Source: Phoronis australis
Taxonomy: Eukaryota > Animalia > Phoronida
NCBI GenBank assembly: GCA_002633005.1
Contig: NMRA01000514.1
Span: 256,008-312,017, forward strand
Direction: 5' to 3'
Length of the DNA: 56,010 bases
Numbering within the stretch: position 1 is the first letter of the stretch; each line of letters starts with the position of its first letter. Shown here piece after piece: positions 1 to 56,010 of the stretch. The notes beneath the pieces were generated by a model, which was not told the DNA's origin, did not search any database, and saw only the letters and a list, made by a program, of their open reading frames with translations. The position numbers were made by a program, and so were the translations under genes.

Positions 1-505
1 GTTACCCCTCATCGAACTTGCCTCAAGTAGCCCAAAATGCCATTTTGTGCTGATTTTGAAGCATTGTTTTATACATGGCTTAGAGCAGATTACCCGTCAG
101 GCCTTGTAGTTTTTCTTGGAGTTGGACTAACCTATAATAGGGGTGTCAGTCAGTGAATCCATTACTGTGATGAATGACTTTCTTTGCTAAATACAGTGTG
201 GTCACCCCTGCGCTTGTGATAAACTTATCTAGATCCTATTGTTCACATCAAGGCTGTAAATGCTGAAAAATCATGACTGAAGTGAGGATTTTTGCAGTTA
301 ATAAAATCTTCTGATTAATGCTATCGGTCATGTAGTATTAAAAATAAGATTTTACTACCAGTAACTGTTGACGTGTCTCGAAATAAAACAGTTTGTGAGG
401 TACGCTATTGTGAGAGGTTCAGTGGTGCAGATTTTCATAAGAACTAGCATCATTTTTATGTTTTCTCACTGATGCCCTGCATTGCATTCTTGCACTGTGT
501 TCCAG

Positions 506-597
506 ATCCAGCTTACTGGAGCCTGTAGGGAAGCCGTCGCTCACCGAGCTCCTGTGGTTGATACTTCAGTTCAACGCCATGGTTCACACTTTGTCTA
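506..597 (+). CDS. SMG7: SMG7 exon (SSLLEPVGKPSLTELLWLILQFNAMVHTLS)
   Basis: tccag| acceptor and |gtaagt donor; phase 1 joins the next exon. Confidence 0.75.
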
Positions 598-3500
598 GTA
601 AGTCCTCTGTTTTTGATACTAGGACTATGAAGTGTCATTTATACACCTAGTTGTAAGTACCTTATTGTATGTAGTACTATTGTCCTATTGTGTTCATTTG
701 TAAATACATTGTTGTATGTAGTACTGTTGTCCTATTGTGTTCATTAATTTGTAAATACATTATTGTATGTAGTACTATTGTCCTATTGTGTTCAGTTGTA
801 AGTACATTATTGCATGTAGTACTGTTGTCCTATTGTTTTCATTCATTTGTAAATACATTATTGTATGTAGTACTGTTGTCCTATTGTTTTCATTAATTTG
901 TAAATACATTATTGTATGTAGTACTATTGTCCTATTGTGTTCAGTTGTAAGTACATTATTGTACGTAGTACTGTTGTCCTATTGTGTTCACTTGTAAGTA
1001 CATTATTGTATGTAGTACTGTTGTCCTATTCTGCTCATTTGGGACCTTATCAATACGTCTGTGCATTTGGCCATATAGACAACTATGGATGTTACACTGT
1101 AGCTCTGTTTAAGTATAATTATGTTTTCTGAAAGTAACTGAAGAAGCTTTTACAGATTTCCCTTCTCAACTTCAATGTGTCATTAATTGAGTCACATGAC
1201 CCTTTTTATTAAAAATTTCTAAAAAGATAGCGAAGCAACAGTTTCAATATCATGACCAAATCCTAATTTGGTTTAAATCTTTTGAGATGAAATCTCCAAA
1301 ATGCTCTAACAGTTTTCAAAAATATCAGTTCTTTTTCATTTTACCCAAGTTTTTCACAGTAAACATGAAAGTGATGGACCTTCATGGAAAAGTACATCAT
1401 TTTAAAAGCATTATTCCTGATAGTGTAGAAGAGAAGAATTCTTAGAGCACACTATGCGAAAATTTCACATGAACAATTAAGCCATTTCTGAGATATGGCA
1501 CTCTGAAATTAATTCATTGGACATTTTTCTGGCATTCTACATAACCTTAAACAAGTCAAATGTTTGTTTGGATCAAATTTTTAAGCGTCATGAGTCCAAA
1601 ATAACATGCCCCATTCTCAAGTTGACTTGTTATTTTCTTTCAGACTTGTCGTTGGCTCGAAAGGTGGGTGAGCGGGTTGTAACCACCCTCCCAGCTTACA
1701 TCGCGGGTACCAGCGTTCACCTGAGCTCGTACAAACTTATCCAGGTGTTGACTATCTCTTTATTTAACATGTGGCACCTGAATTCTCAGCTGGAGCCAAA
1801 GAATCGCAAAGAGAAGACGAAGGAGTTGATTGGTCGGCTGGAGACATCTAAATCTATCGTCTTCTCCTTCATTGGTATGTAAACAGTTTGTGCAGTGCTT
1901 ATAGAGAACTCCCCAAACTAGGGAGAGGTTGTCTCATCAGTGCTGTCACTGCTTTCCATGAGCGTTCTTAGCACATCACTCTCTTTAAACCAGAGCAAAC
2001 TTAGCAAGGCAAGATTTCCTGTAGAGGTCGCTGCAAGCTATCTTTCTTGCTAATCTAGACTTAGTTGATCAACAGAATACAGTAAAGTTTCTTTAAATTG
2101 GGGCATATGGTGGAACAATAAAATTTTATTTTATCAAAAATTTCAATCAGAGTAAACAAGAGGACAATTTCACTTGATTATTTGAAAATTTTTCATAGTG
2201 CCACTGTCATCAATAAGCACAATATGAAATTTTGAACATTTTTGACAAAACATTAAAAAATGACAAATTTTGCCAACATTTTTGTTCGAATTTCAGGAAA
2301 CTGTATCGTAGTTGCAATAACATTACTTCTCTAACTGTATATACCCACATGCTGGCTTTAGTCTGAACCAGGTATCTTTGTTTTTGGAAGTGACCAGACG
2401 CAAGGTGTGATCGAAGTTTTATTGTAACATGTAAATAAGAATACCAGTTTCACTGTCAAATAACTGCTTTGTTCTTTTCGTTCACTAAAAATGAGGTTTT
2501 TAATTTCATAATGGCTCCAAAGCGAGATTTGTAATTGTGTCCAAGCAGATGTGGTTGAAATTTAAGAATACGTGACGTCACTCTCTCGTTTTTATTAATG
2601 GCGATAAAGATATAAGAAGGATCCTTCCACTTAAGTAATAGTGACCGTTATATCAGTGGGTCAAAAATGGCCAGTTTCTAAGCAAAACTAAATAAGAATT
2701 ATGTTGCGTCACAACCAGCCGCTAATACTTCCATTTTGGCCACAGTTTAATGATAGAAAACAAGACTTGTCTTATTTCATAACTCGATTTTTGTGCTTAC
2801 CAACATTCTACACTGTCATGCCATTGTGTGACATGGGATGTTCCAAGGTAATAGATGTATTAATTAAATATTGTTCAGAGGAGGCAGGGTGGCCTTGTGT
2901 GATAGGTACTGGCTTTCTTTACTCGAGGTCGTGAGTTCAAGTCTTGTTGGGCTACAATGCTAGACCCTTGAGTCAAGTTTTTAGCTCCTCTGCTGGGTTT
3001 TAACTACATATTATTACAGCACAAATTAAAATGGTTGCAGGTGATCAGTGCAATGGGCCCCCATGCACGGCCTGTGCACGTGTGTTACAACATGTACCAG
3101 ATGGCCTACAGTTATTTTTTATAAACAGTGTTCAATATTCTTGACTTAGTTCCTCTATTTGCCTCACAGTGTCTCTGATGGACAAGATCATTCACAGCAC
3201 ACCCAAACAGGAACAGCGGGCCAAGGACTACTTCACCCTTCCTTCTATCAAGCTCATACTGGAGTGGCTGCTTTCTGACCGACCCGCGCTCTCTGATCCT
3301 TTGCTCAGTGGCTCCCCCATGTGGCCAAATCTGTGTAAACTGTTGAACAACTTGCAGTTTCATTCGACGTCGAAGGAGAATCCATTTGACCCAAATAAAT
3401 GTAAGGAAAGGTTATTTCAATTTATTAAATCGTGTCATGTATGGTGATAGAGCTTTTGACGAGGACGAGGAAGAATGTTAATTTAAATGACACAAAATGA

Positions 3501-5456
3501 TGTTAGTATTGACAGACTTTTTACCCCCGGCGTATTGTAGCTGCAAACTGTTATGTTTAGTTTCATGTTGAAAACTGTGTTGCTGTCCTTACTTTGTAAG
3601 AATCTAGCCTGGATCAGCACCGCAGTCAATTCCAACCCCACGCCTTCACCTCCAGATCTCATTTTTTTATCATAGTTCTGCTGATTCTTTGAAGAATGTT
3701 TTTGGAATCGTATTTGTACTTTGCTCTCATCATAGACTGCAAAATGCATCATATTGCTACATCTTAATTTTCTCAAGATATCGATTGACACGTTTTGTTG
3801 CTGCTCTTTTCTTGGTCAGTTTTCACTGCTCTTTTGTTGACTGATGCCATTTTTCTCAGGCGCAGATTTGCTGAATGTTAGTGCGTGGTGTTGTTTGAAC
3901 TGCGTGAAAAATAAAAGATGAAGTGTCATGGTTGCTCTTAGAATGTGTTCTGATTTTCACGACAGATGCAAGCATCCCATTACCTGAAGATTATGACCTC
4001 CAAGGATTTCTACTGCTCTCTGAAAGCCAAAGGTATGCTGGTGTTGACAACTTGACATCTGTCAATCATCTGTCAATCTGTATTGATCTTGTTGCCACAG
4101 GTTTCCATATTTAAAGCCTGCCGTGTATGTTATTAAATGGATGACAAACCACACAAAATGTTTATTGTTTTAAATTGTTAAGTTTGTCTTCTGCCTCACG
4201 AAACGAATTAATGCAGTGTGCTATTATCTGGGAGATCTTAAAAATTTGGGCAACCTGTGTCTGGGAGGACTTCTCTGTTTGATTCAGTGTTCAGTTCACG
4301 TTAAAAAAGACGAATGGTAATTTCTTACATCCACTGACATTTTTGATGATGTATTTTTTGCACGAGTCATTCTTAATATCCTGCCACGAAACAGTGGCAT
4401 GAAGATCGCGTAGAATTTGAACAAAAAGCGTAAAGTCCCACTTCTTTGAGTCTCCAACTGTAGGTGGCGTTACTTGGTGTTACTTACACATTTGTCGACT
4501 AAGTTCCTTTTGGGTATCTAGCAATGTAGCTTATTTCAATATGGCGCTCTTTATGTAGAAAAATGGCTCATACATAGAACTGTAGTCTTGGAATGTCATA
4601 TGGCGATCGCCGTCTTTTCTTACAGTGACCTCAAGTTTGTTAGCCTTCAGCCAGGTGAAGAGCTGTCCGGGGACCAGGAGGTGAGATTACGGTGCCATCG
4701 CCTGGTACAGCTTGGCAAACACCTTTGTGAAGACTTCCCAAGGTAAGGTGGACAGGGGGCGCTGTGTTTTGCACAGTATGAGCCAAAATAGTTGGCCAAG
4801 ATTCCATTTCTTTTTTACTCGGACATGGATTGCTGATGCTCAGTCAGGGTAACAAGGAATTCCATTTGTTCTCAGTTGTCATGATGGGCAAATTTTGGGA
4901 CGTCTTAGGCATATTTTGTTTTTGGTATGTACTGCTTTGAGAATATAAACATTTTGAGTGCACACAATACTTCGTGTGTACTCAATATCTTTGTTTTGTG
5001 TATTCAATTTGTGCGAGACGACTGACCCTGTGGGTTAAACAAGGCATTCATGGTAGGCCAAGATCAATGTTCAGCGTTGCACATTGTCACGAAAATTCTG
5101 ACTGATGTTGGCCTTTAAACATTGATTATAAGACTGAGGTCGGTTTCATGAAAGTGACTTAAGGCAGAAATTTATTTTTTTATGCTCCCACTCAACAGTT
5201 GCTGAATAAATATTTAGCCAAGTAATTATGAGTGCGTCACAGTTTAGAAACAATTTGTAGGAGTTATTCATAAGCCATCAGTCCCTGTATACAGTGAAGC
5301 CATGGTTGCCGTGCGTCATCTTGTTCATAAGCCATCAGTCCCTGTTTATTCCTTGTATTTATCTCTTCAGCTTGAACCTGATCTCTTACCAGACCCTCAA
5401 GTCTAACAAAATCCAGTTTAGTGCCCCCACCGCTCAAGTCAGACTTCTACAAGTGG
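506..5456 (+). CDS. SMG7: Nonsense-mediated mRNA decay factor SMG7-like, partial (6 internal exons: 506-597, 1644-1874, 3170-3400, 3966-4032, 4626-4742, 5371-5456)
   Basis: All exons have AG/GT boundaries and matching phases (1,1,1,2,2), giving one open frame. It includes YFTLPSIKLILEWL, MWPNLCKLLNNL, IPLPEDYDLQGFLLL and RLRCHRLVQLGKHL. From memory these match, in order, the human SMG7 EST1 helical-domain motifs YPLPAVKVSMDWL, IWPWLISLLNSF, TPLPEEFELQGFLAL and RIRQQRLISIGKWI. No database search was run. Confidence 0.82.
650..1030. repeat. Intronic minisatellite, ~45-50 bp unit (GTAAATACATTATTGTATGTAGTACTGTTGTCCTATTGTGTTCA), about 8 copies
   Basis: Tandem units visible directly; accounts for spurious ORFs 690..896, 788..997 and 937..1131. 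Confidence 0.92.
1644..1874 (+). CDS. SMG7: SMG7 exon (LSLARKVGERVV...LETSKSIVFSFI)
   Basis: ttttctttcag| acceptor and |gtatgt donor; lies inside ORF 1517..1882. Confidence 0.8.
3170..3400 (+). CDS. SMG7: SMG7 exon (SLMDKIIHS...FTLPSIKLILEWL...PFDPNK)
   Basis: cctcacag| acceptor and |gtaagg donor; carries the LPxxKxxxEWL motif. Confidence 0.85.
3966..4032 (+). CDS. SMG7: SMG7 exon (ASIPLPEDYDLQGFLLLSESQ)
   Basis: gacag| acceptor and |gtatgc donor; LPEDxxLxGF motif of the SMG5/6/7 family. Confidence 0.87.
4626..4742 (+). CDS. SMG7: SMG7 exon (DLKFVSLQPGEELSGDQEVRLRCHRLVQLGKHLCEDFP)
   Basis: ttttcttacag| acceptor and |gtaagg donor; RxxRLxxLG motif. Confidence 0.85.
5371..5456 (+). CDS. SMG7: SMG7 exon (LNLISYQTLKSNKIQFSAPTAQVRLLQV)
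   Basis: tctcttcag| acceptor and |gtgagt donor; phase-compatible with the previous exon. Confidence 0.75.
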
Positions 5457-5519
5457 GTGAGTAGTACTGCGTTGTCTAACAGTAGCTGTAATTGCAGTAA
5501 ATATATCAGTAACAGCATT

Positions 5520-5728
5520 AGTAGAAGTAGTAGTGGACGTTGTTGAAGTAGTATTAGTGGTAAAAGTTAGTAGTAATAGAAGTAGTGATAGTAGTAGCAG
5601 TAGTAGTAGTATCAGTAGTAGCAGTAGTAGTAGCAATAGCAGTAGCAGTAGTAGCAGTAGTAGTAGTAGTAGCAGTAGTATCAGTAGTAGTAGCAGTAGT
5701 AGCAGTAGTAGTAGTAGCAGTAGTAGTA
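5520..5728. repeat. (AGT/AGC)n microsatellite
   Basis: Directly visible; runs into the gap. Confidence 0.95.
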
Positions 5729-6273
5729 NNNNNNNNNNNNNNNNNNNNNNNNNNNNNNNNNNNNNNNNNNNNNNNNNNNNNNNNNNNNNNNNNNNNNNNN
5801 NNNNNNNNNNNNNNNNNNNNNNNNNNNNNNNNNNNNNNNNNNNNNNNNNNNNNNNNNNNNNNNNNNNNNNNNNNNNNNNNNNNNNNNNNNNNNNNNNNNN
5901 NNNNNNNNNNNNNNNNNNNNNNNNNNNNNNNNNNNNNNNNNNNNNNNNNNNNNNNNNNNNNNNNNNNNNNNNNNNNNNNNNNNNNNNNNNNNNNNNNNNN
6001 NNNNNNNNNNNNNNNNNNNNNNNNNNNNNNNNNNNNNNNNNNNNNNNNNNNNNNNNNNNNNNNNNNNNNNNNNNNNNNNNNNNNNNNNNNNNNNNNNNNN
6101 NNNNNNNNNNNNNNNNNNNNNNNNNNNNNNNNNNNNNNNNNNNNNNNNNNNNNNNNNNNNNNNNNNNNNNNNNNNNNNNNNNNNNNNNNNNNNNNNNNNN
6201 NNNNNNNNNNNNNNNNNNNNNNNNNNNNNNNNNNNNNNNNNNNNNNNNNNNNNNNNNNNNNNNNNNNNNNNNN
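5729..6273. other. Assembly gap (545 N)
   Basis: Run of N. Confidence 0.99.
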
Positions 6274-6569
6274 CGAGCCTCATTTGCATATATAAGTGAC
6301 ATCTGTTGGTTCAAAAAAGAGGATCATGCCCGAGTACATGCCTGGGAAGAGGCATCTTTTTAAGGGTAAAACAAGTCATGTTCAAAGCATCCTAGTGCCA
6401 TTAATATGCAGTCTTTGGGGACCAAAGTGGTGTCATTTTATAGCTGAAGAGTTAAGCTTTCGAACACAATGCTTGGATTCCTGACGACTTTAACATTTAC
6501 TTTTGAAATCACTTTTGAATATCCGTTAATATGCGCTAAAACAGTTGTCCCTTCCTGGTTATCTCTTTC

Positions 6570-7900
6570 TGGTAATACTTTATAGCGCAGGGGTTGAAGA
6601 TACGTACACTACACGGGTTAACGTACACTACACTTCAATGATTTGTCAGGTAAATAAAAATTCCTTAGAATATACTGAGAGTTTGGTCATTTACCAAATA
6701 TATTCAGAGAGAACAAATAAAAAGTACAGCATACACGTGCATTTCTGTCTGCCATTCTTTGAAAACAGGCACATGTTAAAATATAGGGGTAGTTGCACTA
6801 CATAAAAGCTAACATTTTACTCAAAACAAATGTATTTGTAAGTAAAACGCTTTAACCTAGCATTTTAATTGAGGAACCTGTCTGTGACAAGTGTTGCTTA
6901 CTTACCGTGTAATGTTTAATTTGCTTCATGTTATTTGTTCACATCGGGGTACGTACACTACATGTCAATGACATGTCAGGTTTGTAACGAAATACTGAGA
7001 ATCTATTGAGAGATAGCTGATTTACTATGTCAATTCAAAGAGGAAAAATAAAAAGCACACATATCTGCCATACTTTGAAAATCAAAATAATGGGGTATGC
7101 ACGCTACGCAAATGCAAAAAAATCACTCAAAACAAATGTATTCGCAACAAACACCCATTCAACCTAACATTTGAAGGAAGGACACTGTCTTTGACCAATG
7201 CTGCTCACTTACCAAGTGATATTTTAATTTCATGACATTTGTAAACATTGGGGTACGTACACTACATCACTTTTTCTGCATCACATGGTAACACAATGCT
7301 GTGTGGCCATTTATTTAACTTTGGTGATAATAAGCACCATGTTGTTATTTAAAAGGCAATAATTTTATTTGCAATGACCATTTGTGTTACTGAATTCCAC
7401 ATGGGGGTACGTACACTACATTCTTTTAGCTTTTTGGCCCATTTTCAGCATAAGCAGAACCCAGTCGATATCAAAACCTTTGGTTTGTTCAGATATTGAA
7501 TAATTTGCTGTGTTGCCTAGGCTAAGATATTCTACAGTTCATTTTAGTACACAGTGTGTCTTTAACCTTCTTTTCAGTAGGTGAGGGTTAAAAAACAAAA
7601 TTCATAAATTGCGTAACGAGTACCTGTTTTATGATGAACCCTACCATTCCTCAATGATTAATCACTACTTCATCTAAGTGAATATGAAAGTGACTCAAAT
7701 TGTTCCAAGCCGTATCAAAGCAATTGCTGTCGACTGTTAAAAATTGTGATTTTTAAAATGGCCACTCGTAACGCAAAAATGCATGAATTTCATAGACCTA
7801 AACATGCATACATTTCTCAAATATTGTCCGATATTTTTATTTCCACAGCTATACAACTCTTTGCATGAGACTCGGTTGGCATTTGGTGAGTGTCCAACAA
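6570..7900 (+). mobile_element. Dispersed repeat (probable end of a DNA transposon), with ~340-bp internal sub-repeats and GGGTACGTACACTACA motifs; related in inverted orientation to ~39330-40310
   Basis: Shared reverse-complement blocks: TTTTAAAATGGCCACTCGTAA (~7752) vs TTACGAGTGGCCATTTTAAAA (~39500); CTGTTTTATGATGAACC...ACTTCATCTAAGTGA (~7625-7680) vs ~39607-39663. Confidence 0.6.
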
Positions 7901-10387
7901 TTTTATTTTTTGACGGTAACACAGTTTCGAATATGGGTATTGATAGTGATTTACCCGAATGCATACATGCAAGCCTAGTACATGTAGGTGGCTTAGCACT
8001 TCATCTAGACCGGGGTCGAGTGCCTGGCATCGAGTGCCCTAGAATGAAAGCAGTTAGCTTGTTATTGATAAAATTTGATAGGAACCGAGTCCTTTATCGT
8101 AACCCCACTTGTGTGCTTGGTCGAAGTGCGATTCCTTGAAATGTGTCGAACAAAGTGTGGTTCCCGACTGAATCGCATGTTCCAAAATGACATTCCACAC
8201 TCTCGTGCGGACGATAAACCGATGTCATTTCTGTGAAACTTTCACGTATTTTGGAAATATGAACATTGAGGGACGTTCTCATTCAAGTTGCAGTTACTAC
8301 AGCCTCCACTAACACACCTTTTAATATCTACAAACATAGTTCTCTGCCAACTTTCCTCCAAACTCAGTTTCACACTGGTGAAAACTACAATGACTGACTG
8401 TCTTCCAGCCACTACATACATTTACATGTACATGTACAACAACAATCATAGAAAAAATACGAAAATGTTTTGCTCGTTTCCTAGCAACAGCTATAATAAA
8501 GGCTACTAAAACCCTTCAGATGTATTAATAAAAATGTTTTGAGACACAGGGTCTTGGTTGAAGCTTATTATGGACAGTGAAATAATGAAATTTAATCTAT
8601 ATTGCCTGCAGAAGGTGGTGACCATGACACTCTGCACCAACCTATACTTTGAATTTTTTGTACCACAAAGATAATAAGACCTCGACACCAGAAAGAAAAG
8701 TAAGAGCGATATTTTTACTATTCATGTAAAGTTGTCTTACTACACATACTGATATGCAACCCAGTTTTAATTGATTAGCAACAGGGACATCAGCACTCTT
8801 TTAAAGAAAAATGTAGTCTACCAGTCTTAGACCCGATGTGAGGTGGTCTGTCACCATCGAAGGAAAATGAAATAGGTCAACTCCAATGAATTGAAGGTGA
8901 AAAGAGCCACGTTTCTGTTGCTAATTAGAGTCGTGGAAACTAAAGTAAAGTAGACATGTTGCTCAAAGTGTATAACCTAAGAGTGATTTGTTTCACTGAA
9001 TTCCAACCAAAAGGGATTTTTCGGATGCCGGTGTCTTTTTTAACGTTACATCATTTATTCATATCACTTCCGACGACGCGGCATCTCTACACCTCTGCAC
9101 AATTTCCAAGGGAAACACCGGTGCTTTTATTTAGTTAGCCCAAATCTCCAATATTCTTAATCGAGGTGCAATTTCTTGCTTGCTCCTGCACCTACCAAAC
9201 CTCAAGACATCAAGGTACTGTTTCATTATCTTTGGCAATACACACAGTTCCTCTTTCATAAAAAAGTTTGCTAATTGCACGTCACCCGTTTCCGTATATG
9301 TACATTCAAATGCTTAGACCTGTCCGTATGCACAGCAATACGTTCGTGAAAGACAAAATTGCTCAAACATTTTAGATGTTCATGTACTAGCAACTGCCGT
9401 CTATCGTAAAGTCGTTTGTGTTTCACGATTTTAAAATTAAAGTCTAAAATTTTCCAGCATTTCTGGACAGTACACAGATACATGTAGCTATTTTTCAATC
9501 CAGATGAAAGTCTGAATTACCGGATTTATTGAACTGATTTGAATGTTTCAAATAACAATCTTCGATTCTCCAATCAAGCGTACATGTATTTTCGATGCAT
9601 CAAAATAAGTTCCCTACCATTTTCCCTAGTTGTCGTTTTATTGCTCAGGCACGTTCGTGCAACTTCCAGGCTGCCGAACAACGCGTTCAAAGCACTTGTG
9701 GCTACTTCAGTTACAGCAAATTTAGTTTTTGGTTCTATAAATAAACCCTAAAAACACAAAATGGATAATTTTATGTCGAGTCCACGTAAATAAAGAAACG
9801 GTGGTATTTTTACTAATGTTAGCCCACCTACTTCACTTGTGTATAAGTGCCGGCGAAACGTGGTTATGCCCTGACAAGGACATATTGAAAACACATTTTT
9901 TCACACAAGTATAACACACACGGTGTGTATAGGGGTATTGAAACATTGCAGGGTTCATTTCTTCACCAAAGATGTCGAAGTGCTCAAACGAACGAAACCT
10001 TGTGAATGCAGTTGGTGGTCGACCTTAGTGCTCCAGATACTGTATAAAGGTTTGCGTTTAAAAGTCACATATTGAGTGATGCAAATTGTTTTCAACACCG
10101 TGTGCTAAAGTTGTGGTCTCAACATCTGTAATGTTAACAAGGGACTTTGTGAGAATTGTTGAAGCTAAATGTACACGTACAACTCAATGTGCGTTCGATA
10201 GTGAAAACACTGAGAATCGGGATGTGCACGTGCAGAGTGGCACTCTAAAGAACTCTCGTGACAATATTAAGAGACTTAGGCTGTAACTGTGTATTGACAC
10301 GAAATAACAGTCTCAAAGATATTTACTGCTCAATGAATGTGACGAAAACAGTGTTTGATAGTTTTGAATGGAGATTTCACCGTGCTC

Positions 10388-11416
10388 ACAACGAAAACAC
10401 AATTCACACAAGGCATTAAAAATATGATGCTAGTTTTCAACCACATTGCCGAAGAAACTGATTGAATTATAATACAACATGTAACCACTAAGACGGTTGT
10501 CATTATATCAGGTCATTCACTTGAGGTTATAAAGTGTAACACGAATAAATATTTTAATAGCAAACATTACTCAAAAGGCGATTGCTTGTTTCACATATTT
10601 ACAAAAGGAGTTTTACAACTTCCACCTTCTCCACAGAATACATTCATTGCAAATAAGATGGGAAGTCTTATGTTCAAGAGCTCAAAATCTCACAATTTGA
10701 AACCCCCAAACTGCACTTCTCACTGTATTGTTGAAGTTCCAGCAAACTCGTCAAAATCACTACAATTCATTTTCCGTTTAAACATATAATAAATGTTTAG
10801 AATTATGACTTTGTCTCATCCTTTTCGAAAATAAGAAATCTTTTGTTCATTCGTTTAGGTTTTTGTGTTTTGTATAGTGCACACGCTGTTTTTGACGCGC
10901 TGCGTCTTGAATAATGTCGTGGTACCCGAAATAACACTGTCGTGTGAGGGGTGAACCAAACCAATGAGCTATAGCTCATTGACCAAACTTATTGGGTGGG
11001 TCCGGACTATAGTGTTTACGTAATCTTTACTTTTGTGGTGAAGATTCACAGGACCAAGCATTGTGATTTAGTCTTGTCACATTTATCCCATTGTCAACCG
11101 TCGCATCAACATTATTGAGACGAAAATTTACAACACGTACTGTGTAGTACTTGATTATAATCAAACGATTTCAATTTCTAAAAAGACTATGAGATTCGAC
11201 ACTTTTACATGGGCAGCGCAGCACTGAAAATAAGTTGGGGCAAGAGGGCCCCAGACCCCGGTGGTGCACCGCAAATAGACAATGGGTGGCGCAACTTTGA
11301 AAAAGTGGGAGCTACAACACCTCAGCCACCCATGGTGCGGCGCCCGTGAGAGAAGTTGTGAATGGGAATAGCCATTGAAAAGGAATATATGAATATTTAG
11401 ATAACCAAACATTCCA
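10388..11416 (+). repeat. ~1-kb direct duplication, copy 1 (copy 2 at ~13250-14247)
   Basis: Near-identical sequence from CAACGAAAACACAATTCACACAAGGC to AAACATTCCA; divergence is higher in the last ~300 bp. Confidence 0.92.
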
Positions 11417-11577
11417 TGCCGCCTGTTGGTTTGATCGCAAAAACAAGGAACTCTTTCATGTACTCTGTCAGGGTACATGTATATCGGATAGGTATATGCG
11501 TACACTCTAGATTATACAGGTCCATATCGATAACTTGTGATCGATAGCTTTGGCTTGCAGATAAATCTCAAGTCAAG

Positions 11578-11709
11578 TCAGGATTTATCTGATACCGAGA
11601 TGATATACCGAATTGGACCGAGTTTGCTATTACCGCACCATATTGTGATAGGACGCAAATTTGTGCGTAAACACGATTGAGACGGAACAAGTTCAAACCA
11701 TGTCGACAC
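11578..11709 (-). CDS. Possible terminal exon of the ankyrin gene (VSTWFELVPSQS...SVSDKS*)
   Basis: ctacttctcaagcag| acceptor 95 bp after the last ankyrin exon, open phase-0 frame to TGA; no homology recognised. Confidence 0.25.
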   Translation of the reverse strand: MSTWFELVPSQSCLRTNLRPITIWCGNSKLGPIRYIISVSDKS

Positions 11710-11804
11710 CTGCTTGAGAAGTAGAGTGAGTTGCACTCCATCAGTAACACTGGAGAAAGACTGTGGTAACATACTTAAGAATTTGATTGGCACACTTATC
11801 TTAC

Positions 11805-11903
11805 CGTATTGGGAGCTGTGGCATCGGCACCCTTTTTTAGAAGGAGTTCAATAACATCTAGCTTGCCACGCTTAGACGCGAAGTGCAGGGGCGTGTCGCC
11901 TTT
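11805..11903 (-). CDS. Ankyrin exon KGDTPLHFASKRGKLDVIELLLKKGADATAPNT (unique sequence, missed by the ORF track)
   Basis: ttgttgtag| acceptor, |gtaaga donor, 99 bp, close match to the ankyrin consensus. Confidence 0.88.
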
Positions 11904-14900
11904 CTACAACAAGCATTAAAACGACTGACAAACCATAAATATAATTACACTATTTCCCTGTGTTTGGTGAACAACTCGTGTAAATGAAAACAAGGTTGAC
12001 CTGATTAAAGTCAAAATGTCAAAGAATATTATCAAATCTAAAATTGAGTTCAACATGAAGCAGATATGATATCAAACATTATATGATTATTTCCATACAC
12101 ATTGTAAAAGCAAAAGGGAAATGTTTTAGAAGATTGTAACAACATTTTTGAAATGTCGTGCTCAAGATTGATAGGAAATAAAGTATGATCATATTATGGG
12201 AACCATGGTTTTATTATCAACGCACCTTTCCTTCTTTCCTAAACCTTAATAACGATATGTTATATATGACTCAAATAATGAAAGCTAACGGTGAAAAATC
12301 GAATTCAGCAGTTCCCTGAATGACACCCTATATGTACATTAACAGGGTTGATGTCCACAGTTCTTAGACATTCTTGATAATACGGAAAATGGTCAACATG
12401 CAAAACCCAAAAAACAAGCGTTGTGCAAGGCGAGCCAAACAGACGCGGTACAGGATGGAAGTATCAAGACACTAACACTTTTAAAACAGGGTTATGTAAT
12501 ACAATCACGTGACTCGTGTTCATGTCGCGGACGTTTGTTTGGAAACTTTCGGTTCGGTGTACAGTAACATAGGCGTCAATCCTTAGAACCTGAAGCACCA
12601 CCAGGGACATTTTTTTTCTATTGTGTGCCAAACGAAAACCACATAGTTATCCATAGGCGTTCTGTTGACACCTGATGGACCGTCGGTTGACCAGACTGAT
12701 GCTGCCATGCGTTTACAATATCGATTGTTGTCGCGTCAGAACGTTGGTTTGCATCTTAACAATACATGTACCTGAATCAAATATCAAGCGAAGATCGGTC
12801 TATACCCCGCCAACTGAATTCGGTCAACTTTTTGTCGCAGTGAGAATAGCCATCAGAAATCAATCTCTTGCGTTTCAGTAATACTTAATATGCACTCAGA
12901 TTTCAACTGACATTTATTCGACCACCTGAGCATACACTGTATGCAGTATATTTATTGAATACATTGCAATGAACATTACTCCTAAAGAGGAACAATCAGA
13001 ACGAACATGTTTAAGACCAGAAACATGTAAAGCATTGCAGATCAGTGGAATGCGACGAGTAACCAGGCACATGCTTCTATATCTGCTGTTTGGAAATACG
13101 GACATTTTCAAACTGAGGTGGGTCACATATACACGCATGCCTGGAGTTACATTTGCTAGCGCGGGTAGATATCTTGTGTATAAGTAGATGTGTTTTTTTG
13201 TGTTTCGTAACCATTTAACTCAACGCAAGGTTGTAAATACGATGAGATACAACGAAAACACAATTCACACAAGGCATTAAAAATATGATGCTAGTTTTCA
13301 ACCACATTGCCGAAGAAACTGATTGAATTATAATACAACATGTAACCAATAAGACGGTTGTCATTATATCAGGTTATTCACTTGAGGTTATAAAGTGTAA
13401 CACGAATAAATATTTTAATAGCAAACATTACTCAAAAGGCGATTGCCTGTTTCACATATTTACCAAAGGAGTTTTACAACTTCCACCTTCTCCACAGAAT
13501 ACATTCATTGCAAATATGATGGGAAGTCTTATGTTCAAGAGCTCAAAATCTCACAATTTGAAACCCCCAAACTGCACTTCTTACTGTATTGTTGAAGTTC
13601 CAGCAAACTCGCCAAAATCACTACGATTCATTTTCCGTTTAAACATATAATAAATGTTTTGAATTATGACTTTGTCTCATCCTTTTCGAAAATAAGAAAT
13701 CTTTTGTTCATTCGTTTAGGTTTTTGTGTTTTGTATAGTGCACACGCTGTTTTTGACGCGCTGCGTCTTGAATAATGTCGTGGTACCCGAAATAAGATTG
13801 TCGTGTGAGGGGTGAACCAAACTCATTGGGTGGGTCCAGACTATAGCGTTTACGTAATATTTACTTTTGTGGTGAAGATCCGCAAGACCACGCATTGTGA
13901 TTTAGTCTTGTCACTTTCATCCCGTTGTCAACCGTCACATCAACATTTTTGAGACGAAAATTCACAACTCGTACAGTGTAGTACTTGATTATGATCAAAC
14001 GAGTTCAATTTCTAAAAAGACGATGAGATTCGACACTTTCCCATGGGCGGCGCAGTACTGAAAAACGTGGGGGCAAATGGGCCCCAGACCCCTGTGGTGC
14101 ACCGCAAATAGACCATGGGGGCGCAACTTTGAAAAAGTGGGTGCAACAGCACACCAGCCACCCTTGATGCGGGGCCCGTGAGATTTTGTGAATGGGAATA
14201 GCCATTGAAAAGGAATATAGGAATATTTTGATAATCAAACATTCCAAATTATAGTTAATAACCAAAAAGAACGAGTCTGGTTGACCCTGATGATGACATC
14301 TATTTTGTGTGAGAATCAGTTTGTATTTCAGCATGAAAGGTTTGCACTTAACCAATTTGCCACCAGGTGAGTGTTTCTACTCAAAAACACGTTCAATACA
14401 TTAGGCCTATGTCTACCTGCAAGCCCTCGTGGCATTAAATTTGAAACACAGTTGGTGTACACATGTGACTACCTTTGTTGTAAAAAAGGGAAAATTTGCT
14501 AGAATAATGAATTCCTAAAAGCTTTCTCAACAATCAAATTTTAAAGACGCTGAACTGTTATATTTGTTCTTTCAGTGGACAAATTTGTCATGGGTCTATA
14601 CTGTTCACATCTACGTCACACAGAGAGGTATTGAAATGTGACAAACGTTTCCATTCCGGTCAACGTCATGATAACCCGTTTATTACGCAGTCCACATCTG
14701 ATATTTTCCCAACAACTTTTACCGTCAGACATATTTAGTCTTTGAATAATTGTTTCGAGGGATGTCGATAATTTTGTCATCGGGTAAATGATTACTTCCC
14801 ACAATAAAAACTAGCAAACTTATGCCCTGTGTAGGGGCGTGTTTCCATTATGCAGTAAGAGAACAAAAATGAAGTAATTTCGGTCAGCAATACACATAGC

Positions 14901-17900
14901 GACTCGGGTGGATCAACAGTGCGTTACGTTTTATATTTCCAGTTCAAAACTTCACCATCAGTTGCATAATTATGAAGTGGTTGACTCAACAGAGCGCGAC
15001 TACATGTACACAGACTTATTATAAACTGGAGCGAGATCTCTTCAATGCCGGTCTGATTTGATATTGTCACGTGATTGAAACGGTGACTAAATATCACAAC
15101 TCGGTGTTATATATTACAAAAGAGAGACATTCATTTCGTGTAGTTAGCGCTATGGAAATGCAAGTAAAAACCAACCCATTGTACAACTCCAGTTTTTAAT
15201 TGTTTAAAGTCGCGTGCACGTCACGTCACGCGCGGTAGAATGCAACCAGAAATGTCAACGTTTACGACAAAATCATATATTGGTGATTAATTGATTTAAA
15301 CATCGAATAATTCAGCCTAGCCACGCGTTGAACGTTCATCTGTGTTGTATAACCACTCGTTCAACCAAACGACCAGCTTGTCATTAATTACCTTATCACG
15401 GACATTCACGTTGGCCCCGTGTTGGATGAGACACTGTACGACGGCTGTATGACCCCACTCTGCTGCCCTGTGCAGCGGTGTCTGACCATCATATGTAATA
15501 TATAATGGAGATGTGTGAATGGACGATGAGCAAATTAACATCCACTGGGGAATGTGAACTTGCAAAGTGACATAAATGAATCATTACTGACCCCTCTAAG
15601 ACGCTATAATACTTGTAATGATGTCATAGTTTTAGAACAAACAACATAGCGTGTTCAGTGTTTCCAGTCTTTGAATGCACAAGCATGTAAAGCAGACGAC
15701 ATTTGACATTATTTAGCGACATTAAATTGTCAACATCAACGTCAACAAAATGTTATTTATAGTTTCAATACTCTTTTGTTTAAACAACTAGTTCAACCAA
15801 ACAACCTGTGTGTCATTACTTTCCTCATCACCTACATCTACACTGGCCTTGTTGGCCAACAGCACCCCCACAGTCTGTGTATGACCACCCTCTGCTGCCA
15901 CGTACAGCGGTGTCCGGTCCAACTATGTAATATATAATGGAGATGTGTGAAAGGACGATCAACTTAAAGAGCAAATCAACATACACGGGGGAATGTGAAC
16001 TTGTAAAGTGACTTAAATAAAACATTACTGACCCCTCTAAGACGCTACAATAATTGTGGTGGTTTTTACTGTTTTTTTAGAACGCTGCTACAATAATTGT
16101 AATGATTTTATAGGTTTAAAAAACACTACGAAGCTGGAAAATCTTTGACGGTTCTCCTACTGAAAGCAGACGACACTTCATTTGACATTGTTTAGCGACA
16201 TTAGATTGTGAAAAATATCAACAAAACGTTCCTTTATAGTTTCAATATTCTTTTGTTTAAACAACTTCAACCAAACAACCTGTGTGTCACTACTTACCTT
16301 ATCACGTACATCTACACTGGCCTCGTTGGCCAACAGCGCCCCCACAGTCTGTGTATGACCACCCTCTGCTGCCACGTACAGCGGTGTCCGGTCCAACTAT
16401 GTAATACATAATGGAGATGTGTGAAAGGACGATCAACTTAAAGAGCAAATCAACATACACGGGGGAATGTGAACTTGTAAAGTGACTTAAATAAAACATT
16501 ACTGACCCCTCTAAGACGCTACAATAATTGTGGTGGTTTTTACTGTTTTTTTTAGAACGCTGCTACAATAATTGTAATGATTTTATAGGTTTAAAAAACA
16601 CTACGAAGCTGGAAAATCTTTGACGGTTCTCCTACTGAAAGCAGACGACACTTCATTTGACATTGTTTAGCGACATTAGATTGTGAAAAATATCAACAAA
16701 ACGTTCCTTTATACTTTCAATATTCTTTTGTTTAAACAACTTCAACCAAACAACCTGTGTGTCACTACTTACCATATCACGTACATCTACACTGGCCTTG
16801 TTGGCCAACAACACCTCCACTGTGTCTGTATCACCACGCTCTGCTGCCACGTACAGCGGTGTCCGGCCAAACTATGTAATATATAATGGAGATGTGTGAA
16901 TGGACGATCAACGCTCAGAGCAATAAAACATACACGGGGCAAAGTGAACTTGTAAAGTGACACAAATTAAACATCACTGAATCCTCTAAGACGCTAAGAT
17001 ACTCGTGATGAATTTTACAGATGACTTTAAAACGTTGCTACAATACATGTAACGGTTTCATAGTTTTAGAACACACAACGGAACCTGTTCAGCGATTCCC
17101 GTCTTTTAGGACTCTTCTGCGGAAAGCAGACGATACTTAAATTGACGTTGTTTAAAAATATGAAATTGTGAAAAATATCAACCACATGTCATTCAAAGTT
17201 TTTTACAATCCTCTGTGTAAACAACAACTTCAACCAAACAACCTGTGTGTCACTACTTACCTCACCACGTACATCTACACTGGCCTCGTTGGCCAACAGC
17301 GCCCCCACAGTCTGTGTATGACCACCCTCTGCTGCCACGTACAGCGGTGTCTGGCCCAACTATGTAATACATAATGGAGATGTGTGAATGGACGATCAAC
17401 GTAAAGAGCAAATCAACATACACGGGGGAATGTGAACTTGTAAAGTGACTTGAATAAAACATTACTGACCCCTCTAAGACGCTACAATAATTGTGGTGGT
17501 TTTTACATTTTTTTAAACGCTGCTACAATACTTGTAATGATATAGTTTTAAAAAACACTACGAAGCTGGAAAATCTTTGGCGGCTCTCCTACTGAAAGCA
17601 GACGACACTTCATTTGACATTGTTTAGCGACATTAGATTGTGAAAAATATCAACAAAATGCTCCTTTATAGTTTCAATATTCTTTTGTTTAAACAACTTC
17701 AACCAAACAACCTGTGTGCCACTACTTACCTTATCACGTATATCTACACTGGCCTTGTTGGCCAACAACACCTCCACTGTGTCTGTATCACCACGCTCTG
17801 CTGCCACGTACAGTGGTGTCTGGCCAAACTACATGTATGTAATATATAATGGAGATGTGTGAATGGACGATCAACGCTCAGAGCAATAAAACATACACGG

Positions 17901-20900
17901 GGCAAAGTGAACTTGTAAAGTGACACAAATTAAACATCACTGAATCCTCTAAGACGCTAAGATACTCGTGATGAATTTTACAGATGACTTTAAAACGTTG
18001 CTACAATACATGTAACGGTTTCATAGTTTTAGAACACACAACGGAACCTGTTCAGCGATTCCCGTCTTTTAGGACTCTTCTGCGGAAAGCAGACGATACT
18101 TAAATTGACGTTGTTTAAAAATATGAAATTGTGAAAAATATCAACCACATGTCATTCAAAGTTTTTTACAATCCTCTGTGTAAACAACAACTTCAACCAA
18201 ACAACCTGTGTGTCACTACTTACCTCACCACGTACATCTACACTGGCCTCGTTGGCCAACAGCGCCCCCACAGTCTGTGTATGACCACCCTCTGCTGCCA
18301 CGTACAGCGGTGTCTGGCCCAACTATGTAATACATAATGGAGATGTGTGAATGGACGATCAACGTAAAGAGCAAATCAACATACACGGGGGAATGTGAAC
18401 TTGTAAAGTGACTTGAATAAAACATTACTGACCCCTCTAAGACGCTACAATAATTGTGGTGGTTTTTACATTTTTTTAAACGCTGCTACAATACTTGTAA
18501 TGATATAGTTTTAAAAAACACTACGAAGCTGGAAAATCTTTGACGGCTCTCCTACTGAAAGCAGACGACACTTCATTTGACATTGTTTAGCGACATTAGA
18601 TTGTGAAAAATATCAACAAAATGCTCCTTTATAGTTTCAATATTCTTTTGTTTAAACAACTTCAACCAAACAACCTGTGTGCCACTACTTACCCTATCAC
18701 GTACATCTACACTGGCTTTGTTGGCCAACAGCACCTCCACAGTCTTTGTATGACCCTGCCATGCTGCCCTTTGCAGCGGCGTCACGTCCCACTATGTAAT
18801 ATATAATGGAGATGTGTGATTGGACGATCAACGTTTAGAGCAAATTAACATACACGGCGGAATGTGAACTTGTAAAGTGACATAAATAAAACATTACTGA
18901 CCCATCTAACACGCTAAAATACGTGTGGTGGTTTTTACAGGTTTTTTAAAACGTTGCTACAATACTTGTAATGATTTTAAAGTTTTAGAACACACTACGA
19001 AGCCGATAAACTCTTGGCGGCTCTCCTACTGAAACCAGACGACACTTAATTTGACATTGTTTAGCGACATTAGATTGTGAAAATTATCAAAAAAATGTTC
19101 CTTTATAGTTTCAATATTCTTTTCTTTAAACAACTTAAACCAAACAACCTGTGTGTCACTACTTACCTCACCATGTACATCCACACAGGTCCTGTTGGCC
19201 AACAACACCTCCACTGTCTGTGTATGACCACTCGCTGCTGCCAAGTGCAGCGGTCTCTTGTCGAACTATGTAATATATAATGGAGATGTGTGAATGGACG
19301 ATCAACGTTTTGAGCTAATTAAGTATCAGTCCACGGATCCACCGACCACTGTACAGCCAACAAGCGGCAAGGTGGGGGGTCAGCCATTCAGATCCATGTT
19401 TAGTCTGATAAATCACATTAGGGATGAGAGAAAATGGGTGAAGTATGACACCACAAAGTTTGGTGGTTTAGGAGATACAAGGGAAGTGTTCTGGGGGGCA
19501 AAATGAGGCAATTTCTTGGTGTGGAATGAGTCATTTTTGACCAAATTTTCTACTCCAGTTTCTGCTTCAAACAGAATCGTTTCTGAAAAATTTTGATGTC
19601 ACATGATTGGTTCATGACCAATGTCAGTAAAAACGGCACCGACACTGCAATATCGGTTACCATGGTAACACTGGAACTGCTTCCGTGGACTCACATTTCC
19701 GTCTTGTGAAAAACCAGCAGTAAGCTGTACCCTTATAGCGAAGCTGCCCCCACGAGAAAACTAAAAATAATAACATGGGCATGTAGAAGACTCCATGCCC
19801 TTGAAATTAATACAATAAAAACTTTGTCAGCCCTTCAGGCAGGCTTGGTAATAGGTGTCTGAATTTCACTATTTTCAGACCGCGTATGTGTATTTGTCAT
19901 GTTAAACCAATCACTAGTTGTGCGCCGTTTCTACGCATTAATATGCCGTGGTATAATACAACAATTAAAACAATTGGTTTGCTTAAATGTTTTTAATTAA
20001 TTTAAGGACACTAGCATTTCCAAATAAAATATGAAATTATACTAAATGTGTTTGTCCAATTCGTCTGAATACCAAACTAAAGCTTACAATGCGTTAGTTG
20101 AATGATGGCTGACCTGAAGTGCGGGTTTGCGAATTTATCTATTTATCTGGCACTGCCAGTCGCATCGAATGTGGTATTTCCTCAAATTGCGGAGAGAAAC
20201 AACTTTGGAAACTCTTGGGAAATGCACAAGGTATAGAGCGAGACATTTGAGCACCTTATAAGAGTGCGTGGAGCTGATGTGGAGATGGAACGTGTCCTCC
20301 TGAGAAGTAGTCTGTCTCAGTGTTTGCCTCGGAGGCAGGTGTGCAGGAGCTACATAATCTACCGTATTAGATGCACTTAACCGAATCATCGTTACAACAC
20401 TCGAGATATATTGGCGTCGCCAAAGACACTGAGAACATCCACTGCACACTAGGGGAGAAATCTGACAGAGGTCTGACAAATGACCAAAGACGTTAAGTCA
20501 AGGTTCAACGTCCAACTTCGTGTGAGCTCAGGTAGGAATCACTAAACTCCAGGGTCCGACCCTGAGGATTCGTAATTGATGTGAATTTATGTTTCCGCAT
20601 TTTATTTACCATTATAGATTTTTGTTTGTAAATGGGTATATATCACAGAAATTTGAGACCCTGTTGCAGTTAGGCTGGTTTTGTTAACTTATCTTTCTGC
20701 CTGGGTTGTAAACCCATATTCTGTCCAGGAGGTAATAAGTTTTGATTTAGACCATTTACCTCTATAAACCTTTGCTCAGTTTGTTCCTTATCCAGATGGG
20801 AAGTGATTTCTGGAATTGTAGCTAATTGACAGTTTGCTATTCCTTGAGACCATGCTGTGTGTATAAAATCACACACTATTGGTGTGGTCTCTAGCAATTG

Positions 20901-23900
20901 CATATTGCCAGTTCTTTCAAAGTTCTGAAATTGCTCAAAGTGACCTGGAAGTAATACCTATTTCGTGATGGTAAAATGTCTTAATCAAAAGTTGTTTTAT
21001 GTGATTTTAGGCGAGTTTATGCCCACTTCAAATGATTTTTTGTTGCAGTACTGAAAAGTGTTGGCACATTAGCTTTGGTGGCTCCTTGTTTTTTTGGCGA
21101 ATTGACCATTTTATGGTTCCCATGGGTAATTTTGTTACTGGTTTAGTATGTATGTACAACTGTAATCGTAGGGCAATTGTAATGCAAACCATGTTGCAAA
21201 AGTATTTTTCATGACCATTTCATTGTAAAATGCTGCCTAATTGGAACCGACAAGCCAATTTTTCATTTTGTGGTGGTTAGTTTTGATAAGAACATTGATG
21301 TGGTAAATACAGCTACCTCAAGTTTGTGAAGAAGAGATTTCCAGTGTTGTCAGCGATATTGCGAAATCACTTTTTCGCAATAAGACTACATCACCTTAAA
21401 TGTAATTCCCTGACTTTATGAACTTTGTGTGATTGACTCTGTCCTGTAGCAATTATAGTGTTGAAAAGAGCTGGAAGGCAATTTTTTATTAGAGTCATAA
21501 CATTTGCACTTTTGACTGTACAGTTATTTTTGCATTGTATTCCGAAAACATATTTTGTAGTACACAAGTCTCTAGTTGGTATTTTATATTTTTTCACAAG
21601 GAATATTTTCAACTTAGATGAGTTGTGTGGGAGGTAGACAATTTTCAAATAAGATAATGAATAAAATTGTCAAACATTGTTTTATTTTTTAGATGTGTGA
21701 TCTTCCAATAAATTATTACTTTTAAAAAAACTGTGCAGAATTTGATTTTCTCTCTTTATTTGAAGGAGAATAAATCCATAAACCTGCATTGTCTAGAAAT
21801 TTTACTCAAACTACATATTACAAGGTTGGGGATTGGAATCTTAATACAACAGAGTCTGAACCCGTACCATGAGCAATACAACACAATACACGGATTAAAA
21901 ATTTGGTGTTTAGGTTCCACGGAAAGGATTCGTGTGCGCGGTAATAGTTACTAAGGTGCGTGGTCATTGTTTGTGGATACTTTGGGATTTCTCTTCTGTG
22001 GTCATCCACGGGAAACCTGGTCGCATAGAGAACAATAGATTAGCATCTTCATTGTTCCCGTTGTTATAATAAAGATATAATGAGCACTTATCGGCAACGG
22101 TCTGATGTACGCAAGGTTCTATATCCATGCGACCTGTGTTGTTCCATCCAACAATGACACAACAAAGGAAAACAATGATAGGACCGATGGGCGAAAAACA
22201 TGCGGCGAGTTGCCACGGACAGTGGTGGAGTTTGTCTTGTCATTCGATTGTTTTTAGAGAACTGCAAACCCGGTACTTCGTCAGGAAAATTTCTGCGGTC
22301 TGTTGTTTTAAGACGTGGGAAAAATTGCGGTCATGCAACCAAACTTATCATTCATTTGATATTACAATGCATTGCATGAACATTTGATCAACAGAAAATC
22401 TGACTTGAATATGTGTGAAGAAATACCCACGAGGAAATTGTAAAGTTAAACAACTGTAAATCAAAATAACCTACATTTGTCGAGTTCATGTCTAACCCTG
22501 TTCACTGTGGAGGACATAATCGGCTTTTTACAAAATGGGTCCATGTATGGTATTTAGGGGTACTGTAGCCCTAAGTGGTAAGTAGTAAAACGTTCAAAAC
22601 ATTCAGGAGGAACTAACTAGTTGCAAAATATCGAAAAACATGAAGGACAATCGGATTTTACGGTGCTCACGCATCGGTCTCAGATATATGAAAATTTCTC
22701 ATTTTAGTACATTTGAGGTACCAAAATGTATAACTAATAAACTGGCTGACAAAGTTTTTATTTTATGAAATGAAAGTAACATGTTTTGTGAACATTTTGG
22801 CTGAGTTTCATTCTCATAACAGTGGGGGCAGATTTGGTACAGCAGTGTACTGAACACAACCTCAAAATGGCATAACGGGNAACTCTAGACACTTCTGTGT
22901 ATTCATTAGTTTATATGCCCTCATGCATTAAACTTGAGTTGTTGCTAACCTGAATTTTAATTTTTGCAATCCCTAAAAATCTTGCACAGTTTTGGTGATC
23001 GGTACCTTGCATTAAATTAAAATCAATTTTTAACATATAATAATGCCACACGCGGTGGAGTGCAACCAGAAATGTCAGCGTTTACGACAAAATCACATAT
23101 TGGTGTTTAATTGATTTAAACATCGAATAATTCAGCCTAGCCACGCGTTGTACGTTCATCTTTGTTCTATAACCACTCGTTCAACCAAACTACCAGTTTG
23201 TCATTAATTACCTCATCACGGACATTCACGTTGGCGCAGTGTTGGATGAGACACTGTACGACGGCTGTATGACCCTCCCTTGCTGCCCTGTGCAGCGGTG
23301 TACAGTCATCCTATGTAATATATAATGGAGATGTGTGAATGGACGATGAGCAAATTAACATCCACGGGGGAATGCGAACTTGCAAAGTGACATGAATGAA
23401 TCATTACTGACCCCTCTAAGACGCTATAATACTTGTAATGATGTCATAGTTTTAGAACAAATAACATAGCGTGTTCAGTGTTTCCAGTCTTTGAATGCAC
23501 AAGCATGTAAAGCAGACGACATTTGACATTATTTAGCGACAATTAATATCAACAAAATGTTACTTTATAGTTTTAATATTCTTTTGTTTAAACAACTAGT
23601 TCAACCAAACAACATGTGTGTCATTACTTACCTTATCACTTACATCTACACTGGCCTCGTTGGCCAGCAGCACCTCCACTGCCTGTGTATGACCACCCTC
23701 TGCTGCCACGTACAGCGGTGTCTTGCCCAACTATGTAATATATAATGGAGATGTGCGAATGGACGTTTAGAACAAATTAACATACACGGGGGAAAGTAAA
23801 TTTGTAACGTGACATAAATAAAACATTACTGACCCCTCTAAGACACTACAATACTTGTAATGAATTGTTACAGGTGATTTTAAAACGTTGCAGTAACAAC

Positions 23901-24357
23901 AGAACATGCTGTGGACGTCAATGCAAGAAATTACTCAGCGCCTCCATAACTTCTCAGCGAAACCTCCATGTTGTGTTCATAAACATCTTTACTGGCTTCT
24001 TTTTAATATAAATTTGTAATGTTGAATGGACAAAATGAATCAAGGTGAAGCTGACAAATACGTTGTCGACGTGATTCAAACGTCACTGTTTCTTAAGACA
24101 CAAGCACTAGGTACAGATTGAGAAATACATGTGGAAATCACGAGCAATAAAATGTGTATTTACACAACATATTTTGTTAAACTTCAGATAGCTTACAACT
24201 TTTGTAGCAAAGATATTTTTGTCTTAATTCCTAAATCTCCCCAAGTAGTTTTTATTACCCAGTCTGGCACGTCCACATGGGCACCACTCTCCAGCAGCAA
24301 CCTCACCACCTCCGTTTTGCCCCGCTCTGCTGCCTCGTGTAGTGCCGTCTGGCGGTA
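11805..24357 (-). CDS. Ankyrin-repeat protein gene built from thirteen 99-bp phase-0 exons, one repeat per exon; two exons have non-canonical splice sites; termini uncertain
   Basis: Exons in transcript order: 24259-24357, 23632-23730, 23212-23310, 19167-19265, 18693-18791, 18224-18322, 17730-17828, 17261-17359, 16773-16871, 16298-16396, 15824-15922, 15392-15490, 11805-11903. Each encodes a 33-aa xGxTPLHxAAxxGHxxxVxxLLxxxAxVDxxD ankyrin unit. Confidence 0.88.
13250..14247 (+). repeat. ~1-kb direct duplication, copy 2
   Basis: Matches 10388-11416, offset ~2.86 kb. Confidence 0.92.
14820..14849 (-). pseudogene. Decayed ankyrin exon start NGNTPLHRA* with dead acceptor
   Basis: Pyrimidine tract tttttgttctcttactgcAT, then aat gga aac acg ccc cta cac agg gca TAA. 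Confidence 0.6.
15392..15490 (-). CDS. Ankyrin exon DGQTPLHRAAEWGHTAVVQCLIQHGANVNVRDK, acceptor mutated (catAT)
   Basis: Frame and donor intact; AG>AT relative to the paralogous exon 23212-23310. Confidence 0.6.
15824..15922 (-). CDS. Ankyrin exon LDRTPLYVAAEGGHTQTVGVLLANKASVDVGDE, donor mutated (GAAAGT)
   Basis: Frame and acceptor intact; GT>GA at the donor position used by sister cassettes. Confidence 0.6.
16298..16396 (-). CDS. Ankyrin exon LDRTPLYVAAEGGHTQTVGALLANEASVDVRDK
   Basis: catag| acceptor, |gtaagt donor, 99 bp. Confidence 0.85.
16773..16871 (-). CDS. Ankyrin exon FGRTPLYVAAERGDTDTVEVLLANKASVDVRDM
   Basis: catag| acceptor, |gtaagt donor, 99 bp. Confidence 0.85.
17261..17359 (-). 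CDS. Ankyrin exon LGQTPLYVAAEGGHTQTVGALLANEASVDVRGE
   Basis: catag| acceptor, |gtaagt donor, 99 bp. Confidence 0.85.
17730..17828 (-). CDS. Ankyrin exon FGQTPLYVAAERGDTDTVEVLLANKASVDIRDK
   Basis: catgtag| acceptor (6-bp insertion relative to sister units), |gtaagt donor. Confidence 0.82.
18224..18322 (-). CDS. Ankyrin exon LGQTPLYVAAEGGHTQTVGALLANEASVDVRGE
   Basis: catag| acceptor, |gtaagt donor; identical to 17261-17359. Confidence 0.85.
18693..18791 (-). CDS. Ankyrin exon WDVTPLQRAAWQGHTKTVEVLLANKASVDVRDR
   Basis: catag| acceptor, |gtaagt donor, 99 bp. Confidence 0.85.
19167..19265 (-). CDS. Ankyrin exon FDKRPLHLAAASGHTQTVEVLLANRTCVDVHGE
   Basis: catag| acceptor, |gtaagt donor, 99 bp. 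Confidence 0.82.
19328..19691. mobile_element. Putative small non-autonomous element with a 10-bp inverted repeat (AGTCCACGGA ... TCCGTGGACT)
   Basis: Starts where cassette homology stops abruptly; no TSD recognised. Confidence 0.35.
19724..22843. mobile_element. Decayed transposon-like insertion splitting the ankyrin array
   Basis: Unrelated to the cassettes; imperfect inverted ends GCTGTACC..CTGCCCCCA / TGGGGGCAG..GGTACAGC; broken Cys/His coding-like remnant near 20380-20470 (LEIYWRRQRH*EHPLH). Confidence 0.4.
23212..23310 (-). CDS. Ankyrin exon DDCTPLHRAAREGHTAVVQCLIQHCANVNVRDE
   Basis: catag| acceptor, |gtaatt donor, 99 bp. Confidence 0.85.
23632..23730 (-). CDS. Ankyrin exon LGKTPLYVAAEGGHTQAVEVLLANEASVDVSDK
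   Basis: catag| acceptor, |gtaagt donor, 99 bp. Confidence 0.85.
24259..24357 (-). CDS. Ankyrin exon YRQTALHEAAERGKTEVVRLLLESGAHVDVPDW
   Basis: ttctttctgcag| acceptor, |gtaata donor, 99 bp. Confidence 0.88.
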
Positions 24358-24448
24358 CTGCAGAAAGAATGAACAAGTTACAACAAGCTTCACAATAATT
24401 AATTTCGCCGTGAATCTTAATTACTCATCACGGAAACGTTGAAATAAC

Positions 24449-24553
24449 ACATTTGCACATGCATTTTCCAAATCTACTCTTTGATTGCCGGGTAATATAT
24501 TATAAATTACCCGGCAATCAAAGAGTAGATTTGGAAAATGCATGTGCAAATGT
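24449..24553. mobile_element. 105-bp perfect fold-back element (48-bp arms, 9-nt loop) with 6-bp TSD AATAAC
   Basis: 24449-24496 is the exact reverse complement of 24506-24553; AATAAC at 24443-24448 and 24554-24559. Confidence 0.9.
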
Positions 24554-25884
24554 AATAACTCTTGGTTGCAATGGATCACCTTTTTATGAAGAAGGTTGCG
24601 TTGCCCTTCTACTTTGTTTGCTAATATCAATAGTGAAACCAGTAATTCTCAGAGCAAATACGTGATATGTTCATTAAAATTATCGACACTTTTATCAAAG
24701 TCCTTTAGATTGGTTGTAGCTAAGATGGGCTATCGCTCTTAGTCAACATGCCCTTTATATTCACAATTAAATATCATACATGTACATGTAGTTAAGAGAC
24801 CAATTTCACGAAAGAAAACAATTCAACTATTTTTTTTCTTTTTAACTAGCTAAATAGGACGAAATTTAACTATCTTGAAACTGATTTTGACACAAAATAT
24901 TATGTAAGAGACAACAACGTTGAAGCCAAGTGTACCAAAGCTGCGATTATAGCTAAAAATTTTGTAGCCATCCGGTTCGTACTCGTTAGCAGATCTATTC
25001 GAAACCAATCCTTGTCATCCTTCTTGTCAAAATTTCTGTACAGAAAAATCAATTAATCATGCAGTTCCAATTTCGACGCAAATCCAATCTCATGTAGGCT
25101 ACCGAAACTTGAAACGACAGTGGTCTGGCCAGGCGAAGCGTTGCGTTTAAAAAGAACTTTGCCGGCCAGCTTTCACGTGTACACGCGATAAATTGATACA
25201 TTCGCCTGTTCTTGAATATATTTAAAGGGACATTTCCTTATCACAAGCCACCAATTAGAAACCATATCTAATCTTAAAAAAGTGGCTGCAATTTGAATTT
25301 GAAGACATCCGTTTGACTCCTTTTACGCGCAGGTGTTTAAAATGGTATGTTTCGACATTGATTCCAAATTTTATTCTGTAACAGAAAGTTAGAGACGATT
25401 TACCTCATTCAACATTTCGTTTTACATGGAGGGTAAAGAGGCCACATTCCCTTTCTACTTAACAGCAAAGTCGTCTTTTTAAAGAACCCGTTTTGTAAGA
25501 ATGTTGAAAAGCAAAATCTCGAATTCGTTTGATGCCACCGAAGGAGTAACACTCGCGACATGCATGATGGGGTCACGTGGCGTTTAGAGGCTAACATATA
25601 CATGTAGATACAAGGCACGTATTCCGTGATAAAGGAACAAAATCAAATCACGCGATAATGGAAACCCACACGGAATGGGTATTACATTGGAGTTTTTATA
25701 TTACAAAAAAACTAATAACTGACAACGTAATCAGCATAAGAAACTCTTCTTTTTTGAAATTTGCACTGAATTTTTTACTGGAGATTCCATCTTAATAAAT
25801 TGAACACAGAGTGATACAATTTCTGCCACCACATCGATAACATTATATGCAGTTAGGTTCAACACGTCATTTGGTTAGGAGAAC

Positions 25885-28800
25885 TTTTCGCGGAACTGTT
25901 TTCCGACAAGACATTTTCAATCGTTCGAGTGGCAAAATATAGAGGAAAAACAGCTGGAGGGTGATTGCACTCATAGTTATCTATGTTTGCTTCTTTAACG
26001 AGGATGATGGCAGTCATATGGCAGGTTATCATCAGAAGAGTCGTGAGTAATTTTGAACGAATATGTTCTTCCATTTGACAATTGTTGCTGGAAAGTACGT
26101 GACGGATAAAGAGCACTGTTCCAGCTTTCACGTCGTGAACTACGCTTGTAACTAATTCGTTGAACTCGTGAAACGGTATGTCATAGAACAGTAGACCTTC
26201 ATGTACAGGTCCATATTTTGTTTTCGTATATTTTTATCTATTTGAAATTATGTCATTTGAATCTCACCGTAAAGGCCTTGGATCAAAATTCAAATCCTTA
26301 TCAAGATACTGCGACTTGTTTCGGGACATTTTAGATATGTCCTATATGGGGAATTTATTCTGAAAAGATTGAGGTCAGCATAAACGTAAACTCTAAAAAC
26401 TTAACACATAGTTTTCAGAAGTTTTCTCGCTTTTGCCTCAATGGATCTGCCTATATCGGTCGAATTGTAATTGTTTCAAACATCACTGGTCGTGTGCGTT
26501 ATTTGTTGTTGCGGACCCTATAGGCTGTCGACGACATGAGGGGCAAAATTAAAAGCATTCCATGGCATATTGACAAAAACAAACTTTTAATGATTGGTTC
26601 CCCTGACTAGGCTAATTGCGACAACATAGGCAATCATTGATTATCTCAACTTATCTTGATACAAATTGTATAATAAATTGTATACGTATTACTCCGTCAT
26701 GATTTCAACATATGTGTGTTTTGTAATGTATTATTGTGGACTACAAACTAGTACTGTATATTCGTAATATATTTATAATTTGCTTAGCCAATGTACACAT
26801 TATCACCGTCTCCATCGTTTCTACGATAATTTCTGTTAACTTGTTGCCCAAAAATAATTTTAATTCGAATTCGGGATTCAAATTTGATCTAACGTACTTG
26901 TCTAAACTCATGGAAAAAATGGTTTAGCATGTTCAATATAGTATTTTCCATGGTGCTTAACAGTCTGGAGGTATGACAAAAATCTTTGGTAGCAAAGGAT
27001 GTCCTATTTAACGGTAGGATCAGTTTTACTACATACAGCATATGTACAACAAAACAAAGCAAAAATAGACATCTTAAACAATAGCCTCAAAACAACACTG
27101 TGTCAGTATTACAATTCAGGGCTAGGCGACTGCTACTTGGACCTGTGGCTAATAAAAATAAAAAATGACACGAGCGACACAAAAATTTCCAGGCGTAAGG
27201 ATTAAACCGTGGCAACCGACATAGGCGTAGGGTCGGGGACAGTCGAGAAAAGAAAGACTGCGAAATACAGATAAAAGGCAAAATTCAAGAGAACATTTAA
27301 CAGCTCTGCATCAGTGTATGGTTTACCTTTTGAGAAAAATGGCCAGGATATTGTCGTTATGCTATCAATCCACTTTTGCAGCACATGTCGTCTAAGCGCA
27401 CTTGAAAGCTTTTACGAATTCAATCATACATATATTTCGAAAAATCGAGAAAACTTGTTAAGCTAAGCTTTTGCGGAGTGTACTAACTTACTGGATTCTT
27501 AAATTCAATCAGTCAATTTTGCGAATGCAAAACTATATTCATCCAGATGTCTCTCTCTGGCAAACCCAAGGGATAACGAAACTATATCTTACTGGAGAAA
27601 AATTGATGAATTGAAAGATAACATCAGTTGCTGCCCACTTCCTGATATTTGAAAATATAGATGTTTTCATATTTAGGGACCCCGCCCATGAAGGAGGCTA
27701 TTGATGACATTCAAGTGGCCACCCTTTTTGTGTTTTTATTGACAAATTCTTAAGGGGCCGCTCATGGAAAGAGGGCCTAATGTTGGAATCGATTTTTAGG
27801 TTTTTAATAAAGTCATGCAACCGGCTTTCATGTTGAAGGAGGTCACTCCCTGCATCATTTTGGGACCACACGACAGGGGAATGCACTGTCACTCTTTTTC
27901 CTAAGCTTACTGATGTTTAGCCTTTCATGTTTTAAGAGGTGTCAAATTTCAGACAGTACCCTCTCTCGGTGGAGCAGTCCGGGGGGAATGTCTCTATTTC
28001 TCTCTATACATGTAAATCTGACATTGCCATGTATGTGCGATAGAATTCGAGATTTCAAATTCACCAAAAAACACAAACAATTGGGCACACCACAGCCATT
28101 CGACCCAAACAACCAAAAATGTGAAAAATAAAGTAGGATTGCCACAATCGAAAGGGTGTAATTTTGAGGAACGTGAAGACCACTATTTTTGAATTACACA
28201 AAAGGACATTTTCCGATGGTTAGTTAAAAATGATATTACTGTTTAACGTAGAATTACAAGAATAGTACCTCTTTTGAAGATGGTTACTATGAGTTCCTTG
28301 TAAGGAATTCCAACATGTGGAAAACACCGCTGTCGAAGCTGCTAGTTCTGATGACCGTGTACATGTCAAAAGGTGTACTCAAACAACTCTCTCAATCATA
28401 AACAAAGATTTCAGGTTTTCCTTTTTGTCAATTGAGATCGAGGTTACCTCGTGGACAGTTGTAGGTACCTCAGAAATGAAGCAATTATACACCTTAANAT
28501 GGCTGATTTGAAACTTCGGCAGGAAATAACGCGAGAATGTTCTCTTTTTGGACCACATTACATCCTAATTTGCGACCCGTTCTTTGCGAGCAATCGTCAC
28601 AGCATCCTCGTATCTGGTATTACAAATTCCGTCTCAGTCATGAACATAAGTCGTCGTCATGTATACAGATTTCCCTTCCCCCTGATTAAGGTGCATCAAA
28701 GGCATCACCGAAAGCTCTACAGTGTCGACGTTTACAAAATACCAAGATCCACCGTTCTTGAAATTTGAACCACCATGCTGGCTACGTGCCTACATAGGAT

Positions 28801-30950
28801 ATATGCATTTGAGGAGAGATAGGGGCGTCTAAAAAAGTCGCCTCTACATCGATCAAACCTCTGCACGCAACTGCCCCACCGCTAAAAATGTCTGTAAAGT
28901 ATCTTTTATTGCATGCAGAATGTTGCTCAACATTACGCAAATGGTTTCAAGCGGTTACCTGGCGGGTTGATCTAGCTCAACTCTGGTACTTGGGCTTGTC
29001 TGGCGGGGATAATCCACCACTAAATTTGTCTGGCAGTGTTTATTCTTAATAGCTGGGCTTACGTCAAATATTTTGCAACTGGTTTTATGTGGTTACCTAT
29101 TGGGTTGATCTAGCTCAATTCATATATTTGGGTGTGTCTGGCGGGGCTAACCCACCACTAGATTTGTCTGGCAGTGTTCATTCGTGATACCTGGGCTTAC
29201 GGTGAATGTTTTGGAACTGGTTTTAGGCGGTTACCTCTTGGGTTGATCTAGCTCAATTTTTAACCCTTTTTGATAATCGTCTGGCAAGTGCACCCCACCA
29301 CTGAAACTGTCTCGCATCTAACTGTTGTGCCATGTTCAGTGATGCTGAACATCGTGCAATTGGTTTCAAACGGTTACCTGATGGGTTGATCAAGCTCAAT
29401 TCAGGTATTTGGGCGTGTCTGGCGGGGGTAACCCACCACTAGATTTGTCTGGCAGTGTTTATTCGTGATACCTGGGCTTACGGTGAATATTTTGCGACTG
29501 GTTTCAAGCGGTTACCTCTTGGATTGATCTAGCTCAATTTTTGTACCCTGTATATGTTCGTCTGGCGGGTACTCCCCACCACTGAAATTGTCTTGCAGTG
29601 ACCAATTTTGATACAATGGATGACGTAGCAGGTATCGACGGCAGTTTTAAGTGGTTACCAGAAAAGTTGATNATTGAGCAATGAATTTCTGTTCAAAACT
29701 GAAATGATTGCTTGTCCTGATTCGCGTGCACGTCACGTCTGGCGTAACCACGTTAAAAATAAGATGTAAACCTGCAGTAGACCAGCGCAGAGTCTCAATG
29801 ATCCAAGAGAACTGAATTTGAACTCCAGGCGTTCAGGAAGTGTGTCCATTTTTGAAACTAACTATCATTTTCCTCTCACCAGAAAATAGACAACCGGTCG
29901 TGTTTCAACAATAGATTTTGAAACAGCCCCAAGGAGGCCACTTTACCAAGTACTTCGGGGCCTCACCTTTTCAAAAAACTCCTGGAAGAATGACCATAAG
30001 GAAAAAGGTTTTCCTGCAATTGGATCACAATAAAACGAATCTTTAGCGAGTGCAAACGGCCGGTACGAGCTGCTTGTCTCGATTGAATCACAGCTGAGCT
30101 GACCAGCAACTAGCTTTAGTTCATCGGGAATTTCGTATTTTCACATTGTTAGTTATCAGCTATAGCTACTTGAGGCAGCTAATTGCTACCGGTCAGTGTA
30201 CTGGCCATCGGCCTCATCTTACTCTCTCCGTTGCTTCACGGCTACTCAATTCTCGATGGCTTCATCAGCGGGGCTGTTCCAGAAGCGGATTCAGGATTTT
30301 GTGTTGGGAGAGAGGGGTATTTGCCAGAGTTTTACCCGTCAGAAATTCGCATCCCAAAACTGCCAACTGGAATCTGGGAGAATTTTAGGGGACCCATACT
30401 GGAATCTGGAAGAAGTTTAGGAGGACAATAGCCCCTTGGCCACCAATAAATAAGCGCCTGTGCCTCCCACCTAGGGCGGACGTGCTTGAATCGGTAAAAT
30501 ATGGTGGTATTGTGAGCATGGTTGCGATGGGGGCGGGGTCGTTTGACAAAGTCGAAAGTGTTTGCGCCCCCCCCCCCTNCCCCTCAATAAATTTTTACCT
30601 TCCTAAGGGCCTATATTCTGATTATATTTAATATTTTGGACTGAGGTACCGAAGGTAGCGTCGTTGCTGAAGTTTGCAAACTTGGGAACAAAATAAAGTG
30701 ACTAAGAGTTCAAAAATAATATTTCGAAGTAAATTCATCACCTGGAAAAATAATTTGTTACTTGTTGTAACATAATTCACAGTACCAAACCACCGTTTCC
30801 GAGACCGCTGTTGCAGTCATTGTGATCGTCAATTTTCATCTCAAATAATTCGAACATGTGACTTTCATATTAATAATTCGTACGCCCGATTTTGTCTGTA
30901 TTAATTAGGACGCTAAGCTCTCAAGGGAAAATAGTTCCCACACTAGTGTA
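25885..30950 (+). repeat. ~5.07-kb head-to-tail segmental duplication, copy 1
   Basis: Colinear with ~30955-36010 (very roughly 90% identity by eye), apart from copy-specific blocks. Confidence 0.92.
28942..29660. repeat. Minisatellite, five units of 138/138/143/138/143 bp (TGGTTTCAAGCGGTTACCT..GGGTTGATCTAGCTCAA..)
   Basis: Unit starts at ~28942, 29080, 29218, 29361, 29499 and a partial unit at ~29642. Confidence 0.88.
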
Positions 30951-30954
30951 CGAT

Positions 30955-33900
30955 TTTTTCGCGGAATTGTTTTCCGACAAGATATTTTCAATTGTTCGAG
31001 TGGCAAAATTTAGAGAAAAAACAGCAGGAGGGTGTTTGCACTCATAGTTATTCTTTAACGAGGATGGTGACAGTCATATGGCAGGTTATCATTAGAAGAG
31101 TCGTGTGTATTTTTTAACAATATATTCATCTATTTGACAATAGTTAGTGGAAAGTACGTGGCGGATAAAGAGCATTGTTCCAGCTTTCCCGTCGTGAACT
31201 ACGCTTGTAACTAATTCGTTGAACTCGTGAAAGGGTATGTCATAGAACAGTACACCTTCATGTACAGGTACATACTTTGTTTTCTTATATTTTTATCTAT
31301 TTGAAAATATGTCATTTGAACCTCACCGTTAAGTCCGTGGATCAAAATTCAAATCCTTATCAACCTATTGCGACTTGTTTCGGGACATTTAAGGTATGTC
31401 CTATAAGGTGAATTTATTCTGAAAAGATTGAGGTCAGCATAAAATGATGTAAACTCTGAAAAGTTAACACACAGTTTTCAGAATTTTTCTCGCTTTTGCC
31501 GCAATGGAACTGCCTACATCGGGGACGAATTGAACTTGTTTTAAACATCACTGGTCGTGTTCGTTATTTGTTGTTGCGGACCCTAGAAACTGTCGTCGAC
31601 ATGAAGGGCAAAATCAAAAGCATTCCATACCATATTGATAAAAACAAACTTTTAATGATTGGTTCTCCTGACTAGGCGTCTGGCGACAACATTGGCAATC
31701 ATTGATTTTCTTAACTTGTATTTACACAAATTGTATAATGAATTGTATACGTATCACTCCGTCATGATTTTAACATATGTGTGTTTTGTAATGTATTAAT
31801 GTGGACTACAAACTAGTAGATTCGTATTATATTTGTTATTTGCTTATCTAATGTACACAATATCACCGTCTCCATCGTTTCTACGATAATTTCTGTTAAC
31901 TTGTTGCTCAAAAATATTTTAATTCGAATTAGGGATTCTAATTTGATCTAATGTATTTGTCTAAACCCATGGAAAAAATGGTTTACCATGTTCAATGTAA
32001 TATTTTTGATGATGCTTAATAGTCTGGAGGTATGACAAAAATCTTTGGATGCAAAGGATGCCCTATTTAACGGTAGGATCAGTTTTACTACATACAACAT
32101 TATGTACAACCAAACAAAGCAAAAATAAACATCTTAAACAGTAGCCTCTCAAAAAACTGTGTCAGTATTACAATTCAGGGCTAGGCGACTGCTACTTGGA
32201 CCCATCGCTAATAAAAATAAAAAATGACTTATTTAATGACAAAACACCGCGACAAAATAATCAATAATAGCATCGATCAATAAAACGATCACAAAATACT
32301 GTAATGTAAAGCATTTGTTTGAATGAAAACCATCCTTATGTTAGTGCCACCTCACCTCAAGATACAGGTGTGAAGACTATTGCATGCACGTGGAAGCCAA
32401 CAACAAACAACTGTTGGAATCTGAAACTTTGACTGCAGCCAATGGACCACGAAATGATGTAATCGACTTATCTTCTTACATGCATAAATGTTTAACATGT
32501 TAGATTGATGGCATATATAACAAATACAATATTAAACAAAGATAGTGGCTTTCAACCTTTAACGCAACAACTGTATAAAAACGATGTTTTCAAGGTTACA
32601 TTGTAGGTTGAAATCAGCAGATTGGTCATGTACTTACGAACTCGTCCAGTGGCTGGTCGACGTCCCATCTACGTTGTATAAATTGCCGTACAGTAGTCTG
32701 AGGACAGTCGTCATTTTTGATGGCTTTAAAAATCTGAAAAGAATGTCAATTAAGTATGGATTGCACATCACACAGTGTATATGTAATGTAATTATGTAGT
32801 CCTAGCAGTTTCAGATTTGCCAGTAACTCGCAAACTATTTGAACTTCCCTGCATTCGTGTTAATAGCTCATGCAGCTGGTACATGTATATGGATTGTTCC
32901 TTAACAGTGAAAAACGTAGACATAATTTTAGGGACATTAAGCCATTTTGCCGGTGTAGAAACTTCCATTCATTTTCCCCAAACCTTATTTGACTGCACAG
33001 GAAGCGAAGAGTACTGGGATTTTCCAGACGCTCGAACTATACAGCGATATTCACCACGCCAGATACATGTACATCCGAATTTCCTGAAATGTTTGATATT
33101 CTCAAATTTTTGCGTAACAGGTACAGTCGAGAAAAGAAAGACTGCGAAATACGGATAACAGACAAAATTCAAGAGAACATTTAACAACTCTGCAGCACTG
33201 CATGGTATACCTTTTGAGAAAATAGCCAATACATTGTCGTTAGGGTTTCCACATTTGCATCACAGGTAATCTAAACGCACTTGAAAACGTTTACGAAATC
33301 AATCATACATATATTTCGAAAAATGGAGAAAGATTATTAACCTAAGCTTTTGCGGAGTGTAATAACTTACTGGATTCTTAAATTCAATCATTCAATTTTG
33401 CGAATCCAAAACTATATTTTTCCAGATGCCACTCTCTGGCAAACCTGGGGGATAACAGAGACCACTTTCTCGAAACTATATATTACTTGAGAAAAATTGA
33501 TGACTTCAGAGATAACATCATTGCTGCCCATTTCCCAATATTTGAAAATATAGATGTTTTTATATTTAGGGACCCCGCCCTTTAAGGAGGTTATTGATGA
33601 CATTCAAGTGGCCACCCTTTTTGTGTTTTTATTGACAAATTCTTAAGGGGCCGCTCATGGAAAAAGGGACCAATGTTGGAATCGATTTTTCTGTTTATTG
33701 TGAAATCATGCAACCGGCTTTCATGTTGAAGGAGGTCACTCCCTGCATCGTTTTGGGACCACACGACAGGGGAATGCACTGTCACTCTTTTTCTGATGTT
33801 TAGCCTTTCATCTTTTAAGAGGTGTCAAATTTCAGACAGTACCCTCTTTCGGTGGAGCAGTCTGGGGGAATGTCTATGTCTCTCTATACATGTTAAATCC

Positions 33901-36010
33901 GACATTGCCATGTATGCGCGATGGAATTTAAGATTCCAAATTCACCAAAAAAAAACAAAAACTGGGAACAGCACAGCCATTTGACCCGAAAAACCAAAAC
34001 TGTGAAAAATACAGTAGGATTGCCACCATCGAAAGGGTGGAATTTTAAGAAACGTGAAGACCACTATTTTTGAATTACACAAAAGGACTTTTTCCGATGG
34101 CTAGTTAAAAATAGTGTTACTGTTTAACTTAGAATCACAAGAATAGTATCTTTTTTGAAGATGGTTACTATGAGTTCTTTGTAAGGAATTCCAACATGTG
34201 GAAAACACTGCTGTCTAAACTACTATTTCCGATGACCGTGTACATGTCAAAAGGTGTACTCAAAGAACTTTTGCAATCATAAACAAAGATTTCAGCGTTT
34301 TCTTTTTTGTCAATAGAGATCGAGGTTACCTCGTGGACAGTTATAGGTACCTCTTATCGAAATGAGAAAAATACACCTTAATACGAATGCCACGTCTCCC
34401 ATAACCCACAGTTACCCGTCATATGTCTGCAAGCGTGCTTGCGGAAATCGCTTATAACATTTCGTTTTGATACACAAATTCTTTCATTTCTGATTTATTT
34501 GTTCATGTAGTACGAAAATCGATAGATTCATAGATGGTTTTTGCCAATTAGACGCTAATCTTGTAAGAATTGATGGTGATTCAGTGAATTTAATTGCAGC
34601 TTGAAGTTGGAAAAACTCTATCATAAGATCCCCAAATAGTAATGTACACTTATAGACGATTTTTGAATAAATAAAATTAAACTCGTTGCTTGGAAAGTTG
34701 GTCTTTGCACTTACTCGGTGCTCTGAGCTTCCAGTAGTATTGAGCAATGAATTTCTGTTCAAAAGTGAATTGATTGCTTGTCCTGATTCGCGTGCACGCC
34801 ATGTCTTGCGTACCTACATGTACGTTAAAAATAAGATGTAAAACTGCAGTAGGCTAGCGCAGAGTCTCAATGATCCAAGAGAACTGAATTTGAACTCCAG
34901 GCGTTCAAGAAGTGTGTCCATTTTTTAAACAAACTATCATTTTCCCCAATCACCAGAAAATGGACTACCGGTCGTGTTCAAACGATAGCTTTGGAAACAG
35001 CCCCAAGGAGACGACTTTACCAAGGACTTCGGGGCCTCACCTATTCAAAACACTCCTGAAAGAGTGACCAAAAGGAAATAAAGTTTTCCTGAAACTGGAT
35101 CACAATAAAACGAATCTTGACCTTAAAGCGAGCGCAGATGGCCGGTGTGAGCTGCCTGTCTCAAGTGAATCACAGCTTAGCTGACCAGCAACTAGCTTTA
35201 GTTCATCGGGATTTTTGTATTTTCACATTGTTAGATCTCGGCTATACTGTAGCTAATTGAGGCAGCTAATCAACTACCGGTCAGTTTACTGGTACTCGGT
35301 CCCGTTGCTTCACGGCTACTCAACTCTTGATGGCTTCATCAGTGGGACTGTTCCAGAAGTGGATTCAGGATTTTGTGTTGGGGGAGGGGGTATTTGCCAG
35401 GGCTTTACCCATCAGAAATTCGCATCCCACAACTGCCAACTGGAATCTGGAAGAATTTTAGGGAGTCCACACTGGAATCTGGGAGAATTTTAGGGGGGCA
35501 ATAGCCCCTTGGCCACTCCTAAATAAGTGCCTGTGCCTCCCACCTAGGGCGGACCTGCGAGATTCGGTAAAATATGGTGGTATTGTGAGCATGGTGGCGA
35601 CGGGGGTGTGGTCGTTTGACAAAGTCGAAATGGTTTGCGCCCCACCCCCAATAATTTTTACCTTCCTAAGGGCCTGTATTCTGATTATATGTAATATTTT
35701 GGACGAAGGTACCGAAGGTGGCGTGGTTGATGAAGTTTGCGAACATGCGAAGAAAATAAACTGACTAAGAGTTCGAAAATAATATTTCGAAGTAAATCCA
35801 TCACCTAAGAAAATAATTCGTTACTTGTTCTAACATAATTCACAATACCAAAACCACCGTTTCCGAGACCGCTGTTGCAGTCATTGTGATCGTCAATCTT
35901 CACCTCAAATAGTTCGAACATGTGACTTTCATATTAATAATTCGTACGCTCGATTTTGTCTCTATTAATTAGGACGCTAAGATCTCAAGCTAAAATAGTT
36001 CGTACAGTAG
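30955..36010 (+). repeat. ~5.07-kb head-to-tail segmental duplication, copy 2
   Basis: Both copies start TTTTCGCGGAA(C/T)TGTTTTCCGACAAGA and end near ATTAATTAGGACGCTAAG...AAAATAGTTC; ORFs 27698..27892 and 33591..33785 are paralogous. Confidence 0.92.
32638..32733 (-). CDS. Divergent ankyrin-like (N-cap-type) exon IFKAIKNDDCPQTTVRQFIQRRWDVDQPLDEF
   Basis: attcttttcag| acceptor, |gtaagt donor, 96 bp, phase 0, same strand as the ankyrin array; resembles LFxAIxxxDxxxVRxLLxxxxDVD. Confidence 0.6.
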
Positions 36011-39000
36011 AAAGAACACTGCAATGCATATTACATTGAACCACTCCTCTTATAATACGAGTAATGTTAGTGGGAGATGTTTTTGCTCTGTTGAAATATT
36101 TTCTACGGGACAAAAGTCAAAAGATGGACATTTTTAACCCACACTTCTTCTTGTATAACATTTTCTTCCCATTGCAATAACAGTGCCACGTGACCAAGAA
36201 AACCTTTAGGGATTATTACACCGATAGGTGGAACGGTTAAGATGCAGCTGTATGAAGATTTCTGTGGCTTAAATTAAAGTTAATTTTTAGCTTGTAGTGA
36301 CCTTTCTTAGCTAAAATAGCTGCTTTGATTGATAATGAATAGCCTTGAAATTTACTAAATCAGTGAATAATTGTGAATGCATCAAGACCCCTCATCATCA
36401 TTATATACCGGTACATTGTACGCCAACAGACACTCACGCGGTACTCCACTGTCAACAAAATGCTGGTAAAATTGTAGCGTCTCCTGAGTGAGACAAAGGG
36501 CAGGTTATTGTTATGCTCCACCAAAAATAATGTCAATTATTAACAGATATTGTTGTGTCAACTATGCTTTAAACTAATTGTTCAACAGTCCTTGATGTCC
36601 AGAGCACACACTAACAGTCTGGTCAACATTAAATCAAGAAGTTCTAATCAAAATACTGTTGGTATGAGTCCTAGTGTTTCTGTCCCAAAAATCACAACAG
36701 CTTCAGATATAAACGAGAAAGCACAAAACATTCATCACCCTAGGAATATTAGAAGCATGAGTTTAAAGAGACTGGAATTGTTTAACTAATAAAACAAAGC
36801 GACCATTTTACTCCAACTTTTGTAAAACCCAGTATTAGCAATGTCCTTCCCTCCCTAAATATAAGTGCAAAAAGTATACAGATTTTTTAACAATTCTTCT
36901 CAAAACACTTAAATTAATCCTGGATCAGTGAATCATGAATGTTCCATTTTTCACAGTTCACTGCGAAAATTTTAGGTTGGTTTTACTGTGATTAAGAAAA
37001 AAGGCAAGTTAGGTATAAACCAATTTTCCAATTTTTGGGTACCTCAGTGTCGCCAATAAATATTATCCATGACCTTGAGAATATCAACTTGTGCCTGAGG
37101 ATAATCTAGTATGTATAGTTGCAGCAATCTAGTTCATAGTTTTGAACCAAATTCCACTTTCCACAAATAACTACTATTTCTGAATTAAATTCCGAAATAA
37201 TGTTACAGGGTACAGCTTCTACATTGCGGTAAAAATAATGTTACAAGGTAGGGTATCTATATCGGGGTAAAAAGCTGAAGTGCATTATCCGGCCCATGAA
37301 GATTAATTAAATTCACGAGAATTTTTTCTCAGTGAATGCTTTTTTCTCAGTGAATATTTCAATATCTATCATATTCACTGCATGGGTCTCATTTCTCTGA
37401 CTTAATTTCATAGTCAACATCATTGTTCATCAAAAGAAGTGACACAACTCAAAAAAGACCTAAGACCCCCACAGACTAGAAATTAATTTAATATCCCTTT
37501 CAACAAAATGAGTACCCTGCATATAATATTGCTTACTACTAATATACAATATGTTAACCATTGTAAAAAATGAATAAATAATTTACACTTTTGACCTTTT
37601 GCATCCACACTTCACACACGTCAGCATACAAATACATAAACAAAACGAAAGGCACAGTTGATAACAGATACTACATATAGAGACTAGTTCAAATTTTCTA
37701 CAGTCTAAACTAATTTTTTGATTGCAAATCATGAACTAACAAATTTCACCTTGTTTTCAAAAATATTTCACATGTGGAGTAAACCAAGTAGCTCTAGTAA
37801 ACTACTACAAAAATCAAATCCTACAAGCCTAAAGGTATACCGAAAGCATGTTACCATGTCTTGAAACCAGAATGGATCACAAAATTAGCAGAACACAAAA
37901 TGTGAAAATGAAATAATAAAGTTCATTTTAAACGTGGTGTCAAATACATGCATGGGCTTTGAACACTCAGCATTAGGGATGGATGTGTATCTCAAAAGAA
38001 AATCTTTGTTACATTCAAATCCATTGTGATACATACTAACAAACACTATTACCAACAGGGCGCTTTGTATGACAACGTTAGTTAATGGCAGTTTACCATG
38101 TAGGAATTGTCTTCATTTGGTTGATTCGATTTTGACTCGTTGCATCGGCGGTATCTGTATACCTGAGCAGTGTACTCGATCTTATTCTAGACGTTAGCGA
38201 CATAGTTCGCACTGGTAGACGATTTTTGTCGTTATTGAATTATCTAACTTAATGCAATTCACAGCCAGGACACAACCATGTACATGGTTCTTGTATTTTT
38301 AGTTCAGCATCCATCAATAGGTAGAGCTGGTGGTTAACCGGAGTGGACCACGAGTTGGGTACATTTTAGGAGGCAACAGTTAGAGGAGCAGGTTTGAGAA
38401 TGCGGAATGTTCGCTCAAGATATACAACGGACTGCTTCATATGTAATATTCTCGATGAAGCTTTCGCTCGCCAGATCTCATTTGCCACGTTGTTTTCGTC
38501 AGCCAGGACCGTGAACTCTCTCTCACTAGTTCGAAACCTTTTTGTAGTTGAAATTATACTTAGTTCCTTGTTTCATAACAGTTACATTGTTTCCAGTGCA
38601 CTGACGTGCGTAAAAACACCAACATCATCCAAATGTTAATTCACTGCAAGCTTTCAATCGCTGTAAAAAATCCTCGGTGCATACATGTACGTTGATAAGC
38701 CTACGTGTCGCCACGTTTCATCAAAACTCACTATTGCAAAACATTTGATTAGAACCCGTGACCTTAGTTCTTTACAACCTGAAAGTAAACATGACATGTC
38801 CCCAAATGTAGAACAATATGTAGGTAAACTAAAAGCAAAACACCCAGCTCACTCTGCGTCATCTAAGTTCTGTCTATAATAATTTATGTCTCCATCACCA
38901 CAACTTTAAAAGGTCTAAGCAATGCGGTATATGCCAGGACACAACAAGGTATTTTTGATTGTGTGACAACTACGGCTGAAGGAAATTCTCAGAGTGCCTT

Positions 39001-39329
39001 GCGAGGCTATATAGAAAAATGCAGTAGGGTTTTGGTAAGGGTTCTCGTCTTGGATATTTTAGATGAGACGAGACCTATAAAACATCAGAATTTGATGGGC
39101 TTTTATTAGAAATTGGCAATCACAAAAGGTGTATTCTCAACAGTGTGCATCGCATGTACCAAAAATAACAAATGGTGTTTCATTAGTCTGTAACGCGAAA
39201 ACTGTAAAGATGTAATCCGTACAACGTCACGGATTATTTAGCGAAAGAACACGCATGACAGAGGGAAATTTTGTTTTCATGCCAGCTATAGGATATGCCG
39301 ATTGAAACTGACACGAAACACACTATCCG

Positions 39330-40310
39330 GTAAATCACAATCAAGGTCCATATTCGAGAGTCGACTCTGTTACCAATGTCAACTGAACCTCAAATGCAAA
39401 GAGTTATTTAGTTGCGCAAGTTAAAAATAATCATCAAACTTGGATAGTGTTTGGGAAACTTATGCATGTTTTTGTCAGTGAATTTCGTTTATATTTAGCT
39501 TACGAGTGGCCATTTTAAAAAGTTAAATTTCCAACTGTCAACAGTGGAAAATAAAGTAAGCATTTGTTTTGACATGACTGCAAATAACTCGATTCACATT
39601 CAGAATCACTTAGATGAAGTTGTGCTCAATCATTGGGATATGGTGGGGTTCATCATAAAACAGACACTAGTCAGGAGATTGTAAATTCTGTGTTGCTAAT
39701 CCTCATCTACTGTAAAGAAGGCTATAGAGAACTGCAGAATATGTTACTTAGGCAACACAACAAACAATTCAATATCTAAACAAACCATTTAAAACTTGGA
39801 TATTGACTACGTTCTGCTATGTTGAGAAGGAGCCGAAAAGTCTAACAAAATGTAGGGTAGATACACTGAATTCAATAACAAAAACGATCATTGCAAATGA
39901 AATTATTGCATTTTAAATAACAAAATGGTGCTTATAATCATCAAAGAAAAGTAAATGCCCCTACAACATTATGATACCATGTGATGCAGAAACAGTGGTG
40001 TAGTGTACCGTGTACACACCCCTTTTTATACTGTACGTGCCTCTTTTTGTAGTGTACATGCCCCCGTGTTTACAAAAACCATGAAATTAAAATATTACTT
40101 GGTAACTGAGCAACATTCGTCAAAGAAATGTTATTTAAAACGAGTGTTTATCACAAATATATTTGTTTTGAATCAGATATTAGCGTTTGCGTAGTGTACG
40201 CACCACTATATTTTAAGATGTGCCTATTTTCAAAGAATGCACATTATGATGTGCTACGTTTACTTTAAGTCTGAATAGATTTTGTTAGTTAACTAACTCT
40301 CAGTAGATTC
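39330..40310 (-). mobile_element. Second, diverged copy of the 6.6-7.9 kb repeat family (inverted)
   Basis: Colinear reverse-complement similarity over ~1 kb, judged by eye. Confidence 0.6.
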
Positions 40311-40780
40311 TTGGTATTTAATCACAAACCTGACACTCGTTTGTGCAAATAATTTACTGTTCATAAGATGAACACAGTGCATTTATCCCAGTGTCCAAGG
40401 GATACCATTCTGCCCACACAGCCCTAGGCCTTACTCATTGTAAAAGAAAACAGTTGAGATAACACCCTGGTACAGCCTTTTGTATAGCTCACAGTTGCCA
40501 GGGATCTTTATACCCATGAATAAGCCCCACAGTGTTTTTCTTGGCTGTCTGGGGTTAACAAAAGGTGTTCAGTGACAGAGCTACTGGTATTTGAAAAAGT
40601 TGACCTAGTCAGTGTGGTCTTGTTTACAGCATACCAGATTATTGGCACTAGATTTTAGAAGTTTAGGCTCCACTGTTGTGGAATACACCCATGCTTAAAT
40701 ATTTCTTACCCTCGTACGTTTTTAAAATGCAGACATCTTCAGCCTGACAGTATGTTTAAGCGATGATTTAGAGGGATGAA

Positions 40781-40947
40781 TAGTCCAGCCTCCCGTTCAG
40801 CAACGCTAGGACCTCGCTAAAAAGCAAGACTTCGCGAGATTACGTTAGATATTGCCGTGCATTTTAAATGAGAACACGCGACTTTGACTAGGTTTTAGTT
40901 AGGTCCCAGCGTAGGTCCTAGCGTCTACTGAACGCACTGCTGGACTA
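40781..40947. mobile_element. MITE with ~40-bp imperfect terminal inverted repeats
   Basis: TAGTCCAGC..CGTTCAGCAACGCTAGGACCT vs AGGTCCTAGCGTCTACTGAACG..GCTGGACTA. Confidence 0.75.
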
Positions 40948-43900
40948 CATTTCCCCTAGTTGCCACTCTTATAACTCACCACACCAATTAAACACTCAAG
41001 CGTTGGCACCCAAATAAAATTTTTGCAAAAATGGGAGAAAACAATGAAAATTCCAGTGATTCCTATGTGAAATGAGTGTATCTGAATAGGGTCGGGGAAA
41101 ACTTTTAGGCAGTTGAGGAACAGGGTGGTATGGGTGCTTGGCCTGACAACAATGGACGCTTTTTCAGTGGGTGTTACAGCCACTGACTACTACCATAAGC
41201 GTAGATAATGTTCACTGTCTAAAAGGAAGCATGAAGCCATACTTGCAGACAGGCAGGCCTATACAGTTTTCAACATATAGTGGTTTTCTCCAACCCTGCT
41301 GAACTGTAACGTGGGAAAATCTTAGTGTGAAGCCGCTTGGACAGCGGTACGAGAGGATCTAATTGAAAATTTATTTTAGTCAACGATTATTATTATTCTC
41401 ATAAAATAAAGTGACATGCGTCTGGATCTCAGAAGGTTTGTAACGTAATATTATTCCCATAAGTTCAAAAACCACTAATTTGCATATAATGTGGACATAA
41501 TGCAGGCCGTTAAATAATCAAACTTCGATAAACATGTCTTCAGCATAAACTATCAAGCGACGGACGAGCGCCCAAACAGAAACAAAAAGTTTTGTGCCTT
41601 ATGCCTTTATTAATGTACAATTTAAACTCTTACCGTTTCCAATTCTGCCTTGTTGGCAAGTAAATTTCCCAATTTCTTGTAAGTAGCCATATCTAAGCGT
41701 GGTCCTCAGAATTAGTTGTTCTACACCCAGTGATTGTCACGCGTATAAAAATACACTGTTGGATTTTACCAGAAATTTCCCTGAGTCATTGCTAAGTAGG
41801 TTATCGACGTTATCAACAAATGGCGGGTTACGATAGGGAGAATCGAGGCCAAGTACTTGACCTATATTCTACAGCTACTGACGTCGCACGGATGGCGCGA
41901 TATGCAACTGGTCACCAGAGTTCATGAACCAGGAAATAGATGTCCCTGGCAAGTGGCCATTGAAAAGTCTCTGTGTCTGGCGTTGAATCAACTCTTTGTT
42001 TAAAAACCCTTTTTGTAATATTTATCAATAATACAAACATGTATAAGTTAAGGTGACAGTGGTCAAAATGTTTGCAAACCTCTCGCGGTTGCTCGGCCTT
42101 AGTGCGGGTGTATCCACATCAGCATGTGACTGTGCTGTCCGGCATCTAAGTTAATCAAAGAAGCCGATTTTGCAAGGCAGTTCAATCTTCTAATTTATCA
42201 GCCAACTCATTGTTCAATACTGGCCAAATTAACGTTCACCCAATAAACAATATCATTTCATAATGCAAATTCAACGATATAAGTCTTGGAGTTGTGGCAA
42301 ACACGACTGAAGATTGGTGCCCCCTGAAACCTGGTGAATGATATTGGAAAGTAATCCTTTATGTCAAAATACATGAAGAGCTTTGATAATTCACGTTTAG
42401 CTGTAATCCCCTGTACTGTTGAGATTAAACTCTCTGTCGGGTATTCTTCATTGAGAAATTTGTACCAAGCTACGTGTAATTCAAACATAAGTTTTCAAGT
42501 TGATTTTTGGATGGTGTTTTAACCCTGGGTTCACTTTGGCCTGCAAAACAAATTTATTCTACATGACATGAGTACAAATTATGAACATGTCGGGTTACCT
42601 ACATGTATAATCTAATCAAAGGCTAAAGCAAACAGTGCAGTTGGACTTCAGCATAACTGAATGACATTCATTTCAAGTTGTATGACAATCTATACCTAAG
42701 AATCGAAAAGGCGAGGTTATGAAATTGTTGGCAATTGCAATAAACTTCAATTCCCATTGTTTTTTATCAACTTTGGTTTGTTTACGAGGTTAGCATGATG
42801 GCAATGCAGAAACTTTACATAATGAGCAGCGCTAGTTGTATTTCCAACCAGAAGGTGGAGCAAAGCCCAGTCATGTCACCTTATTATTGCTATATGGAGA
42901 TTCAACCTGCGCAACCACGGTTAGTATTCAAATTTAAATCTTACAAGCATATTTGTGCTTCTTTAAAACTTACAGCAAAACGAAGAATCTCTACATTGGC
43001 TTGAATAAATGGCAACAGGAATCTGTGAGCTTTTCATTAAAGCCTACTCTACAAGCACATCGGCTAAACCAAGGAGATTTTTATCTTGTTTCAAATTCGA
43101 ACCCTGTTAACAGCATTAGGCCTATTAAAAAACAACGTAGGAATCAACAATTGGTCGGACTTCAAGACTACTTGCCCGTACTTCAAGTCTATTTGCCCGC
43201 CGTACTTCAAGAGTAGCCTGCAATAGTGCAAGCAAGTTACTTGAGGGAAATGCAAAGTCATGCAAGTCTCTATAAGATTTTATGCACATTAATACCAGAC
43301 GACGTGACTGCAATAACGCATTTTATAAACTCGATCCTTTCGTACATGTACATATACATGTAGACCTACAGTAAGAAACATGGCCGTGCCAACTTGGGGG
43401 AAGGATCTTTTCAACCGTGACGCAGCTCAACTCGATCACAGCGGTCAAATCCCACCCACCATAAAAATCATGACAATGGATGCTTTGAATTTTTAATAAA
43501 ACGAGCTAGGTCCGAAATTTCAAGTTTGAATGTCCAAAACTTTGGCCATGTAATAGTACAGCCTATTCCACCAGATAAAAATTCTAATGAGGTCATAGTC
43601 CCAACTTTCCTTATGTTTCCTGCCCGTGGCTACTTCAGCGGCCAACGGGAACTGTGGATCAAATTTTTCTCCAGATGTTCAGCAAATATCTCAAGAATAC
43701 TCAGTGGCACATACATGTTTTCAATAAGGGGTGTTAGGATTTGAGCGAATTAGAGGCGGCGTAGCGCCGAGCGCAAGGAATGTCGAGAGGAGGTTTCCCC
43801 CTCTCGTGTAAGATTTTTGTGGTCTTTAGTAGCTAATTTCGTTTTACTGGCGAAATTTTTTTTCAGTTTTTATTTTTGATCCTGTCCCGAGGGGAGTGAT

Positions 43901-46196
43901 TAAACCCGCTGAACCCTCCCCCTGTAGATCTGCCTCTGATACTCTTGGCACGTTTATTCCTCGACTAAGTGTTGGAAAAACAAGCGTCAAATATGTTTCT
44001 TAGCTAGCTACTAGTTATCAGTGCAGTCTCGGTATGATAATAGCAGCATATATACCTAATTCACGCGGCGGACATTAAAATTGAAAGCGGAGCTCATTGC
44101 GATAAACAAAGCGGAAGTTGACATTGCGTGAGTTAAATGGCCGGTCTTTCGAGGCCAACCTATATAATACATCTTTAAAATGTGTCGATAATTAACCACA
44201 GAGACGTAGAAAAATGCATTAGAGAACACGTCAATGCACCAAAGATTTTTCTGACGAAAGGGTATAAATGTTTTAGGAAAACTAGCTTCGAAACATGAAA
44301 ATAAATATGACTAAAATGCAGCCATCGTAGTGTTATAGAATGGGTATTATGCTGAATTCAGGGTTACGTTTCTTCTTGTAAATTGTTGATACAAATGCTT
44401 TCTTTACGAACAAGTTGAAGATATATTCGACAGTGGTGGCTCATCGCATTTTGGTGTCATGTGAAATTAGTCACATCTGGTTTAATTTGTTTATCAAGAA
44501 TATTAACATCAAGCATAGCTTAGGTCCTGGTGAGGTAGGGGATACCGGGACTAACAGTTGCTTTGTCATTGATCTGAAAGAATAACTAATGTAAGTTAAT
44601 ATTGTTTTTATTAAAATAAAAAACCAGGCTCGCAATTGAAAATAAATTATTTGACCATTTATTTAATTTTGAAAAATAAATTAAAAACGACCACAGCCCA
44701 GAAATTGCTTTCGTATTACATTCAGGTTCTCATTCATTCCCTTGCACACATACACAAGTAATTCTTTGACCATCAATTCTGCTTTCTTGGTTTTAATAAT
44801 TCATGTGTTAGGCCATTGCAATGAATCTGGACCAAGTTGAATTTCAAAATTAAAACACATAATCCGTTCGTCCAAAGCATAACCTCGTTTTAGAGCTCCA
44901 TTTCAGTTAACTGAACAGAGCAAGCATAGTTTGCATCAGTGTTTCTTCAAATGAGGGGCCTCGTTCATCCGAGGGAAGGTGCCTGAGGGGATAATTTTTT
45001 TCGAAAATCTACCTACCGATCATCGTCAATAGCACCCCTGCTCTGTCATTTGCAAGCTGTCACAGGCTCTGTCTCAAGTAACATTTTGTGCTCTTTCATA
45101 TTGTCACCTGTGTGGTTATAGGTGATTACCTTCGGTGAGAACTTTTCAATCACTAGGGGAATTTTTAGGCCTCGTGGGGGGATTTCGCTGGCTTTTTCAA
45201 TATTTTTGAGAGGGGAATAGGGCCGATATTCGGCCCCAAAATCGAGGAATTGAAGGCCTTGTCCTCATTGGAAAGAAAAATGCATCATCTTTCAACCCGT
45301 AGTCATGAAAGCAGACAGCCTGGCTGCCCGAAGATAAGTGGTCGCTTTGCTCGGTAAGTCGGTGACTGAGATGCGACAAAATATGATCTGACTTTTCGAA
45401 AATATTTTTTATTTTACACGGACATATTTTCCTTCGCGGCGGCGTATGGCAACGACCAACGCTTCCGAATCTCAACGCCCTTAGGGATTGTAAAACAGAC
45501 AGTTGAGTGTATTTGTTGTACTCGTTCGAGCAACGCAGAATACAACCAGTATGCCGAAAAGTCAACAGAACTATCGTAGTGAGCCTCGTTTTGGAACGCG
45601 CCTACTGTCGGCGTGTTACAACTATTGTGTGATTGCCATTTCTAAGATGTCTGGATCCTGAATCTGTTTACGCTTCTCAAACCAAACAGGAACGTTGTGC
45701 CAGCTGTGACACTGATGAATTATTACATGAGTGCATGAACTATTGAAACAACTGTATACTGTCAAAACTTTATGCCCATTATTACAATCACGTCTAGTAT
45801 TCTACTCACAATTCTGGGCTCATTTTCTGGAATTTACACACATGACCTGACACCTGTCGTGATCAAGTCAACTAAGGATACTGGTGTTACAAACTACTTG
45901 ACCCAATTTGAGTGCAAGAAAATGCTCTTTTGCTGACAAGTCTTTAAGGGGTTGTTCTGAAACCATTCAACCCCCACACACCACGACCCCCTCGACCCAC
46001 GACCACTTCGACACACGGCCGACGAACCGGCACGACCCCCCCACAACCCCCTCGATCCAGCCCGGCGACACAAGCTCGACTCGATCTGAGCATGAAACAA
46101 GCGCTGACTTGCAGTGCCAACGTGTCGATAATCGATTCTGCAATTTTAACTTTTTGTGACGAAACAGAACTACAGTGCAGCCGGGCTACCTCACGC

Positions 46197-47515
46197 CTGG
46201 CCACACCGGAGCGCAACCGGAATACAGGCGTGCCAGAAATCGGTCGCCTCACGCCTACTCTCCAGGTAGTCCTCATGAATTCCTCCGGTTTAGTTAATGT
46301 CTTCCTCACGCCTCGTTTACGCTTTCTTCGCGCCTCCGTCACGCTTACCTCACGCTTTCTTCACGCCTTCGGTAGCTGTGGTAACCATGGTGGAGCACCG
46401 GGCTAATCAGTAAAAATACATGTGACCTCTTGATTGCCTGTCGTTTCGGTCAAGTTGCAAAGACATTATAGTATATTATACAGTATCTTTGCAAGCGGTC
46501 ATCTATCACACTTGGGTTCCGACTAACTCTGTAATCTCACGTGTTGTTTTTACAGACGTCTTCCTTCAGCTCGTCTTGTGTTACACTTACATGTTCAGTG
46601 TACGTGTTCAATTTTCGACTTAAGAGCCAGTCCCATCAACGACAAATATGTACAGTAACCACGATTAGTAAATACGAATAAACGCGACCCTGTGCCCAGA
46701 GTCATCTTTACAAGGCTGTGGACTCCTTGAAACTTGTCACAGGTGGATATAGTTAATTCTCCCTAAAAATAGCCTACGCATCTTGTGAAGTATTGTGTCA
46801 CTCCGTAAATTTTTGCACCGCACTGGCGTACAGAAAATTTAAATAGGCCGCCCTTCTGACATACCCATCCCTTACTGCAAGCAAATGTTTTGACTTAAAA
46901 GTCCTGAATCCGTAGTGCAGTTCAATTATTTATAGCCCCCTCCCCATAGTACATGCGTTTCGACTGAGTACACAGTATCCCCGGGGTACTTCTTCACTAA
47001 AATAATAATAGCGGTCATCTGTTTGACTAGTCAAATGCATGGGCGTGATCAGTTTTCTCCGCATGATGCCGGAAATTGGGATCAATGTGCTCAGAATTGA
47101 CATGCTATGCTCCTTCACATCGGCAATTGAATAATTCTGCCGTGTACACGCGTGTTAAGATTCTTTATTAGTTTATATAAAGAACAAATAATTATATATC
47201 AGTGAAAAGTAAAGTCCACAGGTCTGTTTTCTGAAGTGACTTAAGATTTGAGTGGGAAATTTTGGTCTTTTACTGCACGTGGCGATTTCAAAAAAAAATA
47301 AACCTCACATGAGCAAAAGTCTATGAGAATACACACATCACTGCTAGTTACTGATGTAATTTTAATAAATTACTTTGTCAACTGCGATGCAGGTAAACTC
47401 ACGCCTAACTCACGGTAACCTCCGGGTACAGTCACGCTTAGGCTCACGCCAGCTGTCACGGTTGATTCAAGCCTCACTCTCCGGTCCGTCTCCGGTTACG
47501 GTTACGGGTGGCTAG
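46197..47515. mobile_element. Possible non-autonomous DNA transposon with GC-rich ends carrying repeated CTCACGCC motifs
   Basis: Loose inverted similarity TGGCCACACCGGAGCGCAACCGGA vs TCCGGTTACGGTTACGGGTGGCTA; CTCACG clusters at 46190-46370 and 47397-47480. Confidence 0.35.
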
Positions 47516-48365
47516 ACCGGAGAGACACCGGAGAGAGTCTAATAATTCAGTGGCTTTACCGTAATCTATCAGAGTCAGTGTCACCAAAGTTGAAAGCTTC
47601 ATTTTTTTCTTTGTTAAAGAAAAATTGAGTAAGAGCTGAGTCTAGTACCTTGTAGTTGGAAGTTGTCAGTTTCGTTTAACAGTATTCAAAGAAAGAGCCA
47701 CGTGCAGCTTTCAAAATGCATCATTGGTGAGAAGACAAGGTGCAGGATTATAACGTACAGACTACCACCCAAACAAAAGGAATTCCATATTCACGTTCAT
47801 TCAAACGGAGACTAACCCAAACACCATACATGTAGCTTACCTACACCACGCGGTGCATTTTTCTATGTACAGATAACTAAAATCATAGAACTCGAGTACT
47901 GGAATGCCAATTCCCTCTTGCTGCCCATGTATTCTAGGGTAAGAGATTGATATAGCAGCGGTCTGTTCGTGATACGTGTATTTTGCAATGGTCGATTGAC
48001 TTTTGACTGCGTCTTGCAGTTTTCAAATCGACTTTTTTCTTGAAATGACCTACCAAAGGCGATAGTCAAAATGATAAAATGTACACATACAGCACCAAAG
48101 GGAATTCAAAACTCATATTTACCGAACAGTTACACCAAATTCACTTAAACGACTACTGGTGTTCAGATACAGCCACACAATATCAAGGTCACCCAGCGGA
48201 TCTTAAGAAAAGAGGTTCATGTCACACTCTAGTTTTAACATATTACACAAAGTAAATAGTACGATCGAAAGCTTATGCTAGTGTTATCGAAGGAGCGACT
48301 GCGTAAAATATTTGCTCCACTGTCATCCAAACATTTAAATGAACATAAAGGACATGTTGTAGTTG

Positions 48366-48820
48366 TCAGGTCCATTTGTACAGATTTAGAGTTCCCTCGC
48401 GCGTACGTACAATACTGTCACCATAGTCATTAATGCGACTACTTAACTGAGCTAGATATAAATAACCATCACGGTGAAACGACCGCCACATTATGCACTC
48501 GCTTGCATTCAGTTGCGCATGCTCATAGAAACGACCATCGGTGCCACGTTTATAAATCACTGACGAGTTGTTGAACTGGGGTGTCACATAATATAACTGA
48601 TTGCCAGCTTCAAAAAATGTTGCATATCGGTTGCTATGGTTGGGCAGAGTTTCCAAGTAGTCAAATCGCCTGGCTGTCTGATTCCACTTGAAAATGGTCG
48701 GTGACTGTTTAACACTGTCATCAGTGACAGCCATGTTTCGGACTCCGCTCTTAGTTCTAAATGTAGTTGGAGCAGTTTTTCCGCCAAAAATCTTGGGCAG
48801 CGTTTGATAAGTACTCCATT
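48366..48820 (-). CDS. LamG-EAR gene terminal exon, about three EAR/EPTP repeats
   Basis: ttttcattgcag| acceptor; frame WSTYQTLP...PTIFKWNQTARRFDYLETLP...SVIYKR..GRFYEHAQL..YLYLA..LNLYKWT-TGA. Confidence 0.88.
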
Positions 48821-51800
48821 CTGCAATGAAAATGGTGACGTCACATAAAAAGTGTCACTTTTAAGAAAACTAGTTCTGTTGAGCTGTGAGAACACACAGA
48901 CACATACTAGTGTTGCCTTGTCCAAACTAAGTAAACCACTCTTCTTGTAAAAAGTCTACTCGCAACATTTACGCAGCTTGACATATCTGGTGCCTGTGCT
49001 GCCACCTTCGGTGTAGATACCAAACAGGGACATGGCCTGAAATACAGCTCAGCTACAGTAGGCCCCTTTGGCAAACAAAGACTGGGGGACTGCATGTGGT
49101 CTGCAGCAATTCTGTGAGGCTAATGACCACATACAATAGCGTCTCACACACTTTTTGACAAAATGCCAATTCAAAATATTGTTTTTGACAAAATGTTCTC
49201 GCAAAAGGTTTAATTTGGGAGGTGAAAATTTACAAAGAATTCAAAGGATTGTCACACAGCTACAGAATTCCAGAGGATTTTCAACATTTTTGCAATGTCT
49301 TGCTGAACTTGTAAAACTCAATTGAGATTATTTATTTTGTCAGTATGATGCATGTACATCTTATCGAACTGTCCTAGAATTCATTTGAAACGACTAATAA
49401 AAAACAGCGCCTACCGAAAGGTGACATCTGTGAAACTAAACTAAAAATGACCACACTTTTAAACATATTAATTACCGATTACTCCCCATGGTCGACAAGA
49501 AAACAATTCGTTTAATATTTTTCCTAATTACTTAAAAATCGCTTTATGTTCTCATTTTGCTTTGTCGACCTTATCATTGTAATACTGAATGCTGTCACTT
49601 AGGACATGTATCACACCTTTTGTAACACATCGGACTTCTTTCTAGCTTCAAATTTCCTTTTAGTGGTGATAATTATGTGCCGACTTTCAGTAATGAAACA
49701 AATCATTCCCAATAGAAAGCCACGTGCCTTGCTCTTTGACTGAAGTTTACATGCGCGAGAAGGAAAGAATTGAATCGAAGGAAATACCAGAATGTTCGAA
49801 ATAACGCAATGAATGCACTACCTGTAACTAGTGAATGGCCATACAGAAAATGCACTAGATATAACAGGTGAATGGCTATACAGACAATGCACTAGATATA
49901 ACCGGTGAATGGTTATACAGACAATGCACTAGATATAACCGGTAAATGGCTATACAGACAATGCACTAGATATAACCGGTGAATGGCAATACAGACAATG
50001 CACTAGATATAACCGGTGAATGGCTATACATACAATGCACTAGATATAACCGGTGAGTGGTTATACAGACAATGCACTACATATAACCGGTGAATGGCAA
50101 TACAGACAATGCAGTACTTATACCAGTGAATGGCTATACTGACAATGCACTACATCTATGCAGTGAATGGCAAACAGACAATGCACTACACATAACAGTG
50201 AATGGCTATACAGAAAACGCGCTACATTTAACCAGTGAATGTCAAGAACAAACTCCATGGGAAGTGAACGCTAAAGTTTACTCGAGGTTAAACTCCGGAT
50301 CCATTATTTAGGAATCCGGTGCATGCCACGCTTTGAGTAAACTGTCACCTTTCATGGCGTTTTCAGGTGCTGGCTTGTAAGTAAAGTTTGGTGGTTTAAT
50401 TTTTAAAACCATCAAAGCAAAATAGGGCTCGGTCCTTACTGCAAACAGTATATACCTTTGTTCCATTCCTTTTTAGCCTGCACCGGGCTCAAAACATAGT
50501 CGAAATACACCACCTGGCGGATTTCACCCACCATGTATAGACTCATGCAGCATTGCCTGTGAACATTTACAATTACGTATGCAAAATGGCAGAGCAGAGG
50601 TACACTAACACTACAAATCCCTTGTCTCAAAGATTTTAGCATTTCAATCATGGAGTATCCAGTGATTTTAATGTTCAACTATATTTGATTCTTTTCTCAA
50701 CAGAATGAATAATAGGAACTCTAAACATCTTATTTTTACCAATCAAGAAACCCTTCTCAACTCATATTTGCTTAATCATTTAATAAGTTATCCCCATGAA
50801 TGTATCTAACGCTAGGCTTAATTTGTTAACATACAGTTGGGCCCTCACGACTTTTCATTAATGCTGGAACGGCATGTGAATCGTTTATATTGACGCTCGT
50901 TTACTGGATATGCAGACTCTTTGCTTTCATCAATGAGAATATATGTGGATCCTCATCGTGTAGTCGACGCGTTGAATAACATTGAGTTGTGAATATAGGA
51001 TCACAAACACTCCATGGCAATGATAGCCTTTAGTGGAACAACTACACTGTATCTATAGTGACCATATCTAGTGTACACTGAATTTACACATTAAGTGACA
51101 TATATTGTTAGCAAATACCTCAAACAAAAAAAAAAACACAGCGGACGAATGCTCTCTTCGGTTTTGTTAATTTGCGCCTTTTTTGTGCAACTGATATTCC
51201 GGAATCAAGTTGACATATTTTACCTCAGTGTCTTACCTAAGTACACCTTATGGGCTGTATTGTCACTACTCATGGTGGGCGCTGGATCTGATTGGTTGTT
51301 TTGTTCAAGTTCACCATCCAAGTAAAATGTAAACCTGAAAAAACAGCTTGGTTGAAATTCACGGATCTTAAAGTCCCTATAAAATGAGCCAACTGCCTTT
51401 TAGATATGTTAAATACATGTACTTTTGTGCAACACATCTTTGTTTCGTTTTATTCCACACAACCACTAACTAATTACTACGCATTTTGTGCCCCCCATAT
51501 TATGTGCCCCCATCAGAAATCCCTTTTATTCTCTCGACGAATCACAGTAGACTGGCCTATTGACATCATCGTTGAGAACCAGCAACACATTACCGCGCTA
51601 ACCACAACCTGTAGTGAGCACCTGATCAGCTGCTGGGACAGTAAAAAACAAAGTAGTTTTGCTCAAGGAACGTCACCAATTAGAAACATCGCCGACGTTA
51701 GGCATCAATGTCGACTGATAATGCAATATTACTAAGCAAAACAATGGTGTCAGGCAAAGCACCCTTCGAACCGAACAGCGGCGTAGATCTCGGATAGGGT

Positions 51801-54800
51801 CTGCCATCGATTCACTCACGACCCACGACGAACCAATTTTCGAAGTATTTGCACCCACGTAAAAGGTCCTACAACAGCTACGTTTCGTACTGAATCTGAC
51901 AACGGCAAACTTACCGAACTCTGTGGTGGAAAAAATACTTATTTTTCACGTAAGATGTCTTGATTATCCACTAACAATATCCTCGGCAATAAATCACCGC
52001 GACATGGTCGGTACCATTTTATGCGATCGTGGCTCAGAAATGTCGTCAATTAACGGTGTGGGTGAATGTAGCCTACGTCTCTTTTTTATCGCGAAAAAAA
52101 CAAACGTAAAGATGACAACCCTTGGCTGTTACTTGCCAAACGACGGTCACAACTTGTCTTGCATCAGAATGAAAGTAAGTCGACAACAAATTCTCAAGCC
52201 CTCTTTTCTGGGACAGCACGCGCGACATATATATGAGTCATCTGTCACTCACGTGTTGCAGCCAATGTATCACGTACTCCAGCGGTGAGAACGTAGAGGT
52301 GCACACCTCCCAAGTCGCACATCAAAAGAGTACGGCGGCCGTTCTAAATAAAATATTGCACTGGCTTGGCTCGATTAAGTGCTTGGGTGTTGCATATACT
52401 CGAATGCACGTGACCATAAGATGAGCGCTGATTCAACTTGAGTTTTGTGGCACATTCTTTGAAATCTAACATCGGCCGGGAAAGGGTGCACTTATAAACC
52501 CCGCACGTGAACGTCAGGCAATACGGCTTTGGGTACACTTTGGAGGCACGCACTGAAAAAAGTGTGCAGTCAGCATGTCGATGGGTTGTGCTATGACGGG
52601 AACGGCGTATTTCCCTGACTTCAAAGTATAAAATGCCTTGTGCAATTGGTCTTTCAAATCGAACACTAGTTTAAATATGACAACCTATTCGCAGCGCTAA
52701 CTTTGTCCTTTGTGCTCAATATTTTGTTTCCACCTCAATCGCACTTAGATTTTCCTGCAGGTCTCACTAATCGGCGTGCAGATAGCTGCGTCGGTTACGG
52801 GTTAAGTTTCGTATGCCTTGTGTAAAATGCCTTTGTCTTCAAATGACGGTCCGTAGCGAGTTCCGTGACAATTGGCCGGTAAGTTTCCCCTTCTGTTTCA
52901 CTTTACTCGTATTCCTCTGGCTTGAACATACACGGCGCTAATCCATCCAAACGTTGTTCCTACATTTTCTTAATCTTCCATTTCGCAGTACTTTTCATTG
53001 AACGTCCGTCCATTGCAAGGTATTAGGCCTTTACTTTTCTAACCCAAGTGCGAAAAGTCTCGGGTCATTCTTTTTCATCGTGCTGCGAGTGAGCTTTTCG
53101 CTTCGTTAAGATGTGTAACGCCGACTTACTCCCCGACATAATCCCGTAATTATCACGGAGCGACTACAAACAAATTTAATTCTCCGGTACACGCATTCCG
53201 CCAGGATGTCGCCGTGGGTCCGACAAATCTCCATTCATTGCAAACCTGTCCCCCAATGCACGCAGGGACCCTGCTTGTTAAATCTGTTCGTTAAACCCGG
53301 ACGTCTTTGTGAATAAGTATTTGATGTTAGACTGAGTATGTGGTCCCCACCGAGAACGCGCTACTGTCTTTGGCGACGTTAACTATCAAGGGACAGTGAG
53401 TTGTAGGATATTATATGCACGTGGAAGTGTCGAGATAAGTGTCGTATAGTATTTGAGCTTGGTTGTCTATAACAGTTTTAATTTTGAAAATCTATGCACC
53501 AGACACCGTAAGGTAAGCTTCCTGCGGCAACGGACTGTTCGATAGGTATTGGGTATCAACGATGACGTCATTTGCGTCGATTAGAACGAGCGCCACCTAA
53601 AGTTTTTTTTCGGCGCTAAATGGGGTTCATGATGGGGTCGTACGATAGTAATTGGCGTAATTAGCTAATGCCAGGAGTAAAGGGAGGGATGATATGTTTG
53701 TTTCGATCAATGATACAGATATTTAACATGTTCAAAAGTCATTTGGCCGTTATGTAGGGTCTTTAACGACTAGTTTAGCCTGTAATATTACGCAACCACC
53801 GATACTCGTGTCCTCTATTGGCAAAGACGTGGTACTAAATTTTCCGATATGGCCCAATGTCACCAAACTCGAACCTTCGTAGGAGACGAAAGATAAGTGT
53901 ATAGAAGCGCTGTTGGTCGTATAAAAACAATTAATGACCGATTCTTTGGAGGTATTTGGTCTCGGGCAGTTTTCTCACCCTTGGCCACCCTGCTAGCACG
54001 CTAGGGGTTGGCCCACATTTGCACATCATTTTTCAATCAAGTTGTCTATTTACATCAAAATCTACCCTATTTATATTGCCAATGTGTTTGTAAATGCACC
54101 ATTAGATTTTAAATAGGAAATTACATCATCACCTCAAAGTCGTTTTAGGAAGACAAAGTTGTATACTTTGCAGTAGGTTAGTTTAATCATGAGTTATGCG
54201 CAAAATTTAAGAGGCCTGGAACACGATAAACAGACTTAATTGCTATTTTGAAAGTGATTTTTTTGACACCGGAAACAGAATTCAATCTGCTCATATGGTA
54301 TTTTTAGGGTTTGTAAGTAGATGTTTTATTTCTGTAAATATCAAAGCATTTGATTTTAGTTTCAAATTAATAAAAAATCTGTTAACTGCTCGTCACTTTG
54401 TTTTCATTTGTTATGGCAAGTTATAGACGTAACACATTTCCCTTAAATCAGTGTTGTGTGGATGAGTGACACTAATTGTTTTGTCCTGGTCTTTAGGACA
54501 TTGATTGAAAGTCTTACTACTGTGACACGTGGTTTGGAGTTGATGGTGGTGGAGGATAACATGTAGGTAGAGTAAAATAATCCGACCTTACATGAGGCTC
54601 TATTGGGCAATAACACGCTGATTTCTTTGAAATGGTGAGTAAATGACGAAAACAGAACTTAATAATACATTAATTCCATCGTGAACTTACGCGGGGTTGT
54701 TTGGATTCCATTAGGGTGTTTTTATTGCCCGTATGTCGGCTTTGCTTGTCGGCCAATTCAGGCCATTTAAATGGCCTGGAAGATTGAGCACGGGTCGGTA

Positions 54801-55601
54801 AAGAATTTTTTTCGACAATGCTGAATTGTAAAATAGCAGCCTTTCGAAACTCTGGTTACTTTTCGTAAGATATAAGTTGAAACAGCTCTGAAAGTTTCGA
54901 CATGGGAGACGCAGGTGATTTGATTTGTTTAGTCAACCTATATACAAAGTCAAGATAGTGCCCGAATTCGTGAACGTGAGTATGTAAAAATGAAAACACG
55001 ACAAAATCTACCGTTTTGTAACATATGCGTTAATAATCACTTCACTCACTAAAGGTTTTGCTTCCTGTATGTTTCCGAAACCGGCAAAACCCTGAACAAT
55101 TGACGGCAGAACTGTTATTGATGAATGCCAGTATACAGGTGACAACACAACTGTTGTAGTGTTAAGTCGACGGAAACTACGTGTAGCTGTGAGCAACAGT
55201 AAGCTTATAATTGCCCAGAGTGAGCTGTTTATAAAATTCCATTAAAACGCATACATTTCCAAGTTGTACTTGTCATTACCTGCTAGTGGCAGCATCGAAT
55301 GTAAAAACAGCGTGGTGCTCACACCCGTCGGCGACAGGAGTTTGGCCCTCTGAAACGTCATGCAAATAGAATACTGAAATGTATAGCTGACGACACTGCC
55401 CCACACATACATACAATGTCCCAATATTAAACAGTGTACTAGACATATGAAAATGCATCCAGTAAATTCGTCTTAGCACGTGGAACAAACGCTAACAAAA
55501 GGCATACCACTTACCCACCGAGCCCACCCCTTCAGCTTCATGGTATAGCTTCCCGTTTTTAAGACCAAACTGTTTGGCTTGGTGGGTCCACGAACCTCCA
55601 G
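48366..55601 (-). CDS. LamG/ConA-like domain + EAR (EPTP) repeat protein, TSPEAR-like domain content, 3' part (exons 55515-55601, 55280-55349, 51224-51334, 50456-50556, 48366-48820)
   Basis: Phases match (1,2,2,1) and give one frame: ...GLKNGKLYH..VADGCEHHAVFTFD..FTFYLDGEL..KVYLG..YMVGEIRQVVYFDYVLS (LamG-like), then three EAR-like repeats ending IFKWN, IYKR and LYKWT*. Confidence 0.85.
49820..50240. repeat. Intronic minisatellite, ~37-bp unit (GTGAATGGCTATACAGACAATGCACTAGATATAACCG), about 11 copies
   Basis: Directly adjacent tandem units, degenerating towards both ends; no spacers. Confidence 0.93.
50456..50556 (-). CDS. LamG-EAR gene exon (QCCMSLYMVGEIRQVVYFDYVLSPVQAKKEWNK)
   Basis: ttcacag| acceptor, |gtatat donor, phase 2/1. 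Confidence 0.82.
51224..51334 (-). CDS. LamG-EAR gene exon (FTFYLDGELEQNNQSDPAPTMSSDNTAHKVYLGKTL)
   Basis: ttttttcag| acceptor, |gtaaaa donor, phase 2/2. Confidence 0.82.
55280..55349 (-). CDS. LamG-EAR gene exon (EGQTPVADGCEHHAVFTFDAATS)
   Basis: tttcag| acceptor, |gtaatg donor, phase 1/2; resembles the DGxWHH motif. Confidence 0.82.
55515..55601 (-). CDS. LamG-EAR gene exon (GGSWTHQAKQFGLKNGKLYHEAEGVGSV)
   Basis: aaacag| acceptor, |gtaagt donor, phase 1/1. Confidence 0.78.
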
Positions 55602-56010
55602 CTGTTTGCAAAACATTGAAAGTCATATAAATTCAATGAATAACACTTTTAAAATATCAATATCAGTTTGCGTACATCGACGTGCGTTTTCTAGGTGGGG
55701 ATGAACATGCTGCAAGTTTCACCATAGCAAATCCCATTGGTATGAGTAACACAGCGAGCTGGACAAGAACTGGTTGGGTCTTGACATTTTCTAAGGTTTG
55801 GTTTTGTTCACATTGACAAGCAATTCCGCGGTGTAGATCGCTCTTATGGCCTAGAATACACTGTATAGGGTACTGTTAGTGACACCCATTGCCTACAGTC
55901 CTCTTGCAAATGACCTATAAACTACGTGTGAATGACTGTATGACCTATAACTGACATGTACACGACACCCATGAAATTTGCCTAACACCATAAACGGTCA
56001 CATATTTTGC

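Follow-up and report, generated by a model that had tools for sequence, protein, structure and literature searches.

An expressed Phoronis australis ankyrin gene assembled from phase-0 exon cassettes of one repeat each, with cassette turnover and variation at predicted binding positions

The window analyzed here, a 56,010-nucleotide stretch of the Phoronis australis genome, holds the 5' half of an expressed ankyrin gene. Its ankyrin array consists of one-repeat, phase-0 cassettes that have been duplicated, recombined, and lost. We consider it probable that the gene encodes an intracellular sensor, itself variable, for foreign or non-self proteins. New repeat combinations would arise mainly by germ-line unequal crossover and gene conversion, whether inside one locus or among a few related ones. 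As each exon has 33 codons and is in phase 0, the gain or death of a cassette would alter the surface while the frame stays intact. Selection would favor new residues, presumably because the ligand changes. By analogy, the C-terminal effector may be a ROC-COR or death domain, and the immune role is putative. The locus bears on an open question, namely by what means invertebrates, in the absence of adaptive immunity, diversify recognition inside their cells.

Organization and transcription of the gene

The minus strand carries 13 ankyrin units of 33 codons (99 nt) each, all in phase 0 and free of stops, with 5' ends at 24357, 23730, 23310, 19265, 18791, 18322, 17828, 17359, 16871, 16396, 15922, 15490, and 11903. 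Both units tested against Pfam Ank (PF00023) scored above the cutoff of 21.1 bits (36.6 and 46.3 bits), and PDB entries for both ankyrins and DARPins align with one further unit. An HMM built from the same 13 units, which is circular with respect to them and served only to seek further ones, returned the 13 at E ≤ 3e-17, with the next-best match in the window at 0.07; on the plus strand of the window it gave no ankyrin match below E = 2, and no intact repeat exons were found there. Readings of the units as chance open frames and as bacterial-style ORFs were both rejected. The preliminary description of this DNA had listed thirteen 99-bp, phase-0/0 ankyrin exons; the units, their length, and their phase stand, but canonical AG..GT ends are present in only 11 of the 13, the exceptions being 15922-15824 (GA donor) and 15490-15392 (AT acceptor).

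Sequence comparison bears out the claim that 11 of the 13 units are duplicated exon-plus-intron cassettes, although these are of two types, 9 with the motif LLAN (type A) and 2 with CLIQH (type B), which lie 34 to 43 of 99 nt apart. On the minus strand, unit 1, the first full ankyrin exon (24259..24357), is followed by a type A exon with the start LGK (23632..23730) and a type B exon with the start DDC (23212..23310). The array is then interrupted by a 3.7-kb non-cassette stretch (19320..23046), probably repetitive elements, at both sides of which cassette similarity ends and over which deep RNA from both strands with many loose ends was seen. Beyond it lie type A exons with the starts FDK (19167..19265), WDV (18693..18791), LGQ (18224..18322), FGQ (17730..17828), LGQ (17261..17359), FGR (16773..16871), and LDR (16298..16396), then the type A unit with the GA donor (15824..15922) and the type B unit with the AT acceptor (15392..15490), both probably splice-dead, and finally unit 13 (11805..11903), the last intact ankyrin exon within the window. 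Type A exons differ from one another at 0 to 26 of 99 nt; 18322 and 17359 are identical, so that the 11 cassettes comprise 10 distinct sequences. The latter exon lies within a 707-bp stretch (16873-17579) that is identical to 17836-18542, and splice-site flanks are near-identical from cassette to cassette.

RNA reads were from the same species (read sets X4, X5, X8, X9, and X10; none of the read sets listed in our search is on record as RNA). In X8, X9, and X10, nearly all reads in the cassette bins are first-mate-plus, which under the usual stranded protocol means minus-strand RNA, and minus-strand RNA in X8 and X10 covers unit 13. Spliced cassette-to-cassette joints occur in X8, X9, X10, X5, and X4, on which ground Dscam-type mutually exclusive exons were rejected. 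An untranscribed locus, a possibility raised in the preliminary description, does not fit these data, as minus-strand spliced RNA of the family is present. Most RNA reads are less than 95% like the window and are therefore evidence for the family more than for the window haplotype. Twelve RNA exon starts, hand-read at joints and loose ends among those listed, match none of the nine in the window (VGW, EGW, WGL, WGH, QGG, GGD, MGV, LRGM, VGV, RDR, AGL, and EGR), and short RNA contigs, too short to count cassettes per haplotype, carry extra variants. Many more surface variants of the family are expressed than the window encodes. At least one related copy of the locus, or else a strongly diverged allele, also exists, a point overlooked in the preliminary description.

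The locus had been described as spanning 11805 to 24357, but the gene continues farther 5'. An N-cap-like ankyrin exon of 96 nt in phase 0/0 (32638..32733, minus strand), with an open frame and AG/GT ends, is joined in RNA: where X5 has a loose end at 24357, 29 of 30 letters agree with the 3' end of this exon (hand-read). This exon has no Pfam match. From sequence and translation, a first coding exon of 57 nt is predicted at 41634..41690 on the same strand, running in phase 0 from ATG to a GTAAG donor; its product is hydrophilic, with no stretch resembling a signal peptide. The 3' end of the gene (C-cap and effector exons) is absent from the window and probably lies in or beyond an assembly gap of 545 N (5729..6273). 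A C-cap-like exon start is present in RNA and absent from the window, and two RNA-derived exon starts were not found in the window with up to 3 mismatches allowed.

Cassette turnover and decay

The share of incompatible site pairs among cassettes grows with distance, from 8% to 46% (0 of 5,000 permutations). The cassettes are recombinant mosaics, in agreement with the recombination or conversion proposed earlier. Losses can be seen as well, in the form of non-coding repeat exons left in introns: the two probably splice-dead units and a pair of decayed remnants, which leave the frame intact, as expected from the earlier claim that cassettes can be gained or lost without frameshift. Both remnants are minus-strand copies of the unit 13 type. 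That at 8771..8858 has an 11-nt deletion and has lost both splice sites (score 74.5), and that at 14760..14849 (end approximate) lacks the AG and carries a stop and indels; its score of 58 barely exceeds the null maximum of 54.5 in 496 windows (null 36 ± 6). In RNA, unit 13 is joined to further copies of its own exon type as well as to a type B exon. The earlier description of two unique-sequence exons bracketing the cassettes therefore holds only in part; uniqueness was rejected for the 3' one, unit 13, given its two decayed sister copies in the window and its tandem copies in RNA.

A 406-nt contig in X5 runs unspliced from exon 15922-15824 through the following intron, and translation past the GA donor runs into a stop. 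Framework damage is found in some cassettes (T4R, with further framework changes, in 19265-19167; H14D). The framework damage, together with two splice-dead units of 13, indicates that relaxed constraint is also acting; the array is partly decaying, which the preliminary description had overlooked.

Variation and selection at predicted binding positions

Six library-equivalent positions show 4.5 residue states, versus 2.5 over all positions (permutation P = 7e-5; P = 7e-4 when the 24 variable positions alone serve as the reference), the positions having been picked after the sequences were seen. The clustering of variation at ligand-binding positions put forward earlier is thus upheld, but positions 16 and 25, outside the six, are also highly variable. 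A comparison of site models M1a and M2a, made with our own codon-model script (F1x4 frequencies) and subject to inflation by recombination, gave 2ΔL = 13.1 (P = 0.0014) for the 8 distinct type A cassettes and 2ΔL = 23.5 (P = 8e-6) for all 10 distinct cassettes, with a top-class omega of about 4.5 to 5 under M2a. In type A, posterior probabilities exceeded 0.9 at sites 1, 2, 3, 7, 8, 11, 12, 16, 25, 31, and 33.

A tree-free count at the six library-equivalent codons found 18 replacement changes over 14.4 sites and 9 synonymous changes over 24.7 sites (ratio 3.4, P = 0.0015), a ratio that rests on those 9 synonymous changes; the result was similar with the published ANK-N5C positions and after dropping the splice-dead unit. 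With both cassette types and the ten positions of the preliminary description, the tree-free test was not significant (P = 0.1). Changes per column were 1.17 at the six codons versus 0.38 in 209 intron columns (0 of 100,000 draws), so that replacement changes at the binding face occur at about three times the synonymous and intron rates. Framework codons are weakly conserved in type A (N/S ratio at other sites, 0.7 to 0.9). At the predicted binding positions (hairpin and helix-1 codons), dN/dS is greater than 1; an even spread of substitutions with dN/dS at or below 1, the contrary outcome named in the preliminary description, is not what we find. Cassette turnover at the DNA level with diversifying selection is thus supported.

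Classic DARPin libraries vary positions 31, 33, 1, 3, 11, and 12. The variable positions of the designed ANK-N5C library are 31, 33, 1, 3, 8, and 11 (PMC4308713). Both sets overlap the selected sites of the type A cassettes, in line with the earlier remark that the variable positions resemble those randomized in DARPins. Designed libraries also stack compatible repeats behind an N-cap, as here, though by analogy only (PMC4308713, PMC8683736); they differ in that positions 2, 7, 16, 25, and 32 vary too in Phoronis, where the binding face is a predicted one. The locus provides a natural record of ankyrin positions varied by selection that can be compared with engineered libraries.

Related systems and competing explanations

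In brown algae (Ectocarpus), the LRR-ROCO and NB-ARC-TPR genes (PMC3341825, PMC11378527) have same-phase exons of one repeat each, introns that contain dead repeat exons, and a ligand face under diversifying selection, all of which the Phoronis locus shares. The algal repeats are LRR or TPR, whereas here they are ankyrins in an animal; the algal genes also carry repeat exons on the opposite strand, of which there are none in the Phoronis window, and have a ROC-COR or NB-ARC domain and alternative splicing, both of them putative in Phoronis. Podospora anserina NLRs such as Pa_3_8560 are described as having near-identical ankyrin repeats, turnover by recombination, and positive selection at hairpin and inner-helix sites (PMC4986451); high internal repeat identity, selected binding-face sites, and recombination turnover are common to both. 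The fungal repeats are C-terminal, after NACHT, with repeat-number polymorphism shown (PMC4986451), whereas those of Phoronis appear N-terminal, each on its own exon. The Phoronis locus unites exon-per-repeat diversification and selected ankyrin arrays in one RNA-supported animal gene, with cassette birth and death visible.

Among invertebrates, N-terminal ankyrin arrays with ROC-COR, ZU5-like, or death domains occur in P0002, P0006 (Branchiostoma belcheri), and P0030 (species name cut at "Pty" and read as Ptychodera), and a coral ankyrin protein, P0022 (Desmophyllum), likewise has a fixed framework and the same variable positions. These four arrays show 3.2 to 7.5 states at the six positions versus 1.6 to 3.4 elsewhere; the surface pattern is therefore not peculiar to the Phoronis locus. 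The best per-repeat identity to any protein fetched was about 60 to 70%, a generic similarity, so the four are not orthologues. No family member was found among the best 120 of 5,839 matches in a profile search for longer proteins, all generic ankyrins, or among 48 matches in a near-length protein search. The N-cap exon gave only 3 spurious repeat matches against 1.84 billion protein representatives, the ESM Atlas yielded no usable match, the acceptor motif had 0 matches in metagenome contigs, and Rfam gave no match. A literature search, with most subscription journals and supplements outside its scope, found no animal ankyrin exon-cassette system. In its working, the locus would resemble the exon-per-repeat receptors of brown algae (ROCO/NB-ARC) and the ankyrin arrays of fungal NLRs.

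It is rather unlikely, though conceivable, that this is an animal family of intracellular receptors working as a natural DARPin-like library. Interchangeable one-repeat exons under diversifying selection would then be exchanged among loci in the germ line and combined further by exon skipping in individual animals, with a ROC-COR or death domain as the effector, so that ankyrin repeats would have their own equivalent of the diversification known from Dscam, VLR, and algal ROCO. We think it unlikely that combinatorial exon skipping is the chief source of diversity, giving many isoforms from one array as reported for brown-algal ROCO (and, by a different logic, Dscam). Every exon is in phase 0/0, and the partner of unit 1 is a type A exon in X5 (CT..AC joint; best fit 18322, with 5,936 nt skipped) but a type B exon in X4. 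These joints, however, come from different samples and involve exon starts missing in the window, so alleles or paralogues explain them, and do so equally well. The cassettes are joined in series, not exclusively, and the near-identity of their splice-site flanks also speaks against skipping.

Neutral tandem exon duplication under relaxed constraint, in a copy turning into a pseudogene whose surface bias is mere tolerance at exposed positions, is likewise improbable. Four dead or dying repeat exons, the 3.7-kb insertion, the read-through stop after 15922, a framework N/S near 0.9, and the lack of a downstream exon in the window fit that account, and over-expansion in the assembly might even account for the exact identity over 707 bp. 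Tolerance would cap replacement at the neutral rate, whereas the rate of change at surface codons is about three times that of introns and synonymous sites; moreover, 0 of 13 units have a stop or frameshift, and members of the family are expressed as spliced RNA. Turnover and selection of this kind could also have a driver other than pathogens, in allorecognition, gamete interaction, or selfish-element suppression, which we regard as very unlikely. The selective agent cannot be read from sequence, and fungal repeat arrays of like kind act in allorecognition (PMC4986451), but the lack of a signal peptide at the predicted N-terminus disfavors surface gamete recognition.

X1 contig depth, which is not a copy number, is about 460 to 530 at type A exon columns versus about 20 in the unique intron, a hint that there are more cassettes than the 9 in the window. 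For the facing SMG7-like gene, no plus-strand spliced exons appear in 6400-26000 among the rows listed. The GT-AG introns, an Est1/SMG7-like gene, and an EPTP gene mark the DNA as animal, and a Pfam scan of 6 upstream ORFs (of 43 ORFs) gave EPTP only.

Array of single-ankyrin exons

Translation of the minus strand revealed 13 stop-free units of 99 nt, each encoding one ankyrin repeat, with 5' ends at 24357 (unit 1), 23730, 23310, 19265, 18791, 18322, 17828, 17359, 16871, 16396, 15922, 15490, and 11903 (unit 13). The preliminary description had taken all 13 to be symmetric, phase-0 exons; the units are present, but AG..GT ends in phase 0 were found in only 11. GA follows the 3' end of unit 15922 (donor side) and AT precedes the start of unit 15490 (acceptor side), each a single substitution relative to sister cassettes, and these two cassettes are probably splice-dead. 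The 11 duplicated cassettes (ankyrin exon plus intron) previously proposed were recovered as nine of type A ("LLAN") and two of type B ("CLIQH"). Duplication is recent: an A-B pair is repeated (15227-16088 and 23047-23891, 89.6%), type A has been amplified with a period of ~475 bp, a 963-bp two-cassette block is present twice with 707 bp identical, and units 18322 and 17359 share the same sequence. The exons bracketing the cassettes had been called unique, which does not hold for unit 13, as decayed sisters lie ~3 kb to each side of it, at 8858 and at 14849, the latter a remnant whose score barely exceeds the null maximum. An older cassette series, with a period of ~3 kb, is represented by two 1-kb segments (10388-11416 and 13249-14246; 92% identical), both of which have a unit-13-type exon, or the remnant of one, upstream of them. 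An inverted repeat (24449-24553; 52-bp perfect arms, 98%) lies 90 bp upstream of unit 1.

Expression and splicing of the cassette family

Three raw RNA runs with the same species label (X8, X9, and X10; ~18-19% of each read) and the contig run X5 were compared with 6400-26000, and X10, X5, X1 (DNA), and X4 with 23040-25880. Reads in the cassette bins were almost exclusively first-mate-plus, indicating minus-strand RNA if the usual stranded protocol is assumed. Among the best 15 of 58 and best 15 of 37 joints, 18322 or 23730 was spliced to 24259 (CT..AC), and at least 12 exon starts outside the window's nine were read by hand (12 starts, 5 of them from consensus loose ends with agreement of 0.66-0.9 and 4 from X4). 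The joint 11902 to 15391 was also among the best supported, and joints stepping back 86-99 nt indicate cassette-to-cassette splicing. Two length variants kept the frame: one, in X5, is longer by a codon, and the other lacks two codons and is supported by 28 X8 reads and 27 X9 reads. The family is therefore expressed, with minus-strand RNA and spliced joints covering the cassettes; since most reads are <95% similar to the window, they represent an expressed, variable family rather than the window's exact haplotype.

A 406-nt X5 contig (two differences, one gap; depth 424) runs unspliced from unit 15922 through the intron to the dead acceptor, whereas X5 depth over unique introns is zero; this fits the dead splice sites being real, although the contig does not show the bases themselves. 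Alongside near-identical pieces, X1 contains a copy of the unit 1 region that shows 25 differences over 265 nt, pointing to either another locus or an allele that has diverged. X4 is labeled "DNA?" but carries exon-exon joints (23040-25880) at a depth similar to that of its unique introns; it is probably an RNA library, and alternatively its joints may come from intronless genomic copies. Strong minus-strand X10 RNA over intron 23731-23977 (depth ~180, foreign loose end at 23977) comes from a related copy whose transcript retains this intron sequence.

Selection, recombination, and putative role

As previously described, the framework is largely fixed and variation is clustered: across the 11 cassettes, core positions 5, 6, 9, 10, 13, 15, 18, 21, and 28 do not vary, and variation peaks at positions 1, 3, 11, 12, 16, 25, 31, and 33. 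In our own implementation, M1a/M2a comparisons gave p=0.0014 for the 8 distinct type A cassettes and p=8e-6 for 10 distinct cassettes (identical 17359 dropped). Incompatible site pairs climb from 8% to 46% with distance in seven cassettes (0/5000 permutations; 19265, with its truncated flank, left out). Because the cassettes are mosaic, tree-free tests were added, anchored by few synonymous changes and on positions picked after the sequences were seen. At six library-equivalent codons, for which we took the classic DARPin positions, the type A replacement/synonymous ratio was 3.4 (18/14.4 versus 9/24.7, p=0.0015). Leaving out the splice-dead unit gave 3.2, and including both cassette types gave 1.9 (p=0.022). 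These codons carry 1.17 changes per column, versus 0.38 in 209 intron columns. Change in excess is thus focused on the surface; against this reading, type A codons outside the tested set are only weakly constrained (N/S, 0.7-0.9). The 10 positions singled out in the preliminary description show the excess within type A (2.9, p=0.003) but not clearly across all cassettes (1.5, p=0.1). The ANK-N5C position set, from the available part of PMC4308713, gave the same outcome as the classic set.

The 99-nt phase-0 layout is by itself ordinary, because repeat proteins often have exons covering whole repeat units (PMC3995336, in part), and four animal ankyrin proteins from a profile search also combine a fixed framework with a variable surface. 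The locus resembles ROCO and NB-ARC-TPR genes of Ectocarpus, for which the available parts of the sources describe single-repeat exons, dead exons, and positive selection (PMC3341825) and alternative splicing (PMC11378527). It also resembles Podospora NLR ankyrin arrays, which have repeat-number polymorphism and selected hairpin and inner-helix sites (PMC4986451, available part). No animal ankyrin exon-cassette system was found in the literature searched, coverage of which was incomplete. Germ-line unequal crossover and conversion would make and remove cassettes while preserving the reading frame, and new surfaces would be selected as the ligand changes; we infer that the product is most likely a putative intracellular non-self sensor. 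Involvement of combinatorial splicing together with an immune effector seems unlikely. The earlier observation is thus confirmed, and its interpretation supported, in part.

Ends of the gene and neighboring sequence

Upstream of unit 1, a 96-nt, phase-0 N-cap-like exon lies at 32733-32638 (minus strand), and a 57-nt ATG exon is predicted at 41690-41634 (minus strand). An X5 contig carries unit 1 with four differences; at the contig's 5' loose end, 29/30 letters agree with the end of the N-cap exon. In X5 a C-cap-like start comes after unit 13; this start is absent from the window sequence. Heading for the same 545-N gap from the opposite side are plus-strand exons of an Est1/SMG7-like NMD gene (490-5460; Pfam EST1_DNA_bind at 3145-3444), which we take to be SMG7-like. 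Since this gene also appears to lack its 3' part beyond the gap, the gap may conceal much sequence or be a misjoin. A TAG-rich simple repeat (5508-5728) adjoins it.

A separate upstream gene has an EPTP/EAR-repeat exon at 48366-48854 (minus strand; Pfam EPTP). The 5' introns contain a 5-kb tandem duplication (25885-30946 and 30956-36010, 87-89%), with the N-cap exon in a portion unique to one copy and 138-bp tandem repeats (28874-29614) in the other. A 1-kb repeat element occurs in inverted copies (6974-7883 and 39375-40335, 68% alike), and minisatellites lie at 651-1041 (47/98 bp) and 49812-50241 (37 bp).

Follow-up and report, generated by a model that had tools for sequence, protein, structure and literature searches.

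Single-repeat ankyrin exon cassettes of Phoronis australis and probable diversifying selection on their predicted binding face

The ankyrin exon array

The window (the whole stretch of Phoronis australis DNA analysed here, 56,010 nt) carries 13 ankyrin exons, each of 99 bases and in phase 0, on the minus strand (Table 1). All five exons scanned with Pfam PF00023 score between 32 and 49 bits, above the curated cut-off of 21.1, and a motif scan found no further repeat start. The duplicated segment contains a B exon, an intron, a C exon and part of the following intron. The DNA between C1 and B2 has no match elsewhere in the window and gives RNA from both strands with many differences; it likely consists of repeats.

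Table 1. Features of the array, in window positions
Feature	Positions	Strand	Remarks
Candidate first coding exon	25404..25415	-	ATG + three codons, phase-0 GT donor; read from sequence
Ankyrin exon A, first repeat	24259..24357	-	AG/GT intact; Pfam Ank E=2.4e-9
Duplicated segment	23047..23891	.	partner 15227-16088; 89.6% identical
Ankyrin exon B1	23632..23730	-	intact
Ankyrin exon C1	23212..23310	-	first exon of the original prediction; AG/GT intact; Pfam Ank E=6.6e-11
Non-cassette DNA between C1 and B2, ~3.7 kb	19310..23040	.	limits approximate
Ankyrin exon B2	19167..19265	-	splice sites intact
Ankyrin exon B3	18693..18791	-	intact
Ankyrin exon B4	18224..18322	-	intact; same sequence as B6
Ankyrin exon B5	17730..17828	-	intact; B7 is its sister
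Ankyrin exon B6	17261..17359	-	intact
Ankyrin exon B7	16773..16871	-	intact
Ankyrin exon B8	16298..16396	-	intact
Ankyrin exon B9	15824..15922	-	donor GA instead of GT
B9-C2 intron	15491..15823	-	both splice sites non-canonical
Acceptor-side element, 37 bases	15491..15527	-	common to B and C cassettes
Ankyrin exon C2	15392..15490	-	second exon of the original prediction; acceptor AT, donor intact; Pfam Ank E=6.2e-13
Ankyrin exon remnant D, dead	14820..14849	-	acceptor AT, nine codons, then stop
Ankyrin exon E, divergent, last repeat found	11805..11903	-	intact; RNA joints

No signalling domain scored above its curated Pfam cut-off in 174 minus-strand frames of at least 42 codons (150 + 24), nor in a 175th frame, so a receptor role for the product rests on analogy. 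Minus-strand frames of at least 42 codons between 3.8 and 47.6 kb hold no ROC-COR or NB-ARC domain, which short exons, a gap of 545 Ns or loss could conceal, and upstream of the repeats neither NACHT nor NB-ARC was found on the minus strand up to 47.6 kb. No close protein relative was found, the best match reaching 21 of 33 identities. A word-based homologue search with a B exon and its in-frame intron gave no match, while a profile search and an Atlas search returned only generic long ankyrin proteins and generic ankyrin clusters, respectively. A neighbouring frame carries an EST1 domain; the word-based search with this frame also found no match.

Transcription and damage to this copy

RNA from the array lies on the minus strand, and most reads are less than 95% alike, with varied letters at exon-exon junctions. 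Many paralogous transcripts vary at largely the same codons as the cassettes; this is a large expressed gene family. Exon A has RNA depth and, in run X5, a joint to a B4-like exon, which is compatible with exon skipping or with a paralogue. One X5 loose end continues from an E-like exon into an exon that has no match in the window when up to 3 mismatches are allowed.

The binding face was assigned by register, through alignment to solved DARPins, a single exon being too short to fold; its six codons correspond to the positions randomised in classic DARPins. Among the 40 best-supported read variants, which include silent and framework changes, 8 of the 15 in exons fall in these DARPin-type codons and 2 more in codon 8.

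Parts of the array are inactivated at B9, C2 and D (Table 1). An X5 contig (15430-15521) reproduces C2 and its AT acceptor over 92 bases with 0 differences, and X5 contigs cross both ends of the B9-C2 intron, which is likely retained. Read-through into it runs for 11 codons before a stop (15788-15790). Retention would thus end the protein early, with no more than 11 repeats; C2 would consequently be untranslated, and most C1/C2 differences would be older than the loss of the acceptor. This haplotype probably encodes a truncated protein, and its array appears to be decaying at the 3' end. An RNA joint (11902-15391) links C2 to E, bypassing D. A cryptic in-frame AG 9 bases inside C2 was considered as a rescue and is unused among the joints listed.

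Exon and intron divergence of C1 and C2

The original prediction was built on C1 and C2, and our recount agrees with its figures of 12 differences in 99 exon bases and 5 in 230 bases of adjacent intron. In the minus-strand reading, the changes lie in codons 2, 3, 11, 12, 25 and 33; all six change the amino acid, none is silent and five hold two or three changes each, a crowding of 12 changes into at most six codons that is not due to chance (p about 3e-5). The interpretation placed on these counts holds less well. First of all, the roughly fivefold excess of exon over intron divergence applies to the chosen stretch and is overstated because that stretch is the most conserved part of the intron. 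Elsewhere in the duplicated introns the differences number 11/165, 7/90 and 22/159, and across all duplicated intron the ratio falls to 2.6-fold (12/99 against 23/485, p=0.009) or, with the widest intron set, to 1.7-fold (12/99 against 45/644, p=0.10). Second, the absence of silent changes is correct as a count and weak as evidence when taken by itself, being expected with p about 0.21 for six codon events and 0.35 for four; Nei-Gojobori estimates are pN 0.135 and pS 0.076. Third, the binding surface takes in four of the six codons in the DARPin set and three in the ANK-N5C set (PMC4308713), not five, codon 2 being an adjacent turn position and codon 25 lying outside both sets. Finally, one of the five intron differences, at position 15491, had been missed as the change of the C2 acceptor from AG to AT, and the loss of the C2 acceptor makes this pair ill suited as a test.

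What the pair does show is where exon change is concentrated. Eight of the 12 differences fall within the 18 bases of the six DARPin-type codons and four in the remaining 81 (p=8e-5); at the codon level, 4/6 against 2/27 are changed (p=0.005). Outside those codons, the 81 exon bases diverge like intron (4.9% and 4.7%, p=1.0).

An assembly artefact, in which collapsed or mis-polished repeats made introns similar and exons different, could be suspected from the single Ns and scaffold gap in the window, from B4 and B6 cassettes that differ at 1 of 469 bases, and from a best DNA run that contains only 40% of the sampled words. C1 and C2 introns nevertheless differ by substitutions and a 13-base indel, the X5 contig is exact across C2 and its acceptor, and reads vary at the same codons. 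Collapse therefore does not explain the intron identity of this pair, doubt is confined to the copy number of B4-B7, and as a general account an artefact is scarcely credible.

Rates of change in the B cassettes

Data independent of C1 and C2 come from eight B cassettes outside that pair (B2 was excluded, having too little alignable intron). Their six predicted binding-face codons change about 3.5-3.6 times faster than their introns, with 20 parsimony steps over 18 sites against 57 over 184 (p=1e-5). The excess is 3.3-fold against intron away from splice sites (45/134, p=4e-5), and framework third positions are likewise slower (6/27, p=1e-4). Permutation of six among 33 codons gives p=0.0002, or 0.0025 with the ANK-N5C set. 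A comparison of site models M1a and M2a over eight B exons, in our own implementation with a fixed tree and scaled branches and with B6 dropped as identical to B4, favours a positively selected class (LR 18.3, p=1e-4, omega2 6.6), although recombination and multi-base mutation inflate such tests.

Recent copies point the same way, with one exception. Sister cassettes B5 and B7 differ by 4 substitutions in 488 bases, all exonic (p=0.0016), and three disjoint B pairs together hold 8/297 exon and 3/1134 intron differences, the exon ones being single-base changes of which seven of eight are non-silent. The B6/B8 pair shows no exon excess (4/99 against 12/370), and when it replaces B4/B6 and B8/B9 the pooled p is 0.046.

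The best reading of these rates is that selection diversifies the predicted binding face. The original prediction of diversifying selection thus stands for these codons and fails for the exon as a whole, since fast change is limited to about a third of its codons (1-3, 7-8, 11-12, 16, 25, 31 and 33). Its contrast with homogenised introns does not hold relative to framework codons: introns change at the rate of framework first and second positions (0.31 and 0.315 changes per site) and differ freely among paralogues in the reads. Framework change as fast as in introns also means that purifying selection looks weak and that relaxation contributes.

Relaxed constraint combined with ordinary conversion could then be asked to explain everything: young copies drift, change is tolerated at surface codons, and multi-base blocks arrive through short conversion tracts from older paralogues, with no advantage needed. 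New repeats are generally under relaxed purifying selection according to PMC5120217, and this copy has three splice lesions and a dead exon. Furthermore, if adjacent codons changed jointly, C1 and C2 differ by four exon events, which over 99 bases comes close to the intron rate, and both codon-33 states are common in DNA of another sample (X1, 220.8 of 436.3 depth). However, relaxation alone is capped at the neutral rate, and the six codons change at 3.3-5 times the rate of intron and silent sites; neutral conversion, moreover, would not fall on the same few codons in the reads and in both cassette types, B and C. We thus consider this explanation unlikely, if worth keeping in view.

Recombination and the flanking elements

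The array shows recent duplications of whole cassettes. Per 33 residues, B4 and B6 are identical, B5 and B7 differ at 3 and B4 and B8 at 4, against 10 for the neighbours B4 and B5. Incompatibility of 23 of 55 informative site pairs indicates recombination among exons; the targeted micro-conversion also proposed in the original prediction is not demonstrated by it. Local template switching was rejected as the source of two longer variant blocks, which have no copy within 60 bases.

The exon flanks bear on a further proposal, programmed diversification, in which exons are swapped in a targeted way or micro-converted within exon limits, with conserved intron elements as the handles, either somatically or in the germ line, and with hundreds of cassettes, dead ones included, as the source. 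Between B and C types, the 37-base upstream element is 96% and the 31-base downstream flank 81% identical, against 61% for the exons, and in run X3 the summed DNA contig depth of the upstream element is 20,630, more than 100-fold that of its flanks (151-176). The exon-only differences of B5 and B7 and the varied letters at RNA junctions would also fit. On the other hand, the element coincides with splice signals and homogenisation accounts for it, intron sites near splice sites change only slightly more slowly than distant ones (0.24 against 0.34), no inverted, opposite-strand ankyrin exon was found, and the longer variant blocks are without a local template. Programmed diversification is accordingly highly improbable. 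Its widest form, in which hundreds of interchangeable single-ankyrin cassettes with conserved intron handles make up a library across the genome and yield, through swapping or micro-conversion, a natural DARPin-like receptor repertoire, with dead C2 and D as donors and possibly with differences from cell to cell, we regard as very unlikely.

A model of cassette mixing and selection

We consider it probable that this is an expressed animal family with one ankyrin repeat per 99-base cassette, in which recombination mixes cassettes and selection changes the ligand-facing codons. Whole cassettes are likely duplicated and shuffled through unequal recombination, and the similarity of introns and of framework codons would be maintained by duplication and conversion. 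Variants at beta-turn and inner-helix positions, whether new or borrowed, may be favoured for altering what the stack binds, which would yield the multi-base blocks at those codons. By analogy, the protein may be the sensor end of an intracellular recognition receptor, likely an immune one. The speed of change at the predicted binding face makes it likely that the gene encodes one member of a large family of rapidly diversifying recognition proteins. As a single locus it is of limited value, since it looks damaged and showed no signalling domain.

Comparison with known systems

Invertebrates generate binding diversity without antibodies. Our literature search found no paper on animal single-ankyrin exon cassettes of this kind; related designs occur elsewhere. 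In Ectocarpus, ROCO LRR and NB-ARC TPR genes are described with one repeat per exon in tandem arrays, inactivated exons within introns, alternative splicing of repeat exons and positive selection on the concave face (PMC3341825, PMC11378527). The Phoronis array likewise has one repeat per exon in constant phase and in tandem (13 x 99 bases, phase 0), exons inactivated by lost splice sites and stops (B9, C2, D) and a probable signature of positive selection at a binding face, here assigned by register. It differs in being animal and ankyrin, with 99 bases in phase 0 where the algal LRR exons have 72 in phase 2, and no opposite-strand exon, ROC-COR or NB-ARC was found in it.

Ankyrin sensors of fungal NLRs of the Podospora Pa_3_8560 type are reported to have near-identical repeats, concerted evolution and selected inner-helix and beta-hairpin sites, and pseudogenised alleles are frequent among these HIC-NLRs (PMC4986451, PMC13449251). 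That class is marked by repeats over 85% identical across at least 100 residues, a NACHT or NB-ARC domain ahead of them and repeat numbers that vary between individuals; in the Phoronis array identity is high between some cassettes and lower between neighbours such as B4 and B5. Here, on the other hand, every repeat forms a separate spliced cassette that carries an intron, a word that does not occur in PMC4986451, and the array seems N-terminal, with no NACHT or NB-ARC found; it works alike and is not classed as a member.

Among animals, proteins of abalone, amphioxus and mosquito contain ankyrin arrays whose repeats resemble one another and vary at the same positions as here. Three of those arrays are fused to caspase-STAND, GT4 or death-trypsin domains, effector domains not found in the window; we compared abalone XP_048241358.1 (caspase-nSTAND3-ANK) and XP_048247938.1 and amphioxus XP_078583816.1 (ANK-GT4) and XP_078582891.1 (ANK-Death-trypsin), for which PMC8195603 gives context. 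Mean entropy at these positions is 0.92-2.07 against 0.19-0.52 elsewhere in the abalone and amphioxus arrays, which were compared as proteins and whose similarity to ours is generic (at best the 21/33 above). ANK-N5C (PMC4308713) and DARPins (PMC8229355) also combine variable beta-turn and first-helix positions with a constant scaffold and distinct end repeats; unlike these engineered libraries, the Phoronis array is natural and slower, with extra variable codons 2, 7, 16 and 25 and a drifting framework. Its introns serve as an internal neutral clock, which repeats made of coding sequence alone do not offer. An expanded family of exon-modular ankyrin stacks with variation at the positions randomised by engineers would be the animal counterpart of the brown-algal LRR exons and the fungal NLR repeats.

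Array anatomy and surroundings

The array comprises thirteen 99-base, phase-0 ankyrin exons on the minus strand (A, B1, C1, B2–B9, C2 and E); a further ankyrin exon, D, survives only as a dead remnant. The B cassettes, introns included, recur about every 470–490 bases, and B4/B6 (1 substitution) and B5/B7 (4 substitutions), as judged from their sequence, derive from a recent two-cassette duplication. Three splice lesions are grouped at the array's 3' end, on the adjacent exons B9, C2 and D (see the table); the dead acceptors of D (14850) and C2 (15491) both read CAT instead of CAG. If the B9–C2 intron is read through, a stop follows after 11 codons, and the product of this haplotype is likely truncated, or there is none.

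In minus-strand frames of 42 or more codons across 3.8–47.6 kb, Pfam found no domain besides ankyrin; a 545-base N gap (5729–6273), next to a simple repeat and downstream of exon E, could conceal 3' exons of the gene. Repeats surround the exons. Exon E is flanked by two repeat copies of 1 kb that are 92% identical (10388–11416 and 13249–14246); part of the sequence, near 14056, attracts many reads from elsewhere. Between C1 and B2, about 3.7 kb (19310–23040) is more deeply covered by RNA than the exons, on both strands and with many differences, and likely consists of transcribed repeats or mobile elements. Further upstream, 25885–29700 and 30956–36010 hold several 1.3 kb blocks present twice at 87–89% identity, which by their sequence represent a rearranged local duplication. 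An inverted pair at 68% identity (6974–7883 and 39375–40335), probably old copies of one repeat, brackets the gene, and 49812–50245 is a tandem repeat with a 37-base period.

Features of the ankyrin array and its neighbourhood
Feature	Position	Strand	Remarks
B9 donor		-	GA
C2 acceptor	15491	-	AT; also among the five C1/C2 intron differences
D		-	AT acceptor; stop after nine codons
Four-codon first exon	25404–25415	-	candidate, from sequence
EST1 DNA/RNA-binding domain frame	3145–3444	+	PF10373, E=2.5e-5; converges on ankyrin gene; presumably an exon of an SMG5/6/7-type gene
EPTP-repeat frame	48369–48854	-	PF03736, E=6e-11; separate gene upstream, same strand
Paired 1.3 kb blocks	25885–27169/30956–32228; 27236–28497/33120–34381; 29673–30946/34739–36010

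Divergence at predicted binding-face codons

The original prediction compared exons C1 (23212–23310) and C2 (15392–15490), each of which forms a full ankyrin repeat on the minus strand (Pfam Ank, E=6.6e-11 and 6.2e-13), and its count of 12/99 exon and 5/230 intron differences is reproduced (Fisher's p = 0.0005), the altered codons being 2, 3, 11, 12, 25 and 33 (minus strand), every one non-silent. The claimed excess of about 5-fold holds on the stretch first compared, but the duplication extends further (15227–16088 with 23047–23891), its remaining intron stretches show 11/165, 7/90 and 22/159 differences, and against wider intron the ratio falls to 2.6 (23/485, p=0.009) or 1.7 (45/644, p=0.10). 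The absence of silent change stands as a count, but zero in six codon events has p of about 0.21, and since the differences are clustered in few codons (p about 3e-5), the 12 bases may stem from as few as four events.

By alignment to solved DARPins, exon codon n corresponds to repeat position n+2; we take the DARPin randomised set to be repeat positions 2, 3, 5, 13, 14 and 33, that is, exon codons 33, 1, 3, 11, 12 and 31. These six codons were fixed before testing, and a second run of the test used the ANK-N5C set from the literature (repeat positions 2, 3, 5, 10, 13 and 33; PMC4308713). Eight of the 12 C1/C2 differences lie within the 18 DARPin-set bases, which leaves 4 for the remaining 81 (p=8e-5; ANK-N5C, 6/18 vs 6/81, p=0.007), and those 81 diverge at an intron-like level. 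Overall, the observation on this pair is partly confirmed.

A test on eight B cassettes excludes that pair, and omits B2, which has too little alignable intron. Over the 18 sites of the DARPin-set codons, parsimony requires 20 steps (1.11 per site); the rate is 0.31 in 184 intron columns, 0.315 at framework positions 1–2 and 0.22 at framework third positions (codon permutation p=0.0002; 0.0025 with the ANK-N5C set); with splice-proximal intron columns removed, the excess is still 3.3-fold (p=4e-5). An M1a/M2a fit to eight B exons (B6, identical to B4, omitted), in our own implementation with a fixed tree and prone to recombination bias, gives LR 18.3 (p=1e-4) and omega2 6.6, with posteriors >0.9 at codons 1, 2, 3, 7, 8, 12, 16, 31 and 33. 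Three disjoint sister pairs show 8/297 exon vs 3/1134 intron differences (p=0.0003), single-base changes throughout; no such excess appears in B6/B8, at 4/99 vs 12/370, and p becomes 0.046 when the pairs are chosen so as to include it. Recombination or recurrent change among exons is evident, 23/55 informative site pairs being incompatible. Diversifying selection or micro-conversion on exons, set against homogenised introns, is supported in part, and strengthened by B cassettes independent of the first comparison. Relaxed constraint plus neutral conversion is an unlikely source of this pattern, although PMC5120217 describes relaxed plus positive selection as general in young repeats.

Evidence from reads

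About a fifth of each of three raw RNA runs bearing the same species label was searched. Reads over the exons run in the orientation expected of minus-strand transcripts; most are <95% alike, and their main sources are therefore paralogues or other alleles. Joints connect B-like exons to one another with differing letters at codons 33 and 1; others run from A into a B4-like exon and from a C2-like exon into E with D skipped (depth 104.9 in run X5; 2 reads in X10). A variant table covers 15290–15650, with 40 variants listed and 28 more rows beyond them; among the 40, 15 fall within exon C. Codons 3, 11, 12 and 33 account for eight of these (eight in 18/99 bases, p=0.002) and codon 8 for two; two more are silent and three lie elsewhere. 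Intron variants among paralogues are numerous too (at least 25 rows).

An X5 contig matches 15430–15521 with zero differences, so the AT acceptor of C2 is real; assembly artefact we consider very improbable as an account of introns that look alike beside exons that differ. At 15491, nearly all depth in X1 and X3, DNA of one other sample, has C or a one-base gap, so the lesion seems specific to this haplotype. A 406-base X5 contig (15498–15902, depth 424, 2 differences, one unplaced) spans the B9 donor, whereas X5 depth over intact introns is 0–1.4 per bin, a pattern consistent with retention of the B9–C2 intron if X5 is RNA, which is a guess; the 124–173 X10 reads within paralogous cassette introns count against lesion-specific retention. 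Summed depth of DNA contigs in X3, itself no copy number, climbs from 151–176 at the flanks to about 1,400–2,300 over the C exon and reaches 20,630 over the 37-base acceptor element common to B and C cassettes (15491–15527, minus strand). These depths suggest C exons in the tens and cassettes in the hundreds.

Proposed working and known systems

Most likely, unequal crossing-over copies cassettes, which also trade pieces, so that introns and framework stay alike, while variants of beta-turn and inner-helix codons outpace neutral spread, the simplest reason being that they alter binding. Programmed swapping of cassettes via conserved flanks would find a basis in B and C flanks that are 96% and 81% identical around exons at 61%, yet we hold it to be quite improbable. 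Constant phase would let cassettes splice in frame, whatever their number.

We infer by analogy that the array may be the sensor part of a protein. Among the ten top matches of a profile search that were looked up are abalone, amphioxus and mosquito proteins with internally similar ankyrin arrays; 5/7 proteins examined have in-register repeats (4 or more), all five varying at the same positions as the cassettes, and three of these animal ankyrin proteins have caspase-nSTAND3, GT4 or death-trypsin domains. Published work places DARPin binding on the concave face (PMC8229355), describes animal conflict proteins whose ankyrin ends vary (PMC8195603) and finds concerted evolution rare in animal repeats (PMC5100051). 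The literature searched, mostly non-subscription and main texts without supplements, yielded no report of animal single-exon ankyrin cassettes under selection. Brown-algal LRR and TPR arrays share the one-repeat-per-exon design, inactivated exons included (PMC3341825, PMC11378527), and fungal NLR ankyrin repeats share the mode of evolution (PMC4986451, PMC13449251). The cassette array appears to work like brown-algal and fungal sensors, and we count it as a member of neither family.
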